Translations under genes and position numbers: made by a program
Part shown: positions 1 to 64,000 of the stretch, piece after piece
Layout: every line of letters starts with the position of its first letter
Position numbering within the stretch: the stretch's first letter is position 1
The notes under the pieces: generated by a model
Databases searched by the model: none
What the model was told of the DNA's origin: nothing
The model's input: only the letters and a program-made list of their open reading frames with translations
Source of the DNA: an uncultured virus (IMG/VR IMGVR_UViG_3300044674_003822)
Lineage: Duplodnaviria > Heunggongvirae > Uroviricota > Caudoviricetes
IMG/VR virus record: IMGVR_UViG_3300044674_003822
Location: 1-64,000 of that record
DNA: 64,000 nt
Reading direction: 5' to 3' (one strand)

Positions 1-880
1 TTACTTCACTCTTTTCTTTGCCCAATGGTTTGAGCATCTCAGCCATCTTTTCCTTGCGTTCCATCAAGTCCGCTTGTCTCTTGGCTTCCGCCTCCTTGGA
101 CTCAATCACCGCTTGTTTCTCTTCGACGGCCTTCTCAGCGTCTTTTAATTTAAGTGTAGTTTCATCCACAACTCTCATTAACTTCGCAGACTCAGATTTC
201 TCATTTAAGTAAGAATTCTGGTACTCCGATGCAAACGCTTCGAATATTTTCTTACCAAAGTTGATTTCTCTAGCAGATGTAATGTCTTCCTTCAAGCCTT
301 TTAGCTCTTCAGCAAGTTTTTTATTAACTGCAGATTCTACAACTTTAGCAGATCTTGTTATGAAAGCCTCTTTCATCTTAGCCATTTGTTTTTTGGCTTC
401 GGCTACTAGTTTGACTTTCGTTTCCACAACGCCTTTTTTGTCTTCATGGAACTCTTTAATTTCTTTTGCAAGAGCGTTTACTACGAACTCTTCCATTTTC
501 TTAAAGTTTTCATGAACACCTTTTCTGTCGCCGTGTAGTTCTTTTAACTCTTCTGATAGTTTAGATAGGATGAATCCTTCTAATTTAGCAGAATGTTTGC
601 CTACGTTTTCTTTGTAAGCGATTTTTTCTTGTGCAAGTGCTTTTCTGTCTTCAACGAATTTCGTGATCTCTTCAGATAACTTTTCGTTCATCATTTTGTC
701 AATAGCCTCGATCATGTTTGCTTTGTCGTGTTCGTATCTTTTAGCAAACTCTTCTCTTAACTCAGCGCCTACAACTTCTTTGTTTTCTTTAATCTTCGAA
801 TCCCAAGCCTCTTGGATGCCTTTTTGCACATCTTCTGAGATCGCTCCTGACTCTACTAATTTTGATATTGCGTCTATCAT
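1..880 (-). CDS. Prohead core scaffold protein (gp22-like), 3' end runs off the window
   Basis: Open frame from ATG at 880 (MIDAISKLVESGAISEDVQKGIQEAWDSKIKENKE...LREEFAKRYEHDK...) to the window edge; coiled-coil-like, E/K-rich; directly downstream of the prohead protease as in T4-like head operons. Not in the ORF track because it is truncated. Confidence 0.75.
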   Translation of the reverse strand, partial: MIDAISKLVESGAISEDVQKGIQEAWDSKIKENKEVVGAELREEFAKRYEHDKANMIEAIDKMMNEKLSEEITKFVEDRKALAQEKIAYKENVGKHSAKLEGFILSKLSEELKELHGDRKGVHENFKKMEEFVVNALAKEIKEFHEDKKGVVETKVKLVAEAKKQMAKMKEAFITRSAKVVESAVNKKLAEELKGLKEDITSAREINFGKKIFEAFASEYQNSYLNEKSESAKLMRVVDETTLKLKDAEKAVEEKQAVIESKEAEAKRQADLMERKEKMAEMLKPLGKEKSEV

Positions 881-881
881 G

Positions 882-1514
882 TTATTTTAGGTCCTTTATT
901 ATGTTGGTTAGTGCCTCCTTGAGGAACTTTTGTGCTTTTGGGTCATTTCTAACTTCAGCCGCCAACCCTTTTGCCATGTTACCACCCTTTGTATTCATTA
1001 GGTGTTCGTAAATTGGCGTTGGGTAAGCACCTGGTGCCGAAGGTTGGGCAACAACATCGACTGTGATGATCTCGAAGTCTGAAACTTCGCCGCTTCCGTA
1101 TTCGTTCATGTTTCCAGAACCTCTACTTGAAACGCCTAGTTTCACACCTGATTGCAACATAGTTTCGACAAGTTTGCCCATCGGTGTCGGTAGGATTTTC
1201 ATCTTACCGTATCCATTTGGTCCGTCCATCCACATTTCTGTGATCATGTGAGACACACGGTCCAAATTAATCTTTAAATCATCTGGGTGATCCACTTCAC
1301 CTAACACAGAGTATCCAGAACTGATCTGATCGTTCAGTGTTTTAGTCGCTTTTGCGATTTCTGACACTGGGTAAACTCTCTGATTAGCGTTCTTGATCCC
1401 ACCTTGAATACAGATACCCTTCATGTACAAATCCTTACCGTCTTTTCCCTCGTGTAAGATCTGCACTCTGGCCTGATCAAATGTTAGATTCTCTCTTAGG
1501 TATAGTGATGCCAT
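882..1514 (-). CDS. gp21: Prohead core protease (T4 gp21-like)
   Basis: Motifs GICIQGGIKNANQRVYP, LGEVDHP, PTPMGKLV and LGVSSRGSG (His/Ser catalytic motifs of the gp21 family), DVVAQPSAPGAY. Confidence 0.93.
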   Translation of the reverse strand: MASLYLRENLTFDQARVQILHEGKDGKDLYMKGICIQGGIKNANQRVYPVSEIAKATKTLNDQISSGYSVLGEVDHPDDLKINLDRVSHMITEMWMDGPNGYGKMKILPTPMGKLVETMLQSGVKLGVSSRGSGNMNEYGSGEVSDFEIITVDVVAQPSAPGAYPTPIYEHLMNTKGGNMAKGLAAEVRNDPKAQKFLKEALTNIIKDLK

Positions 1515-1541
1515 CCGACGATCTCCCTGTTAAATCAACAA

Positions 1542-2414
1542 TTACTTAGAAGCAACTGGTGATTTTGCTGATTTATCAGAACCATCCGCAGTTGAAGGTT
1601 TAACTTCCTTCATCTTTGGCTCAGTAGTTTGGTTCATGCTTTTCGCTGTTGGAGCCGGTCTTCCTTTTTCTTCTGCTCCGCCTTTAGCGATGTTTGAACC
1701 ACCTTGGCCCATTTTTGTGCCTGCGTCTGCTACTGGTGATTTCTTGTTATCAGCATGGTCGGCAGTGTCCGCTTTAGCCATGTTTTTGTATTCTTTTACA
1801 GTTTCTTTGGCTGGTGCTTCTTTGCTTTCCATCTCTGGAGTTAACTCTGGTGCTAAAGATTCTTCTTCTTTTTCTTCTTCACCGTCTTTTTTGTCGCCCA
1901 TCATTGCTTCGAATTCTGCCTTTAGTTCATCTAAAGCGTCTTCCAAGTCAACTACTCTGTCTTCAACATCGCCTTCTGCGTCTTTTTCAGCGTCCATGTC
2001 TGCTGGCATTTCTTCACCTTTATCTGCATCCATTTCGCCTTCTTCTTCTGCTGAGATGTCTTTAACCAATTCGTCAGTTGCGTCGCCGCCTACTTCTTCA
2101 ATTGATTCTTCTTCAGTAGTTTCAGATTCAGTTGCTTCGTCTTCGATTTCAACAACTTCGTCTACTTGCTCGTCTTTAGATTCTTCAGTAGTTTCTTCTA
2201 CTTTTTCCTCTTCAGATGCTTCAGTTTCTTTAACTTCTTCTTTAGCGTCTTCTTTTGATTCTTCTTTTGCCTCGGCAGTTACTTCTTCGTCTGCTAGGTT
2301 CTCGTAGATGTCTCTTGACTTTTCTACTACGATTTCGTGGAATAAAGCCTCTGCTTTATCGTTTTCTTCATTTATTAGTAATTCTAATAAACTCTCAAAT
2401 TTATTGTTTGACAT
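1542..2414 (-). CDS. Highly acidic prohead core/scaffold-type protein
   Basis: 290 aa, very E/D-rich low-complexity sequence, between portal and protease; AGGAG RBS upstream. Confidence 0.6.
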   Translation of the reverse strand: MSNNKFESLLELLINEENDKAEALFHEIVVEKSRDIYENLADEEVTAEAKEESKEDAKEEVKETEASEEEKVEETTEESKDEQVDEVVEIEDEATESETTEEESIEEVGGDATDELVKDISAEEEGEMDADKGEEMPADMDAEKDAEGDVEDRVVDLEDALDELKAEFEAMMGDKKDGEEEKEEESLAPELTPEMESKEAPAKETVKEYKNMAKADTADHADNKKSPVADAGTKMGQGGSNIAKGGAEEKGRPAPTAKSMNQTTEPKMKEVKPSTADGSDKSAKSPVASK

Positions 2415-2463
2415 TTTACACGTGCTCCTTGTTTTATAGTCGATTTGTACTTATAAGTGTTTG

Positions 2464-2469
2464 TATTTA
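2464..2469 (-). promoter_or_regulatory. Putative late promoter (TAAATA)
   Basis: TAAATA core of the T4-type late promoter TATAAATA, ~50 nt upstream of the 2414 start; the phage encodes a gp55-like sigma factor. Confidence 0.55.
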
Positions 2470-2521
2470 CTGCAAAGGTACGAAAACGGTGGTGTAACTG
2501 GTGTAAAATGACGTCTTTTTG

Positions 2522-3148
2522 TTATCTTTTAATCTGGAGTTCGAATTTTGCCAGGAATTCTTCAGTTGAGGTGTGTTTCATGTTGTCTGCCCAGGTCAGA
2601 TCTTTGGGTTGGAACCATCCCGCAGGCACAACTCTATGGAACTTGACCTCCTTGTAATCTTGTAGGCAACGCTTGGTCTGATTCATCCAGTTGCCGTAGA
2701 ACGTGGCCTCGTCGTTGCTTTTCTTGTAGTTCCTTGTGTCCTTGAACATGTTGTTGAAACGGAATCTGTTGTTTTTGTTGCCTTCGGCATGACCTTGATA
2801 GTCAAACCCCAGTATGTAGATCTCCTTGTGTCCTTGGTCACAGGCCAATTTCAATGCTGTTGGACCGCTTGACCAACCCAGACTAGGCTTGAACCAGTTG
2901 ACATGATCCATTATTTTCTGGTTTTTGTTGTATTGGTTGTTGAAATTGCTCCATACTTTATTATGTACAGGATAATCTGATTCCGCTATCTCTAAAATCA
3001 TCTTTGGATCAACTGCCACAAGGAAGTCGGGACGGTGTGTTCTGTACACACCATTGCAGGCAAAAACCGTGCCTCGTTCTTTGAGGTCATCGATATCGAT
3101 GCCCTTACGTGATTCACCGTTACCTAGTACGAACGCTATTGATGACAT
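2522..3148 (-). CDS. MptE-like/DUF115 (Maf or sialyltransferase-like) nucleotide-sugar transferase-fold protein
   Basis: AFVLGNGESR...VFACN...PDFLVAVD...SSGPTALKLA...EIYILGFDY motif series typical of the Maf/GT42/MptE-like Rossmann fold. Confidence 0.6.
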   Translation of the reverse strand: MSSIAFVLGNGESRKGIDIDDLKERGTVFACNGVYRTHRPDFLVAVDPKMILEIAESDYPVHNKVWSNFNNQYNKNQKIMDHVNWFKPSLGWSSGPTALKLACDQGHKEIYILGFDYQGHAEGNKNNRFRFNNMFKDTRNYKKSNDEATFYGNWMNQTKRCLQDYKEVKFHRVVPAGWFQPKDLTWADNMKHTSTEEFLAKFELQIKR

Positions 3149-3390
3149 TATAACGTTAAGTTATCGTCTGTGGCAGGTTGTCCGTACATCTTTTGGACAA
3201 ATACTGCTTCTTCCTTTTGTTGAGCATCGTGTGCCTCAGATGCCAACCTCATAGAGTTGATTTGTTTGAGTGTTAGTCTTGTTTTTCTTGTGTCTTCTGA
3301 ATCTAGAATGGAAATATCGTTCTCAGGCTCGTATGTTTTGTCCTGTTCAAGGCCATCTGCGCCGTAAGTGAAGAATTCATTCAGTTTCAT
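3148..3390 (-). CDS. Small hypothetical head-module protein
   Basis: 80-aa ORF immediately downstream of portal; stop overlaps the next start; TAAATA 5 nt upstream of the ATG. Confidence 0.7.
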   Translation of the reverse strand: MKLNEFFTYGADGLEQDKTYEPENDISILDSEDTRKTRLTLKQINSMRLASEAHDAQQKEEAVFVQKMYGQPATDDNLTL

Positions 3391-3405
3391 AAACGTATTT
3401 AACCC

Positions 3406-5136
3406 TTATACCTGTCCGCCGCCACCTGTGCCACCTGGCGTCTGTCCACCTGGCGTCTGTCCTGGCTGTCCTGGCTGTGCTCCGCCTGGTTCTGGTGCGT
3501 CTACATCTGCTGTTGGCTCTTCGAATTGATCCAGGTCGGCACTGATACCCGATTGTGTAACTCCACCACCTCTCAATTCATTTGATTTAGTTTGTTTCTT
3601 CTGTGGTACATTGTTTTCTTCTGCCCAAAGTTCGGCATTTCTTGCCATTTCTTCTTCGCTCAATCCTAAATATCTTTTTAGTGCAAATCTTTTACTCATG
3701 TAAGGCAGTTCTGCCACCTGTGAAAATGTGTTGACCCTGCTTTGGTCCATTTCTGTCTGTCTGTACTGTGCAAAGTTCTGTGGTGGATTCAATTTAAGAC
3801 CAAACATACTGTTGTCTATGTTGTATCCTTTTGATTTGATCCATAATTTGAACTCACTGTCAAATGTTTCTGCCAACATTGATTGTAATCTAGCACAATA
3901 CTTGTTGAATCTCAATTCCTGGATGTATGCAGTACCCACTCTACCATCATTGTACTGTTGTCCACCGTCTTCTGCACCTGTTGGTAGATAAGAACTTGGA
4001 ATTCTCAATCCTCTGAACAGTTTGTTTGTGAAGAATCTCAAGTCATCTATCTCACCAAGGTTTGTACCACCCGGTAGTGTGTCCACTTTAGAACCTCTAC
4101 CCTCTGCTGTCTGTGGGAAGAAGTAATCTTCGTTTATTGACATTGGGTTGTATGTTGCATCTATGAAGTTTGCTCCACCTGATGCACTTGGAATTCTTCT
4201 TTGGTTGATCTCGTTTTTGACCCTCTCAACGAACTGCATAGCCAAGTGTGTTGGCATGTTACCCACGTCTATGTAGAATACCCTTCTTTCAGGTGCTCTT
4301 TGAACCCTGTAGATGATGATTGCGTCTTCTAATAATTCTTTTTGTTTGTAAACCTTGAATACTTGTTCTAACACCGACTGTCCAAATGGGAATAGGTTGT
4401 CTAGACCATCTGACATTGACATGTGGATCACATGTTCTGCGTTTATGTTGTACGCATTCATGGTCTTGTAGAATCTTCCACCTGCGTTTCCGCCTGCGAA
4501 GCCTGACATGTTGTTTGTGGCACCTGCGTTTGCATAACTTGATCCGTATGCCGCTGTTCCACCGCCTGTGGTTCCACCACCACCATAAGTTTGATTTGGT
4601 GTGATCTGTGTTGCACTCAATCTCTGTAAGTTAGGGTTTATATCTCTGATCACATACTGTTCAGGTTTCTTGCCCTCTGATTCATTTACAACGATCCTGT
4701 CAACTTTGGCGTTGTCTATGTACAACCATTTCTGTGTTTCCGGATCCCTAACGAAGAAACAGTCTCCGTATTTTAATGCGTTCCTGAATATCCTAAAAAT
4801 TCTCTTGTTGAACTTGTTTGACTTGGTCCATTGTTGAAGTGCCTTCTTGAGAAGTTTCACTTCGTGTTCTGTTGTCTCATCATTGAACACTATGTCGAAC
4901 GGAGTTTCGTTCTCTGTGTTCTGCTGTGTCGAGAATTCCGCCAGGATGTCCAGTGCCGCATTGATCTCCGAGTCTGAATCCATTTGGTCATACTGGAAGT
5001 ATCTCTGTATCCTGTTGGGGTGTCCTGTGTACACGTCCGGAAGATAGGAACTGTAATTCCTCTTCGCGAAGTTGGGCACTTTCTCTCCACTTATGGGAGA
5101 AAGGTTAGCGTCTTTAAAATATTTTTTCCAAGCCAT
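3406..5136 (-). CDS. gp20: Portal vertex protein (T4 gp20-like)
   Basis: LLEDAIIIYRVQRAPERRVFYIDVGNMP, EDYFFPQTAEGRGSKVDTLPGG and ELRFNKYCARLQ motifs of the gp20 portal. Confidence 0.95.
   Translation of the reverse strand: MAWKKYFKDANLSPISGEKVPNFAKRNYSSYLPDVYTGHPNRIQRYFQYDQMDSDSEINAALDILAEFSTQQNTENETPFDIVFNDETTEHEVKLLKKALQQWTKSNKFNKRIFRIFRNALKYGDCFFVRDPETQKWLYIDNAKVDRIVVNESEGKKPEQYVIRDINPNLQRLSATQITPNQTYGGGGTTGGGTAAYGSSYANAGATNNMSGFAGGNAGGRFYKTMNAYNINAEHVIHMSMSDGLDNLFPFGQSVLEQVFKVYKQKELLEDAIIIYRVQRAPERRVFYIDVGNMPTHLAMQFVERVKNEINQRRIPSASGGANFIDATYNPMSINEDYFFPQTAEGRGSKVDTLPGGTNLGEIDDLRFFTNKLFRGLRIPSSYLPTGAEDGGQQYNDGRVGTAYIQELRFNKYCARLQSMLAETFDSEFKLWIKSKGYNIDNSMFGLKLNPPQNFAQYRQTEMDQSRVNTFSQVAELPYMSKRFALKRYLGLSEEEMARNAELWAEENNVPQKKQTKSNELRGGGVTQSGISADLDQFEEPTADVDAPEPGGAQPGQPGQTPGGQTPGGTGGGGQV
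3432..3478. repeat. Short tandem repeats encoding the Pro/Gly/Gln portal tail
   Basis: cacctggcgtctgtc twice, then ctggctgt twice; encodes QPGQPGQTPGGQTPGG. Confidence 0.6.
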
Positions 5137-5142
5137 ACTTTA

Positions 5143-7404
5143 TTATACTAGACTTCCTGTCATGTTTGCAACATTATTATTCATGTTTTTGGTATTTCTT
5201 TCAATCATACTTGCTATCATGTTGTTCGTATTTAACGTTTTGTTGAGGTTGTTGATAGCCACTACCAACTTGTCTTCTCCTCCGCCGGTTATTTTGTCTT
5301 TAACCAACATAATACTGTCTTTGAAATCCTTCAATCCATCCTTAAAATTATTGAGTTCCAATGTTTGTGCATTTTTCAGTGGATCTCCCTCCATTGTGCC
5401 CCGGTACATGGCATCGTGTGCGCCAAGTAACCCAATCATTTGTTTTGGTGTGACCACTGCTTCCATGCCGTGTAGCATGGCCGGTGTTCCACTGCCGAAG
5501 TTCTGGAACAGTGCTCCTGTTCCCATGGTTCCTTTGTTGAACATGGATTTGGCATCTACTGCATCTTCATTGTACCCTTTGAATATTCCATACCCTGCAC
5601 CAAGTATTCCTCCTATTGCGGCTCCAACTGCTGTTCCCACAATAGGTATCGCAGATCCTATCATTGCACCAGTTAACGCACCGCCTGCCGCGGCTCCGCC
5701 AACACCTAAACCTTTTTTCGCGTGGGTGTCTGCACCTGCGGCATACTCACCACTGGCACCAGCAATACCTACACCGGCCAACGCCCCACCTGCCTTTAAT
5801 CCTGCTTTTCCCATTCGAGCCATGACACCTGACTTGCCCATTCCTATCGCTGTACCCAGTGCCACAATGCTGACCTGCTTGGCGAAGTCAAATATCAGTG
5901 CCCCCGCCAGTGCCGCCATCAGCGCCTTGCCGAAGTTGGCCGGACTGAAACCCTTGATCGTCTCAACAATTTTTTCCACGTATCCTTTGAAATCACCTGT
6001 GATGAATTCTGTAAACCTTGTTATGGCTGGGGTCAGTCCTGATAAAAATTGTGTCTGTACTTCAGCGAACGCGGTCTTCAATCTTCTCATCTCTTCATTG
6101 AATGGCATCATGGTTTCTGCCAGTTCTTTGGCTTTTGCCGCTTGTTCGGCCGCGGCCTCGCCTACATCCATCTGTTGTGTGGCAAAGTAGTTCATCGCAT
6201 TGGCAAGTTCTGGAAACTGCCTCAAGATTATCTGATCCATCTCATCCATAAAGCCTTGGGCGTGCGGTTTAAACATGGCCATTATTTCTGGTGCTGTTTT
6301 ACCTGCTTTAACCAAGTTTTTGAAGTTCAAGAACAGATCCGCGATCTCTGGATTAAGACCCATTAACTGTTCACCGAGTTCGTCAAACGGTACACCAGAT
6401 TCCATCATCATCTTGGCGTTGTCATGCATGGCGGGTGCCATCACTTTCAATCCTGCCAGGAATAGGTTCGCTTGAGTCGCCTGGTCTTCAGTCAGTCCGG
6501 TCAATGCCTTTTGGAGTAGTGCATCTTTCTGCTGAGCCTTGACTTCGTCATCGATCTGTTTTCTCTGGATACCTGTTGTTTTGGCTAATAGATCAAGTTG
6601 TTTGGCGTACTTGGTAGTTCTCTCGGCCACCTGTCGTGCTGTCAGTGTTTCTTTTATTTCCGCGAATCTCTGTCTTTCCAGGTACGTGCCCATGTAGTCG
6701 TTGAGCTCTTCTGTTGTGATACCAAGATTGAACAGACCGTCTGCCAAGGCCTTGTCCCTTATGGACAGTGAGAACTGTGCAAGGTTCTTTATACCCTGTT
6801 CCGTGGTACCAAAAAGTGATGACAGTGCTAATGCGTTGTCGGCTACTAATCCGCCAAACTCACCCAGTGGTAACATCGCGGAGTGTGCCATCTCCCTCAT
6901 GCCGATCAAACTCTTACCAAAACTTGCACCGACCTGAGACAACTCCCTGAACACATTCACATTGTAGTCTAGGCTTCCTGCAAGTGCCTGAACTGCGTCT
7001 CCGGCCAGTCCAAATCTGGAAAACATGCCCGCCAGTTGTTCCATGTCATTGGACGCCGAGGCCGCACCGTCGCCTAACTTGAACATTGTCTTCACAAATG
7101 GTCCGGCAAAACTAGTGGCCTTGTCTAAAGAATCGGAGAACTCCGCTACGGATTCTTCTGCCTTGTCAAATTCCTTGTTGATATCTTTTAAGTTTTTTAT
7201 CTCTTCATCATCGAGTTTTTTCTTTGCCTTCATCGACTTGATGGTTGCTTCTAACTGTTTCTGAAATTCTTTCTGCTCTTTTGCTGATTTACCAGCCAGT
7301 GAGCCCGTTATGGCACCCGAACGAGATTTGTCGTCGGTCATCCTCTTTAGGGTTTCTATGAGTTTTTCTATTTCTCTTTCCAATTCCATATGGTTTTTAA
7401 TCAC
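5143..7404 (-). CDS. Tape measure-like protein
   Basis: 753 aa, helical A/K/E-rich body, Gly/Ala-rich hydrophobic segment (GAMIGSAIPIVGTAVGAAIGG), C-terminal FG.GTPAMLHG.EAVV motif; adjacent to the hub chaperone genes. Confidence 0.7.
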   Translation of the reverse strand: MIKNHMELEREIEKLIETLKRMTDDKSRSGAITGSLAGKSAKEQKEFQKQLEATIKSMKAKKKLDDEEIKNLKDINKEFDKAEESVAEFSDSLDKATSFAGPFVKTMFKLGDGAASASNDMEQLAGMFSRFGLAGDAVQALAGSLDYNVNVFRELSQVGASFGKSLIGMREMAHSAMLPLGEFGGLVADNALALSSLFGTTEQGIKNLAQFSLSIRDKALADGLFNLGITTEELNDYMGTYLERQRFAEIKETLTARQVAERTTKYAKQLDLLAKTTGIQRKQIDDEVKAQQKDALLQKALTGLTEDQATQANLFLAGLKVMAPAMHDNAKMMMESGVPFDELGEQLMGLNPEIADLFLNFKNLVKAGKTAPEIMAMFKPHAQGFMDEMDQIILRQFPELANAMNYFATQQMDVGEAAAEQAAKAKELAETMMPFNEEMRRLKTAFAEVQTQFLSGLTPAITRFTEFITGDFKGYVEKIVETIKGFSPANFGKALMAALAGALIFDFAKQVSIVALGTAIGMGKSGVMARMGKAGLKAGGALAGVGIAGASGEYAAGADTHAKKGLGVGGAAAGGALTGAMIGSAIPIVGTAVGAAIGGILGAGYGIFKGYNEDAVDAKSMFNKGTMGTGALFQNFGSGTPAMLHGMEAVVTPKQMIGLLGAHDAMYRGTMEGDPLKNAQTLELNNFKDGLKDFKDSIMLVKDKITGGGEDKLVVAINNLNKTLNTNNMIASMIERNTKNMNNNVANMTGSLV

Positions 7405-7419
7405 CGGGTTTTATACGCA

Positions 7420-7460
7420 CATAAATATTGACACGTAACAGCAACTATACTATATTTATA
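7420..7460. promoter_or_regulatory. Overlapping promoters between divergent genes
   Basis: Plus strand CATAAATA at 7420-7427 and TTGACA(7428-7433)-17 nt-TATATT(7451-7456); minus strand TATAAATA at 7460-7453. Confidence 0.65.
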
Positions 7461-7473
7461 GACACAAAAAACC

Positions 7474-8382
7474 ATGGATAAGCCATTAACAAACATGCCA
7501 AACATACCAGGAACGCCCACAACTAGTGCGGCTGAAAATCCACTTAAAAAATATTACAGACAACCGTCGATCTACATCAAGTTGCCCTCCAAGGGACGGT
7601 TCTACGATGCAGACAGTTTCACACCCACAGAGACCGGTGACATACCCATATTGCCGATGACAGCAAAGGATGAGATGACTTTGAAGACACCAGACGCACT
7701 GATCAACGGTCAGGCCACGGTCGATGTCATCGAAAGTTGTGTGCCGAACATCAAGAATGCCTGGAGGATCGTCAATCATGACTTGGACGTCATACTATTG
7801 GCCATGAGGATTGCGACCTATGGTGAGAGCATGACCTTAACTGGTTCGGTGCCTAATACCTCAGATACTGTGGAACACACAGTCAGCCTTCCGGCAATGT
7901 TGGAAGAGGCGGCCAAAGAAGAAATCACAGACACTTTTGCAACCAAGAGCGGGTTTCAGGTCAAAGTAAAACCAATGGACTACAAGCAGTTAACAGACAC
8001 ACAGATCGGTGCATTCGAGAAACAGAAACAGTACGCGGCGATGATGTCAAAAGAAGGGATAGACCCTGAGGAAAAAGGAAAACTGTTTGCTGAAAACTTC
8101 AAGCAGTTGACTGAATTGAACTTCAACGTGCTCTACAATGCGATAGCAGAACTACACACACCAGATGCTATTGTGGTTAAGGACCACGAACAAATAAAAG
8201 AATTTCTTGACAACGCACCAAAAAAAGTTGTCGAGGAGATACAAGAAGGCCTTGCAAAGAACAGAATACAAGGAAGCATCAAACCTATCAAGTTGAAAGC
8301 AACTGAAGAGCAGATCATGAAAGGTGCTCCGGCCAATTACGAAATGCCGATCACGTTTGATAGCTCAAATTTTTTCGCATAA
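7474..8382 (+). CDS. gp26: Baseplate hub assembly chaperone (gp26-like)
   Basis: NPLKKYYRQPSIYIKLPSKG...PMTAKDE...TPDALING...DLDVILLAMRIATYGE, characteristic of gp26-like proteins; ends in the slippery sequence encoding SNFFA. Confidence 0.75.
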   Translation: MDKPLTNMPNIPGTPTTSAAENPLKKYYRQPSIYIKLPSKGRFYDADSFTPTETGDIPILPMTAKDEMTLKTPDALINGQATVDVIESCVPNIKNAWRIVNHDLDVILLAMRIATYGESMTLTGSVPNTSDTVEHTVSLPAMLEEAAKEEITDTFATKSGFQVKVKPMDYKQLTDTQIGAFEKQKQYAAMMSKEGIDPEEKGKLFAENFKQLTELNFNVLYNAIAELHTPDAIVVKDHEQIKEFLDNAPKKVVEEIQEGLAKNRIQGSIKPIKLKATEEQIMKGAPANYEMPITFDSSNFFA

Positions 8383-8393
8383 ATCTGCTGTCA

Positions 8394-8606
8394 ATGGGGG
8401 ACTCTGACATTATCAAGTACCTCAAGGAGTTCGACAGCCATATCAAGAACATGAAAATGGAAGTATTCAAGACCATGTGGTACATGCGTGGGGGCATATC
8501 CCATCAGGAAGCACTGAATCTGAGCCCGGAAGACAGGAAGGTAATACATGCTTTGGTAAAAGAAAACATGGAGACAACCAAAAAAACCGGTCAGCCTTTC
8601 TTCTAG
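8394..8606 (+). CDS. Baseplate hub assembly catalyst (gp51-like); possibly made as a -1 frameshift fusion with the upstream gene
   Basis: WYMRGGISHQEALNLSPEDR motif; the -1 frame is open from the slippery site at 8367 to this ATG. Confidence 0.6.
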   Translation: MGDSDIIKYLKEFDSHIKNMKMEVFKTMWYMRGGISHQEALNLSPEDRKVIHALVKENMETTKKTGQPFF

Positions 8607-8658
8607 AATATAGTATACTATTATAACATTTGAAAATGCAGATAATTAACACTTACAT

Positions 8659-8979
8659 ATGTCCGAAAAAGACCTAGTCAAAGAACTCAAATCCGAAATC
8701 GTAGAAATCACAAAAGACCGTGATGATGCTTTGTCTAAGGTGAAGGCCAAGGAGAGCCGGATGAAGCAGGTGTTGATCAAACTGGAACACGCCACACAGG
8801 ATGTGCAGACAGTGGGCCACAAGATAGGTGAACAGAACAAGCAGATAGCGGAACTGCAGGCCAAGTTGGACACCAAGGGCCGACTGCTTGACGAGGCCCT
8901 GCAGAAAATCAAGGACATACATGACGACTCAACAGAAAAAACAGAACCCGACACAGACGATAAAGAATTGGATCAGTGA
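8659..8979 (+). CDS. Coiled-coil hypothetical protein
   Basis: 106-aa heptad-rich ORF with phage-like codon usage. Confidence 0.65.
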   Translation: MSEKDLVKELKSEIVEITKDRDDALSKVKAKESRMKQVLIKLEHATQDVQTVGHKIGEQNKQIAELQAKLDTKGRLLDEALQKIKDIHDDSTEKTEPDTDDKELDQ

Positions 8980-9442
8980 GTTTGTAACCAAACCCAATCC
9001 CATATTCGGTGACCTGCCGCCGTGCCCATTCGCACAGAAGGCCATAGTGGAAGATAAAGTCGAATTTGTCGAATTGAATGGCACTGGCAACTACAACACA
9101 TTATATCAGTTCATAACACAGTTTGATTTCGAAGAAAAAGATGTATTGTGTATGATCGCTGAACCCGATCAATTTTCCGCCAAAGAGACTGTCAGTATAG
9201 CAAATGACTTGAATCGATATTTCATGAGGAAGGACATTGTTGTCCTGGAAGATCATCCAGAAATCAATGAGCACGTCGAGGATGTGAAATTGAACAACGG
9301 CAAGTATATTTTATTTTTGGCACAGAGTTTAAGCAAGTTGAACAAATTCTCCAAGATGTTGGAGACCGGACCTTACTACAAGAATTGGTCTAAAGGTTAT
9401 CTGGAATCAGTGAAAGGTTTCCGAGAGAAGAAAAGTCAGTAA
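8921..9442 (+). CDS. DUF1415-like protein (PPCPFA motif)
   Basis: IKNWISEFVTKPNPIFGDLPPCPFAQKA and LEDHP motifs; AAGGA RBS at 8911-8915 favours ATG 8921 over the track's 8888 start. Confidence 0.55.
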   Translation: MTTQQKKQNPTQTIKNWISEFVTKPNPIFGDLPPCPFAQKAIVEDKVEFVELNGTGNYNTLYQFITQFDFEEKDVLCMIAEPDQFSAKETVSIANDLNRYFMRKDIVVLEDHPEINEHVEDVKLNNGKYILFLAQSLSKLNKFSKMLETGPYYKNWSKGYLESVKGFREKKSQ

Positions 9443-10163
9443 GTTTACTGTCCCTCCTACACAATCGTTTGTACTGTTTTTTGTTGGTGCTCCATTCGGT
9501 GCCGGTCCACCACTCGAATCCTCGATAGTTGGCCTTGTATTCCGACGACAGCTCGTAGCCTGATCCCATGTAGAAGTACCTCACGTAGTTCTCACTGGCC
9601 CACTCGATCTCCATGTCCAGCGTTATGTCACTTATGGGAACGGTGTTGGCATGGATCACACTCTCCAGACCCGCGAGGTCCTGGGAGTCATATGAGTCTA
9701 TGGTGGAGTAGTTGTCTTCCTGGTACCTGTATCGTTTCTGTTTGGTGAATCCTATGATGTTGTCCGCGGTGCCGGTGTAGAACAGCATGAACTGATCACG
9801 CCTGTGGTAGTGTCCGAAGGGATCGTAGTCCGCGCCAAATTTTTTCCGTTCCATGTACTGCTTGTATATGTGCGGCAGTCCCAACAGTTTGACCATCTCA
9901 CTTGCGTCGATAACCTTTATGCCGATCTGCTCGCCGGCGTGCGTGTGCGATTTGTATCTAGGACGCCATTTGTCCATGTTGATCCGTGTGCTACGTGATT
10001 GGTAGAATACCTCACGATGATTGTTTATGGGGTGGTCCAGTGCGAGCCAACCCCGGTCGATCGCTTCCGATTCCTCATCCTCGTCCACTATGGCCATGGG
10101 TCGGCATATGACCAGATCCTGCTGTTCCTGTTTGCCGAATGTGTGGTCGAAGAGTAGTTCCAT
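9390..10163 (-). CDS. Aminoacyl-tRNA--protein transferase-like protein (ATE1/Bpt family)
   Basis: N-terminal AIDRGW...YQSRSTRI and C-terminal EIEWA...YFYMG.GY....YKANY.GFEWW resemble the ATE_N/ATE_C pattern (EI..A....Y.YLGY......YK..Y). Confidence 0.6.
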   Translation of the reverse strand: MELLFDHTFGKQEQQDLVICRPMAIVDEDEESEAIDRGWLALDHPINNHREVFYQSRSTRINMDKWRPRYKSHTHAGEQIGIKVIDASEMVKLLGLPHIYKQYMERKKFGADYDPFGHYHRRDQFMLFYTGTADNIIGFTKQKRYRYQEDNYSTIDSYDSQDLAGLESVIHANTVPISDITLDMEIEWASENYVRYFYMGSGYELSSEYKANYRGFEWWTGTEWSTNKKQYKRLCRRDSKLTDFSSLGNLSLIPDNL

Positions 10164-10179
10164 TGTGTGATATTTAAGG

Positions 10180-10612
10180 TGCTGTCAGAGACGGCTTACG
10201 CCATCTGAAACTTCGCTTACGCTCGTTTCTTTTTTAACTTACGCAGTTGTAAAAAACTTGAACGCAGTGTGCGTTCTCTGTGGTAGATGAGCAGTCACAA
10301 TTCGGCTATTTCTAGCCGAACTGACTTAAACTCTGTGGTGAGTTCACAGTCACTATACATCGCTACTCTCGTCGGGCGGTTGTGCTGTACCCGTTTGCTC
10401 ATTCATTACAACGCGAATCTACCAAACCCCTGTATAATGGTTTTTGGTAAATCTGAGGTCTATCTTTTTCTAGGAGCCTCATCATTTTTTGCTGTTTGCA
10501 TCTAAGGATTCACCTGTCGCTTGTTAGCCGCATTTCCTTGCTCACTGGTTGCGATGCTATGTTTGCCTATGGGGAAATTTGTTTGCCTGGTGGAAGGATA
10601 CGGTTGCCCTTC
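10180..10612 (-). ncRNA. Putative large structured non-coding RNA of unknown family (alternatively a transcribed replication origin)
   Basis: ~500-nt gap without a credible ORF; at least 7 hairpins, several with GNRA loops on the minus strand (GTAA x2, GAAA, GAGA, GCAA); long-range complementarity; upstream sigma70-like promoter. Confidence 0.6.
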
Positions 10613-10618
10613 AACTAC

Positions 10619-10647
10619 TATATAACACAGATAAAAATGTCAGTCAA
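10619..10647 (-). promoter_or_regulatory. Sigma70-like promoter for the structured RNA
   Basis: TTGACT (10647-10642)-17 nt-TATATA (10624-10619), with TG just upstream of the -10; predicted start ~10612 coincides with the first hairpin. Confidence 0.6.
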
Positions 10648-10670
10648 TCTTTTTGGCTTTAAATACCGCT

Positions 10671-11078
10671 ATGCATTGGACGTACCAAGGAAATGAAATT
10701 ACCAACATGCCGGAAGATGTTGTGGGATTTGTTTATCTCATAACAAATACAACCAACGGTAGGATGTACATAGGCAAGAAACTTGCTAGATTCAAGAGAA
10801 GTCGTCCACCACTCAAAGGCAGAAAGAACAAGCGTAGATACAAGGTTGATTCTGACTGGCAAGACTACTACGGTTCAAGCGATGATCTCACAATCGATGT
10901 CAACAAAATTGGTAAAGATAAATTCACGAGGGAAATACTTTTCTACTGCAAGTCCAAGGCGGAACTATCTTATGTTGAGGCACGTGAACAGTTTGCACGT
11001 AAGGTCCTAGAAACTAATGATTACTACAATGGTCATATCCGTGTGAGAGTACACGGCAAGGGAATAATCAAGTCATAA
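10671..11078 (+). CDS. GIY-YIG endonuclease (endonuclease II/DenA-like)
   Basis: GFVYLITNTTNGRMYIGKK, WQDYYGSS, FTREIL, E...YYNGHI; single domain with no C-terminal DNA-binding repeats. ATG 10671 chosen because TAAATA lies 5 nt upstream. Confidence 0.85.
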   Translation: MHWTYQGNEITNMPEDVVGFVYLITNTTNGRMYIGKKLARFKRSRPPLKGRKNKRRYKVDSDWQDYYGSSDDLTIDVNKIGKDKFTREILFYCKSKAELSYVEAREQFARKVLETNDYYNGHIRVRVHGKGIIKS

Positions 11079-11106
11079 AAAAACCCCCGACTATTGCTAG
11101 CCGGAG
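11077..11106 (-). terminator. Rho-independent terminator after the histone-like gene (possibly bidirectional region)
   Basis: Minus strand cctccggcta-gcaa-tagtcggggg followed by a T run; lies between converging genes. Confidence 0.7.
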
Positions 11107-11136
11107 GATTTGGGTTTTGCAAAATCCAATAATCGA

Positions 11137-11331
11137 TTACGCCGCTGTCTTCGCCGCGTTCTTGACTTCCTGAATTTCTTTTCTTCTTGCTTTGATCAAC
11201 TTAGACAGATTTGCCAATGCTTTTCTGGCTCTGGTAGCAGATGCTTTAACACCCTTCTCTACGAACTTACCATTCTCTTCTGAGTAAGTTTGAATCTCTG
11301 TCATGATCGATTCGTGTGTTTCATTTGACAT
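11137..11331 (-). CDS. Histone H1-like nucleoid protein (Hc1 family)
   Basis: KFVEKGVKASATRARKALANLSKLIKARRKE matches the Hc1 signature; strong GAAGGAG RBS; TTGACA upstream at 11413-11408. Confidence 0.8.
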   Translation of the reverse strand: MSNETHESIMTEIQTYSEENGKFVEKGVKASATRARKALANLSKLIKARRKEIQEVKNAAKTAA

Positions 11332-11421
11332 ATGTTTTTTCTCCTTCTATTGTCGTACGATATAATTAATTAACATATGTTTAATTTAAGCACACAAGAT
11401 GTGGTTTTGTCAACAAGAAAA

Positions 11422-13197
11422 TTAAACAATTATCTCAACATCATTGGCATAGTTGGTAAAACCATTCTCTTTTACAACTTTCAGTACACTATTCACTCTG
11501 CTCACCAACTCGTCTTTGTGTGATATTAGGAAAATATTTTTTTGTTGTGTACGACTCATTTCTTTCAGTACAGCCATTGAACTCTCAACACCAGATATGT
11601 CCATACCTGCATCCACCAGTTCGTCAATGAATAGCAAGTTGATCTGTTGATAAAGACTTTCCCACACATCTCGGAATGCCCAACTCAAACTTAGGATCAA
11701 TCTGTTTCTTTCTCCCCTACTCAAATTGTCAAAATCCAATTCTCTGCCTAGTTCTTCTATACGTACAGTGAGGTCTGATTGGAAAGTCACTGTGTGTGGC
11801 AGTTTTACCTTGCCCAAGAAGTATGCTAATCTTTGATTCAGGTATGTTAAGTTTTGTTCTATTATCCTTGTTCTTATGAAAGAGTCTTTGGCTGTCAGCA
11901 ATTTGTACAAGAACTCCTGGTGCCTGTGCAAGTCTTCTAGTTCGTTTGCTTTCTCAAAATCAATTTTTTGTATTGCTGTTTTAGTTAATTCTTCGACCTG
12001 TTCGGCATATGGATCCTGTTTCTTCTCGTTTTGTTCAAGTTGTCGTTTGAGATCCTTCAATGATCCCTTGTGATTGTACGCCTCGTCCATGGAGTCGTAG
12101 TAGGTATCCGGGGTGTTGCCCAAATCACCAATTTCGTCTATGCCCTGTTGTATCTTTGCAAGATCACTTTCAAGTTTTGAACTGTATTCTTTGGATTCAG
12201 TCAATGTTGTTTTTAATTTGCCAACCAATTGCTCGTGCTTGTCATCGTGTAATTCTTGCTCACAAGTCGGACATTTTTGTTGAGCCGCATACTCTAGGTC
12301 ACTTTCTGTTTTTTCCACAGTGCTTTTTGCTTTTGTGTACGAGTCTTCGTGATACGCTTTTTCCTTTTGTAAACTCAATAATTTGATATAGTTTTCGTTA
12401 TGTTTCTGCAGACGTTTGTGTGCATCCAGTTCCGCTTTGATGTCTACTTTTTCCAGTTCCGCTATTGCTTCTGCAAAACTTTTTGAGTCTTCCTCTTTTT
12501 GTGTTTGCCATGCACTCGACCTTATTTTTAAACTTTCAATCGATTCTGTAATTTTTTCATTAGATGCAACCCTGGCATCTATTTTTAGTTTTTCTTCAGT
12601 AAGTATTTGTTTGGTTGCTTTTTGCTTTTCTTTTAGCAGATCTGCTTTTTGTGAGAGCAGTGTTATACCAAGCAACTGCTCAATAATTTCTCTTTGTTCG
12701 TTTGCCTTGGTTGATAAAAACGGTTGTGTGTATGTGTTCAACGCAATTATGTTTTTAAACATGGAATGGGTCATGCCCATTAGTTTATTAATTTCTACCT
12801 GTGTTTCTCTGTTCTCACCTTGTGCTTCGTTGCTTTCTACGTTTTGTTCGATGTTGTTTGCGTAGAATCTAAACACCTGTGGCTTTCTTCCACGCTCTAT
12901 TGTGTACTCCACATTGTTCTTTACAAACTTGACACTGACCAACATGCCTTTCTCGTTGGTCTTGTTTACGAGATTGTCTCTTCTTATGTTTGTCAATGCT
13001 TCGCCAAAGAACACATATGAGAGTGCATTAATGATTGTGGTCTTACCGGTACCGTTCCTAGCACCTGCGTCATCACCACCCAGGTCCATGTTCTCACCAA
13101 TCACGAGCACAAGATTTTTGTTGGCAAAATTTATTGCCTGGGCCTGATTGCCCACGCTCATGAAGTTTTTAACTATTAGTTCTTTAATTGTTAACAT
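11422..13197 (-). CDS. gp46: Recombination endonuclease ATPase subunit (gp46/Rad50/SbcC)
   Basis: Walker A RNGTGKTT, zinc hook CPTC, signature LSRGE, Walker B LLFIDE, H-loop ISH. Confidence 0.95.
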   Translation of the reverse strand: MLTIKELIVKNFMSVGNQAQAINFANKNLVLVIGENMDLGGDDAGARNGTGKTTIINALSYVFFGEALTNIRRDNLVNKTNEKGMLVSVKFVKNNVEYTIERGRKPQVFRFYANNIEQNVESNEAQGENRETQVEINKLMGMTHSMFKNIIALNTYTQPFLSTKANEQREIIEQLLGITLLSQKADLLKEKQKATKQILTEEKLKIDARVASNEKITESIESLKIRSSAWQTQKEEDSKSFAEAIAELEKVDIKAELDAHKRLQKHNENYIKLLSLQKEKAYHEDSYTKAKSTVEKTESDLEYAAQQKCPTCEQELHDDKHEQLVGKLKTTLTESKEYSSKLESDLAKIQQGIDEIGDLGNTPDTYYDSMDEAYNHKGSLKDLKRQLEQNEKKQDPYAEQVEELTKTAIQKIDFEKANELEDLHRHQEFLYKLLTAKDSFIRTRIIEQNLTYLNQRLAYFLGKVKLPHTVTFQSDLTVRIEELGRELDFDNLSRGERNRLILSLSWAFRDVWESLYQQINLLFIDELVDAGMDISGVESSMAVLKEMSRTQQKNIFLISHKDELVSRVNSVLKVVKENGFTNYANDVEIIV

Positions 13198-14206
13198 CTA
13201 GATCGTTATAAATTGCTGTTAATATGTTTTTGTCGTATGTTTCTGACTCAACACCCTGCAGTTGTTTGACCACGATTTGATCTACAGAATCAAATTTTTG
13301 TACTTCAACAGTTGGTTGCTGTGCCTTGTCCACCTGCTCTGGTATTAGTTGCAGTTCCCTCAATTCGTATTTGTCTATAAATGTTTCTCTGACAAAGTTT
13401 GCTTCTTCATACGAGATTTTTATGTCCAGTGTGACTCTCACGTACATTTTTGGTTTTAAGTATTTTTCAGGATCAGCCAATAGGTCACTTATCTTTATTG
13501 TGATGTATCTTGGCATGTCTGGCCAGTTGATGTATTTGGGTTTACCGCCCATTTCTATTATCATCATGCCCCTGTCGTCGTCCCAGGCATCTGAATAATT
13601 GTGTGGGAAGGCGTTGCCCATGTATGTCACATTTTTCATCACCTGCCTTTTATGGAAGTGTCCTGAGAACACCTGTCCGCAGTTGGCAAAATGGTCTGTC
13701 TGTATTCCACCCACGTCCGGCATCTCCACCATTGCGTTCATCTTGAAGTATGGCAGTTCAAAATGACCAAACACATACTGTTGATTTAACTTCTGTATCT
13801 TCTTCCATTCGTCGCCAACTATCCATGGAATGATTGCAACATCATCTTCGACTATCCATTCGTTGACAATGTGTATGTTTGGAATGTTTCTGATAAACTC
13901 CATTGAGTTTATTTCTCTTTTTTCCCTGTAGAACAAATCGTGGTTGCCCATCATAACGTACACCTTCTCAAACGCTTTGCCCAGTCTCTCTATGTTGGAA
14001 ACTGTGTAGTTCATTGTGGAAACGTTTGTGCTTGATCTGTGATGGTGCCAGTCGCCCAGGAATATACAAGTTTCACAACCTTCTGCTTTGGCCTGTTCTA
14101 TGAACCAGTATATAAATGCCTCACAGTCATCGTTGTGTATTCTAGAATTACCCTTCATGCCGAAGTGTATGTCTGTGAAACAGGCCACCTTTTTAAAGAA
14201 TGCCAT
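13184..14206 (-). CDS. gp47: Recombination endonuclease nuclease subunit (gp47/Mre11/SbcD)
   Basis: Metallophosphoesterase motifs FTDIHFG, FLGDWHH, GNHD, GHFE, SGHFH. Confidence 0.95.
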   Translation of the reverse strand: MAFFKKVACFTDIHFGMKGNSRIHNDDCEAFIYWFIEQAKAEGCETCIFLGDWHHHRSSTNVSTMNYTVSNIERLGKAFEKVYVMMGNHDLFYREKREINSMEFIRNIPNIHIVNEWIVEDDVAIIPWIVGDEWKKIQKLNQQYVFGHFELPYFKMNAMVEMPDVGGIQTDHFANCGQVFSGHFHKRQVMKNVTYMGNAFPHNYSDAWDDDRGMMIIEMGGKPKYINWPDMPRYITIKISDLLADPEKYLKPKMYVRVTLDIKISYEEANFVRETFIDKYELRELQLIPEQVDKAQQPTVEVQKFDSVDQIVVKQLQGVESETYDKNILTAIYNDLDVNN

Positions 14207-14209
14207 TTA

Positions 14210-15190
14210 TTACCACCTCTTCTTGACTATTGGTTTATGATTGGTCATGTCAACTTTTCTAGAGTTAACACTTTCAAAATCTTCTTTGTCTATCTTGCCT
14301 TTTTTCTTCAATGCTTTGTTCAATTTTGCAATACCAGTTTTATTGACCTGTCGCACTTCGCCGTGTATCGTTTCCATTCTTTTTTTATATACTGGCGAAC
14401 TGGCATCATTTTCATTTTGTCTTGTGAAACTGGGCATCATGTTGTTCTGTTCCAGAAGATCATCTCTGATTGCTTGATTCTTTTTTTCTATGTTCAGTAT
14501 CCTTGTGAAACTGTTTGTGATGGCCGCGGTGTAGTATGCGAATGGATTGTCCGACTTCGATTCGTCGAATTGCAGACCGATCTGTGATAGTTGCATCAAG
14601 GCCTGTGACTGCATCTCATCATTATACGTGTAGCCTCTCCAGTTGGATCTTGTCCCATATCTCTCACAGAGCTTCATGTACATCATTGCCAGTTGGTTTG
14701 TCATCTTGCCGTGGTCTGATGAGAAATTTCCATTGCTCATTCCTCCCACCCAGTGTGATTTCCCAACACACGAAAGTTTGCCTTTTTTATCCAATCGGTA
14801 GTGTTGGAATGGTGGGAAGTTGACCTTGGTGTGATGGTCCGCTGTTGTTTTTGGACTCTTCTTCCTTCCGGAATCCATGGGTATGTGATCGAACGTCATA
14901 ACCCGGAATACTAGGTTGGTTTTGTCTATCTTCCTTGGGGAGATGGTGTAATCAGATAACTTGATCTTCTTTTTGCCCTCGGCCTTGGCCTGCTCCCACG
15001 CCTTGTTTGACAATCTCTTGGCTTGGTTCTTTTTGGCCTCTGCTATGGTCCTGCTGTTGATCTTCTTCAGGTTAGGCACTATTATGTCATACCCTGCGTC
15101 CTCGGGCATAACGTATGAACAATAGGTGTTCTTGCTGGCATGTATTTGTGCCAGTAAATCTCGGTTGTTTAAGTACTTTACTCTTTTCAT
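14210..15190 (-). CDS. gp55: Late-transcription sigma factor (gp55-like)
   Basis: YLNNRDLL N-terminus; NWRGYTYNDEM...QFDESKSDNPFAYYTAAITNSFTRIL.IEKK; next to gp47/gp46 as in T4-like phages. Confidence 0.88.
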   Translation of the reverse strand: MKRVKYLNNRDLLAQIHASKNTYCSYVMPEDAGYDIIVPNLKKINSRTIAEAKKNQAKRLSNKAWEQAKAEGKKKIKLSDYTISPRKIDKTNLVFRVMTFDHIPMDSGRKKSPKTTADHHTKVNFPPFQHYRLDKKGKLSCVGKSHWVGGMSNGNFSSDHGKMTNQLAMMYMKLCERYGTRSNWRGYTYNDEMQSQALMQLSQIGLQFDESKSDNPFAYYTAAITNSFTRILNIEKKNQAIRDDLLEQNNMMPSFTRQNENDASSPVYKKRMETIHGEVRQVNKTGIAKLNKALKKKGKIDKEDFESVNSRKVDMTNHKPIVKKRW

Positions 15191-15279
15191 AATTTTTCTG
15201 TGTTATTGGATAAAAGTGACCACAAACAGGTCTGTTAGATCGTGCCGTAAGGATTATTAAGTGCGCCTAAAATTGTGCC

Positions 15280-15287
15280 TATAAATA
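15280..15287 (+). promoter_or_regulatory. Late promoter TATAAATA for the baseplate operon
   Basis: Exact T4 late consensus upstream of the first baseplate gene. Confidence 0.75.
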
Positions 15288-15294
15288 TAGTTAA

Positions 15295-15323
15295 AGTATA
15301 CGAAATTTTACAATGGAAAGCAA
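15295..15323 (-). promoter_or_regulatory. Sigma70-like promoter for gp55-gp47-gp46
   Basis: TTGCTT (15323-15318)-17 nt-TATACT (15300-15295). Confidence 0.6.
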
Positions 15324-15331
15324 CCTTTAAT

Positions 15332-16165
15332 ATGATCAAAAAAACACTGGGTGGTGTAATCAAAGACGTGGGACAGGGTATATTCAACAAAACCCTGGGC
15401 AGACTCATGGGTGCAGGTATTTCCACGGACAACCGTATGGTCCAAGCAAGGGCCAAGTGGTCGGGCAGGAATGACAAAAAAGATTGGCGTGTGAGATTAC
15501 AAGTACCAAACTCAAACGAACTACAAAAATTCTTTGATTTTGCCAACAATCCTATATTGAACCCACTGGCAGAATCCAATGGTATTTTCTGGCCACTGAC
15601 ACCGATGATGCAGATCCAACACTCTGCCAACTACGATGCCTTGGCAATGACACACAGTAACATGCCACAACAGGCATATGGTCAATCACAGGTTGACTCA
15701 TTGAATATCATAGGTGAGTTCCCGGTACAGAACAGCGAAGACGCCAAGCACTGGGTGGCAACAGTAAATTTTTTAAGGACAGCAACAAAGATGTTTTTCG
15801 GTCTGGATGACGGCACAGGGTTGAAAGGAAACCCACCACCGATCATGCATTTGTCAGGGTATGGAGACCACATGTTCAACAAGGTCCCAGTGGTAATAAA
15901 CAGTTTCAACGTTGAACTACGACAGGGCATAGACTACATATCAACAGTACAAACCCAAGTAGGTTACGGACAGGGTAGAGTTGATAGAGGGCTGGCGGAA
16001 CGTGTTCAGAGAGGGGAGGACCAGTCATGGGCACCCACACTGTCAAACATATCTGTGTTGGTAACACCTATATACAGCAGAGATTCCATGAAGACATTCT
16101 CAATGAAGAGATTCGTCAAGGGAGAGTTAAACGGTAAGGGCACTAACGAGGTAGGATTTATCTAA
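15332..16165 (+). CDS. Baseplate/tail-tube initiator-type protein (gp48/gp54-like)
   Basis: DWRVRL, IFWPLTP, FLRTATKMFFG, GNPPPIMHLSGYG..FNKVPVVI motifs; first gene of the baseplate operon; ATG 15332 lies downstream of the late promoter. Confidence 0.6.
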   Translation: MIKKTLGGVIKDVGQGIFNKTLGRLMGAGISTDNRMVQARAKWSGRNDKKDWRVRLQVPNSNELQKFFDFANNPILNPLAESNGIFWPLTPMMQIQHSANYDALAMTHSNMPQQAYGQSQVDSLNIIGEFPVQNSEDAKHWVATVNFLRTATKMFFGLDDGTGLKGNPPPIMHLSGYGDHMFNKVPVVINSFNVELRQGIDYISTVQTQVGYGQGRVDRGLAERVQRGEDQSWAPTLSNISVLVTPIYSRDSMKTFSMKRFVKGELNGKGTNEVGFI

Positions 16166-16464
16166 TGGCAAACTATTCAAATACTTCACCTTACTTCGAA
16201 ACAGAAATGAGATCTACGTACCTGGATGTGTTGAATCCACGAACGTTGACAATAGAGGATGACGATCAGAGCTACACAATAGAAAGAACCTATGCATACA
16301 GACCAGACCTTCTTGCATATGACCTTTATGGAACGCCCAGGTTATGGTGGGTGTTCACACAGCGTAATCCAGATCAAATAGAGGATCCGATATACGATTT
16401 CAAACCGGGAGTAACGATCAAACTGCCAAAAAAAGAAAACGTGTTAAAAGATTTAGGACTATAA
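16165..16464 (+). CDS. gp53: Baseplate wedge subunit (gp53-like, LysM-like)
   Basis: YRPDLLAYDLYGTPRLWWVF..RNP...DPIYDF..G..I.LP. Confidence 0.8.
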   Translation: MANYSNTSPYFETEMRSTYLDVLNPRTLTIEDDDQSYTIERTYAYRPDLLAYDLYGTPRLWWVFTQRNPDQIEDPIYDFKPGVTIKLPKKENVLKDLGL

Positions 16465-16468
16465 ACTT

Positions 16469-18940
16469 ATGAAAGTTTATAATAAGATAGTTTACGACAA
16501 AGACAACAACATCATAGAAGAAGATTCCTACGACTACGACGGCCCTGTTGCCCAGGCCAGAAAGGCTTATACATCCGGAACGGCCCGACCATCGAAAAAT
16601 ACTACGTCAAACTCTAGCAAATTCCAAACAAGATTCAGCGGCAATAAAAATTTACACAAAGAGACTATAGGACGTACCAACAATAATGATTATGAGGGAG
16701 TGACCGCTCCTAGTAACAATGGCGGATCCTCAAAATCTTATCCAGGGTCAGCCGCAAATTCAATGATAGAATTGGGGAAGTTATCTATCTCGGATAATTT
16801 GGTGCCCAATCCACTTTTCAAATATGCCAGTTACAACACCATATTCACACTGAGCGCCATGAATCAGGCCGAACTGAAGGATCCCCAAACTCTTTTTAAG
16901 GGTGCACCACACGACATCATAGTGAGGAGTGGGGGAATAGGAGATCCGCGGGTCAGCACCAACGCAGAACCTGGAGTGGCCAAGGCGGTGAGAGAAAAAA
17001 TTTCAGAAAAGGCACAGCAGGTGATGGACGATGCACAGGCGGTCCTTGCACAAGGGCGTGACTTATACTTCAACAGCGTTCGAATGGAGAACATTCCAAG
17101 TTTGAATGAGAGACGTAGGCTCACTTCCGTCACAAGCGTTGAAATGGAAATAACAGAACCAATGGGGATAAGTCTTTTAGACAAGATACGTGGTGCGGCC
17201 GCCAACTGCAACTTCTTGGATCATATCAATGCCCCATATTTGTTGACAATGGAATTCAAAGGGTATGACGAGTTGGGCAACATAATATCAGAGAAAGACC
17301 AAAAAGTACTACAAAGGAAGATACCTATTAAGTTGATATCTATGAACATAACTGTAAATCAAGGTAGTACTGTCTATACCATGAAAGCAGTACCCTACAA
17401 CGAACGAGGGTTTTTCAATAATCCCACATACCTGCGTACTTCGGGACAGATACTGGCAGGCGATAACATACAAGATTCAATGAACAATGTCGCTAACCTA
17501 CTGAACAAGCAGGTGAAGGATGAAAAGGATGACAAGATGATCGAGATACCGGACACATACCAAATCGTGGTAGACGAACTGTTCAGAGATGAAAAGCCAA
17601 TGCAGGGCAATTTAGGTACCATGGACATAGCAGTGGGAGAGCAGGATCAAAAATTTTCCAACCAAGGAGTTGGTGGACAATCACCAGGACCACAGAGAGG
17701 TCAACAAGGCAAGAAACCAAGAAAGGCCGGCACTGTCAAACAGGGAGACAACATACTCACTATAATGTCAGAGCTGATGAAATCACTACCGAGGTTCCAG
17801 GAGGAAGGATCCATAGACAAATTCATGGCCGCGATCAAGAACAGCACCGAGGAAATGTATTTTGACTATTTCATGATCGAAGCCAGTGTGGTGCCCGATC
17901 CTAACCAGTTTGACCGTCTCAGGGGTGTCCATCCCAGTACGATAACTTACAACATAGTTCCATACAAGGTACATGCGTATTCTCTTGCGGAACCAGGCAC
18001 CAGCACAGGTACCAATTTTGAACCATTTGTCAAAAAGGCATACAACTACATATTCACAGGCGACAACGTGGACATATTAGACCTCAGTATTAATTACAAA
18101 GTGGCCTATTTCTCGTCCAAGCTCAAAGACATAGAGGGCAAATCCAGTGGAGACAAACTGGCCAGTAAACCAAAAAAACCAGAAACGGTGAAAAAAGGAG
18201 ATCCAGAAACAGTGGATCCTTTTCTTGGACCAGGATTCATACACCAATCACAACCTGGAGTGGCCAAGTCAGTAACTAGTGGTATAAACAAAGGACCTTC
18301 CACGGCGTTGGATCAACGTATGGACGCACTGTCAAATCCAAAAGGAGACATGGTCAAGGTAGACATGACCATTCTAGGTGATCCAGCATACTTGGGGCAG
18401 ACCCAGTTCATACCTACCACTGCCGACAAGGACATATTAGCCGCTAACCAGAAAAAACTGTCATTCTCGTCAGGCAACAGAATGGTGTGGAACGAGATAT
18501 TTGGCAACTACAACATGGGGTTCGGAGACACAGTGGTAAGGCTGACCTTCCGTTCGCCAGCAGATGTCAACGACAAACTCGGTATATATGATATCAATGA
18601 GCAGGAGCAGATACAGTTCTCCGGTTTGTACAGAGTTATAAAAGTAATCAGCACATTCGCAGATGGCAAGTTCACGCAGGTGCTTGAGATGGTGAGATTC
18701 AAAAACCAGGGAGACAAACCAAAGGTCTATGCGGAGAAATCTTACATAAAACCAAACATTCATGACAACAGACCCGGAATGCTAGGAGACGGATTAGTAG
18801 AGTTGGGAGAGTACAATGCCTTAAGGGCAGACATCAGGGATAGTTTTAGGGGTGGATTCAGTGGTCTAGTTAAAAAAGTAGCCGACGCCGCCCAGGATAA
18901 ATTAAAAGAAAAACTAGGGATTAATATACACAGGAAATAA
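16469..18940 (+). CDS. Baseplate hub protein (gp27-like)
   Basis: Lies between gp53 and gp5; MEITEPMG, MTILGDPAYL, FSGLYRVIKVISTF.DGKFTQ.L hub-like motifs. Confidence 0.6.
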   Translation: MKVYNKIVYDKDNNIIEEDSYDYDGPVAQARKAYTSGTARPSKNTTSNSSKFQTRFSGNKNLHKETIGRTNNNDYEGVTAPSNNGGSSKSYPGSAANSMIELGKLSISDNLVPNPLFKYASYNTIFTLSAMNQAELKDPQTLFKGAPHDIIVRSGGIGDPRVSTNAEPGVAKAVREKISEKAQQVMDDAQAVLAQGRDLYFNSVRMENIPSLNERRRLTSVTSVEMEITEPMGISLLDKIRGAAANCNFLDHINAPYLLTMEFKGYDELGNIISEKDQKVLQRKIPIKLISMNITVNQGSTVYTMKAVPYNERGFFNNPTYLRTSGQILAGDNIQDSMNNVANLLNKQVKDEKDDKMIEIPDTYQIVVDELFRDEKPMQGNLGTMDIAVGEQDQKFSNQGVGGQSPGPQRGQQGKKPRKAGTVKQGDNILTIMSELMKSLPRFQEEGSIDKFMAAIKNSTEEMYFDYFMIEASVVPDPNQFDRLRGVHPSTITYNIVPYKVHAYSLAEPGTSTGTNFEPFVKKAYNYIFTGDNVDILDLSINYKVAYFSSKLKDIEGKSSGDKLASKPKKPETVKKGDPETVDPFLGPGFIHQSQPGVAKSVTSGINKGPSTALDQRMDALSNPKGDMVKVDMTILGDPAYLGQTQFIPTTADKDILAANQKKLSFSSGNRMVWNEIFGNYNMGFGDTVVRLTFRSPADVNDKLGIYDINEQEQIQFSGLYRVIKVISTFADGKFTQVLEMVRFKNQGDKPKVYAEKSYIKPNIHDNRPGMLGDGLVELGEYNALRADIRDSFRGGFSGLVKKVADAAQDKLKEKLGINIHRK

Positions 18941-18942
18941 CA

Positions 18943-21678
18943 ATGTCAGGATTACACAATTACGTCAGCGGTGACGCTTCAACTCCCAAGGCACCGGGTG
19001 TCAACGAGGATTGGGGTAAACTATCGCCGGGTCCATATGTGGGTGTGGTCAAATCAAACAACGATCCCTTAAGGGCCGGCAGGCTCAAGGTGTTGATACC
19101 TTCACTGAAAGGTAGCACCGGATCGGATTTCGATGGTCTCATAGACTGTGACTACCTGTCTCCGTTCTATGGCAACAAAGGATTATCATACATCAAGCAA
19201 GGATACAAACACACAGACTCCCAGTTCTCATACGGATTCTGGGCAGTACCACCTGACCTAGAGACCAGGGTACTGGTGATATTCGCAGAGGGCAAGATAG
19301 AGGAAGCGTTCTGGATAGGATGTGTGCAGGAGCCACTTACAAACCACATGACACCAGGTATAGCCTCTTCTTTCAGAACAAGAGACTCTGACAACCAGAG
19401 CACCCAAGATGAATATGGTTCGGAGAATCTACCTGCGGGTGAAGTCAACAGACTCATGGACATCGATGAAAACAATTTCGACCAGGCACCCATGCCGATA
19501 CACCCACTCGCAGACACATTGATGACACAGGGTCTGAGCAAAGACAACATCAGGGGAAACACCACATCTTCGGCACAAAGGGAAGCACCAAGCCAGGTGT
19601 TTGGCATGAGCACACCGGGTAGACTCAACCCTGGCGCAACACCGGTCAAGGTCGGAGCAAAGGATTCCGAGGCCGAGGCCATAGTGGACAGGTTGTCCGG
19701 ACACACATTCGTCATGGACGATGGTGCAGAAGACGGCACTAACCAACTGACAAGATTACGTACGTCATCAGGACACCAGTTGCTGATGCACGACTCAGAA
19801 GGAATAGTGTACATAGCCAACGCATCAGGTAACGCCTGGATAGAGATGAACAAGGAAGGCAGGATAGACATTTACTCTGGTGTGGGAGGTATCAACATGA
19901 GGACACAGGGTGACTTCAACCTACACGCCGACGCCAACATCAACATGCACGCCGGCCAGAGTGTACGTATGTCAGCACCAGGAACAGATGACGTGTATTA
20001 CAAGCCAGATGACTTACCGGTCAAGAAAGGACAGAAGTCAACTGCTGATATAAAAGTCCCTAGGAGACCAGGAGAGATATTGATGTCAACAGACTACCTG
20101 CAGACAATGGCGGAAAAAGGTGTGTTCACAAGTTCTCAGGATGGACAGATCTCCACATACGCTAAAGGTGGTATGTTCTCGTACACAGACGGGCAGGTGC
20201 TGGTGGGAGCCGGAGGACAGATACACTTGGCCGGTGCACAGGTACATTTCAATTCAATTGCGGCCAGTGACAAGTGGGGACCTAAATGGTTGAAACCATC
20301 CGAAGTTGGCATGGAGCCTAGACTAGAGGGAGACGTGGATTTGACCAAGAAGGGCATAGAGCCATTGGCACCATTCACCAAACAGACCAAGACAACAGTA
20401 CACAGATTCATAACACACGAACCGGTGCCAAGGTTCAAAGGATTCTCAGCCGACGGTTTAATGCCGAATTTCGATGAAAACTCTGATATGATGGACAGTA
20501 AACAATGGTACAAACTTTCAGCCACACCAGGGACAGTGGAATTCATGGAACAGCAAAACAGACTGAGCCCAATCGCCGCTGTTAGAGACGGACAGGCACA
20601 GGCTGACATGGAAAGGATCGCTAGGGACCAGATGGGAACATCTACAGATCCCAAAAAGGCCAGGGCGATACTGGCAAACGTTGGGAAACTTTATGACAAG
20701 AAATTTAACATAGCCTCTTTATCAAAAGACAAATGGGACCTGGCAGACAGCATCAGCAGTAAGTTCGCGGGTTTCAATGTTTCAGACAAAGCAAGTGATG
20801 TCCTCAACAACACAACGAAGAAACTGGCAGATCAGGTCATAGACACAATATCTGGATCAGATGCAGTTGCCATGTTCAAGGACAATGTTTTCGTTAACCA
20901 AGCAGGAGAACTTTTCGCACTGGGTGGAGGAGCAGACTTCTCTAAACTTGCGGCGGGAAATGTTAAGGGATTCGCGACAGATGTAGGGTCCAAAGCACTG
21001 GCCAACGTGGCCAACGACACATTCCAGAAGGCGGTGGGAGACCTCACCAAGAGGAAGGCCATAGGTGTGGACAAGTGGGGCAACATCGTATATGAACGAT
21101 CGGTTTTACCAAGTTCCGTAGCCGGCATAGACATATCCGGCATCGCGGGCAACATCAACATAGCCAACCTTGCATCCATAGGTGACCTCAAGGCCGCGAC
21201 CAACGTGTTCAAGAACGTGGTGGCAGGACAGGTTACATCTGCAGTCACGTCGACGGCAATATCGGCCATAAAAGGACAGGCATCGTCCTTCATAACAGGA
21301 TTTTTAGGAAAAAGCACAGCGAGAGAATTGGCCCGTGTCGGAGGAGTGAATGCGGCCAGCAGTCTAGGACTCAAGATAGGAGCAACCAAGTTGCCACAAC
21401 TTTTAGGTGGACAAACAATTAGTTCTGTGGCATCATCTATCGGTAGTTTCTTCAGTTCAGGATTCGGTTTCAGTGATGAAAGACTGAAAGAAGACATAAG
21501 ATTTGTTGGCAAATCGTACGCAGGAATTAACATATATTCATTTAAATACAAACAACTGCCTGGTAGGTACATGGGAGTAATGGCACAAGAAGTCCCATGG
21601 GCTAGGCACATGACAGACACTGGTTACTATGCTGTGGATTACAGCAAGGTGGATGTGGAATTTAGGAGGTTACATTAA
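18943..21678 (+). CDS. gp5: Baseplate spike (gp5/VgrG-like) with long C-terminal extension and peptidase S74 chaperone domain
   Basis: OB-fold GPYVGVVKSNNDPLRAGRLKV, SYGFWAVPPD; GHTFVMDDG...RLRTSSGHQLLMHD beta-helix region; C-terminal FSDERLKEDI...IYSFKY...GVMAQEV...AVDYSKV. Confidence 0.85.
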   Translation: MSGLHNYVSGDASTPKAPGVNEDWGKLSPGPYVGVVKSNNDPLRAGRLKVLIPSLKGSTGSDFDGLIDCDYLSPFYGNKGLSYIKQGYKHTDSQFSYGFWAVPPDLETRVLVIFAEGKIEEAFWIGCVQEPLTNHMTPGIASSFRTRDSDNQSTQDEYGSENLPAGEVNRLMDIDENNFDQAPMPIHPLADTLMTQGLSKDNIRGNTTSSAQREAPSQVFGMSTPGRLNPGATPVKVGAKDSEAEAIVDRLSGHTFVMDDGAEDGTNQLTRLRTSSGHQLLMHDSEGIVYIANASGNAWIEMNKEGRIDIYSGVGGINMRTQGDFNLHADANINMHAGQSVRMSAPGTDDVYYKPDDLPVKKGQKSTADIKVPRRPGEILMSTDYLQTMAEKGVFTSSQDGQISTYAKGGMFSYTDGQVLVGAGGQIHLAGAQVHFNSIAASDKWGPKWLKPSEVGMEPRLEGDVDLTKKGIEPLAPFTKQTKTTVHRFITHEPVPRFKGFSADGLMPNFDENSDMMDSKQWYKLSATPGTVEFMEQQNRLSPIAAVRDGQAQADMERIARDQMGTSTDPKKARAILANVGKLYDKKFNIASLSKDKWDLADSISSKFAGFNVSDKASDVLNNTTKKLADQVIDTISGSDAVAMFKDNVFVNQAGELFALGGGADFSKLAAGNVKGFATDVGSKALANVANDTFQKAVGDLTKRKAIGVDKWGNIVYERSVLPSSVAGIDISGIAGNINIANLASIGDLKAATNVFKNVVAGQVTSAVTSTAISAIKGQASSFITGFLGKSTARELARVGGVNAASSLGLKIGATKLPQLLGGQTISSVASSIGSFFSSGFGFSDERLKEDIRFVGKSYAGINIYSFKYKQLPGRYMGVMAQEVPWARHMTDTGYYAVDYSKVDVEFRRLH

Positions 21679-22100
21679 TGGCATACGGTGATTCAGGAGA
21701 CGGTGGTTCAGGCGCTCTATCAGACAAGCAAGTTTCCTTCAAAGGATTCAGCAGTCGTGCTGACCAGAAGAATTTCAAGTTGTATGATTTCGAAGTTGCC
21801 AAACAGGACCTTATCAACCGACTCTCTATTCGTAAAGGCGAGCGTGTTGAGAACCCAGAATTTGGCACAATAATATATGATGCCATATTCGAACCATTCA
21901 CAGAGGCACTAAAAGATGCCATCATAGATGATGTTACGGCTAATCTCAATGCAGATCCACGTCTATCAACAGAGGAAATACTAGTTTCTGAGGCAGAACA
22001 GGGCATAGCCATACAGGCAACAATAACATATGTGCCATTGAATATCACAGAGAAATTACAATTTAATTTCGACGAAAACTCGTTGCTACGCCTATCTTAA
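21678..22100 (+). CDS. gp25: Baseplate wedge subunit (gp25-like)
   Basis: KQDLINRLSIRKGERVENPEFGTIIYDAIFEP...DPR. Confidence 0.9.
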   Translation: MAYGDSGDGGSGALSDKQVSFKGFSSRADQKNFKLYDFEVAKQDLINRLSIRKGERVENPEFGTIIYDAIFEPFTEALKDAIIDDVTANLNADPRLSTEEILVSEAEQGIAIQATITYVPLNITEKLQFNFDENSLLRLS

Positions 22101-22120
22101 TATACGCATATTTCCTAACA

Positions 22121-22128
22121 CATAAATA
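22121..22128 (+). promoter_or_regulatory. Putative late promoter CATAAATA
   Basis: In the intergenic gap before gp6; TATACGCA occurs upstream here (22101) and at 7412. Confidence 0.55.
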
Positions 22129-22142
22129 TCGTTGTATATACT

Positions 22143-25100
22143 ATGGCCACAACAGACAGACAGAACAGATTATTAGTTGCGGAAGATTGGCAGAAGATCT
22201 ACCAGTCATTCCAGCAGGCAGATTTCAAATCCTACGATTTTGAAACACTACGTAGAACAATGGTGGCATATCTACGTGAGAACTATCCAGACGATTTCAA
22301 CGATTTCGTGGAAAGTTCGGAGTACGTTGCACTCATAGATCTAATCGCCTACATAGCACAGGCTTTGAGTTTCAGGGTTGATCTAAACGCTAGGGAAAAT
22401 TTCTTAGAAACCGCAGAAAGAAGAGACTCGGTACTAAGACTTGCACGTCTTATAAATTACAACGCCAAAAGAAATAGGCCAGCAACAGGGCTCTTGAAAA
22501 TTAATTCTATGTCTACAACACAGGACGTGGTAGACAGTTCAGGCACAAACCTATCAAACCAAACTGTTATCTGGAATGACTCTGCAAACAGCAATTACAG
22601 AGAACAGTTTATTGCGATATTGAATGCCGCTAACCAAACAGGACAACTTTTTGGAAATCCAAGGGAGTCAGGACCCATCGGTGGAATAGATACAGAAGTA
22701 TACACTTTAAGTTCCAACCAGATCGATCTGCCTTTGTTCAAGTATGTCAAGTCTATTGGCGGAGTATCAAGACAGTTTGAAATAGTACCAAGCACAATAA
22801 ACAATTCTGATTCAATTTATGAATCAGATCCTATCCCGGGCACAGGCCTGACCTACACTTATAGATCAGACGGCGGCGGTGACAGTTCCAACAACACAGG
22901 ATTCTTTTTCTTGTTCAAGCAAGGAACCATGCAGTATGCAGACTTCACAGTGGACACAGCAATCACGAATTACATTAGATCCATAACGGTTAACAATATC
23001 AATGACTCGGACGTGTGGCTGTACAAGTTGGACCAGTTCGGACAGATGTCAGAGAAATGGACACAGGTACCTGCACTATCTGGAAACAACGCAATTTATA
23101 ACTCTCTATCAGGCTCGGAAAGAAACATCTACAATGTTGTTACTAAGGCAGATGATAAGATAGATCTAGTTTTTGGAGACGGAACTTTTTCTAATCTCCC
23201 CCTAGGGTCTTTTAGGACATATCACAGGATAAGCGACAACGTAAAATACGCTATAACACCTGCAGACATGCAGAACGTGACTTTATCAGTTCCTTACACA
23301 GACAACTTTGGAGCACAACAGAGCCTTACATTGTCAGTGGGATTAAGACAGTCGGTTTACAATTCCGCGGCCGCAGAAACCAGTGAGTCGATAAAAGAAA
23401 AAGCCGCACAGGTTTATTATTCACAGAATAGGATGATCACAGCAGAGGATTATCAAGTGGTACCCCTTTCAGCATCACAAGAAATAGTAAAAGTTAGATC
23501 TATTAACAGATCAGCCTCAGGAATTTCAAGAGCCAAGGAGATACTCGACCCATCAGGTGCATATTCAAATGTCAGTGTTTTTGCAGATGACGGAATATTA
23601 TACAGAGAAGAATCAACACAACAATTTACTTTCACGTTCAACAACAGGGGTGACATACAATCAATAATGGACGGTTCAATAGAAAACAAACTGAAACAAC
23701 CATACTCGAGACACTTCTACTATTTCAAATATGGGACGAAAGATCTCAGCACATTAACTGCCACGTGGAATTCAACTACTACATCCACGAACACCAATAC
23801 CGGATACTTTACTTCTACAGGTGCATTGTCGATCGGTGATTTTGCAACTTCTAATTTTAAATTCGCAAAGCCGGGTGCATTGGTTAAATTCACTTCACCA
23901 GACACACGAGGGTTTTTAAACGATTCCTTAGTTACAGCAGGAACAGATGATGCTCAAGACAGGAAATGGGCCAAGATAGGTGCATTAGTAGGAGATGGCG
24001 CAAACAGCGGTGTAGGTAACCTTGAGTCGGGTGTTGGACCTGTGACGTTGAGTAGTGTGATACCTAACGGTGCAGTTGCAAGTGCAGTGATACCGAATTT
24101 CACAACTTCATTTGCACAAGACCTAGAGTTGAACATGATGGATAGAATAGAACAATTTGAAGAGTTCGGTCTAAGATACGATATTAATTCGGAAACATGG
24201 AAAGTTATTACAGCAACAAATTTAAGCACTTCGTCTGTTTTCAGCCTTGATAACACAGGTGATACCTCAGCAACTAATTTAGATGCAAGTTGGTGGTTCA
24301 AGTTCACCAATGACGGAAACACGTACACAGTGACATACAGGAAGTTGGAATATATATTTGAATCTGAATCACAGAACAAGTTTCACTACGACACAGAAGA
24401 AAAAATTTACGATTACAAGACAGGAAAAAGTGTTAAGGACACAGTAAAAGTACTAAAAACTAATTCATTAATATCTACAGGCAACAGCATAGGTTACCCT
24501 ATTACATGGCAAGTGACAGACACAGTGAAAGAAGCAGACGGTTTCCAAGACAACAGGAAAGTCAAGGTTGGCTTCTATGATGATGACGACGACGGTGTTG
24601 TAGACAATCCTGAACTTTTTGATATTATTGTGGAGCCAACATTATCTGAAAGCACCAAATTTGTATTTTTTGAAAAATACACATCCTATGACAACATATC
24701 AAGATTTAGACCATACGCGGCATCAAACTTTGTGGTGACACAAAATGAATCAGATATAAATCTTAACACTGCCACGTACACAGATAATCAGTTGTTTTAC
24801 TTTTACGCATCAGATGAGGACGTGATAAAGAAGTACGACTTGTCTACCAACACACTTTCAACTACCACAGATTACTTGGCTAGAAAGGGTAGAAGGTCTA
24901 TAAATTTCCAATACAAGCACAACGCAGGACAAGAGACAAGGATAGATCCTAGTGTCTCTAACATTGTAGATGTCTACATGCTGGAGAGAACTTATGATAA
25001 CCTTTACAGGATTTGGTTGCAGGACGGAGGTGTAAAACCTGCCACATCAACTTCAGACCAACTAAGGATTAATTATTCGGGTACTCTAAATCCATTGAAG

Positions 25101-25631
25101 TCACTTTCTGATCAGATAGTGTATCATCCGGTCAAGTACAAGATACTTTTCGGTAGCAACGCGGACGAGGAATTACAAGCCACGTTCAAAGTAGTTAAGA
25201 ATCCTAAAACCAATGTGACAGACGCAGTAATAAAGACAAGAGTAGTTGCGGCAATAAACGAATTCTTTGCACTGGACAACTGGGATTTTGGAGATACATT
25301 TTATTTTACAGAATTAGCCGCTTACATACACAATCAATTGGCTCCGGATCTGTTGACAGCAGTGATAGTTCCTAACCAATCAGGACAGGGTTTTGGGTCT
25401 CTGTTCCAGATAGATTCAGCGTCAGACGAAATTTTCATCAGTGGGGCCACCGTTGGTGATGTAACAATAATAAGTGCATTGGGAGCCAATCAGTTATTGG
25501 CATCCGGCACAGTTGTGACATCAACATCAACTGCCACGAACAATACTACATCAGGATCAGCAGTATCAGGCTCTACTACAACAACGTCCGGTTCAGGTTC
25601 AAACACCGGCAGTAGTGGATCAGGATACTAA
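22143..25631 (+). CDS. gp6: Baseplate wedge protein (gp6-like)
   Basis: DFETLRRTMVAYL, FRVDLNARENFLETAERRDSVLRLARLINY, FGDG, QNRMITAEDY. Confidence 0.88.
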   Translation: MATTDRQNRLLVAEDWQKIYQSFQQADFKSYDFETLRRTMVAYLRENYPDDFNDFVESSEYVALIDLIAYIAQALSFRVDLNARENFLETAERRDSVLRLARLINYNAKRNRPATGLLKINSMSTTQDVVDSSGTNLSNQTVIWNDSANSNYREQFIAILNAANQTGQLFGNPRESGPIGGIDTEVYTLSSNQIDLPLFKYVKSIGGVSRQFEIVPSTINNSDSIYESDPIPGTGLTYTYRSDGGGDSSNNTGFFFLFKQGTMQYADFTVDTAITNYIRSITVNNINDSDVWLYKLDQFGQMSEKWTQVPALSGNNAIYNSLSGSERNIYNVVTKADDKIDLVFGDGTFSNLPLGSFRTYHRISDNVKYAITPADMQNVTLSVPYTDNFGAQQSLTLSVGLRQSVYNSAAAETSESIKEKAAQVYYSQNRMITAEDYQVVPLSASQEIVKVRSINRSASGISRAKEILDPSGAYSNVSVFADDGILYREESTQQFTFTFNNRGDIQSIMDGSIENKLKQPYSRHFYYFKYGTKDLSTLTATWNSTTTSTNTNTGYFTSTGALSIGDFATSNFKFAKPGALVKFTSPDTRGFLNDSLVTAGTDDAQDRKWAKIGALVGDGANSGVGNLESGVGPVTLSSVIPNGAVASAVIPNFTTSFAQDLELNMMDRIEQFEEFGLRYDINSETWKVITATNLSTSSVFSLDNTGDTSATNLDASWWFKFTNDGNTYTVTYRKLEYIFESESQNKFHYDTEEKIYDYKTGKSVKDTVKVLKTNSLISTGNSIGYPITWQVTDTVKEADGFQDNRKVKVGFYDDDDDGVVDNPELFDIIVEPTLSESTKFVFFEKYTSYDNISRFRPYAASNFVVTQNESDINLNTATYTDNQLFYFYASDEDVIKKYDLSTNTLSTTTDYLARKGRRSINFQYKHNAGQETRIDPSVSNIVDVYMLERTYDNLYRIWLQDGGVKPATSTSDQLRINYSGTLNPLKSLSDQIVYHPVKYKILFGSNADEELQATFKVVKNPKTNVTDAVIKTRVVAAINEFFALDNWDFGDTFYFTELAAYIHNQLAPDLLTAVIVPNQSGQGFGSLFQIDSASDEIFISGATVGDVTIISALGANQLLASGTVVTSTSTATNNTTSGSAVSGSTTTTSGSGSNTGSSGSGY

Positions 25632-28600
25632 TGGCAGATAACACAACTAATTCACTAACAAATAACGAAGTTGTCAAACAAGGCAACAACGAGTACAGAC
25701 GTACGGTTCAACATTTACCTGCTTTTTATAGAACAGACACTAACCAGAGGTTCCTTTCCAGCACCGTAGATCCTTTGATACAGAAAGGTGCACTTGAAAG
25801 ACTAGACGGGTTCATAGGTAGACAAGACGCATACACAAGGCAAGTCACAGACAGATATGTTTCTGCAACCAATCGGGATAGATATGCATACCAACTGGAA
25901 CCGGCAGTAACATACACAAACAGAGACACAACGTCGGTCAACCCAGAGGATCAGGTCAAGTTCACAGGTACGTATGATGATTACATCAACCAGATCAAGT
26001 ACTTTGGAGGAAAAATCAATAATCACGACAGACTAAACAAAGAAAAAATATACAGTTGGAATCCTGCGATTGACTACGACAAACTGATCAATTACAGAGA
26101 GTATTACTGGATACCAGAGGGACCGGGATCCATAGAAATAGATTCTGTAGGACCAAATGCAGTGGCGGAATATTCAGTAGAGAATTTAGCACAAGGTGCC
26201 TACAACTTCTCACACAGGGAGAATGAAAACAATCCTATATTGACACTTTACAGAGGCAACACATACAAATTTAATGTAAACGCAAAAGGACATCCGTTCT
26301 ACATAATGACTGAGCCATACAAGGACGGGTCGACAAATTTATTTTACACGTCAGGTGTGACCAATGCTGGCGCAGACACAGGGACAGTGACTTTTACAGT
26401 GCCTACGGGAGCACCGGATATACTTTACTATCAGTGTGGTAATCATGATGCCATGTATGGTATCTTACAAATAAAAACTATCACGTCGACAACAGAAATC
26501 AATCCTGCCGATGACATAATAGGTGCAAAAAATTACAGTCTGAGAACTTTAGATCTTTCAAATGGTATGAAGATCAAGTTTCCGGCCAGCCTAGTGGGAT
26601 CAGATTATCAGAACAGGGAATACTACGTTGAGGGCGTTGGAGATTCAATAACATTGACAGACGTTGATGACATGATAACTCCGGCCAGTTATTCCACAGA
26701 GACGACAGTATTATATGATGCAGTTGGTTATGACACAAGACCTTATGCAAAGGCTTTCTACACACCAGACGCTAAAGATTACATAACAATTAAGAAGGAT
26801 TCACGTGACCAGAACTCCTGGTCAAGATATAACAGATGGTTCCACAGATCTGTGATTGAAGAGACTGCTAGGGTTTCGGGTTTCACACCTGTACTGGATG
26901 AGGACAGCAGGGCAAAGAGACCCATAATTGAGTTTGATTCAGGACTAGCACTTTATAACCATGGTACGGTAGCCAAAAGATCCGTAACACTTTTTGATAC
27001 AGTAACGACAGATGCTTTCAGCAGTGTGGTCAAACAGACAGGTTATATCATTGATGGATTACCTGTAGAAGACGGAATGAGAGTTGTGTTTTCTGCAGAC
27101 ACTGATTCTACAGTTAAAAATAAAATATATGTCGTGAACTTTGTCACAGCAGGAGATTCCACACAGGTAATATCCTTAACAGAAGCATCAGACGGCACAC
27201 CAGCGGCCGACGAAAGTATTTTTATTGAGTTTGGTTCAGCAAACCAAGGAAACACATATCACTATGATGCAACATCTGAATCATGGAAATTATCTCAACA
27301 GAAGACCGGAGTGAACCAACAGCCGTTGTTCAAAATGTTCGACAACGAACATACTAGTTTCGACGATGCAACAACGTATCCCAACTCATCTTTCACAGGT
27401 GCAACTGTTTTCAAATTTGCAACGTCGGATACAGCACCGACAGACACAGTATTGGGTATAAAAGTGAAATACAACACTGTCAACAACATCGGTGACATAG
27501 TGTTTGAATCAGATCATACATCTGGAACATTCACATACAAATTAGGTACTACAACATTTACAAAGAATCTCGCCGAGGGACATCTACACTATACAACAAG
27601 CAGAACAACGCACAATTCTAGAAGTTCGTGGATACAGAGCACAAACCCTAGCAAACAACGAGTCATAAGGACTTTCACAGTTGGGAAAACAGAAAAAAAA
27701 TTATTCCCTGTGGACTGTTATGACAAATCAGCATTATTGACCGATCTTGAAATTTCAGTTTCTGTGAATGGTGAGAAAAAATCGCTGACAACAGATTACA
27801 CATTAGTAAATGGTACTAAAAACAGATACGTAAAATTTGTCAAAGAACTTATTGTGGATGACCAAATAAGGTTATCTGTGTACAGTGCCGCCGACAAAGT
27901 GAAAGGCAAAGGCATTTATGAGGTTCCAGACAACTTGTCCACAAACAGCATGAATGGCAAGTTAGGCACATTCACTTATGGTCAGGTGTTGAGACATGTA
28001 AGAGATATATTTGAGAAGAACACTAATCTCACAGGATCGGTGCCAGGTAGCACAAATTTAAGAGATAATCCAGACTCACGTTTTCTAGGTGGTACAATAC
28101 ACCAACACGAAGGTCCATTACTGCCGGCAATATACGGGCTGATAGATCGAGATACTAATTTAATTAATGCCATTGAGTACACAGCTCATGAATATGAAAA
28201 ATGGTATGATGCATTTCTGACACATATAACAGGTACTGCTTACGAGGGAGTTGCCGCTGATAGGGTGGATGAAATAATCAGCAGTATTACTACTGGAAGG
28301 AATTCGAGTTTTCCTTTCTACTATGAAGACATGTTGGGGTATGGAGAGAATGTTACAACTAGATCATACACGGTGTTGGGTGCATCACAGACAGAATATG
28401 CAATAGATTCAATTCATGACATAACCAAAATAAGCAATAGGGCAGTGTACGTTTATCTTAATGATGTGCAGTTGTTGGTCGGCTCACAGTACACATTCAG
28501 CACCACAGACGATAGTGTCAACATAACAGCAACACTTACCGAAGGAGATAGGATCGTAATAAAAGATTACGCAGACACAACAGGAAGTTACATGCCAACT

Positions 28601-31600
28601 TCACCGACCAAACTAGGCATGTATCCAAAGTTTACACCAGAAATATTCACGGATGACACATACATCACAAGCACGACAGTGATAAGAAAACATGATGGAT
28701 CCATAATTAAAGCATACGGTGACGAACGTGATTCTTTAATACTGGAATTAGAGAAAAGAATTTACAACAATCTTAAGACATCGTACGATAACACACTTAT
28801 CAACATAAATGACGTATTGCCAAATGTTTTTTCTTCAACGGAGTATACGGTAGATGAAATAAATGACATAATGGCAACAGATTTCTACTCATGGGCGGGA
28901 CGTGGAAATGTACAATACATCAGTAACACAACATTCGTAGAAGGATCACCATTCACTTACAACTATGCACGATCAACATCCAACAAGTCAGGTGACAAGT
29001 TGCCGGGATATTGGAGAGCCATATACAAAGAATATTACGACACAGATGCACCTCACGTGAGACCATGGGAGATGCTAGGACATTCAGAAAAGCCAACAGA
29101 TTGGGACACAACTTATGGAACTGCACCTTACACCTCAGGTAACAGTATTTTATGGAACAAAATTGCCACAGAGTCAGGAAGGTACGGCAAACCAGGCATA
29201 CTAAATTACTTGCCGGTAGACACATCAGGTAACCTGCTCGACCCGTTGGCGATAGGGTTAGTGGACAACCTCGACGTGGCAGGCAGGTCAGCAGGATGGA
29301 AGTTTGGTGATCAATCACCAGCAGAAACTGCCTGGAGGAGATCGTCAGCATATACTTTTTCAGTGATAAGAACATTGGCACTGACAAAACCCGCCAAGTT
29401 TTTCAGCAACTTATTTGATCCATCTAGATTGACAACAAATGTTGCAGGAAATCAGATAGACACAGACACAGGAGTCAGGTCCACACTGGCCACTTCTAAA
29501 TATCACCTAGAGACTGTAACAGACAACAACACAGGAATAACGACGAGGTACCACACAGCGGGTTACCAGCCCTTTATTGTGAACCACTTGGTGTCAAAGA
29601 ACCTTGATCCAAAAACTTTCTACTATGACAGGATGAAAAATCTTAAAGTTCAACTGGCATACAAATTGGGAGGATTCACTGACAAGGATAATATAAAAAT
29701 ATTAACAGATTCAGTATCTCCAGGATCAACATCAGGATCCAAGTTCATACCTGATGAGAACTACAAGATTTTATTCAGGACGTCAAACCCTGTTGACAGT
29801 TTCCAATATTCGGGTGTACTGATTGAGAAGAACACGGATACAACAACAAAAACAGATGGTTCTACTGTAACAAATGTTGGTGGGTATAAAGTTCTAGGTT
29901 ATTCAAAATCAAAACCGTATTTTAACTTCAATTATCCGATAAAGACCACAACTGCTTCAGCAGTGTCAGTGGAAGGTTCGGTGACAGTAGAGAAATTTAA
30001 CATCTACCAAGAAGCCACACAGACTGTGCCTTATGGGCATGTGTTCGACACCATACAGGATGTGGCTGACTTCTTGTTTGGATACGGACACTGGTTGGAA
30101 GACCAAGGGTTCCGCTTTAATAAGTTTTCAAAGGAACTGAAGGAAACATTGAACTGGTCAAACGCAGTTAGAGAATTCTTGTTCTGGACAACACAACAAT
30201 GGACACCAGGATCAGCGGTAACAGTATCACCTGCGGCAGACGGTTTCGAGTTAGACACAACAGACGGTATTGTAGGCAAAATGCGAAATCTTTCGGGAGA
30301 CTATTCTATACTTGACTCCGGTGGAAGAAAAATAGATGTAAGAGAAATATCAACAAAGAGATTAGGTAAAACATTCGAGTTAGGAATCAAATCTGCAGAT
30401 GTTGGACTATACAATATTGCTTTGAACACCGTACAGAAGGAACACATTCTGTTGTTTGACAACAGCACCGTGTTCTCGGATATCATATACGAACCATACA
30501 CAGGATTTAGACAAGAGAGATTAAAACTTGTTGGATGGAAAACAGCCGGATGGAACGGCGACTACTATGCTCCAGGGTTTGTGTTTGATGCCGCACAGGT
30601 CACATACTGGTTGGCCAACACAGATTACAGGATCGGGGATTCAGTAGAGTATCAGGCCAAATTCTATGTGTCCAAGGCAAATCACAATTCGGGACCTAAG
30701 TTTGACATAGAGAATTGGACATTGAAAACAGAAAAACCAGCACCACAACTAATACCAAACTTCGAATACAAGATTTCACAATTCAATGATTTTTACAATC
30801 TAGAAACGAACAACTTTGATGAATCTCAACAAAAGTTAGCACAGAGATTGATCGGGTATCAGTCAAGGGATTACTTAGAAAATCTTTTCGTCAACGACGT
30901 ATCACAGTACAAGTTCTATCACGGATTTATAAAGGAGAAAGGTACCAAAAATGCAATAGACAAGATACTCAAAGCCAAGTATGAGGGCGAGGACATTGAT
31001 CTAGATCTACATCCTGAATGGATGATAAGGACAGGAAATTTTGGTAACACAGATTCAACGGAAAGCATACAGATAACACTCAATCAAAATCAAATTACTT
31101 CAGATCCTCAGAGCATTGAGCTACTAGAAAACACAAAAGACACGCCGGAGTACGCAAGATCAGAAGGTGTTGCTAAAGATAATTTTTTCTACAAGCCAGT
31201 GGAGTACACAACCTCAACAACGTTCAGTAGGTTGGATTACACTAAAGAAGGAGTTAATAGAGATACTGCACAGGTATTCAAGACTGCTGGCTATCCACAG
31301 TTGGGACAGGTACAACACACAGCATTCAATATAACAGACATTTTCAACCTAGATGTAAACAGAGTTGCATCAAGCGAATTGATATGGGTGGCCAATAAAT
31401 CTAATAGAGATTGGGACGTGTTCAGGATCACAGCGGGAGATTTTAAAATTGCAACTGTGCGTTCAGTAAATGGTGCCTCGCAGTTGGAACTTATCTTCAC
31501 AGGTTCACATGGATTGTCACAAGGTACACAGACAACAGAAGCAGATTACTTCGCTATAAGCAACAGCGAGGAAGAAACGCTTAATGGAGTTTATCAGGTC

Positions 31601-34600
31601 GCTTCGATAGTGGACCACAGGACTGTACTCATTGATTACACAGGTAATACATCTTTCATACCGGCATTGGAAGATGGATCGACTGCAGACACTTATGGCA
31701 ATGTCTATAAGTTTATATCTGTGAGAGTAGATTCCATGGACAACTGTAATGACAAAATAAACTATGACAAGTACAGGGATAGAGACAACAGCATAGAACG
31801 TGAGGGCGACAAGGTTTTCGCAGACGCAGACAGTTCGGGACTGTGGCGTGTTTATGAAAAGCAAGATCCATACACACTGAAAAACATTTTATCTCCAGAT
31901 TCAGCAACGACCCAACAAGATTTTGGACACAGGATAGTTGCACGTAATGACGGAAGGACGGTGATCGCATCTGCACCTGGCAAAGCACAAGGGGAAGTAC
32001 ACTTCCTGTTCAGGTCCACAGCAACACCAGGGTCACTGTTCAGACCAAACTCAACGGTTACAACGACGGCCGGAAATGACAATACAAGTAAACTAGGTGA
32101 ATCACTGTCGATGAGCACGGATGAGAACTTTGTTATTGCGGGTGCACCGTATGCCAATTCTCTTGGTTCAGATGGTAGCACAAGATTCGCAGACGCAGGA
32201 GCCATAGAGTTATTTGTGTGGGATCCGTCGACGTTCAAGTACGGAACACTAGTGACAAAGAGACCACCCACAGACCAGGCATCACAGAACTTTGGCTGGG
32301 CACACAAGATCGCTGAGCCAGGTGCAAGTTCAGTCAGAAGCACGCCAACAAAATACATGTTTGTGTCCGCACCTGGACTTAATTCAGACACGGGCAGAGT
32401 GTACATGTATGAGTGGGGTATAGGTGCTGATGGATCAACGTATGATTCATGGACTCAGTGTGCAACAATAGATTCAGCAGAAGGTGGATCAGGGCAGAGA
32501 TTCGGTCACCGGTTGGAAGTCAACGACAACGGGGACATATTGGCTGTAAGTTCGATCGCACCAGGCAACGCAGGCAAGGTTGACATATTTGTTAGATCAT
32601 CACACTCCAATGACGATAGTGTGGCACATTCATTCACTCATGTACAAACACTGACAGGAGTATCAACAGATGGCTCTAGTTTGAACACACAATTTGGTGA
32701 TTCCGTTGCAATGAGCAAAGACGGAACACGATTGATTATAGGAGCACCGGGCGTTGACAAAACAGAGCAAGACGATGCAGGTGCAATATATTATTACAAA
32801 TGGAACGCAGACGGTTCCACAAACACATACACATTACAACAGACCATGGAATCACCTGATTCCCAAGTCAACATGAGATTTGGAACGTCATTAAGCATGA
32901 ACCAAGCAGGCACCAGGTTGATCATAGGCGCACAGAATTTTTCAAACGTCAGAGAGATGAAGTTCGACGCCGGAGAAACAACATTCGATCTACAAGACAC
33001 AACAATATCAGATACCAACACAGAATCAGGCAGTGCCTACACGGCCACGATGTACAACACCAAATTTGTCATAGATGACAGATTGATCACGGATAGTGTG
33101 TCAGCACACGACGGGTTCGGCAAAGGAGTTTGTGTCACAGACAACACAGTGCTGGTAGGAGCGCCACAGGATGATGGCAACATCGCATCGGACGGAAGTA
33201 GCAGGGTGCAGAACGACGGAACACTGTCGTGTTTTGATCTATCTGTTTCAGGGGAATATGCATGGAAAAATATAACTTTTGAGACACCGTTGATCGACAT
33301 AGAGAAGGCCGGACAGGTATTTGATTTCAACAACAAAACTAAACAAATAAGAGATTTCTATGACCTTTATGATCCAGTGCAAGGTCGTATATTGGGGGTA
33401 GCAGATCGTGAAATCAATTACAAGACAGAGTGGGATCCAGCGACCTACAACACAGGCCAAGACGAAAATACAAAAACACCATGGGCGGAGGAACACCTGG
33501 GAGAAGTATGGTGGGATCTATCTCAGGTAAAATGGCTTTGGTATGATCAAGGTACACAAGAATACAAATTTAATCACTGGGGACAGAAATTTCCAGGATC
33601 GACAATAGACATATATGAATGGACAGAGTCACCCGTGCTTCCAAGCGTATGGAACACCAGGTCTGGCACACAACAAGGAGCAGTGGAAGGCATATCAGGA
33701 ATAGCCGCGTATGGTGATGACTCTAGTTATAACATAGTTCAGAGATATAACTCTTCCGTCAACAGATTTGTGAACATCTATTACTTCTGGGTAAGGAACA
33801 GATCAACTGTACCTACAAATAGTGTTGTGACGAGAAAGAACTCCACATCATTCGTGTCAAACCTTATAGACTTTCCGGAAAGATTTTCATACAAGTATTA
33901 CTCTATAACAGACACCAACATGTTGATCATCAACAAGATAGGCGCACTGACAAACAGTGACATTGTTCTCAACATAGACATCCGGACAAACAACTTCGAG
34001 GGCGATTCACACAGCGTATGGAAACTGGCGAAAGAGGGTGATAAGGACTGGAGACCAGGACATCAGATAGAGACACGTTGGTGGGATTCACTCACAGGCA
34101 AGAACGTAGCAGGTGATATTGTTCCTGATCTAGACCTACCGGTCAACAGGAGATATGGAAACAACATAAGACCTAGGCAGGGGTGGTATGTGAACAGGTT
34201 CAATGCATTGAAAGAAATAATAGATTATGCAAATGATGTGTTGAAGAAACATCAACTAGTAGGAACAATCAATCTTAACAACTTAAACTCTGCTGATCCA
34301 GAACCAACAGCACAGAGTTTAGAATGGGACGCATATGTAGACACCTACGCAGAATTGACATACATCGACACTAGAGAGTTCTCTGGAACAGTCAACTATC
34401 TTGTGAAGGCGGACGAAACGGCCAATAATTATTGGGCAATATATACTTGGGACGGTACTGAATGGACTAGGACAAAATTACAAACTTACAACACCTCCGC
34501 TTATTGGGGTTACACAGATTGGTATCAAGTACTGGAACATCATGGTGAGACAGGTATGGTACATGATGCAAATACAAAAATTGACAAACAGGTGACATAT

Positions 34601-37600
34601 CAGTATGAATTGGATACATTGGATCTTGCTGTTGGCAAACATGTAAAAGTGACATCAGCCGACACGGGTGGATGGAAACTGTTCATGAAAACAGCAACAG
34701 GATGGAGCAACGTTGGAACAGAAAACGGCACAATTAGATTAAAAACAACACTGTATGATTATTCCCAGGATGCCACGGGATTTGCAGGACAGGACAGTTT
34801 CGACGACAATTTCTTTGATCAGGATCCGTCAACAGAAACTAGAAAAATTTTAACAGCACTCAGAGATGATCTTTTCATCAATGATTTAGCGATAGAATAC
34901 AACACATTGTTCTTCACCGGACTTAGAAAGGTTCTAGAAGAACAAACATATGTGGACTGGATGTTCAAAACATCTTTTATCAATATTAAGAATTCTGTAA
35001 GGAAACTAGATCAGAGAAAAACTTACACCATAGGCACCGACAGTTGGATAGAGAGTTACATAAATGAAGTTAAACCTTTCCACACAACGATTAGGGAGTA
35101 CAAGTTAGGTTACACAAACACAGACACACATGATGGTATATTCTCTGACTTTGATAATCCAACGTTCTATGACCCAGAGACGAACGCTATAAGATCTTTA
35201 AACGTTGACTCGGACACGGACAAGTTGACCGAATTCCCACACCAGATGTGGTATGACTACCATAAGAAATACGTGCAGTCCATCACAGTGACACACGGAG
35301 GTTCAGGATATCAACAGATACCGATAGTTACGGTGCTCGGCGGAACAACAGGATCCACAGGACCTTTCCAGATACAGGCTACAAGTTCATCAGGCACAAC
35401 AAGTGGACAGTTTGGTTACTACTATCCTTTGTTCACAAACGAGAAACAAGCAGAGATTTATGACACACAGAATGGTGGAACTGGCACAACGAAGACTTAC
35501 ACGTTCGATGGCTATCCGGGTTCTTTCTATGGACCAACGGCATCAACAGCAGAATCAACAAGTGACAAGTCTGGGGCCTTCAAGATGTACATAACACCAA
35601 CAAACACTGCGGCAACAGCCACAGCGACAATACAGAATGGTGCAGTCACAAAGATAACTGTCACGGGAATTGGTGCAAATTACAACAGCACTCCTGTGGT
35701 GATAATATCCGGGGGACGAACGGACGGTTCAACACCAACAGACACTGCCAAGGCATACGCAAATTTGAACAATGACTTGGTCAGAGATCTAGATACAACA
35801 ATAAAATTTGACAGGGTGTCTAGCACGTCCAGGGTACAGGACTGGACGGCGTCTACGGCGTACGCTTACAATGATCTAATTAGACACAAAAATCAATTGT
35901 ACAAAGTGACAAAAGCGTTTACGGCAACAACCGATTTTGATGACAATGTAGCAGATCTTTACAAGGTTTATGGAGATGAGACAGGTTTAACAGCCGCTGA
36001 CAGGACAAAAGGTTTCTACACGCCAGGCACAGGAATGCCGGGCAACGAACTTGACCAGGTCATGACAGGTATCGACTACGGCGGAACAATGGTGACAGGA
36101 TTGCTGTTCAACCAGAGCCAAGGGTGGGACAGATCGGGTTGGTATGATTTTCCATGGGACAACTATGGAGGTTCTAGAGTCAAGGCATTCAAGGGAGATG
36201 GTTCATCTAACACCTTCACATTTGATACCGCACCTGCAACAACAGAAGTTTATCAAGTCTATATAACAGAAGATGACAGCACAAGGAGAAAACTCACAGA
36301 TGTTGTGAGGGGTGATGGGTCAAGCGTGGTCATGCCTGTTGGCGGATTGAGTATAACACCGAACGCAAACGCATTGGTAGAATTCATACCGTTCGATGAC
36401 GACGGTGTGTTGACACCGACAGATGACAGGACATTGGATTCCATAGTCAAAGGTGGACTTTTTGGATCAGCATTAGGACATGCACCTAGTGATATAATGT
36501 TAGAAGGCGACGACTTTGTATCACCAGATACTAGTTACGCACCTGAAGAGACTGTGCCAGGTCAGTTGTTTGACACATTAGACATAAAAGTTTACACATC
36601 ACCAGAGTCAGGAGTTCCATTTATCAGCGAGAAAAATTACACAGGAAATGGAAGCACAACAACTTTCGCCATAGGAGACTTTCCAGGAACATTGGGATCA
36701 GTGACAGTGAGTGTTGGTGGCGTTGTGAAAAAACTAACAACAGATTACACAATCAATGTTGCAAACAAAACAATAACATTTGGATCGGCACCTGCTAACG
36801 GCAGTGTAATAGCAACTAGGGTTTTTGCTATATCAGGGGATAATTACAGGGTGCTTGACACATTCGTTGGAGATAATTCAACAGTATCGTTTACGACTTC
36901 GTCAAGAAGTGAGTTCAATCTAGATTCAACTGTATCAGACATATACGTGACACAGGATGGAGTACCAAGGACAGATTTTACACGAACCATTACAGCGAAT
37001 ACGGTTACAATAACTTTCAATTCACCGGTACCACCGACAGGTGCCTTTATACAGGTTGCAGGATTCAACAAGTCAGCAAGTTCTCCAACAAGGAGTTTTG
37101 CAAGTATAAGGAATCAAGAACTAACATATGCAAGTGGAACGAACAGATACACATTGACATATCCACCAGGTTCTATAGGTCCATTCTCAGGTTTGACAAC
37201 AGTGGAAGTAAACGGTAGGGTGCTACGAGGACCAGACAACACGTATTATGTTGGTGACGGAAGCACATACACTTATGGAGTAGTGTCAGGTCTAGAGGAT
37301 GATTCCACAGTTGACCCAGCAAAAACAATTTCATCTGCTTCGCAGGTAGAAGTTTATGTGAACGGAACTAAGAAAGATTTAAACACCGACTACACAGTTG
37401 ATATAGGAAATCAAAATATAGAGTTTGTTACATCAGCAGTACCAACATCAACAGATGTAATCTGTATTTCAACTTTAGTTGATCATCAGTACTTTAATCA
37501 AGGCACAGATATCATATTGGTACCTAGTGCTATAACTTCACCGTATTCACTTTCAAACAGCGACAAGATTTCAGTAACAACATTTAATAATGCTTTGGGA

Positions 37601-38521
37601 ATGAAACAGAGAAGAGAAGTTCTCGAAGGAAGATCAAGTGGAATCTTCAAATTGAGATTCGACACTTTGAATGCAGGATACACTTATGTGTGGTTAAATG
37701 GTGAACAGTTGACCCAAGGTGTGGACTGGCTTGTGAGCGGCAACACAATAACTGTACCAGGCAAGACGATCACAGCAAGTGATAGATTAGATGTGATGTA
37801 TTTCGCGGTAGAATCTGCCACAGGTGCAACAGGATTCAGGATATTCAAAGACATGTTGAACAGGACGTTCTACAAACGTATATCCAAGACTGCAACAACA
37901 AAATTAACGATAGATATGACAGAAGGGACACAGACCATCACAGTAGAAGATGGCACAGTGTTACCTGATCCAAAAAACGTTATCAGTTATGATGGATCGT
38001 CTGTTCAAACAATTATACCGGGAGTCATATTCATAGACAAAGAGAGAATAGAATACTTTACAAAAACAGGTAACACGTTGGGACAACTGCAACGTGGAAC
38101 TCTTGGAACAGGAATTAAGGGGCATGGATCAGGCACGGAAGTGGTAGATGCGTCTGGTACTCAAACCATCCCTTATGCGGACACGGTACACACCAACACC
38201 TTCACAGGTGACGGTAGCACTGTAATTTTCGCACTATCACAAACACCATCATCCGCTAGTGAGTTAGACATATTCATTGGTGGCCAACGATTGTTGCTCA
38301 CTAGCGAGGATGGTTCAACTATAAATTACTCTGTGTCTGGAAGCAACGTTACTTTGAGTACGGCACCCGCTTCAGGCACACAGGTCAAAATATTACACAA
38401 GAAAGGACAGGTATGGTACACTGCTAAGGACGGAAACCCAGCAGATGGTAAAGGATTACAGGCTTCTACAAGCCAACAGGCTAAATTCATTGCTAATGAG
38501 CCTACAAACGCACCTGAATAA
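25631..38521 (+). CDS. Giant (4296 aa) baseplate wedge/receptor-binding structural protein (gp7-like position)
   Basis: Follows gp6; contains INEVKPFHT, FG-GAP-like propeller repeats (FGHRI, FGWAH, FGDSVAMSKDG, FGTSLSMN, VGAP), a cupredoxin-like motif and GDGST-type repeats near the C-terminus. Confidence 0.8.
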   Translation: MADNTTNSLTNNEVVKQGNNEYRRTVQHLPAFYRTDTNQRFLSSTVDPLIQKGALERLDGFIGRQDAYTRQVTDRYVSATNRDRYAYQLEPAVTYTNRDTTSVNPEDQVKFTGTYDDYINQIKYFGGKINNHDRLNKEKIYSWNPAIDYDKLINYREYYWIPEGPGSIEIDSVGPNAVAEYSVENLAQGAYNFSHRENENNPILTLYRGNTYKFNVNAKGHPFYIMTEPYKDGSTNLFYTSGVTNAGADTGTVTFTVPTGAPDILYYQCGNHDAMYGILQIKTITSTTEINPADDIIGAKNYSLRTLDLSNGMKIKFPASLVGSDYQNREYYVEGVGDSITLTDVDDMITPASYSTETTVLYDAVGYDTRPYAKAFYTPDAKDYITIKKDSRDQNSWSRYNRWFHRSVIEETARVSGFTPVLDEDSRAKRPIIEFDSGLALYNHGTVAKRSVTLFDTVTTDAFSSVVKQTGYIIDGLPVEDGMRVVFSADTDSTVKNKIYVVNFVTAGDSTQVISLTEASDGTPAADESIFIEFGSANQGNTYHYDATSESWKLSQQKTGVNQQPLFKMFDNEHTSFDDATTYPNSSFTGATVFKFATSDTAPTDTVLGIKVKYNTVNNIGDIVFESDHTSGTFTYKLGTTTFTKNLAEGHLHYTTSRTTHNSRSSWIQSTNPSKQRVIRTFTVGKTEKKLFPVDCYDKSALLTDLEISVSVNGEKKSLTTDYTLVNGTKNRYVKFVKELIVDDQIRLSVYSAADKVKGKGIYEVPDNLSTNSMNGKLGTFTYGQVLRHVRDIFEKNTNLTGSVPGSTNLRDNPDSRFLGGTIHQHEGPLLPAIYGLIDRDTNLINAIEYTAHEYEKWYDAFLTHITGTAYEGVAADRVDEIISSITTGRNSSFPFYYEDMLGYGENVTTRSYTVLGASQTEYAIDSIHDITKISNRAVYVYLNDVQLLVGSQYTFSTTDDSVNITATLTEGDRIVIKDYADTTGSYMPTSPTKLGMYPKFTPEIFTDDTYITSTTVIRKHDGSIIKAYGDERDSLILELEKRIYNNLKTSYDNTLININDVLPNVFSSTEYTVDEINDIMATDFYSWAGRGNVQYISNTTFVEGSPFTYNYARSTSNKSGDKLPGYWRAIYKEYYDTDAPHVRPWEMLGHSEKPTDWDTTYGTAPYTSGNSILWNKIATESGRYGKPGILNYLPVDTSGNLLDPLAIGLVDNLDVAGRSAGWKFGDQSPAETAWRRSSAYTFSVIRTLALTKPAKFFSNLFDPSRLTTNVAGNQIDTDTGVRSTLATSKYHLETVTDNNTGITTRYHTAGYQPFIVNHLVSKNLDPKTFYYDRMKNLKVQLAYKLGGFTDKDNIKILTDSVSPGSTSGSKFIPDENYKILFRTSNPVDSFQYSGVLIEKNTDTTTKTDGSTVTNVGGYKVLGYSKSKPYFNFNYPIKTTTASAVSVEGSVTVEKFNIYQEATQTVPYGHVFDTIQDVADFLFGYGHWLEDQGFRFNKFSKELKETLNWSNAVREFLFWTTQQWTPGSAVTVSPAADGFELDTTDGIVGKMRNLSGDYSILDSGGRKIDVREISTKRLGKTFELGIKSADVGLYNIALNTVQKEHILLFDNSTVFSDIIYEPYTGFRQERLKLVGWKTAGWNGDYYAPGFVFDAAQVTYWLANTDYRIGDSVEYQAKFYVSKANHNSGPKFDIENWTLKTEKPAPQLIPNFEYKISQFNDFYNLETNNFDESQQKLAQRLIGYQSRDYLENLFVNDVSQYKFYHGFIKEKGTKNAIDKILKAKYEGEDIDLDLHPEWMIRTGNFGNTDSTESIQITLNQNQITSDPQSIELLENTKDTPEYARSEGVAKDNFFYKPVEYTTSTTFSRLDYTKEGVNRDTAQVFKTAGYPQLGQVQHTAFNITDIFNLDVNRVASSELIWVANKSNRDWDVFRITAGDFKIATVRSVNGASQLELIFTGSHGLSQGTQTTEADYFAISNSEEETLNGVYQVASIVDHRTVLIDYTGNTSFIPALEDGSTADTYGNVYKFISVRVDSMDNCNDKINYDKYRDRDNSIEREGDKVFADADSSGLWRVYEKQDPYTLKNILSPDSATTQQDFGHRIVARNDGRTVIASAPGKAQGEVHFLFRSTATPGSLFRPNSTVTTTAGNDNTSKLGESLSMSTDENFVIAGAPYANSLGSDGSTRFADAGAIELFVWDPSTFKYGTLVTKRPPTDQASQNFGWAHKIAEPGASSVRSTPTKYMFVSAPGLNSDTGRVYMYEWGIGADGSTYDSWTQCATIDSAEGGSGQRFGHRLEVNDNGDILAVSSIAPGNAGKVDIFVRSSHSNDDSVAHSFTHVQTLTGVSTDGSSLNTQFGDSVAMSKDGTRLIIGAPGVDKTEQDDAGAIYYYKWNADGSTNTYTLQQTMESPDSQVNMRFGTSLSMNQAGTRLIIGAQNFSNVREMKFDAGETTFDLQDTTISDTNTESGSAYTATMYNTKFVIDDRLITDSVSAHDGFGKGVCVTDNTVLVGAPQDDGNIASDGSSRVQNDGTLSCFDLSVSGEYAWKNITFETPLIDIEKAGQVFDFNNKTKQIRDFYDLYDPVQGRILGVADREINYKTEWDPATYNTGQDENTKTPWAEEHLGEVWWDLSQVKWLWYDQGTQEYKFNHWGQKFPGSTIDIYEWTESPVLPSVWNTRSGTQQGAVEGISGIAAYGDDSSYNIVQRYNSSVNRFVNIYYFWVRNRSTVPTNSVVTRKNSTSFVSNLIDFPERFSYKYYSITDTNMLIINKIGALTNSDIVLNIDIRTNNFEGDSHSVWKLAKEGDKDWRPGHQIETRWWDSLTGKNVAGDIVPDLDLPVNRRYGNNIRPRQGWYVNRFNALKEIIDYANDVLKKHQLVGTINLNNLNSADPEPTAQSLEWDAYVDTYAELTYIDTREFSGTVNYLVKADETANNYWAIYTWDGTEWTRTKLQTYNTSAYWGYTDWYQVLEHHGETGMVHDANTKIDKQVTYQYELDTLDLAVGKHVKVTSADTGGWKLFMKTATGWSNVGTENGTIRLKTTLYDYSQDATGFAGQDSFDDNFFDQDPSTETRKILTALRDDLFINDLAIEYNTLFFTGLRKVLEEQTYVDWMFKTSFINIKNSVRKLDQRKTYTIGTDSWIESYINEVKPFHTTIREYKLGYTNTDTHDGIFSDFDNPTFYDPETNAIRSLNVDSDTDKLTEFPHQMWYDYHKKYVQSITVTHGGSGYQQIPIVTVLGGTTGSTGPFQIQATSSSGTTSGQFGYYYPLFTNEKQAEIYDTQNGGTGTTKTYTFDGYPGSFYGPTASTAESTSDKSGAFKMYITPTNTAATATATIQNGAVTKITVTGIGANYNSTPVVIISGGRTDGSTPTDTAKAYANLNNDLVRDLDTTIKFDRVSSTSRVQDWTASTAYAYNDLIRHKNQLYKVTKAFTATTDFDDNVADLYKVYGDETGLTAADRTKGFYTPGTGMPGNELDQVMTGIDYGGTMVTGLLFNQSQGWDRSGWYDFPWDNYGGSRVKAFKGDGSSNTFTFDTAPATTEVYQVYITEDDSTRRKLTDVVRGDGSSVVMPVGGLSITPNANALVEFIPFDDDGVLTPTDDRTLDSIVKGGLFGSALGHAPSDIMLEGDDFVSPDTSYAPEETVPGQLFDTLDIKVYTSPESGVPFISEKNYTGNGSTTTFAIGDFPGTLGSVTVSVGGVVKKLTTDYTINVANKTITFGSAPANGSVIATRVFAISGDNYRVLDTFVGDNSTVSFTTSSRSEFNLDSTVSDIYVTQDGVPRTDFTRTITANTVTITFNSPVPPTGAFIQVAGFNKSASSPTRSFASIRNQELTYASGTNRYTLTYPPGSIGPFSGLTTVEVNGRVLRGPDNTYYVGDGSTYTYGVVSGLEDDSTVDPAKTISSASQVEVYVNGTKKDLNTDYTVDIGNQNIEFVTSAVPTSTDVICISTLVDHQYFNQGTDIILVPSAITSPYSLSNSDKISVTTFNNALGMKQRREVLEGRSSGIFKLRFDTLNAGYTYVWLNGEQLTQGVDWLVSGNTITVPGKTITASDRLDVMYFAVESATGATGFRIFKDMLNRTFYKRISKTATTKLTIDMTEGTQTITVEDGTVLPDPKNVISYDGSSVQTIIPGVIFIDKERIEYFTKTGNTLGQLQRGTLGTGIKGHGSGTEVVDASGTQTIPYADTVHTNTFTGDGSTVIFALSQTPSSASELDIFIGGQRLLLTSEDGSTINYSVSGSNVTLSTAPASGTQVKILHKKGQVWYTAKDGNPADGKGLQASTSQQAKFIANEPTNAPE

Positions 38522-38530
38522 ATACACTAG

Positions 38531-39256
38531 ATGACACAGGACAACAAACCAACAGAATCAAAAGAAGAGAACAAAAAGCCACAGGATAACACAGGTGTTA
38601 TGATGACTGGGCATATCAAGATTTTCGACCCAGAGACAGGTGAGGTTATCGTAGACAAAAGAAACGCGATACACTATGAAAACATGTCTCAGGCACTGGC
38701 CAATTCACTGGCCAACAAGTCAACAGGTTTCGTACACGAGATGGCGTTTGGTAATGGCGGAACATCCGTCGATCCAACAGGTGTAATTACATACCTCACT
38801 CCAAACTCAACAGGCAGTAATGCCACTTTGTACAATCAAACCTACTACAAAGTCATAGATGATAACTCTGCAACCAACAAAGACACAACAAGAAACAAGA
38901 TGGAAGTGCGACACACAGCAGGTAACAAGTACACTGACATTGTTTGCACTTGTACTTTGGACTACGGTGAGCCAACAGGACAAGCGGCGTTTGACAACAC
39001 TACAGATTTCAATGGTGCATATGTTTTTGATGAATTAGGATTGAAGAGTTGGGAAGGTACAGAGAATGGCGGAACAAACAAATTGTTGACACACGTTGTA
39101 TTCCACCCAGTACAGAAATCTTTAAACAGATTGATCCAGGTTGATTACACTCTAAGAATACAAAGTTTAACAACATTCACTGAAACTAGTTCTACTGCAC
39201 TGTCAACTTCAAACACAGTGAGTGGTACAACATCAGGTGGTAACACAGGGTACTAA
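38531..39256 (+). CDS. Baseplate/tail fibre connector structural protein
   Basis: GHIKIFD...NAIHYEN, MAFGNGG, FDELGL, LLTHVVFHPVQKSLNR..QVDYTLRI. Confidence 0.65.
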   Translation: MTQDNKPTESKEENKKPQDNTGVMMTGHIKIFDPETGEVIVDKRNAIHYENMSQALANSLANKSTGFVHEMAFGNGGTSVDPTGVITYLTPNSTGSNATLYNQTYYKVIDDNSATNKDTTRNKMEVRHTAGNKYTDIVCTCTLDYGEPTGQAAFDNTTDFNGAYVFDELGLKSWEGTENGGTNKLLTHVVFHPVQKSLNRLIQVDYTLRIQSLTTFTETSSTALSTSNTVSGTTSGGNTGY

Positions 39257-39259
39257 TAA

Positions 39260-40756
39260 ATGGAATACACAGTAAACAAGAGTAACACTTCGGCATCGCC
39301 GAACAAGTACACAGTACAAGATGGAATACTAAACAATCAAACTGATTTGAGTTTCATTGGAAGAGGTTACGCTGGTTACGGAGAAGTAATCGCTGAAAAT
39401 TTCCTGCATCTTTTAGAAAACTTTTCAAACGATTCTGCACCTAGTAAGCCAATACAAGGACAGTTATGGTATGACAGTTCGGCCAATAGGCTTAAAGTCT
39501 ACACTGGTTCAGCATTCGTACCATCCGGAGGTAATGTTCCTTATCAATCAGACGCACCATCTGCCTTGACGCAGGGAGACCTATGGATAGACTCGGACAC
39601 AGGCCAGATGTATTTCTACAACGGTTCAAGTTCGGTGTTGGTAGGACCACCCAGTGCTTCGGGAACAACAAACGGTTTCACGTATGACAGCATACTGGAC
39701 TCATTAGACGCAACACAGAACATAACAAAATTATTCAATGATGGGAACCTGATAGCAATAATATCAGAGGACACCTTCACACCCAAAACAGGTATATCAG
39801 GGTTCGCAACAGTAACAAAAGGTATCACACTATCAACAGCAATAGCAGACGTCAAGTTCTCAGGAACTGCCACAGATGCAGATGCATTAGGTGGAGTAGC
39901 GGCGGCCAACTATCTGAGATCAAATTCCAATGACACCACATCAGGAACACTTGGTGTTGTTAATGACTCAGGGTTGACGGTTGGTGCTGACAGTGATTTA
40001 CTTTTGACGGTCGATGCGACAGGAGTTAATCTAACCAACGCCACGCAGGACACAGACATTTCAATCAAAGTGAATGATGGTGGTACAACCACTACCGTTC
40101 TCACAGTCGACGGTGCAACATCAAGAATTGGAATAGGCACCACGACACCGACAACGAAACTACAAGTTTCAGGAACAGTGACAGCAACAGCATTCGCAGG
40201 TCCTGTGACAGGCGACCTAACAGGTAACGTTACTAGCACAGGCGCAAACTCGATGACCACTTTGACAATGGGTGGTACACTCACATCAAAAGCAATATTG
40301 CCAGATGCAACAACAACTTATGATTTAGGATCAACAAGCAAGAAATATAACACCGTACATGCAAAAGCAACATCGGCCCAATACGCTGACTTGGCAGAGA
40401 TATATGAATCAGACTCTAGGTATGACGTGGGAACAGTTGTCGTATTTGGCGGAGAAAAAGAAGTAACACAATCAACGATATCAAATGACACAAGGGTGGC
40501 AGGTGTCGTGAGTGAAAATCCTGCTTACCTAATGAACGACGAGTCCGAAGGACAAGCGATCGCACTTGTAGGAAAAGTCAAGTGTAAAGTACACGGAATG
40601 GTATCAAAAGGCGATCTTTTAACCACTTGTGGAACACATCCAGGCTGTGCCCAAAAGACGGCAAGTCCTGTGTTGGGTTCTGTGGTAGGAAAAGCAATGG
40701 AAAACAAGGATGATGCAGGAGAAAGTGTCATTTTAATAAGCGTAGGAAGACTATAA
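39260..40756 (+). CDS. Tail fibre protein, paralog 1, with C-terminal YADLAE chaperone-like domain
   Basis: N-terminal GRGYAGYGE..ENFLHLLENF...GQLWYD; RIGIGTTTPT repeat; C-terminal AQYADLAEIY...GVVSENPAYLMN...IALVGKV. Confidence 0.8.
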   Translation: MEYTVNKSNTSASPNKYTVQDGILNNQTDLSFIGRGYAGYGEVIAENFLHLLENFSNDSAPSKPIQGQLWYDSSANRLKVYTGSAFVPSGGNVPYQSDAPSALTQGDLWIDSDTGQMYFYNGSSSVLVGPPSASGTTNGFTYDSILDSLDATQNITKLFNDGNLIAIISEDTFTPKTGISGFATVTKGITLSTAIADVKFSGTATDADALGGVAAANYLRSNSNDTTSGTLGVVNDSGLTVGADSDLLLTVDATGVNLTNATQDTDISIKVNDGGTTTTVLTVDGATSRIGIGTTTPTTKLQVSGTVTATAFAGPVTGDLTGNVTSTGANSMTTLTMGGTLTSKAILPDATTTYDLGSTSKKYNTVHAKATSAQYADLAEIYESDSRYDVGTVVVFGGEKEVTQSTISNDTRVAGVVSENPAYLMNDESEGQAIALVGKVKCKVHGMVSKGDLLTTCGTHPGCAQKTASPVLGSVVGKAMENKDDAGESVILISVGRL

Positions 40757-40766
40757 ATACAGGTAT

Positions 40767-42182
40767 ATGGCGTACACAATCAATAAAACAGACGGCGGAA
40801 CAGTAGCCACGATCACAGACGGAACAGTAGACAACACTACTAGTTTGCAGTTGTTCGGAAAAAGTTATTCAGGATTTGGTGAGGGCCTTAACGAGAACCT
40901 TGTCAAACTACTAGAGAATTCAGCAGGAACAGGAGCACCATCGGCACCATTGAGAGGTGAACTATGGTTCGACACAAACACAAACCAAATTAAAGTATAT
41001 GATGGTTCAAGTTTCAAGCCCACAGGCGGTTCGAAAACAGGAAACACAGCGCCATCGTCACCATCAGTGGGTGACCTTTGGACAAACACAGACGACGACC
41101 AGATATTTGTCTACACAGGAGACTCAAGAACACACCAAGCAAACAACGGATGGGAATTGGTAGGTCCAGTGTTCACGGCAGGACAGACATTGTCCGGTTG
41201 GAAGATTGAAACTATTGCTAGTGCAGGTGGAAACAAGGTTGTTTCATCTATGTACGTGGGTAATACTAGAGTATGTATAGTTTCCAAGGAAGATTTCACA
41301 CCTTCAGCAGTACAAACAGGATTTACAACAATCAAGTCAGGAATGACATTGAATTCAACTCTTGGAGCAGTGTTTGAAGGAACGAACACATCAGCAACCT
41401 TCTTGAACGTATCAGGTACGACAAACAATTCAGGATTGATTGCAGGCGGTAACTTCCTGAGATCAGACGTGGCAGACACCACAACAGGTGGGCTGACCAT
41501 TGACGCAGATGCAGGATTGTCAATAGGTGATGATCAGGAATTGACAGTGACAGTCACAAGCAACAACGTCACTATTGCACAGACATCACAGGACAAAGAT
41601 ATAAAATTCACAGTGAACGATGGCGGAGTTACAAAAACTCCTCTACAATTGACAGGTGCGGACGGCGGCATTGACATGATAGGTGACCTTACAATCACAG
41701 GTAACTTGAATGTGAGTGGTGCTTACAACTACACATCATCTAACGTAGTTCAACACTCAGACACTTTCTTGAAAGTAAACGCAGGTGGTTCAGAAGTAGA
41801 CGCAGGACTTATAGTAGAAACATCAGACACAGATGATGCCAGAATGTTCTATGATGTGTCTGAAAACTTCTGGTCAGCAGGACATGGACAAGCATATTCA
41901 CAGGTAATCAGATTAGTGGACGCAGTCGAGGACGGCGATAACAACAAAGGTAAAGTTTTGAAAACCACAGCGGCAGGTAATGTCAAAGTTACTTCAGCAA
42001 ACTTAGGTGTCGTAGGTTCAGCAATAGCAACGTCAGATACTTCAAGTACAGCAGTTCCGACAATAGGACAGGTTGCTACGTTTGGAAACCTTTGGGGTGG
42101 ATCAGCGAAGTATGTAAACACTTCTGCTCCTACAAGCGGCGACGGAGTTGACGGAGATATTTGGTTCGTAAGGGAGGCGTAA
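40767..42182 (+). CDS. Tail fibre protein, paralog 2
   Basis: Same N-terminal domain (GKSYSGFGEGLNENLVKLLEN); ends APTSGDGVDGDIWF. Confidence 0.8.
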   Translation: MAYTINKTDGGTVATITDGTVDNTTSLQLFGKSYSGFGEGLNENLVKLLENSAGTGAPSAPLRGELWFDTNTNQIKVYDGSSFKPTGGSKTGNTAPSSPSVGDLWTNTDDDQIFVYTGDSRTHQANNGWELVGPVFTAGQTLSGWKIETIASAGGNKVVSSMYVGNTRVCIVSKEDFTPSAVQTGFTTIKSGMTLNSTLGAVFEGTNTSATFLNVSGTTNNSGLIAGGNFLRSDVADTTTGGLTIDADAGLSIGDDQELTVTVTSNNVTIAQTSQDKDIKFTVNDGGVTKTPLQLTGADGGIDMIGDLTITGNLNVSGAYNYTSSNVVQHSDTFLKVNAGGSEVDAGLIVETSDTDDARMFYDVSENFWSAGHGQAYSQVIRLVDAVEDGDNNKGKVLKTTAAGNVKVTSANLGVVGSAIATSDTSSTAVPTIGQVATFGNLWGGSAKYVNTSAPTSGDGVDGDIWFVREA

Positions 42183-42188
42183 TCCCTT

Positions 42189-43616
42189 ATGGTAGCAATA
42201 GTTAAAAAATTTTCATACACAGGCACAGTGCAAGAGGTAACGATACCCGCAGGCACACAATCAATTGACATATACCTATGGGGTGGCGCCGCAGGTGGTG
42301 GTGGCCCAGATGACAATCCGGGAGGACCAGGCACAGGTGGACAGCACGTCAAACACGTGGGTTACACTGGTGTAGCAAGTAACATAGGAAACACTCTACA
42401 GGTCGCAGTAGGCGGCGGTGGAGGTGGTGGATCATCAGGTGGTGGAGCACCGGGTGGTGTCAACGGAAAAAGTTTAACAAATTACTCAGGCGGGAGAGGT
42501 GGTAACGCAGGACCACAACCATATTCAGGTGGTGGAGGCGGTGGCGGAGGAGCCACAGTCTTAACAGTCAACGGAACAGCGACACACATTGCCGCAGGTG
42601 GTGGTGGCGGAGGTGGTGCAGGTAACCACTCGGGTTCAACACCAGGCATTAATTCTCACTCTGCACACTCACAAACACCAGCCACACTAGGACAGAACGG
42701 TGGAGATCACTCTGGAGACGGAGGTGGTGGAGGTGCCGGTGGCGGTGGAGCCGCTGGAGGAAAAGGTGGAGCAGGTGGTTCAGGAGACAACACAGGTCAG
42801 GGTGGATACACAGGTACAAGTTTATTCCAAACGGGAGGATCAAGTGCGGCGGCATCAGGAGTCACGCCAGGTGGAACGGGTGAGTCATACTACGTGGCAG
42901 GCACATCAGTTGGCGGAAACCCAGCCTCATCTGGATCAAATGGATATGCAGTTGTCGTTTTCAACATAGGAGTACAAGCAAACGTCAAAGTATCAGGATC
43001 ATGGAAAGAAGTAAATGACATGTATACCAAAGTATCAGGTGCATGGAAACAGATCACAGCAGGCTATGTTAAGGTGGGCAGTGATTGGAAGGCACTGTTC
43101 AACGCAGGAGTGAACTTTATTGAAAACGCGGCAGGTTTTGGAAACTCAGCAGGTGTTAGTGGAGCGCCAGGTGGATCAGGTGGTGGCGGTGGTTGTTTCA
43201 TAGCAGGCACAATGATATCAATGCATGACGGTTCATTGAAACCAGTAGAGCAAGTGGACATAGGTGACACAGTTTCAGTAGGTGGTAAAGTTTTCGCAAC
43301 AGGTAAATTCTTGATAGACAACCTATACGATTACAATGGTATACAGGTATCAGGAACACACATGGTCAAGGAAGACGGTGCGTGGGTTAGAGTAGAGGAC
43401 AGTAGATTAGGAGTATCACTAGGTGACGATGAAGTGATAGTGTACGTGTTTGGTAACGAGAACAGAAGAATTATAATCAACAACACAGAGTTCACAGACT
43501 ACTTTGAATTAAGTGAACAGCAAGAACTAACCAACCACGGCGAACAATTTTTTAGTAATTGGCAGGATCATGATAGACAGATACATGATAAAAATGTTAA
43601 TATACTAAATGCTTGA
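42189..43616 (+). CDS. Glycine-rich adhesin-like tail protein with C-terminal Hint domain
   Basis: Poly-Gly domain (LWGGAAGGGG...), KVSG.WK repeats, then GGGG-CFIAGTMI...KPVEQVDIGD...VSGTHMV Hint blocks starting at Cys codon 43194. Confidence 0.8.
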   Translation: MVAIVKKFSYTGTVQEVTIPAGTQSIDIYLWGGAAGGGGPDDNPGGPGTGGQHVKHVGYTGVASNIGNTLQVAVGGGGGGGSSGGGAPGGVNGKSLTNYSGGRGGNAGPQPYSGGGGGGGGATVLTVNGTATHIAAGGGGGGGAGNHSGSTPGINSHSAHSQTPATLGQNGGDHSGDGGGGGAGGGGAAGGKGGAGGSGDNTGQGGYTGTSLFQTGGSSAAASGVTPGGTGESYYVAGTSVGGNPASSGSNGYAVVVFNIGVQANVKVSGSWKEVNDMYTKVSGAWKQITAGYVKVGSDWKALFNAGVNFIENAAGFGNSAGVSGAPGGSGGGGGCFIAGTMISMHDGSLKPVEQVDIGDTVSVGGKVFATGKFLIDNLYDYNGIQVSGTHMVKEDGAWVRVEDSRLGVSLGDDEVIVYVFGNENRRIIINNTEFTDYFELSEQQELTNHGEQFFSNWQDHDRQIHDKNVNILNA

Positions 43617-44277
43617 TAAATCCTTTTACCACGGCCAACAAGGCGAGTGTTTCAAACAGTTAGAAAAATATTTTGAAGAGATCAAACACGAGTTTGATTC
43701 ACAACCTAACAAGGCTTTCTTAGATCCGGAAGATTTCTCAGATAGTGTTAGGGGACTTCCAGAAGACTTTGACGACAAGTCAGGTGACTATGTGCATGGC
43801 GAATGGCAAGCATTAGGCATACAATCAGGTGACCATGAGGGACAATCTTTCAATGACTATCCTATTCTATATTCCATACTGAGAAAATTTCCTTACAAAA
43901 CAAATGTAGCGATAATGACTGTTGGTCCTAACACAAAGATCGGTAATCACACAGACAACGAAGGTGGATGGAGATATCAAATGTGCTTAGACGACGGTGG
44001 AGGAGACCAGAGTGGCATGCATGTGATGAACATTGAAACTCGTAAACAGGAACTGATGACTTGGAAAACAGGTGAAGCGTTTGTATTTCAACCAGATATA
44101 CAAGTACACAACGGATTCAATAGAAATCCAGGGCCAAGGACAACATTATTAATTGACTTTTACAAGGAATCATTGTACACTAAAGAGAAGTTCGAAGAGT
44201 ATTACCAACACTATTCGGAATGTTTTGAAGGGTTAGAAAATCTAGTGGATGTACATGAGACAAGAAAACAAAAATAA
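43609..44277 (+). CDS. Aspartyl/asparaginyl beta-hydroxylase-like 2OG-Fe(II) oxygenase
   Basis: IGNHTD (HxD), W..GEAFVF, VHNGFN (distal His), RTTLLIDF. Confidence 0.8.
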   Translation: MLDKSFYHGQQGECFKQLEKYFEEIKHEFDSQPNKAFLDPEDFSDSVRGLPEDFDDKSGDYVHGEWQALGIQSGDHEGQSFNDYPILYSILRKFPYKTNVAIMTVGPNTKIGNHTDNEGGWRYQMCLDDGGGDQSGMHVMNIETRKQELMTWKTGEAFVFQPDIQVHNGFNRNPGPRTTLLIDFYKESLYTKEKFEEYYQHYSECFEGLENLVDVHETRKQK

Positions 44278-44833
44278 CAAGATTGCCATAATTGGTCACA
44301 CAAAAGGTATAGGCAAGGCCATAGCAGATCTGTACAGAAGAAAAAAATACGAGATTATTGGATTGAGTAGAAGTACAGGATATGATTTGGCAACAGATCA
44401 AGAAAAGATAATGGAAAAACTAGTGGACTGTGAATTGATTGTAGTAAATGCATATGCTAAATTTGGACAGTATCACTTACTCAAAAGAATTTACAGTGAA
44501 TTCCACCATCATTACAAGAAGGTTGTAGTAATAACAAGCACGTCAGGTACACCACAGGGCAAAGACGAGGAAAATTATGGCGCCGACTACAACGAATACT
44601 GCTGGCACAAAGAGCATCTGATAAAATACATCAGCGATTTACAAGAAGAGTTGTTCAATAAACCTTTGTCGGTGTATGACGTTTGTCCTGATGTAGTGGA
44701 TACCGATATGATAAAAGGATTATGGGAAGGACTGCCTAAACTCAAAGCGGATGAAGTAGCAGACACAGTGCGTTATTGCTTTGAATCACCTTTTAATATA
44801 AACAAGATTGTGATACAAAAAAATGTTAGTTAG
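44249..44833 (+). CDS. Short-chain dehydrogenase/reductase-like protein
   Basis: IAIIGHTKGIGKA Rossmann motif, VVNA, ITSTSG, YCWHK (YxxxK), PDVVDTDM. Start uncertain (44249 or 44255). Confidence 0.8.
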   Translation: MYMRQENKNNKIAIIGHTKGIGKAIADLYRRKKYEIIGLSRSTGYDLATDQEKIMEKLVDCELIVVNAYAKFGQYHLLKRIYSEFHHHYKKVVVITSTSGTPQGKDEENYGADYNEYCWHKEHLIKYISDLQEELFNKPLSVYDVCPDVVDTDMIKGLWEGLPKLKADEVADTVRYCFESPFNINKIVIQKNVS

Positions 44834-45287
44834 ACCCTGGAACAGAGATAAGGATTATGACACACTAGTAAAGTGGTGGAGACAGTGGGAATTTGGCGTA
44901 GTGCCAAAAGAGTGTTTACCGCCGGAGGGTGTTATGGTAGAAGTAGATGGAAAACCAATTTGTGCCAGTGGACTATATGTGGGCCAAGGAACACAGTTTG
45001 GATTCATGGAATGGGTGGTATCAGACAAACAAGCAGATCGTAGAAAACTACACGAATCATTGAAATTATGTATCGATAGCATAATGTCATTGGCCAAAGA
45101 CAAGGGGTTAAAACTGGTTTACACTGCTACCAAGCACGAAGCATTGGGCAAAAGATATCAAAAATACCACGAAATGATGCTCACAGAGAGTAATGTAAAG
45201 ACTTTCCTACGAGATTTAGACGGAAATTACACAAACGATTTAGAGTGGATACAGGACGAAGAGCAATACTTCAAAGGCAATAAATAA
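44823..45287 (+). CDS. GNAT-fold acetyltransferase-like protein
   Basis: WW..W......LP..G.MVEVDGKPICASGLY...FMEWVVSD...LAKDKGLKLVY; size and pattern fit phage GNAT-like proteins. Confidence 0.5.
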   Translation: MLVRPWNRDKDYDTLVKWWRQWEFGVVPKECLPPEGVMVEVDGKPICASGLYVGQGTQFGFMEWVVSDKQADRRKLHESLKLCIDSIMSLAKDKGLKLVYTATKHEALGKRYQKYHEMMLTESNVKTFLRDLDGNYTNDLEWIQDEEQYFKGNK

Positions 45288-45306
45288 GCATAAGGAGAAC
45301 ATTTAA

Positions 45307-45483
45307 ATGGCAACAAAACAAGAAGTGGCAGACTATATCAATGATAATTTCGAGACAGTCTGGACAGCAGAAGAGCAGACGAAAGTCGATCAGATGCTTA
45401 ATCCAGCACTAGCGGAGATTTTAATCAAACTAGTAGGTGACGTAAGTTTCTTGACTGAAGTTAGAGATAACAGATCTAACTAA
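45307..45483 (+). CDS. Small acidic hypothetical protein (58 aa; not in ORF track)
   Basis: MATKQEVADYINDNFETVWTAEEQTKVDQMLNPALAEILIKLVGDVSFLTEVRDNRSN; TAAATA at 45281 and AGGAG RBS upstream; fills the gap exactly. Confidence 0.75.
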   Translation: MATKQEVADYINDNFETVWTAEEQTKVDQMLNPALAEILIKLVGDVSFLTEVRDNRSN

Positions 45484-45491
45484 TTTGGGAT

Positions 45492-47141
45492 ATGGCATAC
45501 AACATTAACAACACATTCGGGACCTTATTGGTCACATTACCAGATGGTACAATCGATACCACTACTACCGACCTTGCGTTGTTTGGAAAGAGTTATGCAG
45601 GGTTTGGTGAAAAGTTAAATGAGAATCTTGTCAAACTACTAGAGAACTTCAACAACACTTCGGCTCCTAACAACAAAATTCAAGGTCAACTTTGGTTTGA
45701 CCAAACTAATAAACAAATTAATGTATATGACGGTACAAAATTTAAACCAGTAGGTTCTCCAACTCCTTCAACTGCACAGCCAACAAACGCTGTATTGGGT
45801 GATGAATGGTTTGACACAAACGCAAATCAGTTCTACATCTACAACGGTGCAGACTGGACACTGATCGGACCAACAACAGTTGCAGGATCAGGTGTAACAC
45901 AGGTGATACCAGAAACAGCACCAGACGACACAGGTGTAAATCAGTCATATCTTAAACTGGTAGCCAACGACGCAGTGGTCGGTGTTGTATCAGATGTGGC
46001 ATTCACTCCGAGCGCCACGGACACAGTATCTCAAGCATTGGTCACAGCAGGTTTTGCCACAGTGGGACAAGGTATACAACTTTCAAGTTCGGTTGCGGCA
46101 GTAAAATTCAGAGGAACAGCCACAGACACAGACGCAATGGGCGGAGTGGCCGCGGCCAACTATCTCAGATCAGACACTAACGACACGACAACAGGTAGAT
46201 TGACCGTACAGAACGACCTAGGAATTAGAATAGGTGGTGGACTGGATATCAACATGTCTATGTCAGGTGATGATTTCACAATAGCAAACACCACTAGTAA
46301 TGGTGACATCGCTTTCACGTTGAATTCAACAGTGTTTGGTGGAACAAGGAAAGTGATGGACATGGATGGAGGAACAGGACGTGTCAACATATTTGAGGGC
46401 GGAAACATCACATGTGATAACTTGACAGTCAGAGGAACACAGGTGATAATGAACACTTCTACACTCTCAGTTGAGGACAACATAATAGAACTCAACAGGA
46501 ACATTTCATCAAACGCGGCCACACCAAAATTCACAGGAATCAAAGTCAAAAGAGGATCTGTGTCCTCAGCAATAGAACAGGACCTATTTTGGGTATGGGA
46601 CGAGACTTTCGCAGACGATGGCTCAACAACTTACGGAAATGCAGGTGGTGCCTTTACAGCATTCAAGTCAGGTGGTGGAGACGACGAATTATCGGCACCT
46701 ACTCTAGTTGATATAAGGGCCAATGTAGTACATGCCACAACAACATCGGCCATGTACGCAGACTTGGCAGAGAGATATGAAGCCGACTGTGAGACAGAAG
46801 TGGGAGATGTGGTGATGCTAGGAGGACATGCAGAGATCACCAAGTGCAACAAAGAACTTTGTGACCAAGTTTTTGGGGTGATTTCAGATTCTCCAGCGTT
46901 TTTGATGAATGCCCAAGCGGGAAACAACGATTCACACCCCATGGTGGCACTAAAAGGACGTGTTTTTGTCAAAATACAGGGTACTGGTAAAGCAGGAGAT
47001 CGTGTTGTATCAGCAGGAAACGGTGAAGCAAGGATCGCCGAGTTGGACGAATGTACCGCTTTTAACACACTCGGTAGACTGCTCAAGGATAAATACAACA
47101 AAGAAACAGCATTAACAGAATGCGTAATAGGGGTTAAATAA
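45492..47141 (+). CDS. Tail fibre protein, paralog 3, with C-terminal YADLAE chaperone-like domain
   Basis: Same N-terminal domain; GGVAAANYLRS shared with paralog 1; C-terminal AMYADLAERY...GVISDSPAFLMN...VALKGRV. Confidence 0.8.
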   Translation: MAYNINNTFGTLLVTLPDGTIDTTTTDLALFGKSYAGFGEKLNENLVKLLENFNNTSAPNNKIQGQLWFDQTNKQINVYDGTKFKPVGSPTPSTAQPTNAVLGDEWFDTNANQFYIYNGADWTLIGPTTVAGSGVTQVIPETAPDDTGVNQSYLKLVANDAVVGVVSDVAFTPSATDTVSQALVTAGFATVGQGIQLSSSVAAVKFRGTATDTDAMGGVAAANYLRSDTNDTTTGRLTVQNDLGIRIGGGLDINMSMSGDDFTIANTTSNGDIAFTLNSTVFGGTRKVMDMDGGTGRVNIFEGGNITCDNLTVRGTQVIMNTSTLSVEDNIIELNRNISSNAATPKFTGIKVKRGSVSSAIEQDLFWVWDETFADDGSTTYGNAGGAFTAFKSGGGDDELSAPTLVDIRANVVHATTTSAMYADLAERYEADCETEVGDVVMLGGHAEITKCNKELCDQVFGVISDSPAFLMNAQAGNNDSHPMVALKGRVFVKIQGTGKAGDRVVSAGNGEARIAELDECTAFNTLGRLLKDKYNKETALTECVIGVK

Positions 47142-47145
47142 CAAT

Positions 47146-48099
47146 ATGGCATATTCAGCAGGAGATCCAATTTTAGATGACGAGTACAACACCTTCGTCA
47201 ACAGTTCGTCAAGTCCATTCGGATACAACCATTTCGCGGGACCAGGTGCGTCAAACTATGGTTTGAACCAGTCCACAATTTCAACAGTTTCAGCAGGTGA
47301 CACAATCAATGCGGCACACTGGAACTCATTATTCACAGGAATGGATAACATTGCCAACCACACAAACGTTTCTATCACAGCATCATCAGTTTCAGCAGGC
47401 GACACCATTGCAATCAGATCAGCATTGGTCACAGATCTAGCCAACTTGGCGGCGGCAGTAGCGGCAGGTTCAACAAGTGCAACAGCACTGTCAACAAACG
47501 CAATAGGATCATCAACAAATTCAGGCACATGGAACTCAACATCAACCATTGAGAGATCAGTTACTTTTGCAAACAGCGCCACTATGAGAGCATTCTTCAA
47601 CGCAGGCGGTAGCATCAGGGTTGATCCATCGACATCAGGATCAGTGGACGGTTCCAAAGACACAGTATTCAGTGGATTGACAGCCACAGCGATAGGTAAC
47701 CTAGACATAGGTGCACACGCATCAACAAGATCAGGTTCAGGCGAGACACTTACAACTAACGGTCTGGCGAATGGTTTCTTTGACCTAGGAACAGGATACA
47801 CGACAATATTGAAATTGACTTCAAATGACTCAGGTTACACATCCAACACAGTTGAGATATCAGCCAAGTTGAACGCGGCACCGGCCACGGCAACAGTGAT
47901 GACTATCAAGATGGTTTCAACCGACGGAGCGGACGACACAACGTATACATCAGGTAACACAGCAGGTGTCCCAGCAAATCCAAACGAAGCACCTGCCATG
48001 GTATTAGCACTGATCGAAGAGTACCCAACCAACGCACAGGGATTGGCATCGAACATACAGTCAAGTTCAAACGCACAAGTAAGTAACTCACAATCATAA
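47146..48099 (+). CDS. Ser/Thr-rich virion structural protein
   Basis: MAYSAGD..., duplicated VSAGDTI, RAFFNAGGSI; follows the fibre genes; TAAATA 5 nt upstream. Confidence 0.6.
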   Translation: MAYSAGDPILDDEYNTFVNSSSSPFGYNHFAGPGASNYGLNQSTISTVSAGDTINAAHWNSLFTGMDNIANHTNVSITASSVSAGDTIAIRSALVTDLANLAAAVAAGSTSATALSTNAIGSSTNSGTWNSTSTIERSVTFANSATMRAFFNAGGSIRVDPSTSGSVDGSKDTVFSGLTATAIGNLDIGAHASTRSGSGETLTTNGLANGFFDLGTGYTTILKLTSNDSGYTSNTVEISAKLNAAPATATVMTIKMVSTDGADDTTYTSGNTAGVPANPNEAPAMVLALIEEYPTNAQGLASNIQSSSNAQVSNSQS

Positions 48100-48118
48100 T
48101 AGATTAATTTTTTCCGGG

Positions 48119-48147
48119 TTGCAATACCACCATAATTACAGTATAAT
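48119..48147 (+). promoter_or_regulatory. Sigma70-like promoter heading the tailoring cluster
   Basis: TTGCAA (48119-48124)-17 nt-TATAAT (48142-48147), 6 nt before ATG 48154. Confidence 0.75.
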
Positions 48148-48153
48148 TGTAAT

Positions 48154-48474
48154 ATGGATATTGGCTCATTAAAAAAGGAATCTGACCTTTCCTTCGACGT
48201 TGCAGTTGCAAAACGCAACGCTCTGGAGAAAGCACATTCGAGACTTGTGGTGGTTTACCATGAACACATCTTTCGTGCAGATGCCCAAACAATCAATCTA
48301 GTGAAAACCTTAGAGGAAGTTCATTCTTCACCGTTCTACATTCTAGACACAAACAATAATCCGGTTGAAATCTCAGACCCAAAAGAGTTTCTTCACGTGT
48401 TAACAGAAAGGAACCAGGAGGCCATGAGATCATATCACCAGATGTCAAAAACATTTGCGAAGAGAAATGACTAA
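48154..48474 (+). CDS. Hypothetical protein
   Basis: 106-aa ORF, first in a run of overlapping genes. Confidence 0.7.
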   Translation: MDIGSLKKESDLSFDVAVAKRNALEKAHSRLVVVYHEHIFRADAQTINLVKTLEEVHSSPFYILDTNNNPVEISDPKEFLHVLTERNQEAMRSYHQMSKTFAKRND

Positions 48475-49216
48475 AGGCATCCTATTATTCTGTTTTGACA
48501 CACCTGAAACAAAGTACCATAAGGTGCTTGAACGTTGCGTTGAGTTGTGTAATAGAAACCTCAAACTAGAAATAACTGTTGTAACAGACATTGAAACTTA
48601 CAAAAGGATCAAGCCACTGGGATTCATCAATTACAAATTGATTGAACCCGAATTGGGAAACATTAAGAACGGTAAGCAATGGCGTAACGTGGACAGGCAC
48701 ATGGCGTATGAACTGTCACCCTATGACACAACACTGGTGATGGACATAGACTACTTCCCGTTCACGGACAATCTCAGGCAGTTCCTAGACACAGATTACG
48801 ACTTCTTGGTGTCCAAGGAAGCATTTGATCTGACTAACAGGAACAGTTTTGATCTCAGACGCTGGAGCATGATAGACATGGTATGGGCAACAGTGCTTGT
48901 CTTCCGTAAAGGTGCGAAAGCCAAACGCATCTTTGACATGGTCAAGTATGTTAAAAAGTATTATGCATACTTCAATGAATTATACAGGGTGTACGGAAAA
49001 AATTTCCGTAATGACTATGCCTTTGCAATAGCATTAGAACAGGCCAACGGTTTCATCAACTACGACACATTGCCAATCCGACTGCCCACACTGCCACCTG
49101 ACTGTGAGGTAGTGAAGTTCACAGACACGGGTGTGGCATGGCAGTACAAGGACAACATAAACTACACAGAAGACCAGGACGTGCATGTGCTTAACAAGGA
49201 GTTGATGTATGTCTAA
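48467..49216 (+). CDS. GT-A fold glycosyltransferase-like protein
   Basis: KGILLF, YELSPYDTTLVMDIDY (DxD), WATVLVFRK, FRNDYAFAIA, HVLNK. Confidence 0.7.
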   Translation: MTKGILLFCFDTPETKYHKVLERCVELCNRNLKLEITVVTDIETYKRIKPLGFINYKLIEPELGNIKNGKQWRNVDRHMAYELSPYDTTLVMDIDYFPFTDNLRQFLDTDYDFLVSKEAFDLTNRNSFDLRRWSMIDMVWATVLVFRKGAKAKRIFDMVKYVKKYYAYFNELYRVYGKNFRNDYAFAIALEQANGFINYDTLPIRLPTLPPDCEVVKFTDTGVAWQYKDNINYTEDQDVHVLNKELMYV

Positions 49217-50003
49217 AGGATTCCTATGGTTTGCACAAAACAATGAAAAAACTGACTACGTGGAGTTGTCTATAAAACTCGCGGAGAGTATAAAGAAACA
49301 CAACAAGGAAAATAAAATTTGTGTGGTCACAGACGAAAAGAGCAAATTCGAACACGAGTCTGTTGATGTAGTAAAAGTGTTAGGAGATGACAATAGTGCG
49401 GATCATGGAATAAAATGGGCAAATGAATACAAAGCATTTTCGATCACACCTTTTACACACACAATCAAACTTGAAAGTGATATGCTGTGGACCACAAACA
49501 CCGATTGGTGGTGGTACCATCTATGGCAACATGATCTTGTATTCAGTGTCGATTGTAGGGACTATAAGGACAACGTGATCAAGCACTCGCCTTACAGGGA
49601 TCTATTTGTGAGGAACCATCTACCAAACATCTACAACGGAATGGTTTATTTTAGGAAAAGCGAATGGGCACAAAAATTTTTTAATCTAGCCGAGGACATA
49701 ACAACTAACTGGAATGATGTGAAAACAAAGATGCTGATAAACTGTCATGACACCTATCCCAGCACTGATGTTGTGTATGCACTTGCCTACAGATTACTTG
49801 ATCCAACGAACAACAAACTGATAGACTACGAATGGTTCAAGTTCCTACACCACAAGCCAGGGATCAACGGGTTGATGAACAAACGAGATCAAAACAATTA
49901 TCTGTACACCAACAGGACAGGCGACAGTATATATTTGGGAGAAAAGAGAGTATCCAGGGTATGGCACTACTACGACAAGGAGTTACATGACAGGTATATT
50001 TGA
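49209..50003 (+). CDS. GT-A fold glycosyltransferase-like protein (paralog of the upstream gene)
   Basis: KGFLWFAQN...DYVELS..LA.SIK, ITPFTHTIKLESDML, PNIYNGMVYFRKS, STDVVYALA. Confidence 0.7.
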   Translation: MSKGFLWFAQNNEKTDYVELSIKLAESIKKHNKENKICVVTDEKSKFEHESVDVVKVLGDDNSADHGIKWANEYKAFSITPFTHTIKLESDMLWTTNTDWWWYHLWQHDLVFSVDCRDYKDNVIKHSPYRDLFVRNHLPNIYNGMVYFRKSEWAQKFFNLAEDITTNWNDVKTKMLINCHDTYPSTDVVYALAYRLLDPTNNKLIDYEWFKFLHHKPGINGLMNKRDQNNYLYTNRTGDSIYLGEKRVSRVWHYYDKELHDRYI

Positions 50004-50289
50004 TGCACTGAAACAGATGCCCAAGAGGGAACCAAAAAAGTTCTTTGTGAAAGTGGAAGGCAAGGATTATGAGGTCTCCCTAGAGAAGAAGAAATGGGCA
50101 ATGAACCAGGGCGAAGAGAACCTCATTATCAAGGACGGTGAGATAACAGTCAAGCCACCACCAAAATTAAAAACACAACACATGACACTGATAAAGGCAG
50201 AAAAAGGATACGTGTTCCAAGATAACGACATACACTGGCCTAGGGGAGTAGCAGAAGGGGGAGTCACATGGCAGATAGAACACGAGTAA
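49987..50289 (+). CDS. Hypothetical protein
   Basis: 100-aa ORF overlapping both neighbours. Confidence 0.6.
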   Translation: MTGIFDALKQMPKREPKKFFVKVEGKDYEVSLEKKKWAMNQGEENLIIKDGEITVKPPPKLKTQHMTLIKAEKGYVFQDNDIHWPRGVAEGGVTWQIEHE

Positions 50290-51167
50290 GCGACCTAGAC
50301 TTTGTGTACATCAGTTACATGGAACCCAACAAGGAACAGAACTGGGCCGACCTTAAAAACAAAGTACCATGGGCGAAACGTGTGGACGGTGTGAAGGGGT
50401 TTGACTCAGCACACAAGGCCGCGGCCGAGAAAGCAGAAACTGATTTCTTCATATCAGTGGATGGTGATAACATCATAGATGAAAAATTCTTACTAGAAAC
50501 ACTCGACTTCGAAAAAACTGACAGGAAAGCGGTACACAGATGGAGAGCAAAGAACAGCATAAACAACCTTGTGTATGGCAACGGTGGTTTAGTTGGTTGG
50601 GACAAGGAAACTTGCCTCAACATGCACACACATGAAAATGCAAAAGACAAGAAAGCAGAAATTGATTTCTGTTGGACAGTGAAACATGAAAACTTGCACA
50701 ACTGTTATTCCACAAGTGTGATAAACAGTGAACCTTTCCAGGCCTGGATAGCAGGATACAGGGAAGGTGTAAAGATGAGTTTGAATCAGGGTGAACACAT
50801 ACAACCTGCAGAATTCATGAAGACCATCTGGGCACCTAATCTGAGAGTATTAAGCACATGGATGACCGTGGGTGCAGATGTGGAAAATGGCAAGTACGCC
50901 ATGTTGGGTGCAAGGATGGGTTGTTACTCCACAACAGTGGACAGCAATGAATGGATACAAATAAGAGATTTAGATAAGATGGTGGACCTGTATGAGAATG
51001 CTGTGATACCTGAAAAAATTGATGAAGATTTAAAACTGTATGGAGAAAGCATAAGACAGAGAATTGATTTGCCTGTTGCCGACCTGGACGAATATCAGAG
51101 CAAGTTTATAAAATATGTCTATCCACCACACCAAAACAGAGGAGTGCAAGATCGTGAGTACAAGTGA
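50268..51167 (+). CDS. Glycosyltransferase family 2-like protein
   Basis: DFVYISY.EPN, RVDGVKGFDSAHKAAA, FISVDGDN (DxD), LVYGNGG, AW.AGYREGVKM. Confidence 0.65.
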   Translation: MADRTRVSDLDFVYISYMEPNKEQNWADLKNKVPWAKRVDGVKGFDSAHKAAAEKAETDFFISVDGDNIIDEKFLLETLDFEKTDRKAVHRWRAKNSINNLVYGNGGLVGWDKETCLNMHTHENAKDKKAEIDFCWTVKHENLHNCYSTSVINSEPFQAWIAGYREGVKMSLNQGEHIQPAEFMKTIWAPNLRVLSTWMTVGADVENGKYAMLGARMGCYSTTVDSNEWIQIRDLDKMVDLYENAVIPEKIDEDLKLYGESIRQRIDLPVADLDEYQSKFIKYVYPPHQNRGVQDREYK

Positions 51168-52524
51168 TTATAAATCAGATGCACTGAAGGCCAAGGAGAA
51201 ACTGGCAACCGTGTCTCCCACGATGTGCCTGGCCAAATGGAACCAGACATCACTGCACCTGCCAACAGGACTGACGAATTCATGCTACCACCCACCACTG
51301 CACAAGATAGATGCAGAACAGGTAAAGAAGAATCCAGCCGCACTGCACAACACAGTGGAGAAACTGGATCAAAGATTCAAGATGCTTAATGGTGAACGTC
51401 CGGACGGATGTTCGTACTGCTGGAAACTGGAGGACACCGGTGAGATGAGTGACAGGCACTATCGTTCAGGTGAGCCTTGGGCCATGCAGGACTTTGAGCA
51501 GATTAGACAGAATCCAATGACGACTAGTTGGACACCGAGGTACGTGGAGGTCAACTTTAACAACGCTTGTAATTTCAAGTGCAGTTATTGTTCCCCACAG
51601 TTCTCAACAACGTGGGGCAAGGAGATTGACAGGTATGGCCAATATCCCACATCTCCTCCCCACAATGCACCAGAGCACTTCCAGGGCAGGAGGCGTCCCA
51701 TACCCAACAGGGAGGACAATCCCTACGTGACAGCGTTCTGGAAATGGTGGCCCACACTGTACAAGAATCTCAAACACTTCCGTATGACCGGAGGAGAGCC
51801 CATGATGGATGTGAACACGTACAAGGTGTTCCAGTACATAATAGACCATCCCAAGGATGATCTTCACTTGAACGTCACAAGCAACATGTGTCCTCCCGAC
51901 AAGAAACTGAAGGAGAAGTACTTCAACATGGCACAGGAGATCTGTATGCAGGAGAAGGTGGAACACATGATGCAGTTCGTGTCGGTTGATGCCTTCGGCA
52001 AACGTGCCGAGTACATACGTGATGGACTGGACTTCAACTACATGATGGACAACGTGGAGGAATTCCTGGATCGAATACCCTCGCGGAATTCAATCACGTT
52101 CATATGCACATACAACAACCTGAGCATAACGAGTATGGACAAACTGTTGGAGAAGATACTGGAACTGCGTACCAAGTACTCAAAGACCTATCAGAGGGTA
52201 TGGTTCGACGTGCCACTGCTGAGACAACCTGCATGGCAACAGATAACGATGCTACCTGAGTCGTACCAGGCGATTCACGAGGCAAACATGGAGTACATGA
52301 AGGAGAATTCCGGAGAGGACAACGGGTTACACATATTCAAGGACTTCGAGATCCAGAAGATGCAGAGGAATCTCGCATACTGGCGCGAAAACGCGGACGC
52401 AAGTACGCAAAATAAAAAAAACTTTTACGCTTTTTTTAACGAACACGATCGCAGACGTCTCACAAGGTTCTTGAACACTTTCCCTGAGATGATAGATTTT
52501 TATGAGGAGTGCAGGAACGCATGA
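51154..52524 (+). CDS. Radical SAM protein with N-terminal SPASM/twitch-like Cys cluster (paralog 1)
   Basis: CNFKCSYC, TGGEP, N-terminal CLAKW...SCYH...CSYCW; GTG 51154 with GGAG RBS is the likelier start. Confidence 0.9.
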   Translation: MSTSDYKSDALKAKEKLATVSPTMCLAKWNQTSLHLPTGLTNSCYHPPLHKIDAEQVKKNPAALHNTVEKLDQRFKMLNGERPDGCSYCWKLEDTGEMSDRHYRSGEPWAMQDFEQIRQNPMTTSWTPRYVEVNFNNACNFKCSYCSPQFSTTWGKEIDRYGQYPTSPPHNAPEHFQGRRRPIPNREDNPYVTAFWKWWPTLYKNLKHFRMTGGEPMMDVNTYKVFQYIIDHPKDDLHLNVTSNMCPPDKKLKEKYFNMAQEICMQEKVEHMMQFVSVDAFGKRAEYIRDGLDFNYMMDNVEEFLDRIPSRNSITFICTYNNLSITSMDKLLEKILELRTKYSKTYQRVWFDVPLLRQPAWQQITMLPESYQAIHEANMEYMKENSGEDNGLHIFKDFEIQKMQRNLAYWRENADASTQNKKNFYAFFNEHDRRRLTRFLNTFPEMIDFYEECRNA

Positions 52525-53129
52525 AAACAATAGGATTTTTTGGAGACAGTTTCTGTGCAAGTAATCAACCAGAGAGTTGGTGCAACATACTGCAACAGAA
52601 ACTAGGCACAGACAGAATAAGATGGTTCGGTAATCCAGGTAAAAGCATATGGAGTGTATTCTTTCAGTATAACAATTTGATTAAAGAAAATAGAGTACCG
52701 GACATATCCATATTCTGTTGGACGGAACCCTATAGGCTTTATCATCCCAAACACATATTAAGTGCCAACACAGAACCACTCGAAGGAGTTGATCCCAACG
52801 TATACAAAGCATTAGACCAGTACTGGATTCATCTGCATAACTACGACAAAGATGAGATGGCGTACGAGTATGCACTGAAACACTATGATCAAAACATACT
52901 TTCCAAAGTTGACAGCGATATTGTGCAGATGTGGAGTTTCCGACCTTTCGAAACAGCAGACAAGGACGCAGGCATCAACCTGACAACTGGCAAGTTTATA
53001 GATGAAAGTATATATGCTTTCAGCGGAGGTAAGGACAACTGGGGCAAGGGTGATATCAATCACATGACCGTAGAACAAAACCAACAGTGGGCAGATAAAA
53101 TTTACGAGGCGATGAATGAACGATCTTGA
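52521..53129 (+). CDS. SGNH/GDSL-like hydrolase or acyltransferase
   Basis: FFGDSFC block I, GNPGKS, C-terminal DINHM. Confidence 0.6.
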   Translation: MKTIGFFGDSFCASNQPESWCNILQQKLGTDRIRWFGNPGKSIWSVFFQYNNLIKENRVPDISIFCWTEPYRLYHPKHILSANTEPLEGVDPNVYKALDQYWIHLHNYDKDEMAYEYALKHYDQNILSKVDSDIVQMWSFRPFETADKDAGINLTTGKFIDESIYAFSGGKDNWGKGDINHMTVEQNQQWADKIYEAMNERS

Positions 53130-54459
53130 ATATAAAAAACAAATACTAGATCCAAAGAGTGCAAGTTTCTGCGGAGCCAAGTGGTACAATGCCACCATAT
53201 GGTTAGGCAGTGGTATGACCACAAGTTGTCACCATCCACTTCCGCACAAGATTGATCTAGAAGCAATAAAAACAAATCCAAGTGCAATACACAACACAGT
53301 ACAAAAGAAAGCAGAACGTAAACAGATGCAGTGTGGAGACAGACCAAAAGGTTGTGAATACTGCTGGAAGATAGAAGACATTAAAAGAGATAACATCAGT
53401 GACAGGGTATACAAATCAAAAATATTCACAAATGAGGCGTTGGATGAAGCACACAAGGCAGATCCAAACACAGACTGGAATCTTAAAACATTAGAAATAG
53501 CATTTGATAGGACTTGTAACTTTGCTTGTACATACTGTAATCCTGCATTTAGTTCTACATGGGCAAACAATATAAAGAGGCAAGGACCATACACAGACAT
53601 GACAACCGACGGGCGAAATCACTTTACACACAGTCATGAAAGTGCAGAACCATACAAGAAGGATGAGACCAATCCGTATGTTGAAGCATTCTACAAATGG
53701 TGGGAAACAGATCTACACAAAAGCCTAGATGAATTGAGAATAACAGGCGGAGAGCCAATGATGTCACCTAACTTGTGGAGACTGCTGGATTGGATAGAAA
53801 CACAAGGTGACAAAATGAATCCTAATATGACTCTCGCAATAAATTCTAATTTGGGTGCAAAGCAAAGCATCATTGATAGATTCAAGACAAAATTAAAGAA
53901 GTTTGATAACTTTGAATTGTACACTAGTTGTGAAGCAACATTTGGACAAGCAGAGTACATCAGGGACGGATTGGTATATGGGGACTGGCATTCTAACTTC
54001 TTGCACATGATGGTAGACAAAGTTCCACGTGCAATCCACAATATGTGTACTATAAACGCACTGTGTCTAGAGTCACTGCCTCAACTGTTAGAGAAAATGA
54101 TATGGTTTAAAAACGCAAGTAAAGTGTACGGACCAGAAGTAAATTTCACATTGAACATATTGAGGTTTCCGAGCTTCCAATCACCGCTTGTACTACCGGA
54201 TGACCTAAGAAATAAATTTAAGGGCGACTTGGTAAAGTTTTTAAATAGTAATGAAAAGCATTTAGAACACATGGAAATTAATCAAACACAGAGACTAATT
54301 GACTATCTAGATGTTGTGAAGACCCCACACGCAGGGGCGGCCGAACAGAGTAAACTACAAAAAGACTTTAAAGCATTTTACAGTCAATACGACAAAAGAT
54401 CAGGAAGAGACTTTGAAAAAACTTTTCCAATAATAGGAGAATGGTACCGTGGCATATGA
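53116..54459 (+). CDS. Radical SAM protein (paralog 2)
   Basis: CNFACTYC, TGGEP, N-terminal CGAKW...SCHH...CEYCW. Confidence 0.9.
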   Translation: MNDLEYKKQILDPKSASFCGAKWYNATIWLGSGMTTSCHHPLPHKIDLEAIKTNPSAIHNTVQKKAERKQMQCGDRPKGCEYCWKIEDIKRDNISDRVYKSKIFTNEALDEAHKADPNTDWNLKTLEIAFDRTCNFACTYCNPAFSSTWANNIKRQGPYTDMTTDGRNHFTHSHESAEPYKKDETNPYVEAFYKWWETDLHKSLDELRITGGEPMMSPNLWRLLDWIETQGDKMNPNMTLAINSNLGAKQSIIDRFKTKLKKFDNFELYTSCEATFGQAEYIRDGLVYGDWHSNFLHMMVDKVPRAIHNMCTINALCLESLPQLLEKMIWFKNASKVYGPEVNFTLNILRFPSFQSPLVLPDDLRNKFKGDLVKFLNSNEKHLEHMEINQTQRLIDYLDVVKTPHAGAAEQSKLQKDFKAFYSQYDKRSGRDFEKTFPIIGEWYRGI

Positions 54460-55747
54460 GTACGGGGCGAAAGAGCCCGAGAAACTAAAAATTAAGGACA
54501 TGACTCCTAGAGAAAAGGAGTTATTGATAGAGAGTGATACTTTCTGTATGCTACCATGGATGCATCTTCATGCATATCCAGACGGTAGGGCATACCCTTG
54601 TTGTTTTTCATTTGATCCATACCCAGTTGGAGATCTTAACAAAGAAAGTTTACAGGAAGTATTCAACGGTGACAAAATGAAAGAAATGCGGGTTAGGATG
54701 TTGAATAATAAGAAATCTCGTGAATGTATGAAATGTTATGATCAAGAGAAATCTGGATTTTTTTCTCTACGTCTAAGTTCCAATAAGCACTTTGGACATA
54801 ATATACCTTTGGTGCACAACACACTGCCAGACGGTGAAGCGGACTTTGTGATGAAGTACTGGGATATACGTTTCTCAAATTTATGTAACATGGCCTGCAG
54901 GAGTTGTGGTACATGGTTCAGCAGTAACTGGTACGAAGATCATAAAAAATTAACAGGCAGTCCGCCACCACATGCCAAGGTAATGAAAGTGGGAAGGTCT
55001 ACAAACGATATGTGGGAACAAATGTTAGAATCATTTGAACATACAGAACAGTTTTACTTTGCAGGCGGCGAACCTATCATAATGGAAGAGCATTACAGGA
55101 TATTGAAAGAATTAGACAAACGTAAAATGTATCATGTGAGATTGATTTACAACACAAACTTCAGTAGAACAACATTTAAGGATATTGATGTTTTTGAACT
55201 ATGGAACAAATTCGACTCGGTCTCAATCGGGGCGAGTCTAGATGCCGAAGGCCCTAGGGCAGAACTTATGCGTAAAGGAACTGTGTGGAAAGAAACAGTG
55301 GCAAACAGGAAACGTATGATGGAAGTTTGTCCACAGGTAGATTTCTACGTATCATCGACGGTGGGACTAGTTAATAGTTTGCACGTGACTGATTTCCATA
55401 AGAGTTGGGTAGAGCAAGGGTTGATTAAACCTGCAGATTTCAACTTCAATCTTTTACAACATCCAATATGGCAAAGGATGGACATACTACCACCAGAATA
55501 TAAACAGCAGGTCAAGGAAAAATACGAGTTACACATAGAATGGTTGAAAGATAAAGATCCATTGACAAGGGCAACCAAAGGATACGAATCGGCGATCAAC
55601 TGGATGCTTGAAAAGGATAATCAAAAACACCTAGATCAGCATATTGAACAAACAAAGAAATATGACAAAATGAGGAATGAGAACACATTAGACGTGTTCC
55701 CAGAATGGAAAGAACTGTTTGACAAGTATGACAAGAATAAAACCTAA
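54449..55747 (+). CDS. Radical SAM protein (paralog 3)
   Basis: CNMACRSC, AGGEP, YNTN, N-terminal CMLPW...PCC...CMKC. Confidence 0.9.
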   Translation: MAYEYGAKEPEKLKIKDMTPREKELLIESDTFCMLPWMHLHAYPDGRAYPCCFSFDPYPVGDLNKESLQEVFNGDKMKEMRVRMLNNKKSRECMKCYDQEKSGFFSLRLSSNKHFGHNIPLVHNTLPDGEADFVMKYWDIRFSNLCNMACRSCGTWFSSNWYEDHKKLTGSPPPHAKVMKVGRSTNDMWEQMLESFEHTEQFYFAGGEPIIMEEHYRILKELDKRKMYHVRLIYNTNFSRTTFKDIDVFELWNKFDSVSIGASLDAEGPRAELMRKGTVWKETVANRKRMMEVCPQVDFYVSSTVGLVNSLHVTDFHKSWVEQGLIKPADFNFNLLQHPIWQRMDILPPEYKQQVKEKYELHIEWLKDKDPLTRATKGYESAINWMLEKDNQKHLDQHIEQTKKYDKMRNENTLDVFPEWKELFDKYDKNKT

Positions 55748-57062
55748 AGACGGCAACAAAACATTCTGCATGGCACCGTGGACACACACGTACCTTTCAC
55801 CTCAGATGGAAAGAAGGCTGTGTTGCAGTTCGAGAGAATCATCTGAAAACTTTAAACAGTACATAGACACAATAGATCCAAAAGGACACAATGATAAGAT
55901 TAATCTAACAACACTGGAACAGCATTGGAATTCAGATTACATGAAAAGTGTTAGATTGAAATTGTTGGCAGGTGAGGAGATACCACAGTGTGCTGTGTGC
56001 AATCACAAACTGCTGAACGAACAGGTATACAGACAACACTTCAACTGGTTGTACAAAAACAAGATCGATGAGGCATTTGACAGCACAGACGAAACAGGTG
56101 CCACAACAATGCAGACAGAAAGTTTTGACTACAGGTTCTCAAACCTATGTAACTTCAGTTGTAGGATGTGTGGTGACATGTTGAGCAGTAGTTGGGAGAC
56201 CGAAAATAAAAAACACGGAAAAGGCGACTACGACAATTACAGGATCTGGGGCAGGAAAGACATCAAAGCACAACTAGAAAAGTTTCACGATCAGCAAGTG
56301 GTAAAAGAGTTCACACAGGCGGTCGAAGAGAAGCGTATCACCGAATTGTACTGGTGCGGTGGGGAACCTCTGATGTGGAAGATACACTGGGAAGCGATGA
56401 AGAGGATTGTTGAACTAGGTTATCAAGATCAAGTGTTAGCAAGGTATAACTCCAACATGAGTAGAATTAATTTTTACAAATACAACTTGTTTGATGATAT
56501 ATTAAAACATTTTCCAAATTGGCAAATATGTGCGTCGATCGACGGAACAGGAGAAGTGGGAGAATACATCAGGACTGGATTGAAGTATGACGAATGGAAA
56601 GCAAACATGAAATATGGACTACAATTTGTAAAACAGCAGAATCAAAGGATGCAGTTGGATCTGACAATCACACTACCAGGGTTGTTTGATTTGGAAAACA
56701 TGGTATTGTTGAGTAATGAATTAAACATCGAATTGCTGACAAAACAAGTTTTTAATTTCTCCAATGACAATGCAATGGCACCATTGTTCATGCCATATGA
56801 TATAATGAGTGAGATAATAGACGATGCGAGAGAGAAGACTATCAAGTACAAGAATAGGAAGTTAAACAACTTCTTTGGACAGTTGGACGAGATGCAAAAA
56901 CAAAAAAGGAATAACGAACTTGTATATGATGAGGAAACATACAAGCAAGGCCAGAAGCAAGGCAAGGGAGAAGTCGAACGTCTAGATAGGATCAGAGGCA
57001 CAGACATTAAAAGGATATTAGCAAAAAACAAAAAGGCATTAGAGTGGTGGACAAGTATATAG
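55728..57062 (+). CDS. Radical SAM protein (paralog 4)
   Basis: CNFSCRMC, CGGEP, SIDG, N-terminal CMAPW...LCC...CAVC. Confidence 0.9.
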   Translation: MTRIKPKDGNKTFCMAPWTHTYLSPQMERRLCCSSRESSENFKQYIDTIDPKGHNDKINLTTLEQHWNSDYMKSVRLKLLAGEEIPQCAVCNHKLLNEQVYRQHFNWLYKNKIDEAFDSTDETGATTMQTESFDYRFSNLCNFSCRMCGDMLSSSWETENKKHGKGDYDNYRIWGRKDIKAQLEKFHDQQVVKEFTQAVEEKRITELYWCGGEPLMWKIHWEAMKRIVELGYQDQVLARYNSNMSRINFYKYNLFDDILKHFPNWQICASIDGTGEVGEYIRTGLKYDEWKANMKYGLQFVKQQNQRMQLDLTITLPGLFDLENMVLLSNELNIELLTKQVFNFSNDNAMAPLFMPYDIMSEIIDDAREKTIKYKNRKLNNFFGQLDEMQKQKRNNELVYDEETYKQGQKQGKGEVERLDRIRGTDIKRILAKNKKALEWWTSI

Positions 57063-58225
57063 ATTCAAACATATGTCCATTACCTTGGACACATTTAGAA
57101 GTTGATGTAAATGGTGGAGCATCGCCTTGCTGTCTGTACAAGGGTAGTATTCCTGACGTTAAGGTGTATAAACAAAGTCTAAAGTCCATACAGCAAACAG
57201 AATACATGGAAGTTTTAAGAAAGAAATTCAAGGACGGTGAACGTCCTAAAGGTTGTCAAAGTTGTTGGCAAGAAGAAGATGCAGGCAAAACTTCCAAAAG
57301 GCAAAATTCGATCTACAAAATGCGTGGTAGTTTACAAAACTGGACACCTAATAGCGAGCCAGCACTAAAGTTTATTGACTTTAAGTTGGGCAACGTGTGT
57401 AATTTAAAGTGTAGGATATGTGGATCGTGGAGTTCCTCGAAATGGGCTCAGGAAGAAATAGACTATGAAACAGCCAAAGGAGGAGACAATCCTGTCGCCA
57501 GAAAGCAACTCAAGGAAGGTGGATGGCCAAAACGTAACCCACAATTTTTTGAGGAGTTACAGGAGGATCTGAAACATGTGGAGTACTTCGAATTCACAGG
57601 CGGCGAACCGTTCATGATCAAAGACCACTTCAAGATACTGATGCACTGTGTTGAAAAAGGATATGCAAAGAACATAGACATACACTACAACACAAATGGC
57701 ACGCAGTTGCCACCACAGTCGATATTTGACCTATGGAGTTATTTCAAACATGTCGAGATAGCATTCAGCATAGACGACGTGGGAGAGCCTTTTGAATATC
57801 AGAGACATCCTGCCAAGTGGAGAGAAGTAAATCAGAATCTTGTCAAGTTCAAGGAAATGAGAACTCCTAACATGGACTTCCAGATATGCTCCACAGTCAA
57901 TATATTCAATGTGTTCAACTGGGCCAAGATGGCACTATGGGTGGCACAATTCCAACCTAAGTTTTTCTATGTGAACACCTGCTTTGATCCAGACGTGTTT
58001 AACATACAGACACTGCCACAACAGGTCAAAGACATAGTCACAGACAGATACAACATGCTCACGGACTATCAACCCAGCATACGGTTTATGAATGCCGCTG
58101 ACAGGGACACACCTGAGATCAGAGAACAACGTAAGGCAAGGATATTACAGACAGACAAGTACAGGAAAGAAAATTTTGGAGATATGTTTCCACTTCTAAA
58201 TAAGGTATTAAAGATATATGAGTGA
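57044..58225 (+). CDS. Radical SAM protein (paralog 5)
   Basis: CNLKCRIC, TGGEP, YNTNGT, N-terminal CPLPW...PCC...CQSCW. Confidence 0.9.
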   Translation: MVDKYIDSNICPLPWTHLEVDVNGGASPCCLYKGSIPDVKVYKQSLKSIQQTEYMEVLRKKFKDGERPKGCQSCWQEEDAGKTSKRQNSIYKMRGSLQNWTPNSEPALKFIDFKLGNVCNLKCRICGSWSSSKWAQEEIDYETAKGGDNPVARKQLKEGGWPKRNPQFFEELQEDLKHVEYFEFTGGEPFMIKDHFKILMHCVEKGYAKNIDIHYNTNGTQLPPQSIFDLWSYFKHVEIAFSIDDVGEPFEYQRHPAKWREVNQNLVKFKEMRTPNMDFQICSTVNIFNVFNWAKMALWVAQFQPKFFYVNTCFDPDVFNIQTLPQQVKDIVTDRYNMLTDYQPSIRFMNAADRDTPEIREQRKARILQTDKYRKENFGDMFPLLNKVLKIYE

Positions 58226-59039
58226 TAAATTTATACAGAAAAAAATAATAGCAGGAGGTTGCAGTTTCACGTTTGGCAATGAACTCAGTGATGACGTGGG
58301 AGGAAATGCACCATCTAAAAAAACATGGGCGTATAAGTTAGCCAATCAATTCAGTCCAACTGACACTTACGTCTGTACAGCGGTTCCTGGTAGCGGTAAC
58401 TCGGGAATAGCACGTGCAGTTTTCAATGAAATATCCAAATATCCAGCAGAAGAGATAAGGGGAGTTTCCGTGATGTGGAGTTTCCTGTCTAGGTACGATT
58501 GGGCCATGCCGCGACACAGACTGCTAGAGGATTCACGATGGACGACCATAAGTCCATGGGATACCAGCATCAACAATGATGAGAAGGTTAAGATCACAGC
58601 ATCATCACAGGTGCAAACAGACTGGTGGAAGGATAGGAATGCACTGTTACAAGAGACAGGAGTCAAACCCTTCGCAGAATCGATCTACAAACACGCCGCC
58701 AATCAATACCACGAGACCTATTTGAGTTGGAAGAGCATAATTTGGTTACAGAACATATTGGAAAAGAAGAAAATACCATTCATGTTCACACTGGCGGACA
58801 ACACCCTGTTCTACGATGTGTTTGATCACCACAAGGATCAGGATCCATTCATGACTGCACTACACAGTGAAATTGATTTTACCAAGTGGTTCAGTTTTGG
58901 AGAACGCATGATGGGATTCAACCAATGGGCAACGTTGAATGATTACGAGTATGCTACGACACATCCACTAGACAAGGCGCACGAAGATGCTATAATATTA
59001 ATGTTGCCGACTTTTAAAAAACTGATAGGAGAAAAATAA
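58218..59039 (+). CDS. SGNH-like protein
   Basis: IIAGGCSFTFG, PGSGN..IAR, VMWSFLSR, C-terminal THPLDKAH. Confidence 0.6.
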   Translation: MSDKFIQKKIIAGGCSFTFGNELSDDVGGNAPSKKTWAYKLANQFSPTDTYVCTAVPGSGNSGIARAVFNEISKYPAEEIRGVSVMWSFLSRYDWAMPRHRLLEDSRWTTISPWDTSINNDEKVKITASSQVQTDWWKDRNALLQETGVKPFAESIYKHAANQYHETYLSWKSIIWLQNILEKKKIPFMFTLADNTLFYDVFDHHKDQDPFMTALHSEIDFTKWFSFGERMMGFNQWATLNDYEYATTHPLDKAHEDAIILMLPTFKKLIGEK

Positions 59040-59143
59040 TGTTCAAATGGTTTAAAAAGATGATCAACAAGATCAGGGAAGAAATTCGTTACAGGAAAAG
59101 ACTGAAAGAACTTAAGAAAAAAGACCCATTCATATACAAATAG
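59039..59143 (+). CDS. Small basic peptide (34 aa; not in ORF track)
   Basis: MFKWFKKMINKIREEIRYRKRLKELKKKDPFIYK; AGGAG RBS; start overlaps the upstream stop (TAATG). Confidence 0.75.
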   Translation: MFKWFKKMINKIREEIRYRKRLKELKKKDPFIYK

Positions 59144-59144
59144 G

Positions 59145-59678
59145 ATGTTGAACAAGAAACCTAAATTTGAACTGGTGGAGTTACCCTACATCGACGTGTC
59201 AGAGGATCCTGTGAGACCGGAATTGAGTCTAGAGTTCAGACAGGCGTACGGCAGGAAGATATACGGTATCAAGGACGAGGAGGGTGACATCGCCGCGGTG
59301 ATGTGTTTCGCATTCACACACGGCATACCCAAGAGCGTTGAGGAGATGGATGCCATGAGCCGGGACGCCGCCATGCAGGCCATACACAGGGCGGGGGTGC
59401 AGGGTTCGATAGCGATAGCATACACGGTGTGGGCCAAGAAGAAGGGTGGAGGAAAGCACATAGTGAACGAGGTGTACAAGATGATCAAGGGATCACATCA
59501 CATAGATAGATTGATAACACTGTCACCATTGACAGACATGGCCAGGAAGTTCCACTTGAAGAACGGAGCCAAGGAGGTGCAAGTGAATCTGACCACGCAG
59601 AACTTCGAATATAATGTGGAATTGTCCGAATGGGAGAAGTTCCGAGACAAGGCCAAACGGGTGTTGAGGATAGCATAA
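59145..59678 (+). CDS. Minimal malonyl-CoA decarboxylase-like GNAT-fold protein
   Basis: AIAYTVW...GGGK...LITLSP...RKFHLKNGA mirrors the MCD motifs AIFYSI, TLSP and FHL.NGA. Confidence 0.55.
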   Translation: MLNKKPKFELVELPYIDVSEDPVRPELSLEFRQAYGRKIYGIKDEEGDIAAVMCFAFTHGIPKSVEEMDAMSRDAAMQAIHRAGVQGSIAIAYTVWAKKKGGGKHIVNEVYKMIKGSHHIDRLITLSPLTDMARKFHLKNGAKEVQVNLTTQNFEYNVELSEWEKFRDKAKRVLRIA

Positions 59679-59679
59679 A

Positions 59680-61140
59680 ATGAGAATACTAGGTATCAAC
59701 TGCATGAACCATGACGCATCCATGAGTGTGGTGGATGGCAGGGAGATATTATGGGCCGCACACAGTGAACGTTATTCCAAGGTAAAGAATGATCACTTCC
59801 TGAACTGGGCAATAGTAAACGAAGCAATGACTTATGGTCCATTTGACAAAGTGGTATACTACGAGAGACCTTGGTTGAAGAAAACAAGACAATTCTACGC
59901 AGGACAATTTGGTACTGCTTTAAGTTACACGGAAATGCCACAATGGCACTTGGATCACTTTGGGATAAAGATTGATGAGTATGTCAAACATCATGACTCA
60001 CATGCCGCGGCAGGATATTTCACATCACCATTCAAAGATGAAGGTGCAACCATACTGACTGTTGATGCGATAGGAGAATGGGAGACTGTCAGCATATCCA
60101 CTGCTGACAAAGTTTGGATTGACAGGAAAGAGACCCTCAACTATCCACACTCGGTGGGCATACTGTATTCAGCATTCACATATCGTTGCGGACTTAAACC
60201 TGCAGAGGAAGAATACATCCTGATGGGCATGGCCGCATATGGCAAGCCCATATACAAAGATGACATATACGAGGACTTCGTGCACCAGTCTCCATTCAAG
60301 ATGAAGAAGAACTTGCACAGGGGATTGAGCGACTGGCATCCAGAAGCAGATGTCATGGACATTGCCGCGAGCATACAGGCAGTCACGGAAGAGATACTTG
60401 CAGACCTCTTCCTGAGGGCATCCAAGTATGGCAGTCGGAATTTGGTATACGCTGGCGGGGTAGCATTGAACTGTGCCGCCAACAGGACACTGGCGAACCT
60501 AGGATTGTTTGACAACATATGGATCATACCCAACCCGGGAGATTCGGGATCAAGCCTAGGTTGCATAGCGGCCTCAGAAAAAATACATCTAAATTGGAAG
60601 AGTCCATTCCTTGGACACAACATAGATGGTGAATATCCCGTGGACGCAATCATAAAAGAATTGAAGGAAAATAAAATGGTGGGCGTAGCAAATGGCAGAG
60701 CAGAGTTTGGACCGAGGGCACTTGGTAATAGATCACTATTAGCAGACCCCAGGGGTGAGGACATCAAGGATCTGGTAAATGGTATTAAGCGAAGACAGAA
60801 GTTCAGACCGTTTGCTCCTGCCATATTAGAAGAGGATGTAAACGACTATTTTACCCTACCTACCGGCGTCAAAAACACCCCTTATATGCAATACACAGCG
60901 GCGTACACGCATGGTAATGACTGTCCTGCCATATTGCATTACGATGGCACATCTAGGGTGCAAACCGTATCAAAAAGCGACAATGAAGGGTTTTATGAAC
61001 TTCTCAAAGCATGGAAAAAGCAGACAGGTTGCCCCATACTGCTTAACACCAGCCTCAACATAAAGGGACAGCCTATTGTGAATGATCGTGAAGATGGTCG
61101 AGCGTTCACCCGCAAGTATGGTGTAAAGGTGCTAGGATGA
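59680..61140 (+). CDS. Carbamoyltransferase (NodU/CmcH family)
   Basis: ILGIN..NHDAS, HHDSHAAAG, VDAIGE, EYILMGMAAYG, AGGVALNC, GRAEFGPRALGNRS, FRPFAP, LLNTSLN. Confidence 0.95.
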   Translation: MRILGINCMNHDASMSVVDGREILWAAHSERYSKVKNDHFLNWAIVNEAMTYGPFDKVVYYERPWLKKTRQFYAGQFGTALSYTEMPQWHLDHFGIKIDEYVKHHDSHAAAGYFTSPFKDEGATILTVDAIGEWETVSISTADKVWIDRKETLNYPHSVGILYSAFTYRCGLKPAEEEYILMGMAAYGKPIYKDDIYEDFVHQSPFKMKKNLHRGLSDWHPEADVMDIAASIQAVTEEILADLFLRASKYGSRNLVYAGGVALNCAANRTLANLGLFDNIWIIPNPGDSGSSLGCIAASEKIHLNWKSPFLGHNIDGEYPVDAIIKELKENKMVGVANGRAEFGPRALGNRSLLADPRGEDIKDLVNGIKRRQKFRPFAPAILEEDVNDYFTLPTGVKNTPYMQYTAAYTHGNDCPAILHYDGTSRVQTVSKSDNEGFYELLKAWKKQTGCPILLNTSLNIKGQPIVNDREDGRAFTRKYGVKVLG

Positions 61141-61286
61141 GATACCTACTCTTGTTATTATTGCTTGTGGGTTGTGGCATTAAACCCAACGCGAGTTGCA
61201 GTGTGGATTTGGATAAGGAAACAATGAAGGACGTCACTGAAAGTTGTGTGAAGAATCCAACCGTGGGAATCAAGAAGGAGTTCTAA
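61137..61286 (+). CDS. Small lipoprotein (49 aa; not in ORF track)
   Basis: MRYLLLLLLLVG-C lipobox, two further Cys, ends VGIKKEF; overlaps both neighbours (ATGA and TAATG). Confidence 0.75.
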   Translation: MRYLLLLLLLVGCGIKPNASCSVDLDKETMKDVTESCVKNPTVGIKKEF

Positions 61287-62368
61287 TGATAAAGTTCGGT
61301 GGAGTGGATAGAATCTATGACGCCTACAGTTGGCGTATCACACGTAGAGCCAAGGAAGTATGGAGATCGGGCAACGTCATAAGCAGTAGACACACCGAGG
61401 GATCCGTACTAGACAAGTTCGAAACGGCAGTGGCCAAGTACACAAAAAGGAAATTTGGAATAGCAGTGGGCAGTGGTACAGATGCACTGTACTTTGCTCT
61501 GAGGGCCAAAGGCATAGGACCAGGAAGTACCGTGTTGTGTCCTGCTGTAAGTTATCTAGCGACTGCAGAAGCAATAAAAAGAACAGGTGCAATAATACAG
61601 TTTGTGGACGTTGACAACAAAGGGTTGATAGCGAAACTCCCTGACTTTGGACTACCCAGTGCTGTGGTATACGTAAACCTTTTCGGAAATCTTGCAGAGT
61701 ACAGCACATTGAAGGAATACTGCGTGAAAAGACGAATACCTCTGATAGAGGACGCGGCACAAAGCCTTGGCAGTTATTACAACAAAGTTCCAAGTGGAAA
61801 ACTTGGTGACATCAGTTCTTTAAGTTTTGCACCCAGCAAACCATTGCCTTGTTTTGGCAACGGCGGAATGGTTCTCACAGACAGCCAAGAAGAAGCGGAC
61901 ATGATCAGAAGCCTAAGATACCATGCAGTGGGCACAGGAAAGTTGGAGTATGGGTACAACTCTTGTCTCGGCAATGACCATGCAAATATTTTAAATTTTT
62001 TATTATCAAAATACAAAAACATACAGGCAAAAACAAAAAAAGTACGTGGGTGGTATGAGGACAAGTTATTAGACATGGGAATAAGTTCAATACAAACAAG
62101 CAACGGAACAGTATCAAACAATCATAAACTTGTTGTAAAAGTCGATGACAGGGATGGCCTCAAGAATTTTTTGGATAAAAAAGGAATACAAACACAGGTG
62201 CACTATCAACAACCTATGTCTAAAATGAAGATGTTTGACACAGGACAAGAGATGCCGAATGCTGAAAAGTTTTGCACAAACGTGTTGTCGTTGCCGATAC
62301 ATCCTTTCTTGAAAAAAGCGGAAGTTCTTTATGTGTGTAAATGCATTGGAGAATACTATGGCATTTGA
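61286..62368 (+). CDS. DegT/DnrJ/EryC1/StrS PLP-dependent sugar aminotransferase
   Basis: GSGTDAL, IEDAAQSLG, SFAPSKPLPCFGNGG (PLP lysine), VHY, LSLPIHP; ATG 61286 with AAGGAG RBS. Confidence 0.92.
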   Translation: MIKFGGVDRIYDAYSWRITRRAKEVWRSGNVISSRHTEGSVLDKFETAVAKYTKRKFGIAVGSGTDALYFALRAKGIGPGSTVLCPAVSYLATAEAIKRTGAIIQFVDVDNKGLIAKLPDFGLPSAVVYVNLFGNLAEYSTLKEYCVKRRIPLIEDAAQSLGSYYNKVPSGKLGDISSLSFAPSKPLPCFGNGGMVLTDSQEEADMIRSLRYHAVGTGKLEYGYNSCLGNDHANILNFLLSKYKNIQAKTKKVRGWYEDKLLDMGISSIQTSNGTVSNNHKLVVKVDDRDGLKNFLDKKGIQTQVHYQQPMSKMKMFDTGQEMPNAEKFCTNVLSLPIHPFLKKAEVLYVCKCIGEYYGI

Positions 62369-63674
62369 TAGTGTACAGGTAAGATTCAGAGATGTAGGAG
62401 ATTTCAAATCTCCATTCGCCGGCACCAGGGTAGTTCCTTTTGTTGGAAGTTACCTTGAAATCCTAAGAAGCATAGTTGATGATGTGACCACAGAGTATTT
62501 CTGGTTCTTTGCCAACTTCATGGACTTGAAAACCATAGACACAGATTATATTCCAGAGCAACACGAAAGCAAACAGATACACGTCTGGTACAACACACAT
62601 CCAAAAGGTGGCAGTAACAAAGAAGGCAATGTTTTCTTAATTCCAACTAAAGAATTCAAAAAGCAAATACACGATTTGAAATATCTGAGAGACTACAAGG
62701 ACATAAACTATCATGCACATGACAACCTGTTCCAGCAGTTGCTTCCAAAAACTGCTTTCAAATTGAAGAATCCATACAAGGTATATGAAACAAATGAATG
62801 TTTCTATTCATGGTTGTACAATAAGGACCTTGATATATCTGTGATACCAGATTTCTACCCAAGTTTTTGGGAGGATATCAAAATGTATTCATGGGGTAAA
62901 ACAAAAGATGTCATGCTGGTGCCCAAACAAAAGGATGTCATACAGTTCTATGATATACCAAGGAGTGTGCATTATGATCTAGAATACGCAGTCAAACCCA
63001 TGGACATAATATTCATATCATATGATGAGCCAAGTGCTGAAATCAGATACAACAAACTCAAAGAACGTTTTCCCAGGGCCAAGTGGTGCAAAGGAATAAA
63101 AGGTCAAACATTGGCCTATGTAACGGCCGCCACCATGAGTGAGACAGATTATTTCTTTGCAGTATTTCCTAAGAACGAGTTGGCAGATGATTTTGATTTC
63201 AATTTCCAACCAGACAGAATGCGTAATCCTTGCCATTACATATTCGACTGCTACATACCTTCGATAGACCTACGTTACGGTTGGGGAGGTGTGATACTTT
63301 ACAATAAGGATCTAGTACTGAAGACAACAAAACCTAGTCTTGATTTTACAATGAGCCAGGCACACCATTCTGTGCCTTTGTTGTCTGCCATCAGCAACTG
63401 TAATGAAACTCCATTACTTGCTTACAGGTCATCGTTCAGGGAAGTGATCAAGTTGTTACAGATGAAACCAACTGTTGAATCACAATTCAGATTGAGGAAA
63501 TGGACCACACTAGGTAGCGGTGACAATGCCGAATGGTTGCACAGAGGTGCCATTGATGGCAAGGAATATTATGAAACACACAAAGACGATTACACCAAAC
63601 TAATGTACTCTTATGATTATGAATGGATCAAGGATAAACTTAAATCGTCGTACCCAACTGAAACTTGGGATTAA
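62358..63674 (+). CDS. Two-domain glycosyltransferase-like protein (C-terminal half resembles 50268..51167)
   Basis: MDIIFISYDEP...AKWCKGIKG...SETDYFFAVF...YGWGGV...AYRSSFREVIKL. Confidence 0.6.
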   Translation: MAFDSVQVRFRDVGDFKSPFAGTRVVPFVGSYLEILRSIVDDVTTEYFWFFANFMDLKTIDTDYIPEQHESKQIHVWYNTHPKGGSNKEGNVFLIPTKEFKKQIHDLKYLRDYKDINYHAHDNLFQQLLPKTAFKLKNPYKVYETNECFYSWLYNKDLDISVIPDFYPSFWEDIKMYSWGKTKDVMLVPKQKDVIQFYDIPRSVHYDLEYAVKPMDIIFISYDEPSAEIRYNKLKERFPRAKWCKGIKGQTLAYVTAATMSETDYFFAVFPKNELADDFDFNFQPDRMRNPCHYIFDCYIPSIDLRYGWGGVILYNKDLVLKTTKPSLDFTMSQAHHSVPLLSAISNCNETPLLAYRSSFREVIKLLQMKPTVESQFRLRKWTTLGSGDNAEWLHRGAIDGKEYYETHKDDYTKLMYSYDYEWIKDKLKSSYPTETWD

Positions 63675-64000
63675 TATCTAGATTATCGAAATAGAACGGT
63701 TGCTTCAAGAACCAATTTATGTACTTGGGAATGCCGTCTTCTATGTCTATTGTAGGATTAAAATTCATCATGGTTTTTGCCTTGTCGCTGTTCAAAGTAT
63801 CTCTGTTAGGATAGAACGTGTCGTGTGGTTTTGTTATTATTTTTCCTATTCCTAATTTTGATCGTATTATCTCTGCCGCATCAATTATCTTTCTACCATT
63901 ACCTCTGGTACAGTTGAAGGTTTCGTTGACTACTTCGTTGGTTGTTGCTAGGGCAAAGTATTGTGCTACATCTAACACATTTGAAAAATCCAATTTGTTT
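63640..64000 (-). CDS. NAD-dependent epimerase/dehydratase, C-terminal part (5' end outside window)
   Basis: LDFSNVLDVA...ETFNCTRG...KAKTMMNFNPTIDIEDGI, typical extended-SDR C-terminus; frame open to the window edge. Confidence 0.8.
   Translation of the reverse strand, partial: NKLDFSNVLDVAQYFALATTNEVVNETFNCTRGNGRKIIDAAEIIRSKLGIGKIITKPHDTFYPNRDTLNSDKAKTMMNFNPTIDIEDGIPKYINWFLKQPFYFDNLDINPKFQLGTTI

Follow-up and report, generated by a model that had tools for sequence, protein, structure and literature searches.

A widespread structured RNA with twin, co-varying words in uncultured T4-like giant phages

A widespread and hitherto unnamed family of structured RNAs is present in uncultured aquatic T4-like giant phages, where it was found in at least 140 distinct viral loci and in one syntenic slot. 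The member described here is encoded on the minus strand of the window, by which we mean the whole 64,000-nt stretch of viral DNA that was analysed, and the RNA gene as a whole occupies positions 10185-10612 (about 390-430 nt). An initial annotation had proposed a promoter-driven, structured, non-coding RNA of about 430 nt on this strand, in no curated family. Covariation among homologues was strong, Rfam gave no match and the stretch was non-coding, and the proposal is thereby upheld. The full architecture of the RNA, its marine branch and its twin co-varying words are new, whereas large orphan structured phage RNAs were already known as a class. Large RNAs that conserve structure to this degree are uncommon, and most have proved to be ribozymes, riboswitches or assemblies. 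The twin words, which change together, hint at a two-handed recognition role that is so far undescribed. A search of the literature on structured and noncoding RNA of T4-like and marine phages, on GOLLD/ROOL and on Polynucleobacter-1, with bioRxiv preprint supplements outside its scope, yielded no description of this RNA.

The RNA gene and its genomic setting

The ORF-poor gap at 10164-10652 (489 nt) contains no long ORF and is the largest gap of the ORF list, as had been stated of an otherwise packed window. It is flanked on one side by an ORF for a 257-aa protein (9390-10163, minus strand) and on the other, upstream of the RNA, by a gene for a SegE-type GIY-YIG homing endonuclease (10653-11078, plus strand; Pfam PF19835, E 2.2e-36), the protein cluster of which lies beside the RNA in 75 loci. 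Both minus-strand hexamers of the TTGACT-17-TATATA promoter proposed by the initial annotation are present, at 10647-10642 and 10624-10619, with a spacer of 17 nt. This promoter-like site (10619-10647, minus strand; predicted start at about 10612) was not called by a strict sigma-70 consensus scan because its second hexamer ends in A. The TTGAC box is kept among the relatives, which split into two promoter/leader types. The region next to it (10571-10612, minus strand) is a variable 5' leader with repeated AGGCA(A/U) motifs that differs between the two groups of relatives, and conservation begins only at about 10570. The hairpin at 10612-10593, which had been taken as the first element of the RNA at its +1 position, falls within this variable leader, and we do not retain it.

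The conserved body of the RNA spans about 386 nt (10185-10570, minus strand) and is delimited by 79-97% identity in 65 loci, by an alignment of homologues (A1) and by a 394-nt metatranscriptome contig. Within it, a terminator scan marked an internal hairpin followed by six U residues (10276-10250) as terminator-like. Two 3' hairpins beyond this point are kept in every subfamily member examined, including those in which no gene lies downstream, and a U-rich tail follows the last hairpin where no gene follows; the 3' end of the RNA is therefore most likely near 10185.

Contigs matching the conserved block are present in marine RNA libraries. Part of the stretch was contained in 20 runs from 14 studies, of which 11 runs are recorded as RNA; the library evidence consists of contigs, which give neither strand nor level, which break also where strains differ, and to which DNA contaminating RNA libraries may contribute. 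The 394-nt contig corresponds to 10188-10570; of two others, one begins at 10184 and one stops at 10568. These ends are consistent with the gene model, as weak evidence. Contig breaks at 10333-10337 were considered as signs of RNA processing but were rejected, and are read as assembly breaks since they coincide with the polymorphic word described below.

Genes for portal gp20, gp46/gp47 (SbcCD-like), the late sigma factor gp55 and a baseplate hub show the window to be part of a T4-like phage genome. By CheckV, the 73-kb record to which it belongs is 16% complete and a 196-kb relative is 55% complete. The closest cultured portals, about 50% identical, come from jumbo phages. In view of the low completeness and of these nearest cultured portals, the phage genomes probably measure several hundred kb. 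The family resides in giant T4-like phages without a cultured relative. We clustered the ORFs of 142 distinct RNA-bearing loci and found the same order in every subfamily: gp46 (SbcC-like), a 64-aa Hc1 histone-like protein, often a GIY-YIG gene together with variable inserts, the RNA, and a convergent baseplate-hub module. In the window, this slot is bounded by gp46 at 11422-13197 and the hub at 7474-8382, and the order is the same in other loci. Among the neighbours named by the initial annotation, the GIY-YIG nuclease and the Hc1 histone-like protein were verified, while the tRNA-dependent transferase is supported only through relatives of the 257-aa protein. This protein itself matched neither Pfam nor PHROG, and 4 of its 11 relatives matched NCBIfam arginyltransferase models (best E 3.6e-8), which makes it a candidate for a divergent Bpt/ATE-like aminoacyl-tRNA transferase, encoded downstream of the RNA and outside it. 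Its gene starts about 20 nt past the last RNA hairpin. Among 74 loci of the window's subfamily, it lies directly downstream of the RNA in 57, is farther away in 4 and is absent from 13. In one distant locus (L104), the RNA sits between convergent genes. The constancy of the slot between gp46 and the hub, the absence of the 257-aa gene from some loci and the convergent setting in L104 indicate that the RNA is an independent unit and more than a leader.

Fold and covariation

The minus-strand transcript has a fold z-score of -5.0, with none of 100 shuffles as good, as compared to -1.9 for the plus strand, in agreement with the strand assigned initially. Alignment A1 comprised 48 distinct homologues with a mean column identity of 77%. 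RNAalifold predicted 69 pairs from it, 24 of them with compensatory double changes. Our model of 87 pairs in 16 helices, including a pseudoknot, was 97.1% paired across the 48 homologues, as against 31.7-36.8% in controls with the partners slid by 1-3 columns. In this model 33 pairs and 266 cells had changed on both sides, and in a shuffle test none of 500 shuffles reached the observed values on four of five measures. The covariation looked for among homologues is thus strong, whether counted on the RNAalifold pairs or on the model, and the compensatory changes in 33 pairs and in the pseudoknot imply that selection acts on RNA structure. Long single-stranded stretches of the RNA are invariant, and it also retains several GNRA loops.

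That the gap instead hides one or more small protein-coding genes is barely conceivable. ORFs of 35-72 codons do occur on both strands, but the coding signal was absent: there was no period-3 signal (period-3 power was below the shuffle mean), indels and gap runs were mostly not multiples of three, stop-free frames were short (median 44 aa) and not conserved, and the changes in the stems were compensatory.

Read 5' to 3' on the minus strand, the 5' domain (10497-10557) consists of helices 10557-10553/10502-10498 and 10539-10535/10508-10504 and an inner hairpin, with 98.9-99.6% pairing and 4 double-change pairs. An A-rich AAAAAAUGAU linker precedes the next hairpin (10454-10481), which has a UGAGG/CCUCA stem and an inner stem 10473-10471/10462-10460, and in which AU and GC are exchanged in 19 of 48 rows. 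It is followed by a long hairpin (10416-10453) of 11 bp plus 2 bp, in which 9 of 13 pairs were double-changed (10 of 11 in a separate count). The loop of this hairpin forms the pseudoknot, in which 10438-10432 pairs with a 3' strand at 10352-10358 over 7 pairs (99.4% paired, 3 double-change pairs). The pseudoknot had emerged from a mutual-information scan of 74 distinct sequences, in which four of its pairs covaried, and inspection by eye shows it preserved, with altered sequences, in the divergent members L086 and L104. The core hairpin (10373-10393) bears an 11-nt loop and contains the 19-mer at 10392-10374 that served as search pattern; it is invariant in A1, with its closing pair exchanged between CG and UA in 14 of 48 rows. 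A central hairpin with a GAAA loop (10298-10323; 11 pairs, 4 double-changed, 99.6% paired) separates two modules that carry the twin words. The terminator-like internal hairpin (10250-10276), whose hairpin is absent in some relatives, comes next. The two 3' hairpins with GUAA loops (10189-10229, with stems 10229-10225/10211-10207 and 10206-10200/10195-10189) are kept in relatives without a downstream gene; the last of them is the likely 3' end, and contigs end at 10184-10188.

An alternative helix between GCGUU (10414-10410) and AACGC (10275-10271) was 95.8% paired and invariant in A1, and would close the 3' domain. By eye, the relative L112 carries a compensating UCCGUU/AACGGA at this helix. 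The internal hairpin with its U6 overlaps the domain-closing helix, an arrangement that is also compatible with a cis-acting switch and, to that extent, tells against reading the RNA as a scaffold.

Most of the local stems drawn by the initial annotation, at 10454-10481, 10416-10453, 10301-10320, 10207-10229 and 10186-10207, showed compensatory changes in the 48 homologues. The stem at 10260-10276 exists in the window, but its pairing falls to 85% across the homologues and not all relatives have it. The long-range contacts fared worse. The pairing 10287-10293/10396-10402 reaches 91% but is lost at every variation (two positions, in 11 and 15 of 48 rows) and does not exceed shuffles, and the extension 10293-10297/10322-10326 (AGUCA/UGACU) shows no compensatory change. 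The pairing 10281-10288/10417-10424, from which a possible switch had been suggested, reaches 76% and conflicts with the helix that has the best support; neither it nor the switch is supported, and the real long-range contact is the pseudoknot.

Spread of the family and relation to known RNAs

With the 257-aa protein as bait, 80 viral loci were retrieved, and in 65 of these the element lies upstream of the gene on the same strand, with 79-97% nucleotide identity over about 300-490 nt. At loci where the adjacent protein is 47-65% identical, the element still has an identity of 79-81% over 300-400 nt. Non-coding DNA that changes more slowly than an adjoining gene must have its own function. The RNA is common in viral and metagenome data from aquatic sources: the 19-letter pattern from the invariant block occurred in at least 119 viral and at least 118 metagenome stretches. 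It also occurred in 38 stretches of genome contigs, 4 of which (L218, L234, L236 and L237) were confirmed by nhmmer; all four are MAG contigs, and the three with enough flank (L218, L234 and L237) carry genes of the phage synteny. The other 34 were rejected, as they scored at most 24.1 bits with the core model and fit chance 19-mer matches. Searches with nhmmer revealed a graded family, the most distant members of which keep only the core. The core model (R1), a covariance model of 143 positions with the window RNA as one of its seeds, comprises the A-rich linker, two hairpins, the GCGUU segment and the hairpin whose 11-nt loop is invariant. All of 29 divergent viral loci scored 34.7-50.8 bits with it over positions 1-143. 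Among 50,697 GenBank phage records, no match was obtained by blastn with the window locus and three divergent subfamily members, or by tblastn with the 257-aa protein.

Rfam gave no match at gathering thresholds over the whole 64 kb and, at E<=10 over 9900-10900, returned only a chance match to sR5 (14 bits). ARAGORN found 0 tRNA or tmRNA genes in the window and the 73-kb record. Taken with the empty Rfam search, this agrees with the early remark that no tRNA, tmRNA, RNase P or intron signatures are present. The description of the family as unrecognised holds for the window RNA, which has no Rfam match even at E<=10, but not for distant relatives, which carry the Rfam motif Polynucleobacter-1 (RF01718) as a 5' domain. 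L104 scored 85.9 bits and L154 38.3 bits to this model (gathering threshold 37 bits), and in both the motif lies directly 5' of the shared core; the window RNA did not match RF01718 either at gathering or at E<=10. The original description of Polynucleobacter-1, from 2010, drew on 16 sequences, and the table of that study marks it as a probable RNA that is probably cis-regulatory (Weinberg et al. 2010, PMC2864571). Since it stands directly 5' of the shared core in distant freshwater relatives, it is probably one domain of a larger RNA, namely the 5' domain of the freshwater branch of the present family. L104 and L154 share the core and the synteny with the window RNA, and Polynucleobacter-1 too derives from aquatic samples. 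In contrast, Rfam models 141 nt of Polynucleobacter-1, whereas the family RNA measures 400-550 nt with pseudoknot and twin modules, and the 5' domain of the window RNA is built otherwise. An orphan Rfam motif, until now filed among short cis-regulatory elements, is probably subsumed in the family. RF01718 was not seen in 4 plus 151 sampled Burkholderiales-side genomes, but the control genomes also gave none, so these counts leave Polynucleobacter itself unaddressed.

Other known RNAs resemble the window RNA in part. GOLLD and ROOL are likewise large, elaborately folded and phage-associated, with many conserved loops. They are found beside tRNA genes, whereas the window RNA is smaller and occupies a fixed slot of T4-like genomes, and we know of no counterpart of the twin co-varying words. 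The Rfam models of GOLLD, ROOL, OLE, HEARO and raiA gave no match at gathering (64 kb) or at E<=10 (9900-10900). The phi29 pRNA, too, is structured and encoded by a phage, and its loops, which covary from one relative to another, serve in assembly. Those loops are mutually complementary, whereas the words of the window RNA are identical; moreover there was no Rfam match, phi29 is another type of phage, and no complementary loop pair of the phi29 type was found in the window RNA. As for type III antitoxin RNAs (ToxI-like), which consist of tandem repeats of 34-45 nt beside a gene for a ToxN-like endoribonuclease, the window RNA has only two partial repeats, 55 nt apart and within a larger fold, and no ToxN-like endoribonuclease family was present among 12 window proteins and 44 neighbour clusters.

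The twin words and possible roles of the RNA

The 3' domain consists of two modules, each of which follows a helix (the pseudoknot helix and the central GAAA hairpin, respectively), starts with GUGACUG and ends with a short word. In module 1 (10333-10353, minus strand), GUGACUG is followed by a spacer, ACUC and the word ACCACAG (10339-10333), which is displayed by the hairpin 10345-10340/10333-10328. Module 2 (10278-10298, minus strand) has GUGACUG, CUCAUCU and the same word at 10284-10278. The first three letters of the word were the same in both modules in all 107 distinct sequences of the window's subfamily, a set that includes two extra scans in which the triplet was left degenerate. The triplet was ACC in 67 sequences, GCC in 19, AGC in 10, AGU in 8, GGU in 2 and ACU in 1. 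By mutual information, each word column is coupled most strongly to its twin, and the column scan gave the word columns no Watson-Crick partner in cis. Words at the same places in other subfamilies have changed in parallel, namely GGCAA/GACAA, GGCAU/GACAU, ACGUGAUG/ACAUGAUG, UGCCAAG/UGUCAAG/UGUGAAG/GGUGAAG and AGAUGAU/AGAUGAG. In very divergent members the words were taken by eye or with a repeat finder, for which chance 7-mers were estimated in about half of the sequences, so that only position-matched cases count. As the words are identical and not complementary, both sites would be read by the same kind of outside partner. This parallel co-variation of identical words is an unusual evolutionary signal, which points to a shared partner outside the RNA and offers an experimental handle.

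One account of the locus would make the RNA a leader that regulates the Bpt/ATE-like transferase gene in cis, in the manner of a riboswitch or a T-box; folding of the 3' domain, perhaps with a ligand such as tRNA, would then sequester the 5' half of the internal terminator and allow read-through. The position of the gene, about 20 nt past the last hairpin and adjoining in 57 of 74 loci, fits this account, as do the competition of GCGUU (10414-10410) and UGCGUUC (10266-10260) for the strand 10276-10270 and the match of the neighbour protein's relatives to arginyltransferase models. But the RNA is kept without the gene in 13 of the 74 subfamily loci and in whole subfamilies, lies between convergent genes in L104, and in some relatives lacks the internal hairpin while retaining the 3' hairpins, and neither the T-box model (RF00230) nor the Rfam riboswitch models matched it; we therefore regard a leader as an improbable primary role. 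T-box leaders, the model of which comprises Stem I with its specifier loop, the T-box sequence and the antiterminator, carry a specifier triplet and a purine in a loop and switch by competition of antiterminator and terminator. A variable triplet followed by a conserved purine, in a loop by a helix, is likewise present here, and the domain-closing helix may compete with a terminator. Unlike a T-box, however, the window RNA has two identical words, shows no T-box sequence or NCCA-binding bulge, and occurs without a downstream gene. The same likeness, doubled, underlies the somewhat more doubtful suggestion that two tRNAs of one identity are bound via their anticodons, the variable triplet and the invariant A acting like a T-box specifier and purine. 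All triplets of the subfamily are R-S-Y, mostly ending in C, would correspond to codons for Thr, Ala, Ser and Gly, and have the invariant A directly after them; a register of triplet plus A is also readable in other subfamilies, and a tRNA-dependent transferase candidate adjoins. Yet the variable part, anchored on CUC/UCU, spans 4-8 nt with no fixed 3-nt register across subfamilies, and for several variants the 7-nt complement is unlike an anticodon loop because position 37 would be a pyrimidine. Besides the lack of T-box features, no tRNA gene was found in the 73-kb record or in four large relatives with the same kind of word (G155, G156, G158 and G159), and none of the six tRNAs of the distant member G157 matches its word.

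A homo-oligomeric "ornate" assembly of the GOLLD/ROOL kind, with the conserved loops as contacts between copies, appears about as improbable as a leader. The RNA is phage-borne, large and rich in GNRA loops, has long invariant loops and shows no protein partner in the synteny, and a bioRxiv preprint describes GOLLD, ROOL and OLE as RNA-only multimers (bioRxiv 10.1101/2024.12.08.627333). On the other side stand the missing Rfam match to those families and the missing complementary loop, and the twin words cannot kiss each other since they are identical and not complementary. Initially, a primer or origin transcript had been put forward as well. It would prime or open the DNA, and its two 21-bp direct repeats would be iterons for a co-evolving DNA-binding protein. 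Origin and primer transcripts such as ColE1 RNA II and T4 oriF/oriG are known, and iterons evolve in concert. In keeping with these, a promoter-driven transcript lies in a gap, the twin repeats, 55 bp apart, change in concert, and the locus is beside the recombination genes gp46/gp47. An origin nevertheless seems very unlikely to us, as compensatory changes in 33 pairs and the pseudoknot show selection on base pairs. There are two repeats only, with no AT-rich unwinding stretch and with no adjacent initiator gene or family in the neighbour scans, and cumulative GC skew lends no support, its minimum at 12-16 kb tracking gene orientation and not the RNA.

Targets of the words were sought by base complementarity. 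Neither the window nor two large relatives showed an excess of the word's complement, no significant antisense target was found in the 73-kb record, and no compensating homologous site was detected between a genome with GCCACAU and genomes with ACCACAG, in records that are 16-55% complete. A CUUGAC(U) in the 5' domain of L104 was considered as a word complement and was dropped, as it is missing from the relative L184.

The reading that we favour, and to which we give an even chance, is a free-standing gene for a compact, trans-acting scaffold RNA whose two identical words recognise two copies of a lineage-specific partner. The fold displays two structurally equivalent modules with identical words of 7-8 nt, and in such a scaffold these words would recognise, sequence-specifically, two copies of one partner. 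This could be a nucleic acid that base-pairs with the words, or a dimeric protein that offers its two halves. We propose that both words are re-written in step because this partner differs among phage lineages. A narrower version, which we put forward tentatively and consider rather less probable, is a bivalent "programmable" recogniser, in which a conserved scaffold of ribozyme size presents the two guide-like words. These would pair with two copies of a nucleic acid from either host or phage, e.g. a pair of tRNAs or two sites within a single RNA or DNA; if true, phage RNAs that are guide-like in their specificity and have no associated protein would form a new class. In the window's subfamily, read-through past the last hairpin would give the scaffold RNA a secondary role as well, that of leader to the transferase gene.

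Sequence elements at the 5' end of the RNA

An AGGCA(A/U) motif occurs two or three times at the start of the structured RNA in all subfamilies (10562-10612 in the window, and the 5' ends of the relatives), with the first copy lying near the predicted RNA start. In the 5' domain, a short GGAAAU-hairpin-GAC element (10531-10512) resembles part of the consensus of Polynucleobacter-1, at about positions 60-82 of RF01718. This similarity is too short for homology to be called.

Repeats and alternative pairing in the 3' part

The 3' part of the RNA harbours three GCGUAA(G/A) repeats (10189-10245), mostly as GUAA-capped hairpins, and additional tandem copies were present in some relatives (loci L047 and L009). 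Both of the modules that begin with GUGACUG contain a UGACU (10348-10352 and 10293-10297) to which the AGUCA segment at 10322-10326 can pair, the alternatives forming two pseudo-symmetric helices. No compensatory change was seen in either of these helices, and the AGUCA segment was absent from two relatives (L063 and L064).

Genes adjoining the RNA and in the window

A gene for a SegE-type GIY-YIG homing endonuclease (10653-11078) adjoins the RNA gene, and such a gene, on either strand, directly flanked the RNA gene in 75 loci. The highly conserved RNA gene may be the cleavage target of this endonuclease, and the site adjacent to the RNA looks like an insertion hotspot. The window also has a member of the Hc1 histone-like cluster, an ORF of 64 aa (11137-11331, minus strand); in 64 loci, an ORF of this cluster immediately preceded the RNA slot on its upstream side. 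In relatives (loci L042, L048, L122, L064 and L112), the RNA was surrounded by a variable island of auxiliary genes, encoding a radical SAM protein, a TctA-family transporter, Asp/Arg hydroxylase-like proteins and a pyridine nucleotide-disulphide oxidoreductase with a 4Fe-4S domain. Elsewhere in the window, an uninterrupted frame of 4296 codons (25631-38521, plus strand) lies inside the structural gene block.

Occurrence of the RNA on contigs binned into MAGs

The phage RNA was also present on four contigs binned into MAGs (L218, L234, L236 and L237), labelled as Neomarinimicrobiota, Pacearchaeota, Pseudobdellovibrionaceae and Betaproteobacteria TMED41. These are probably phage contigs mis-binned into MAGs; genes of the phage synteny accompanied the RNA on those with sufficient flanking sequence.
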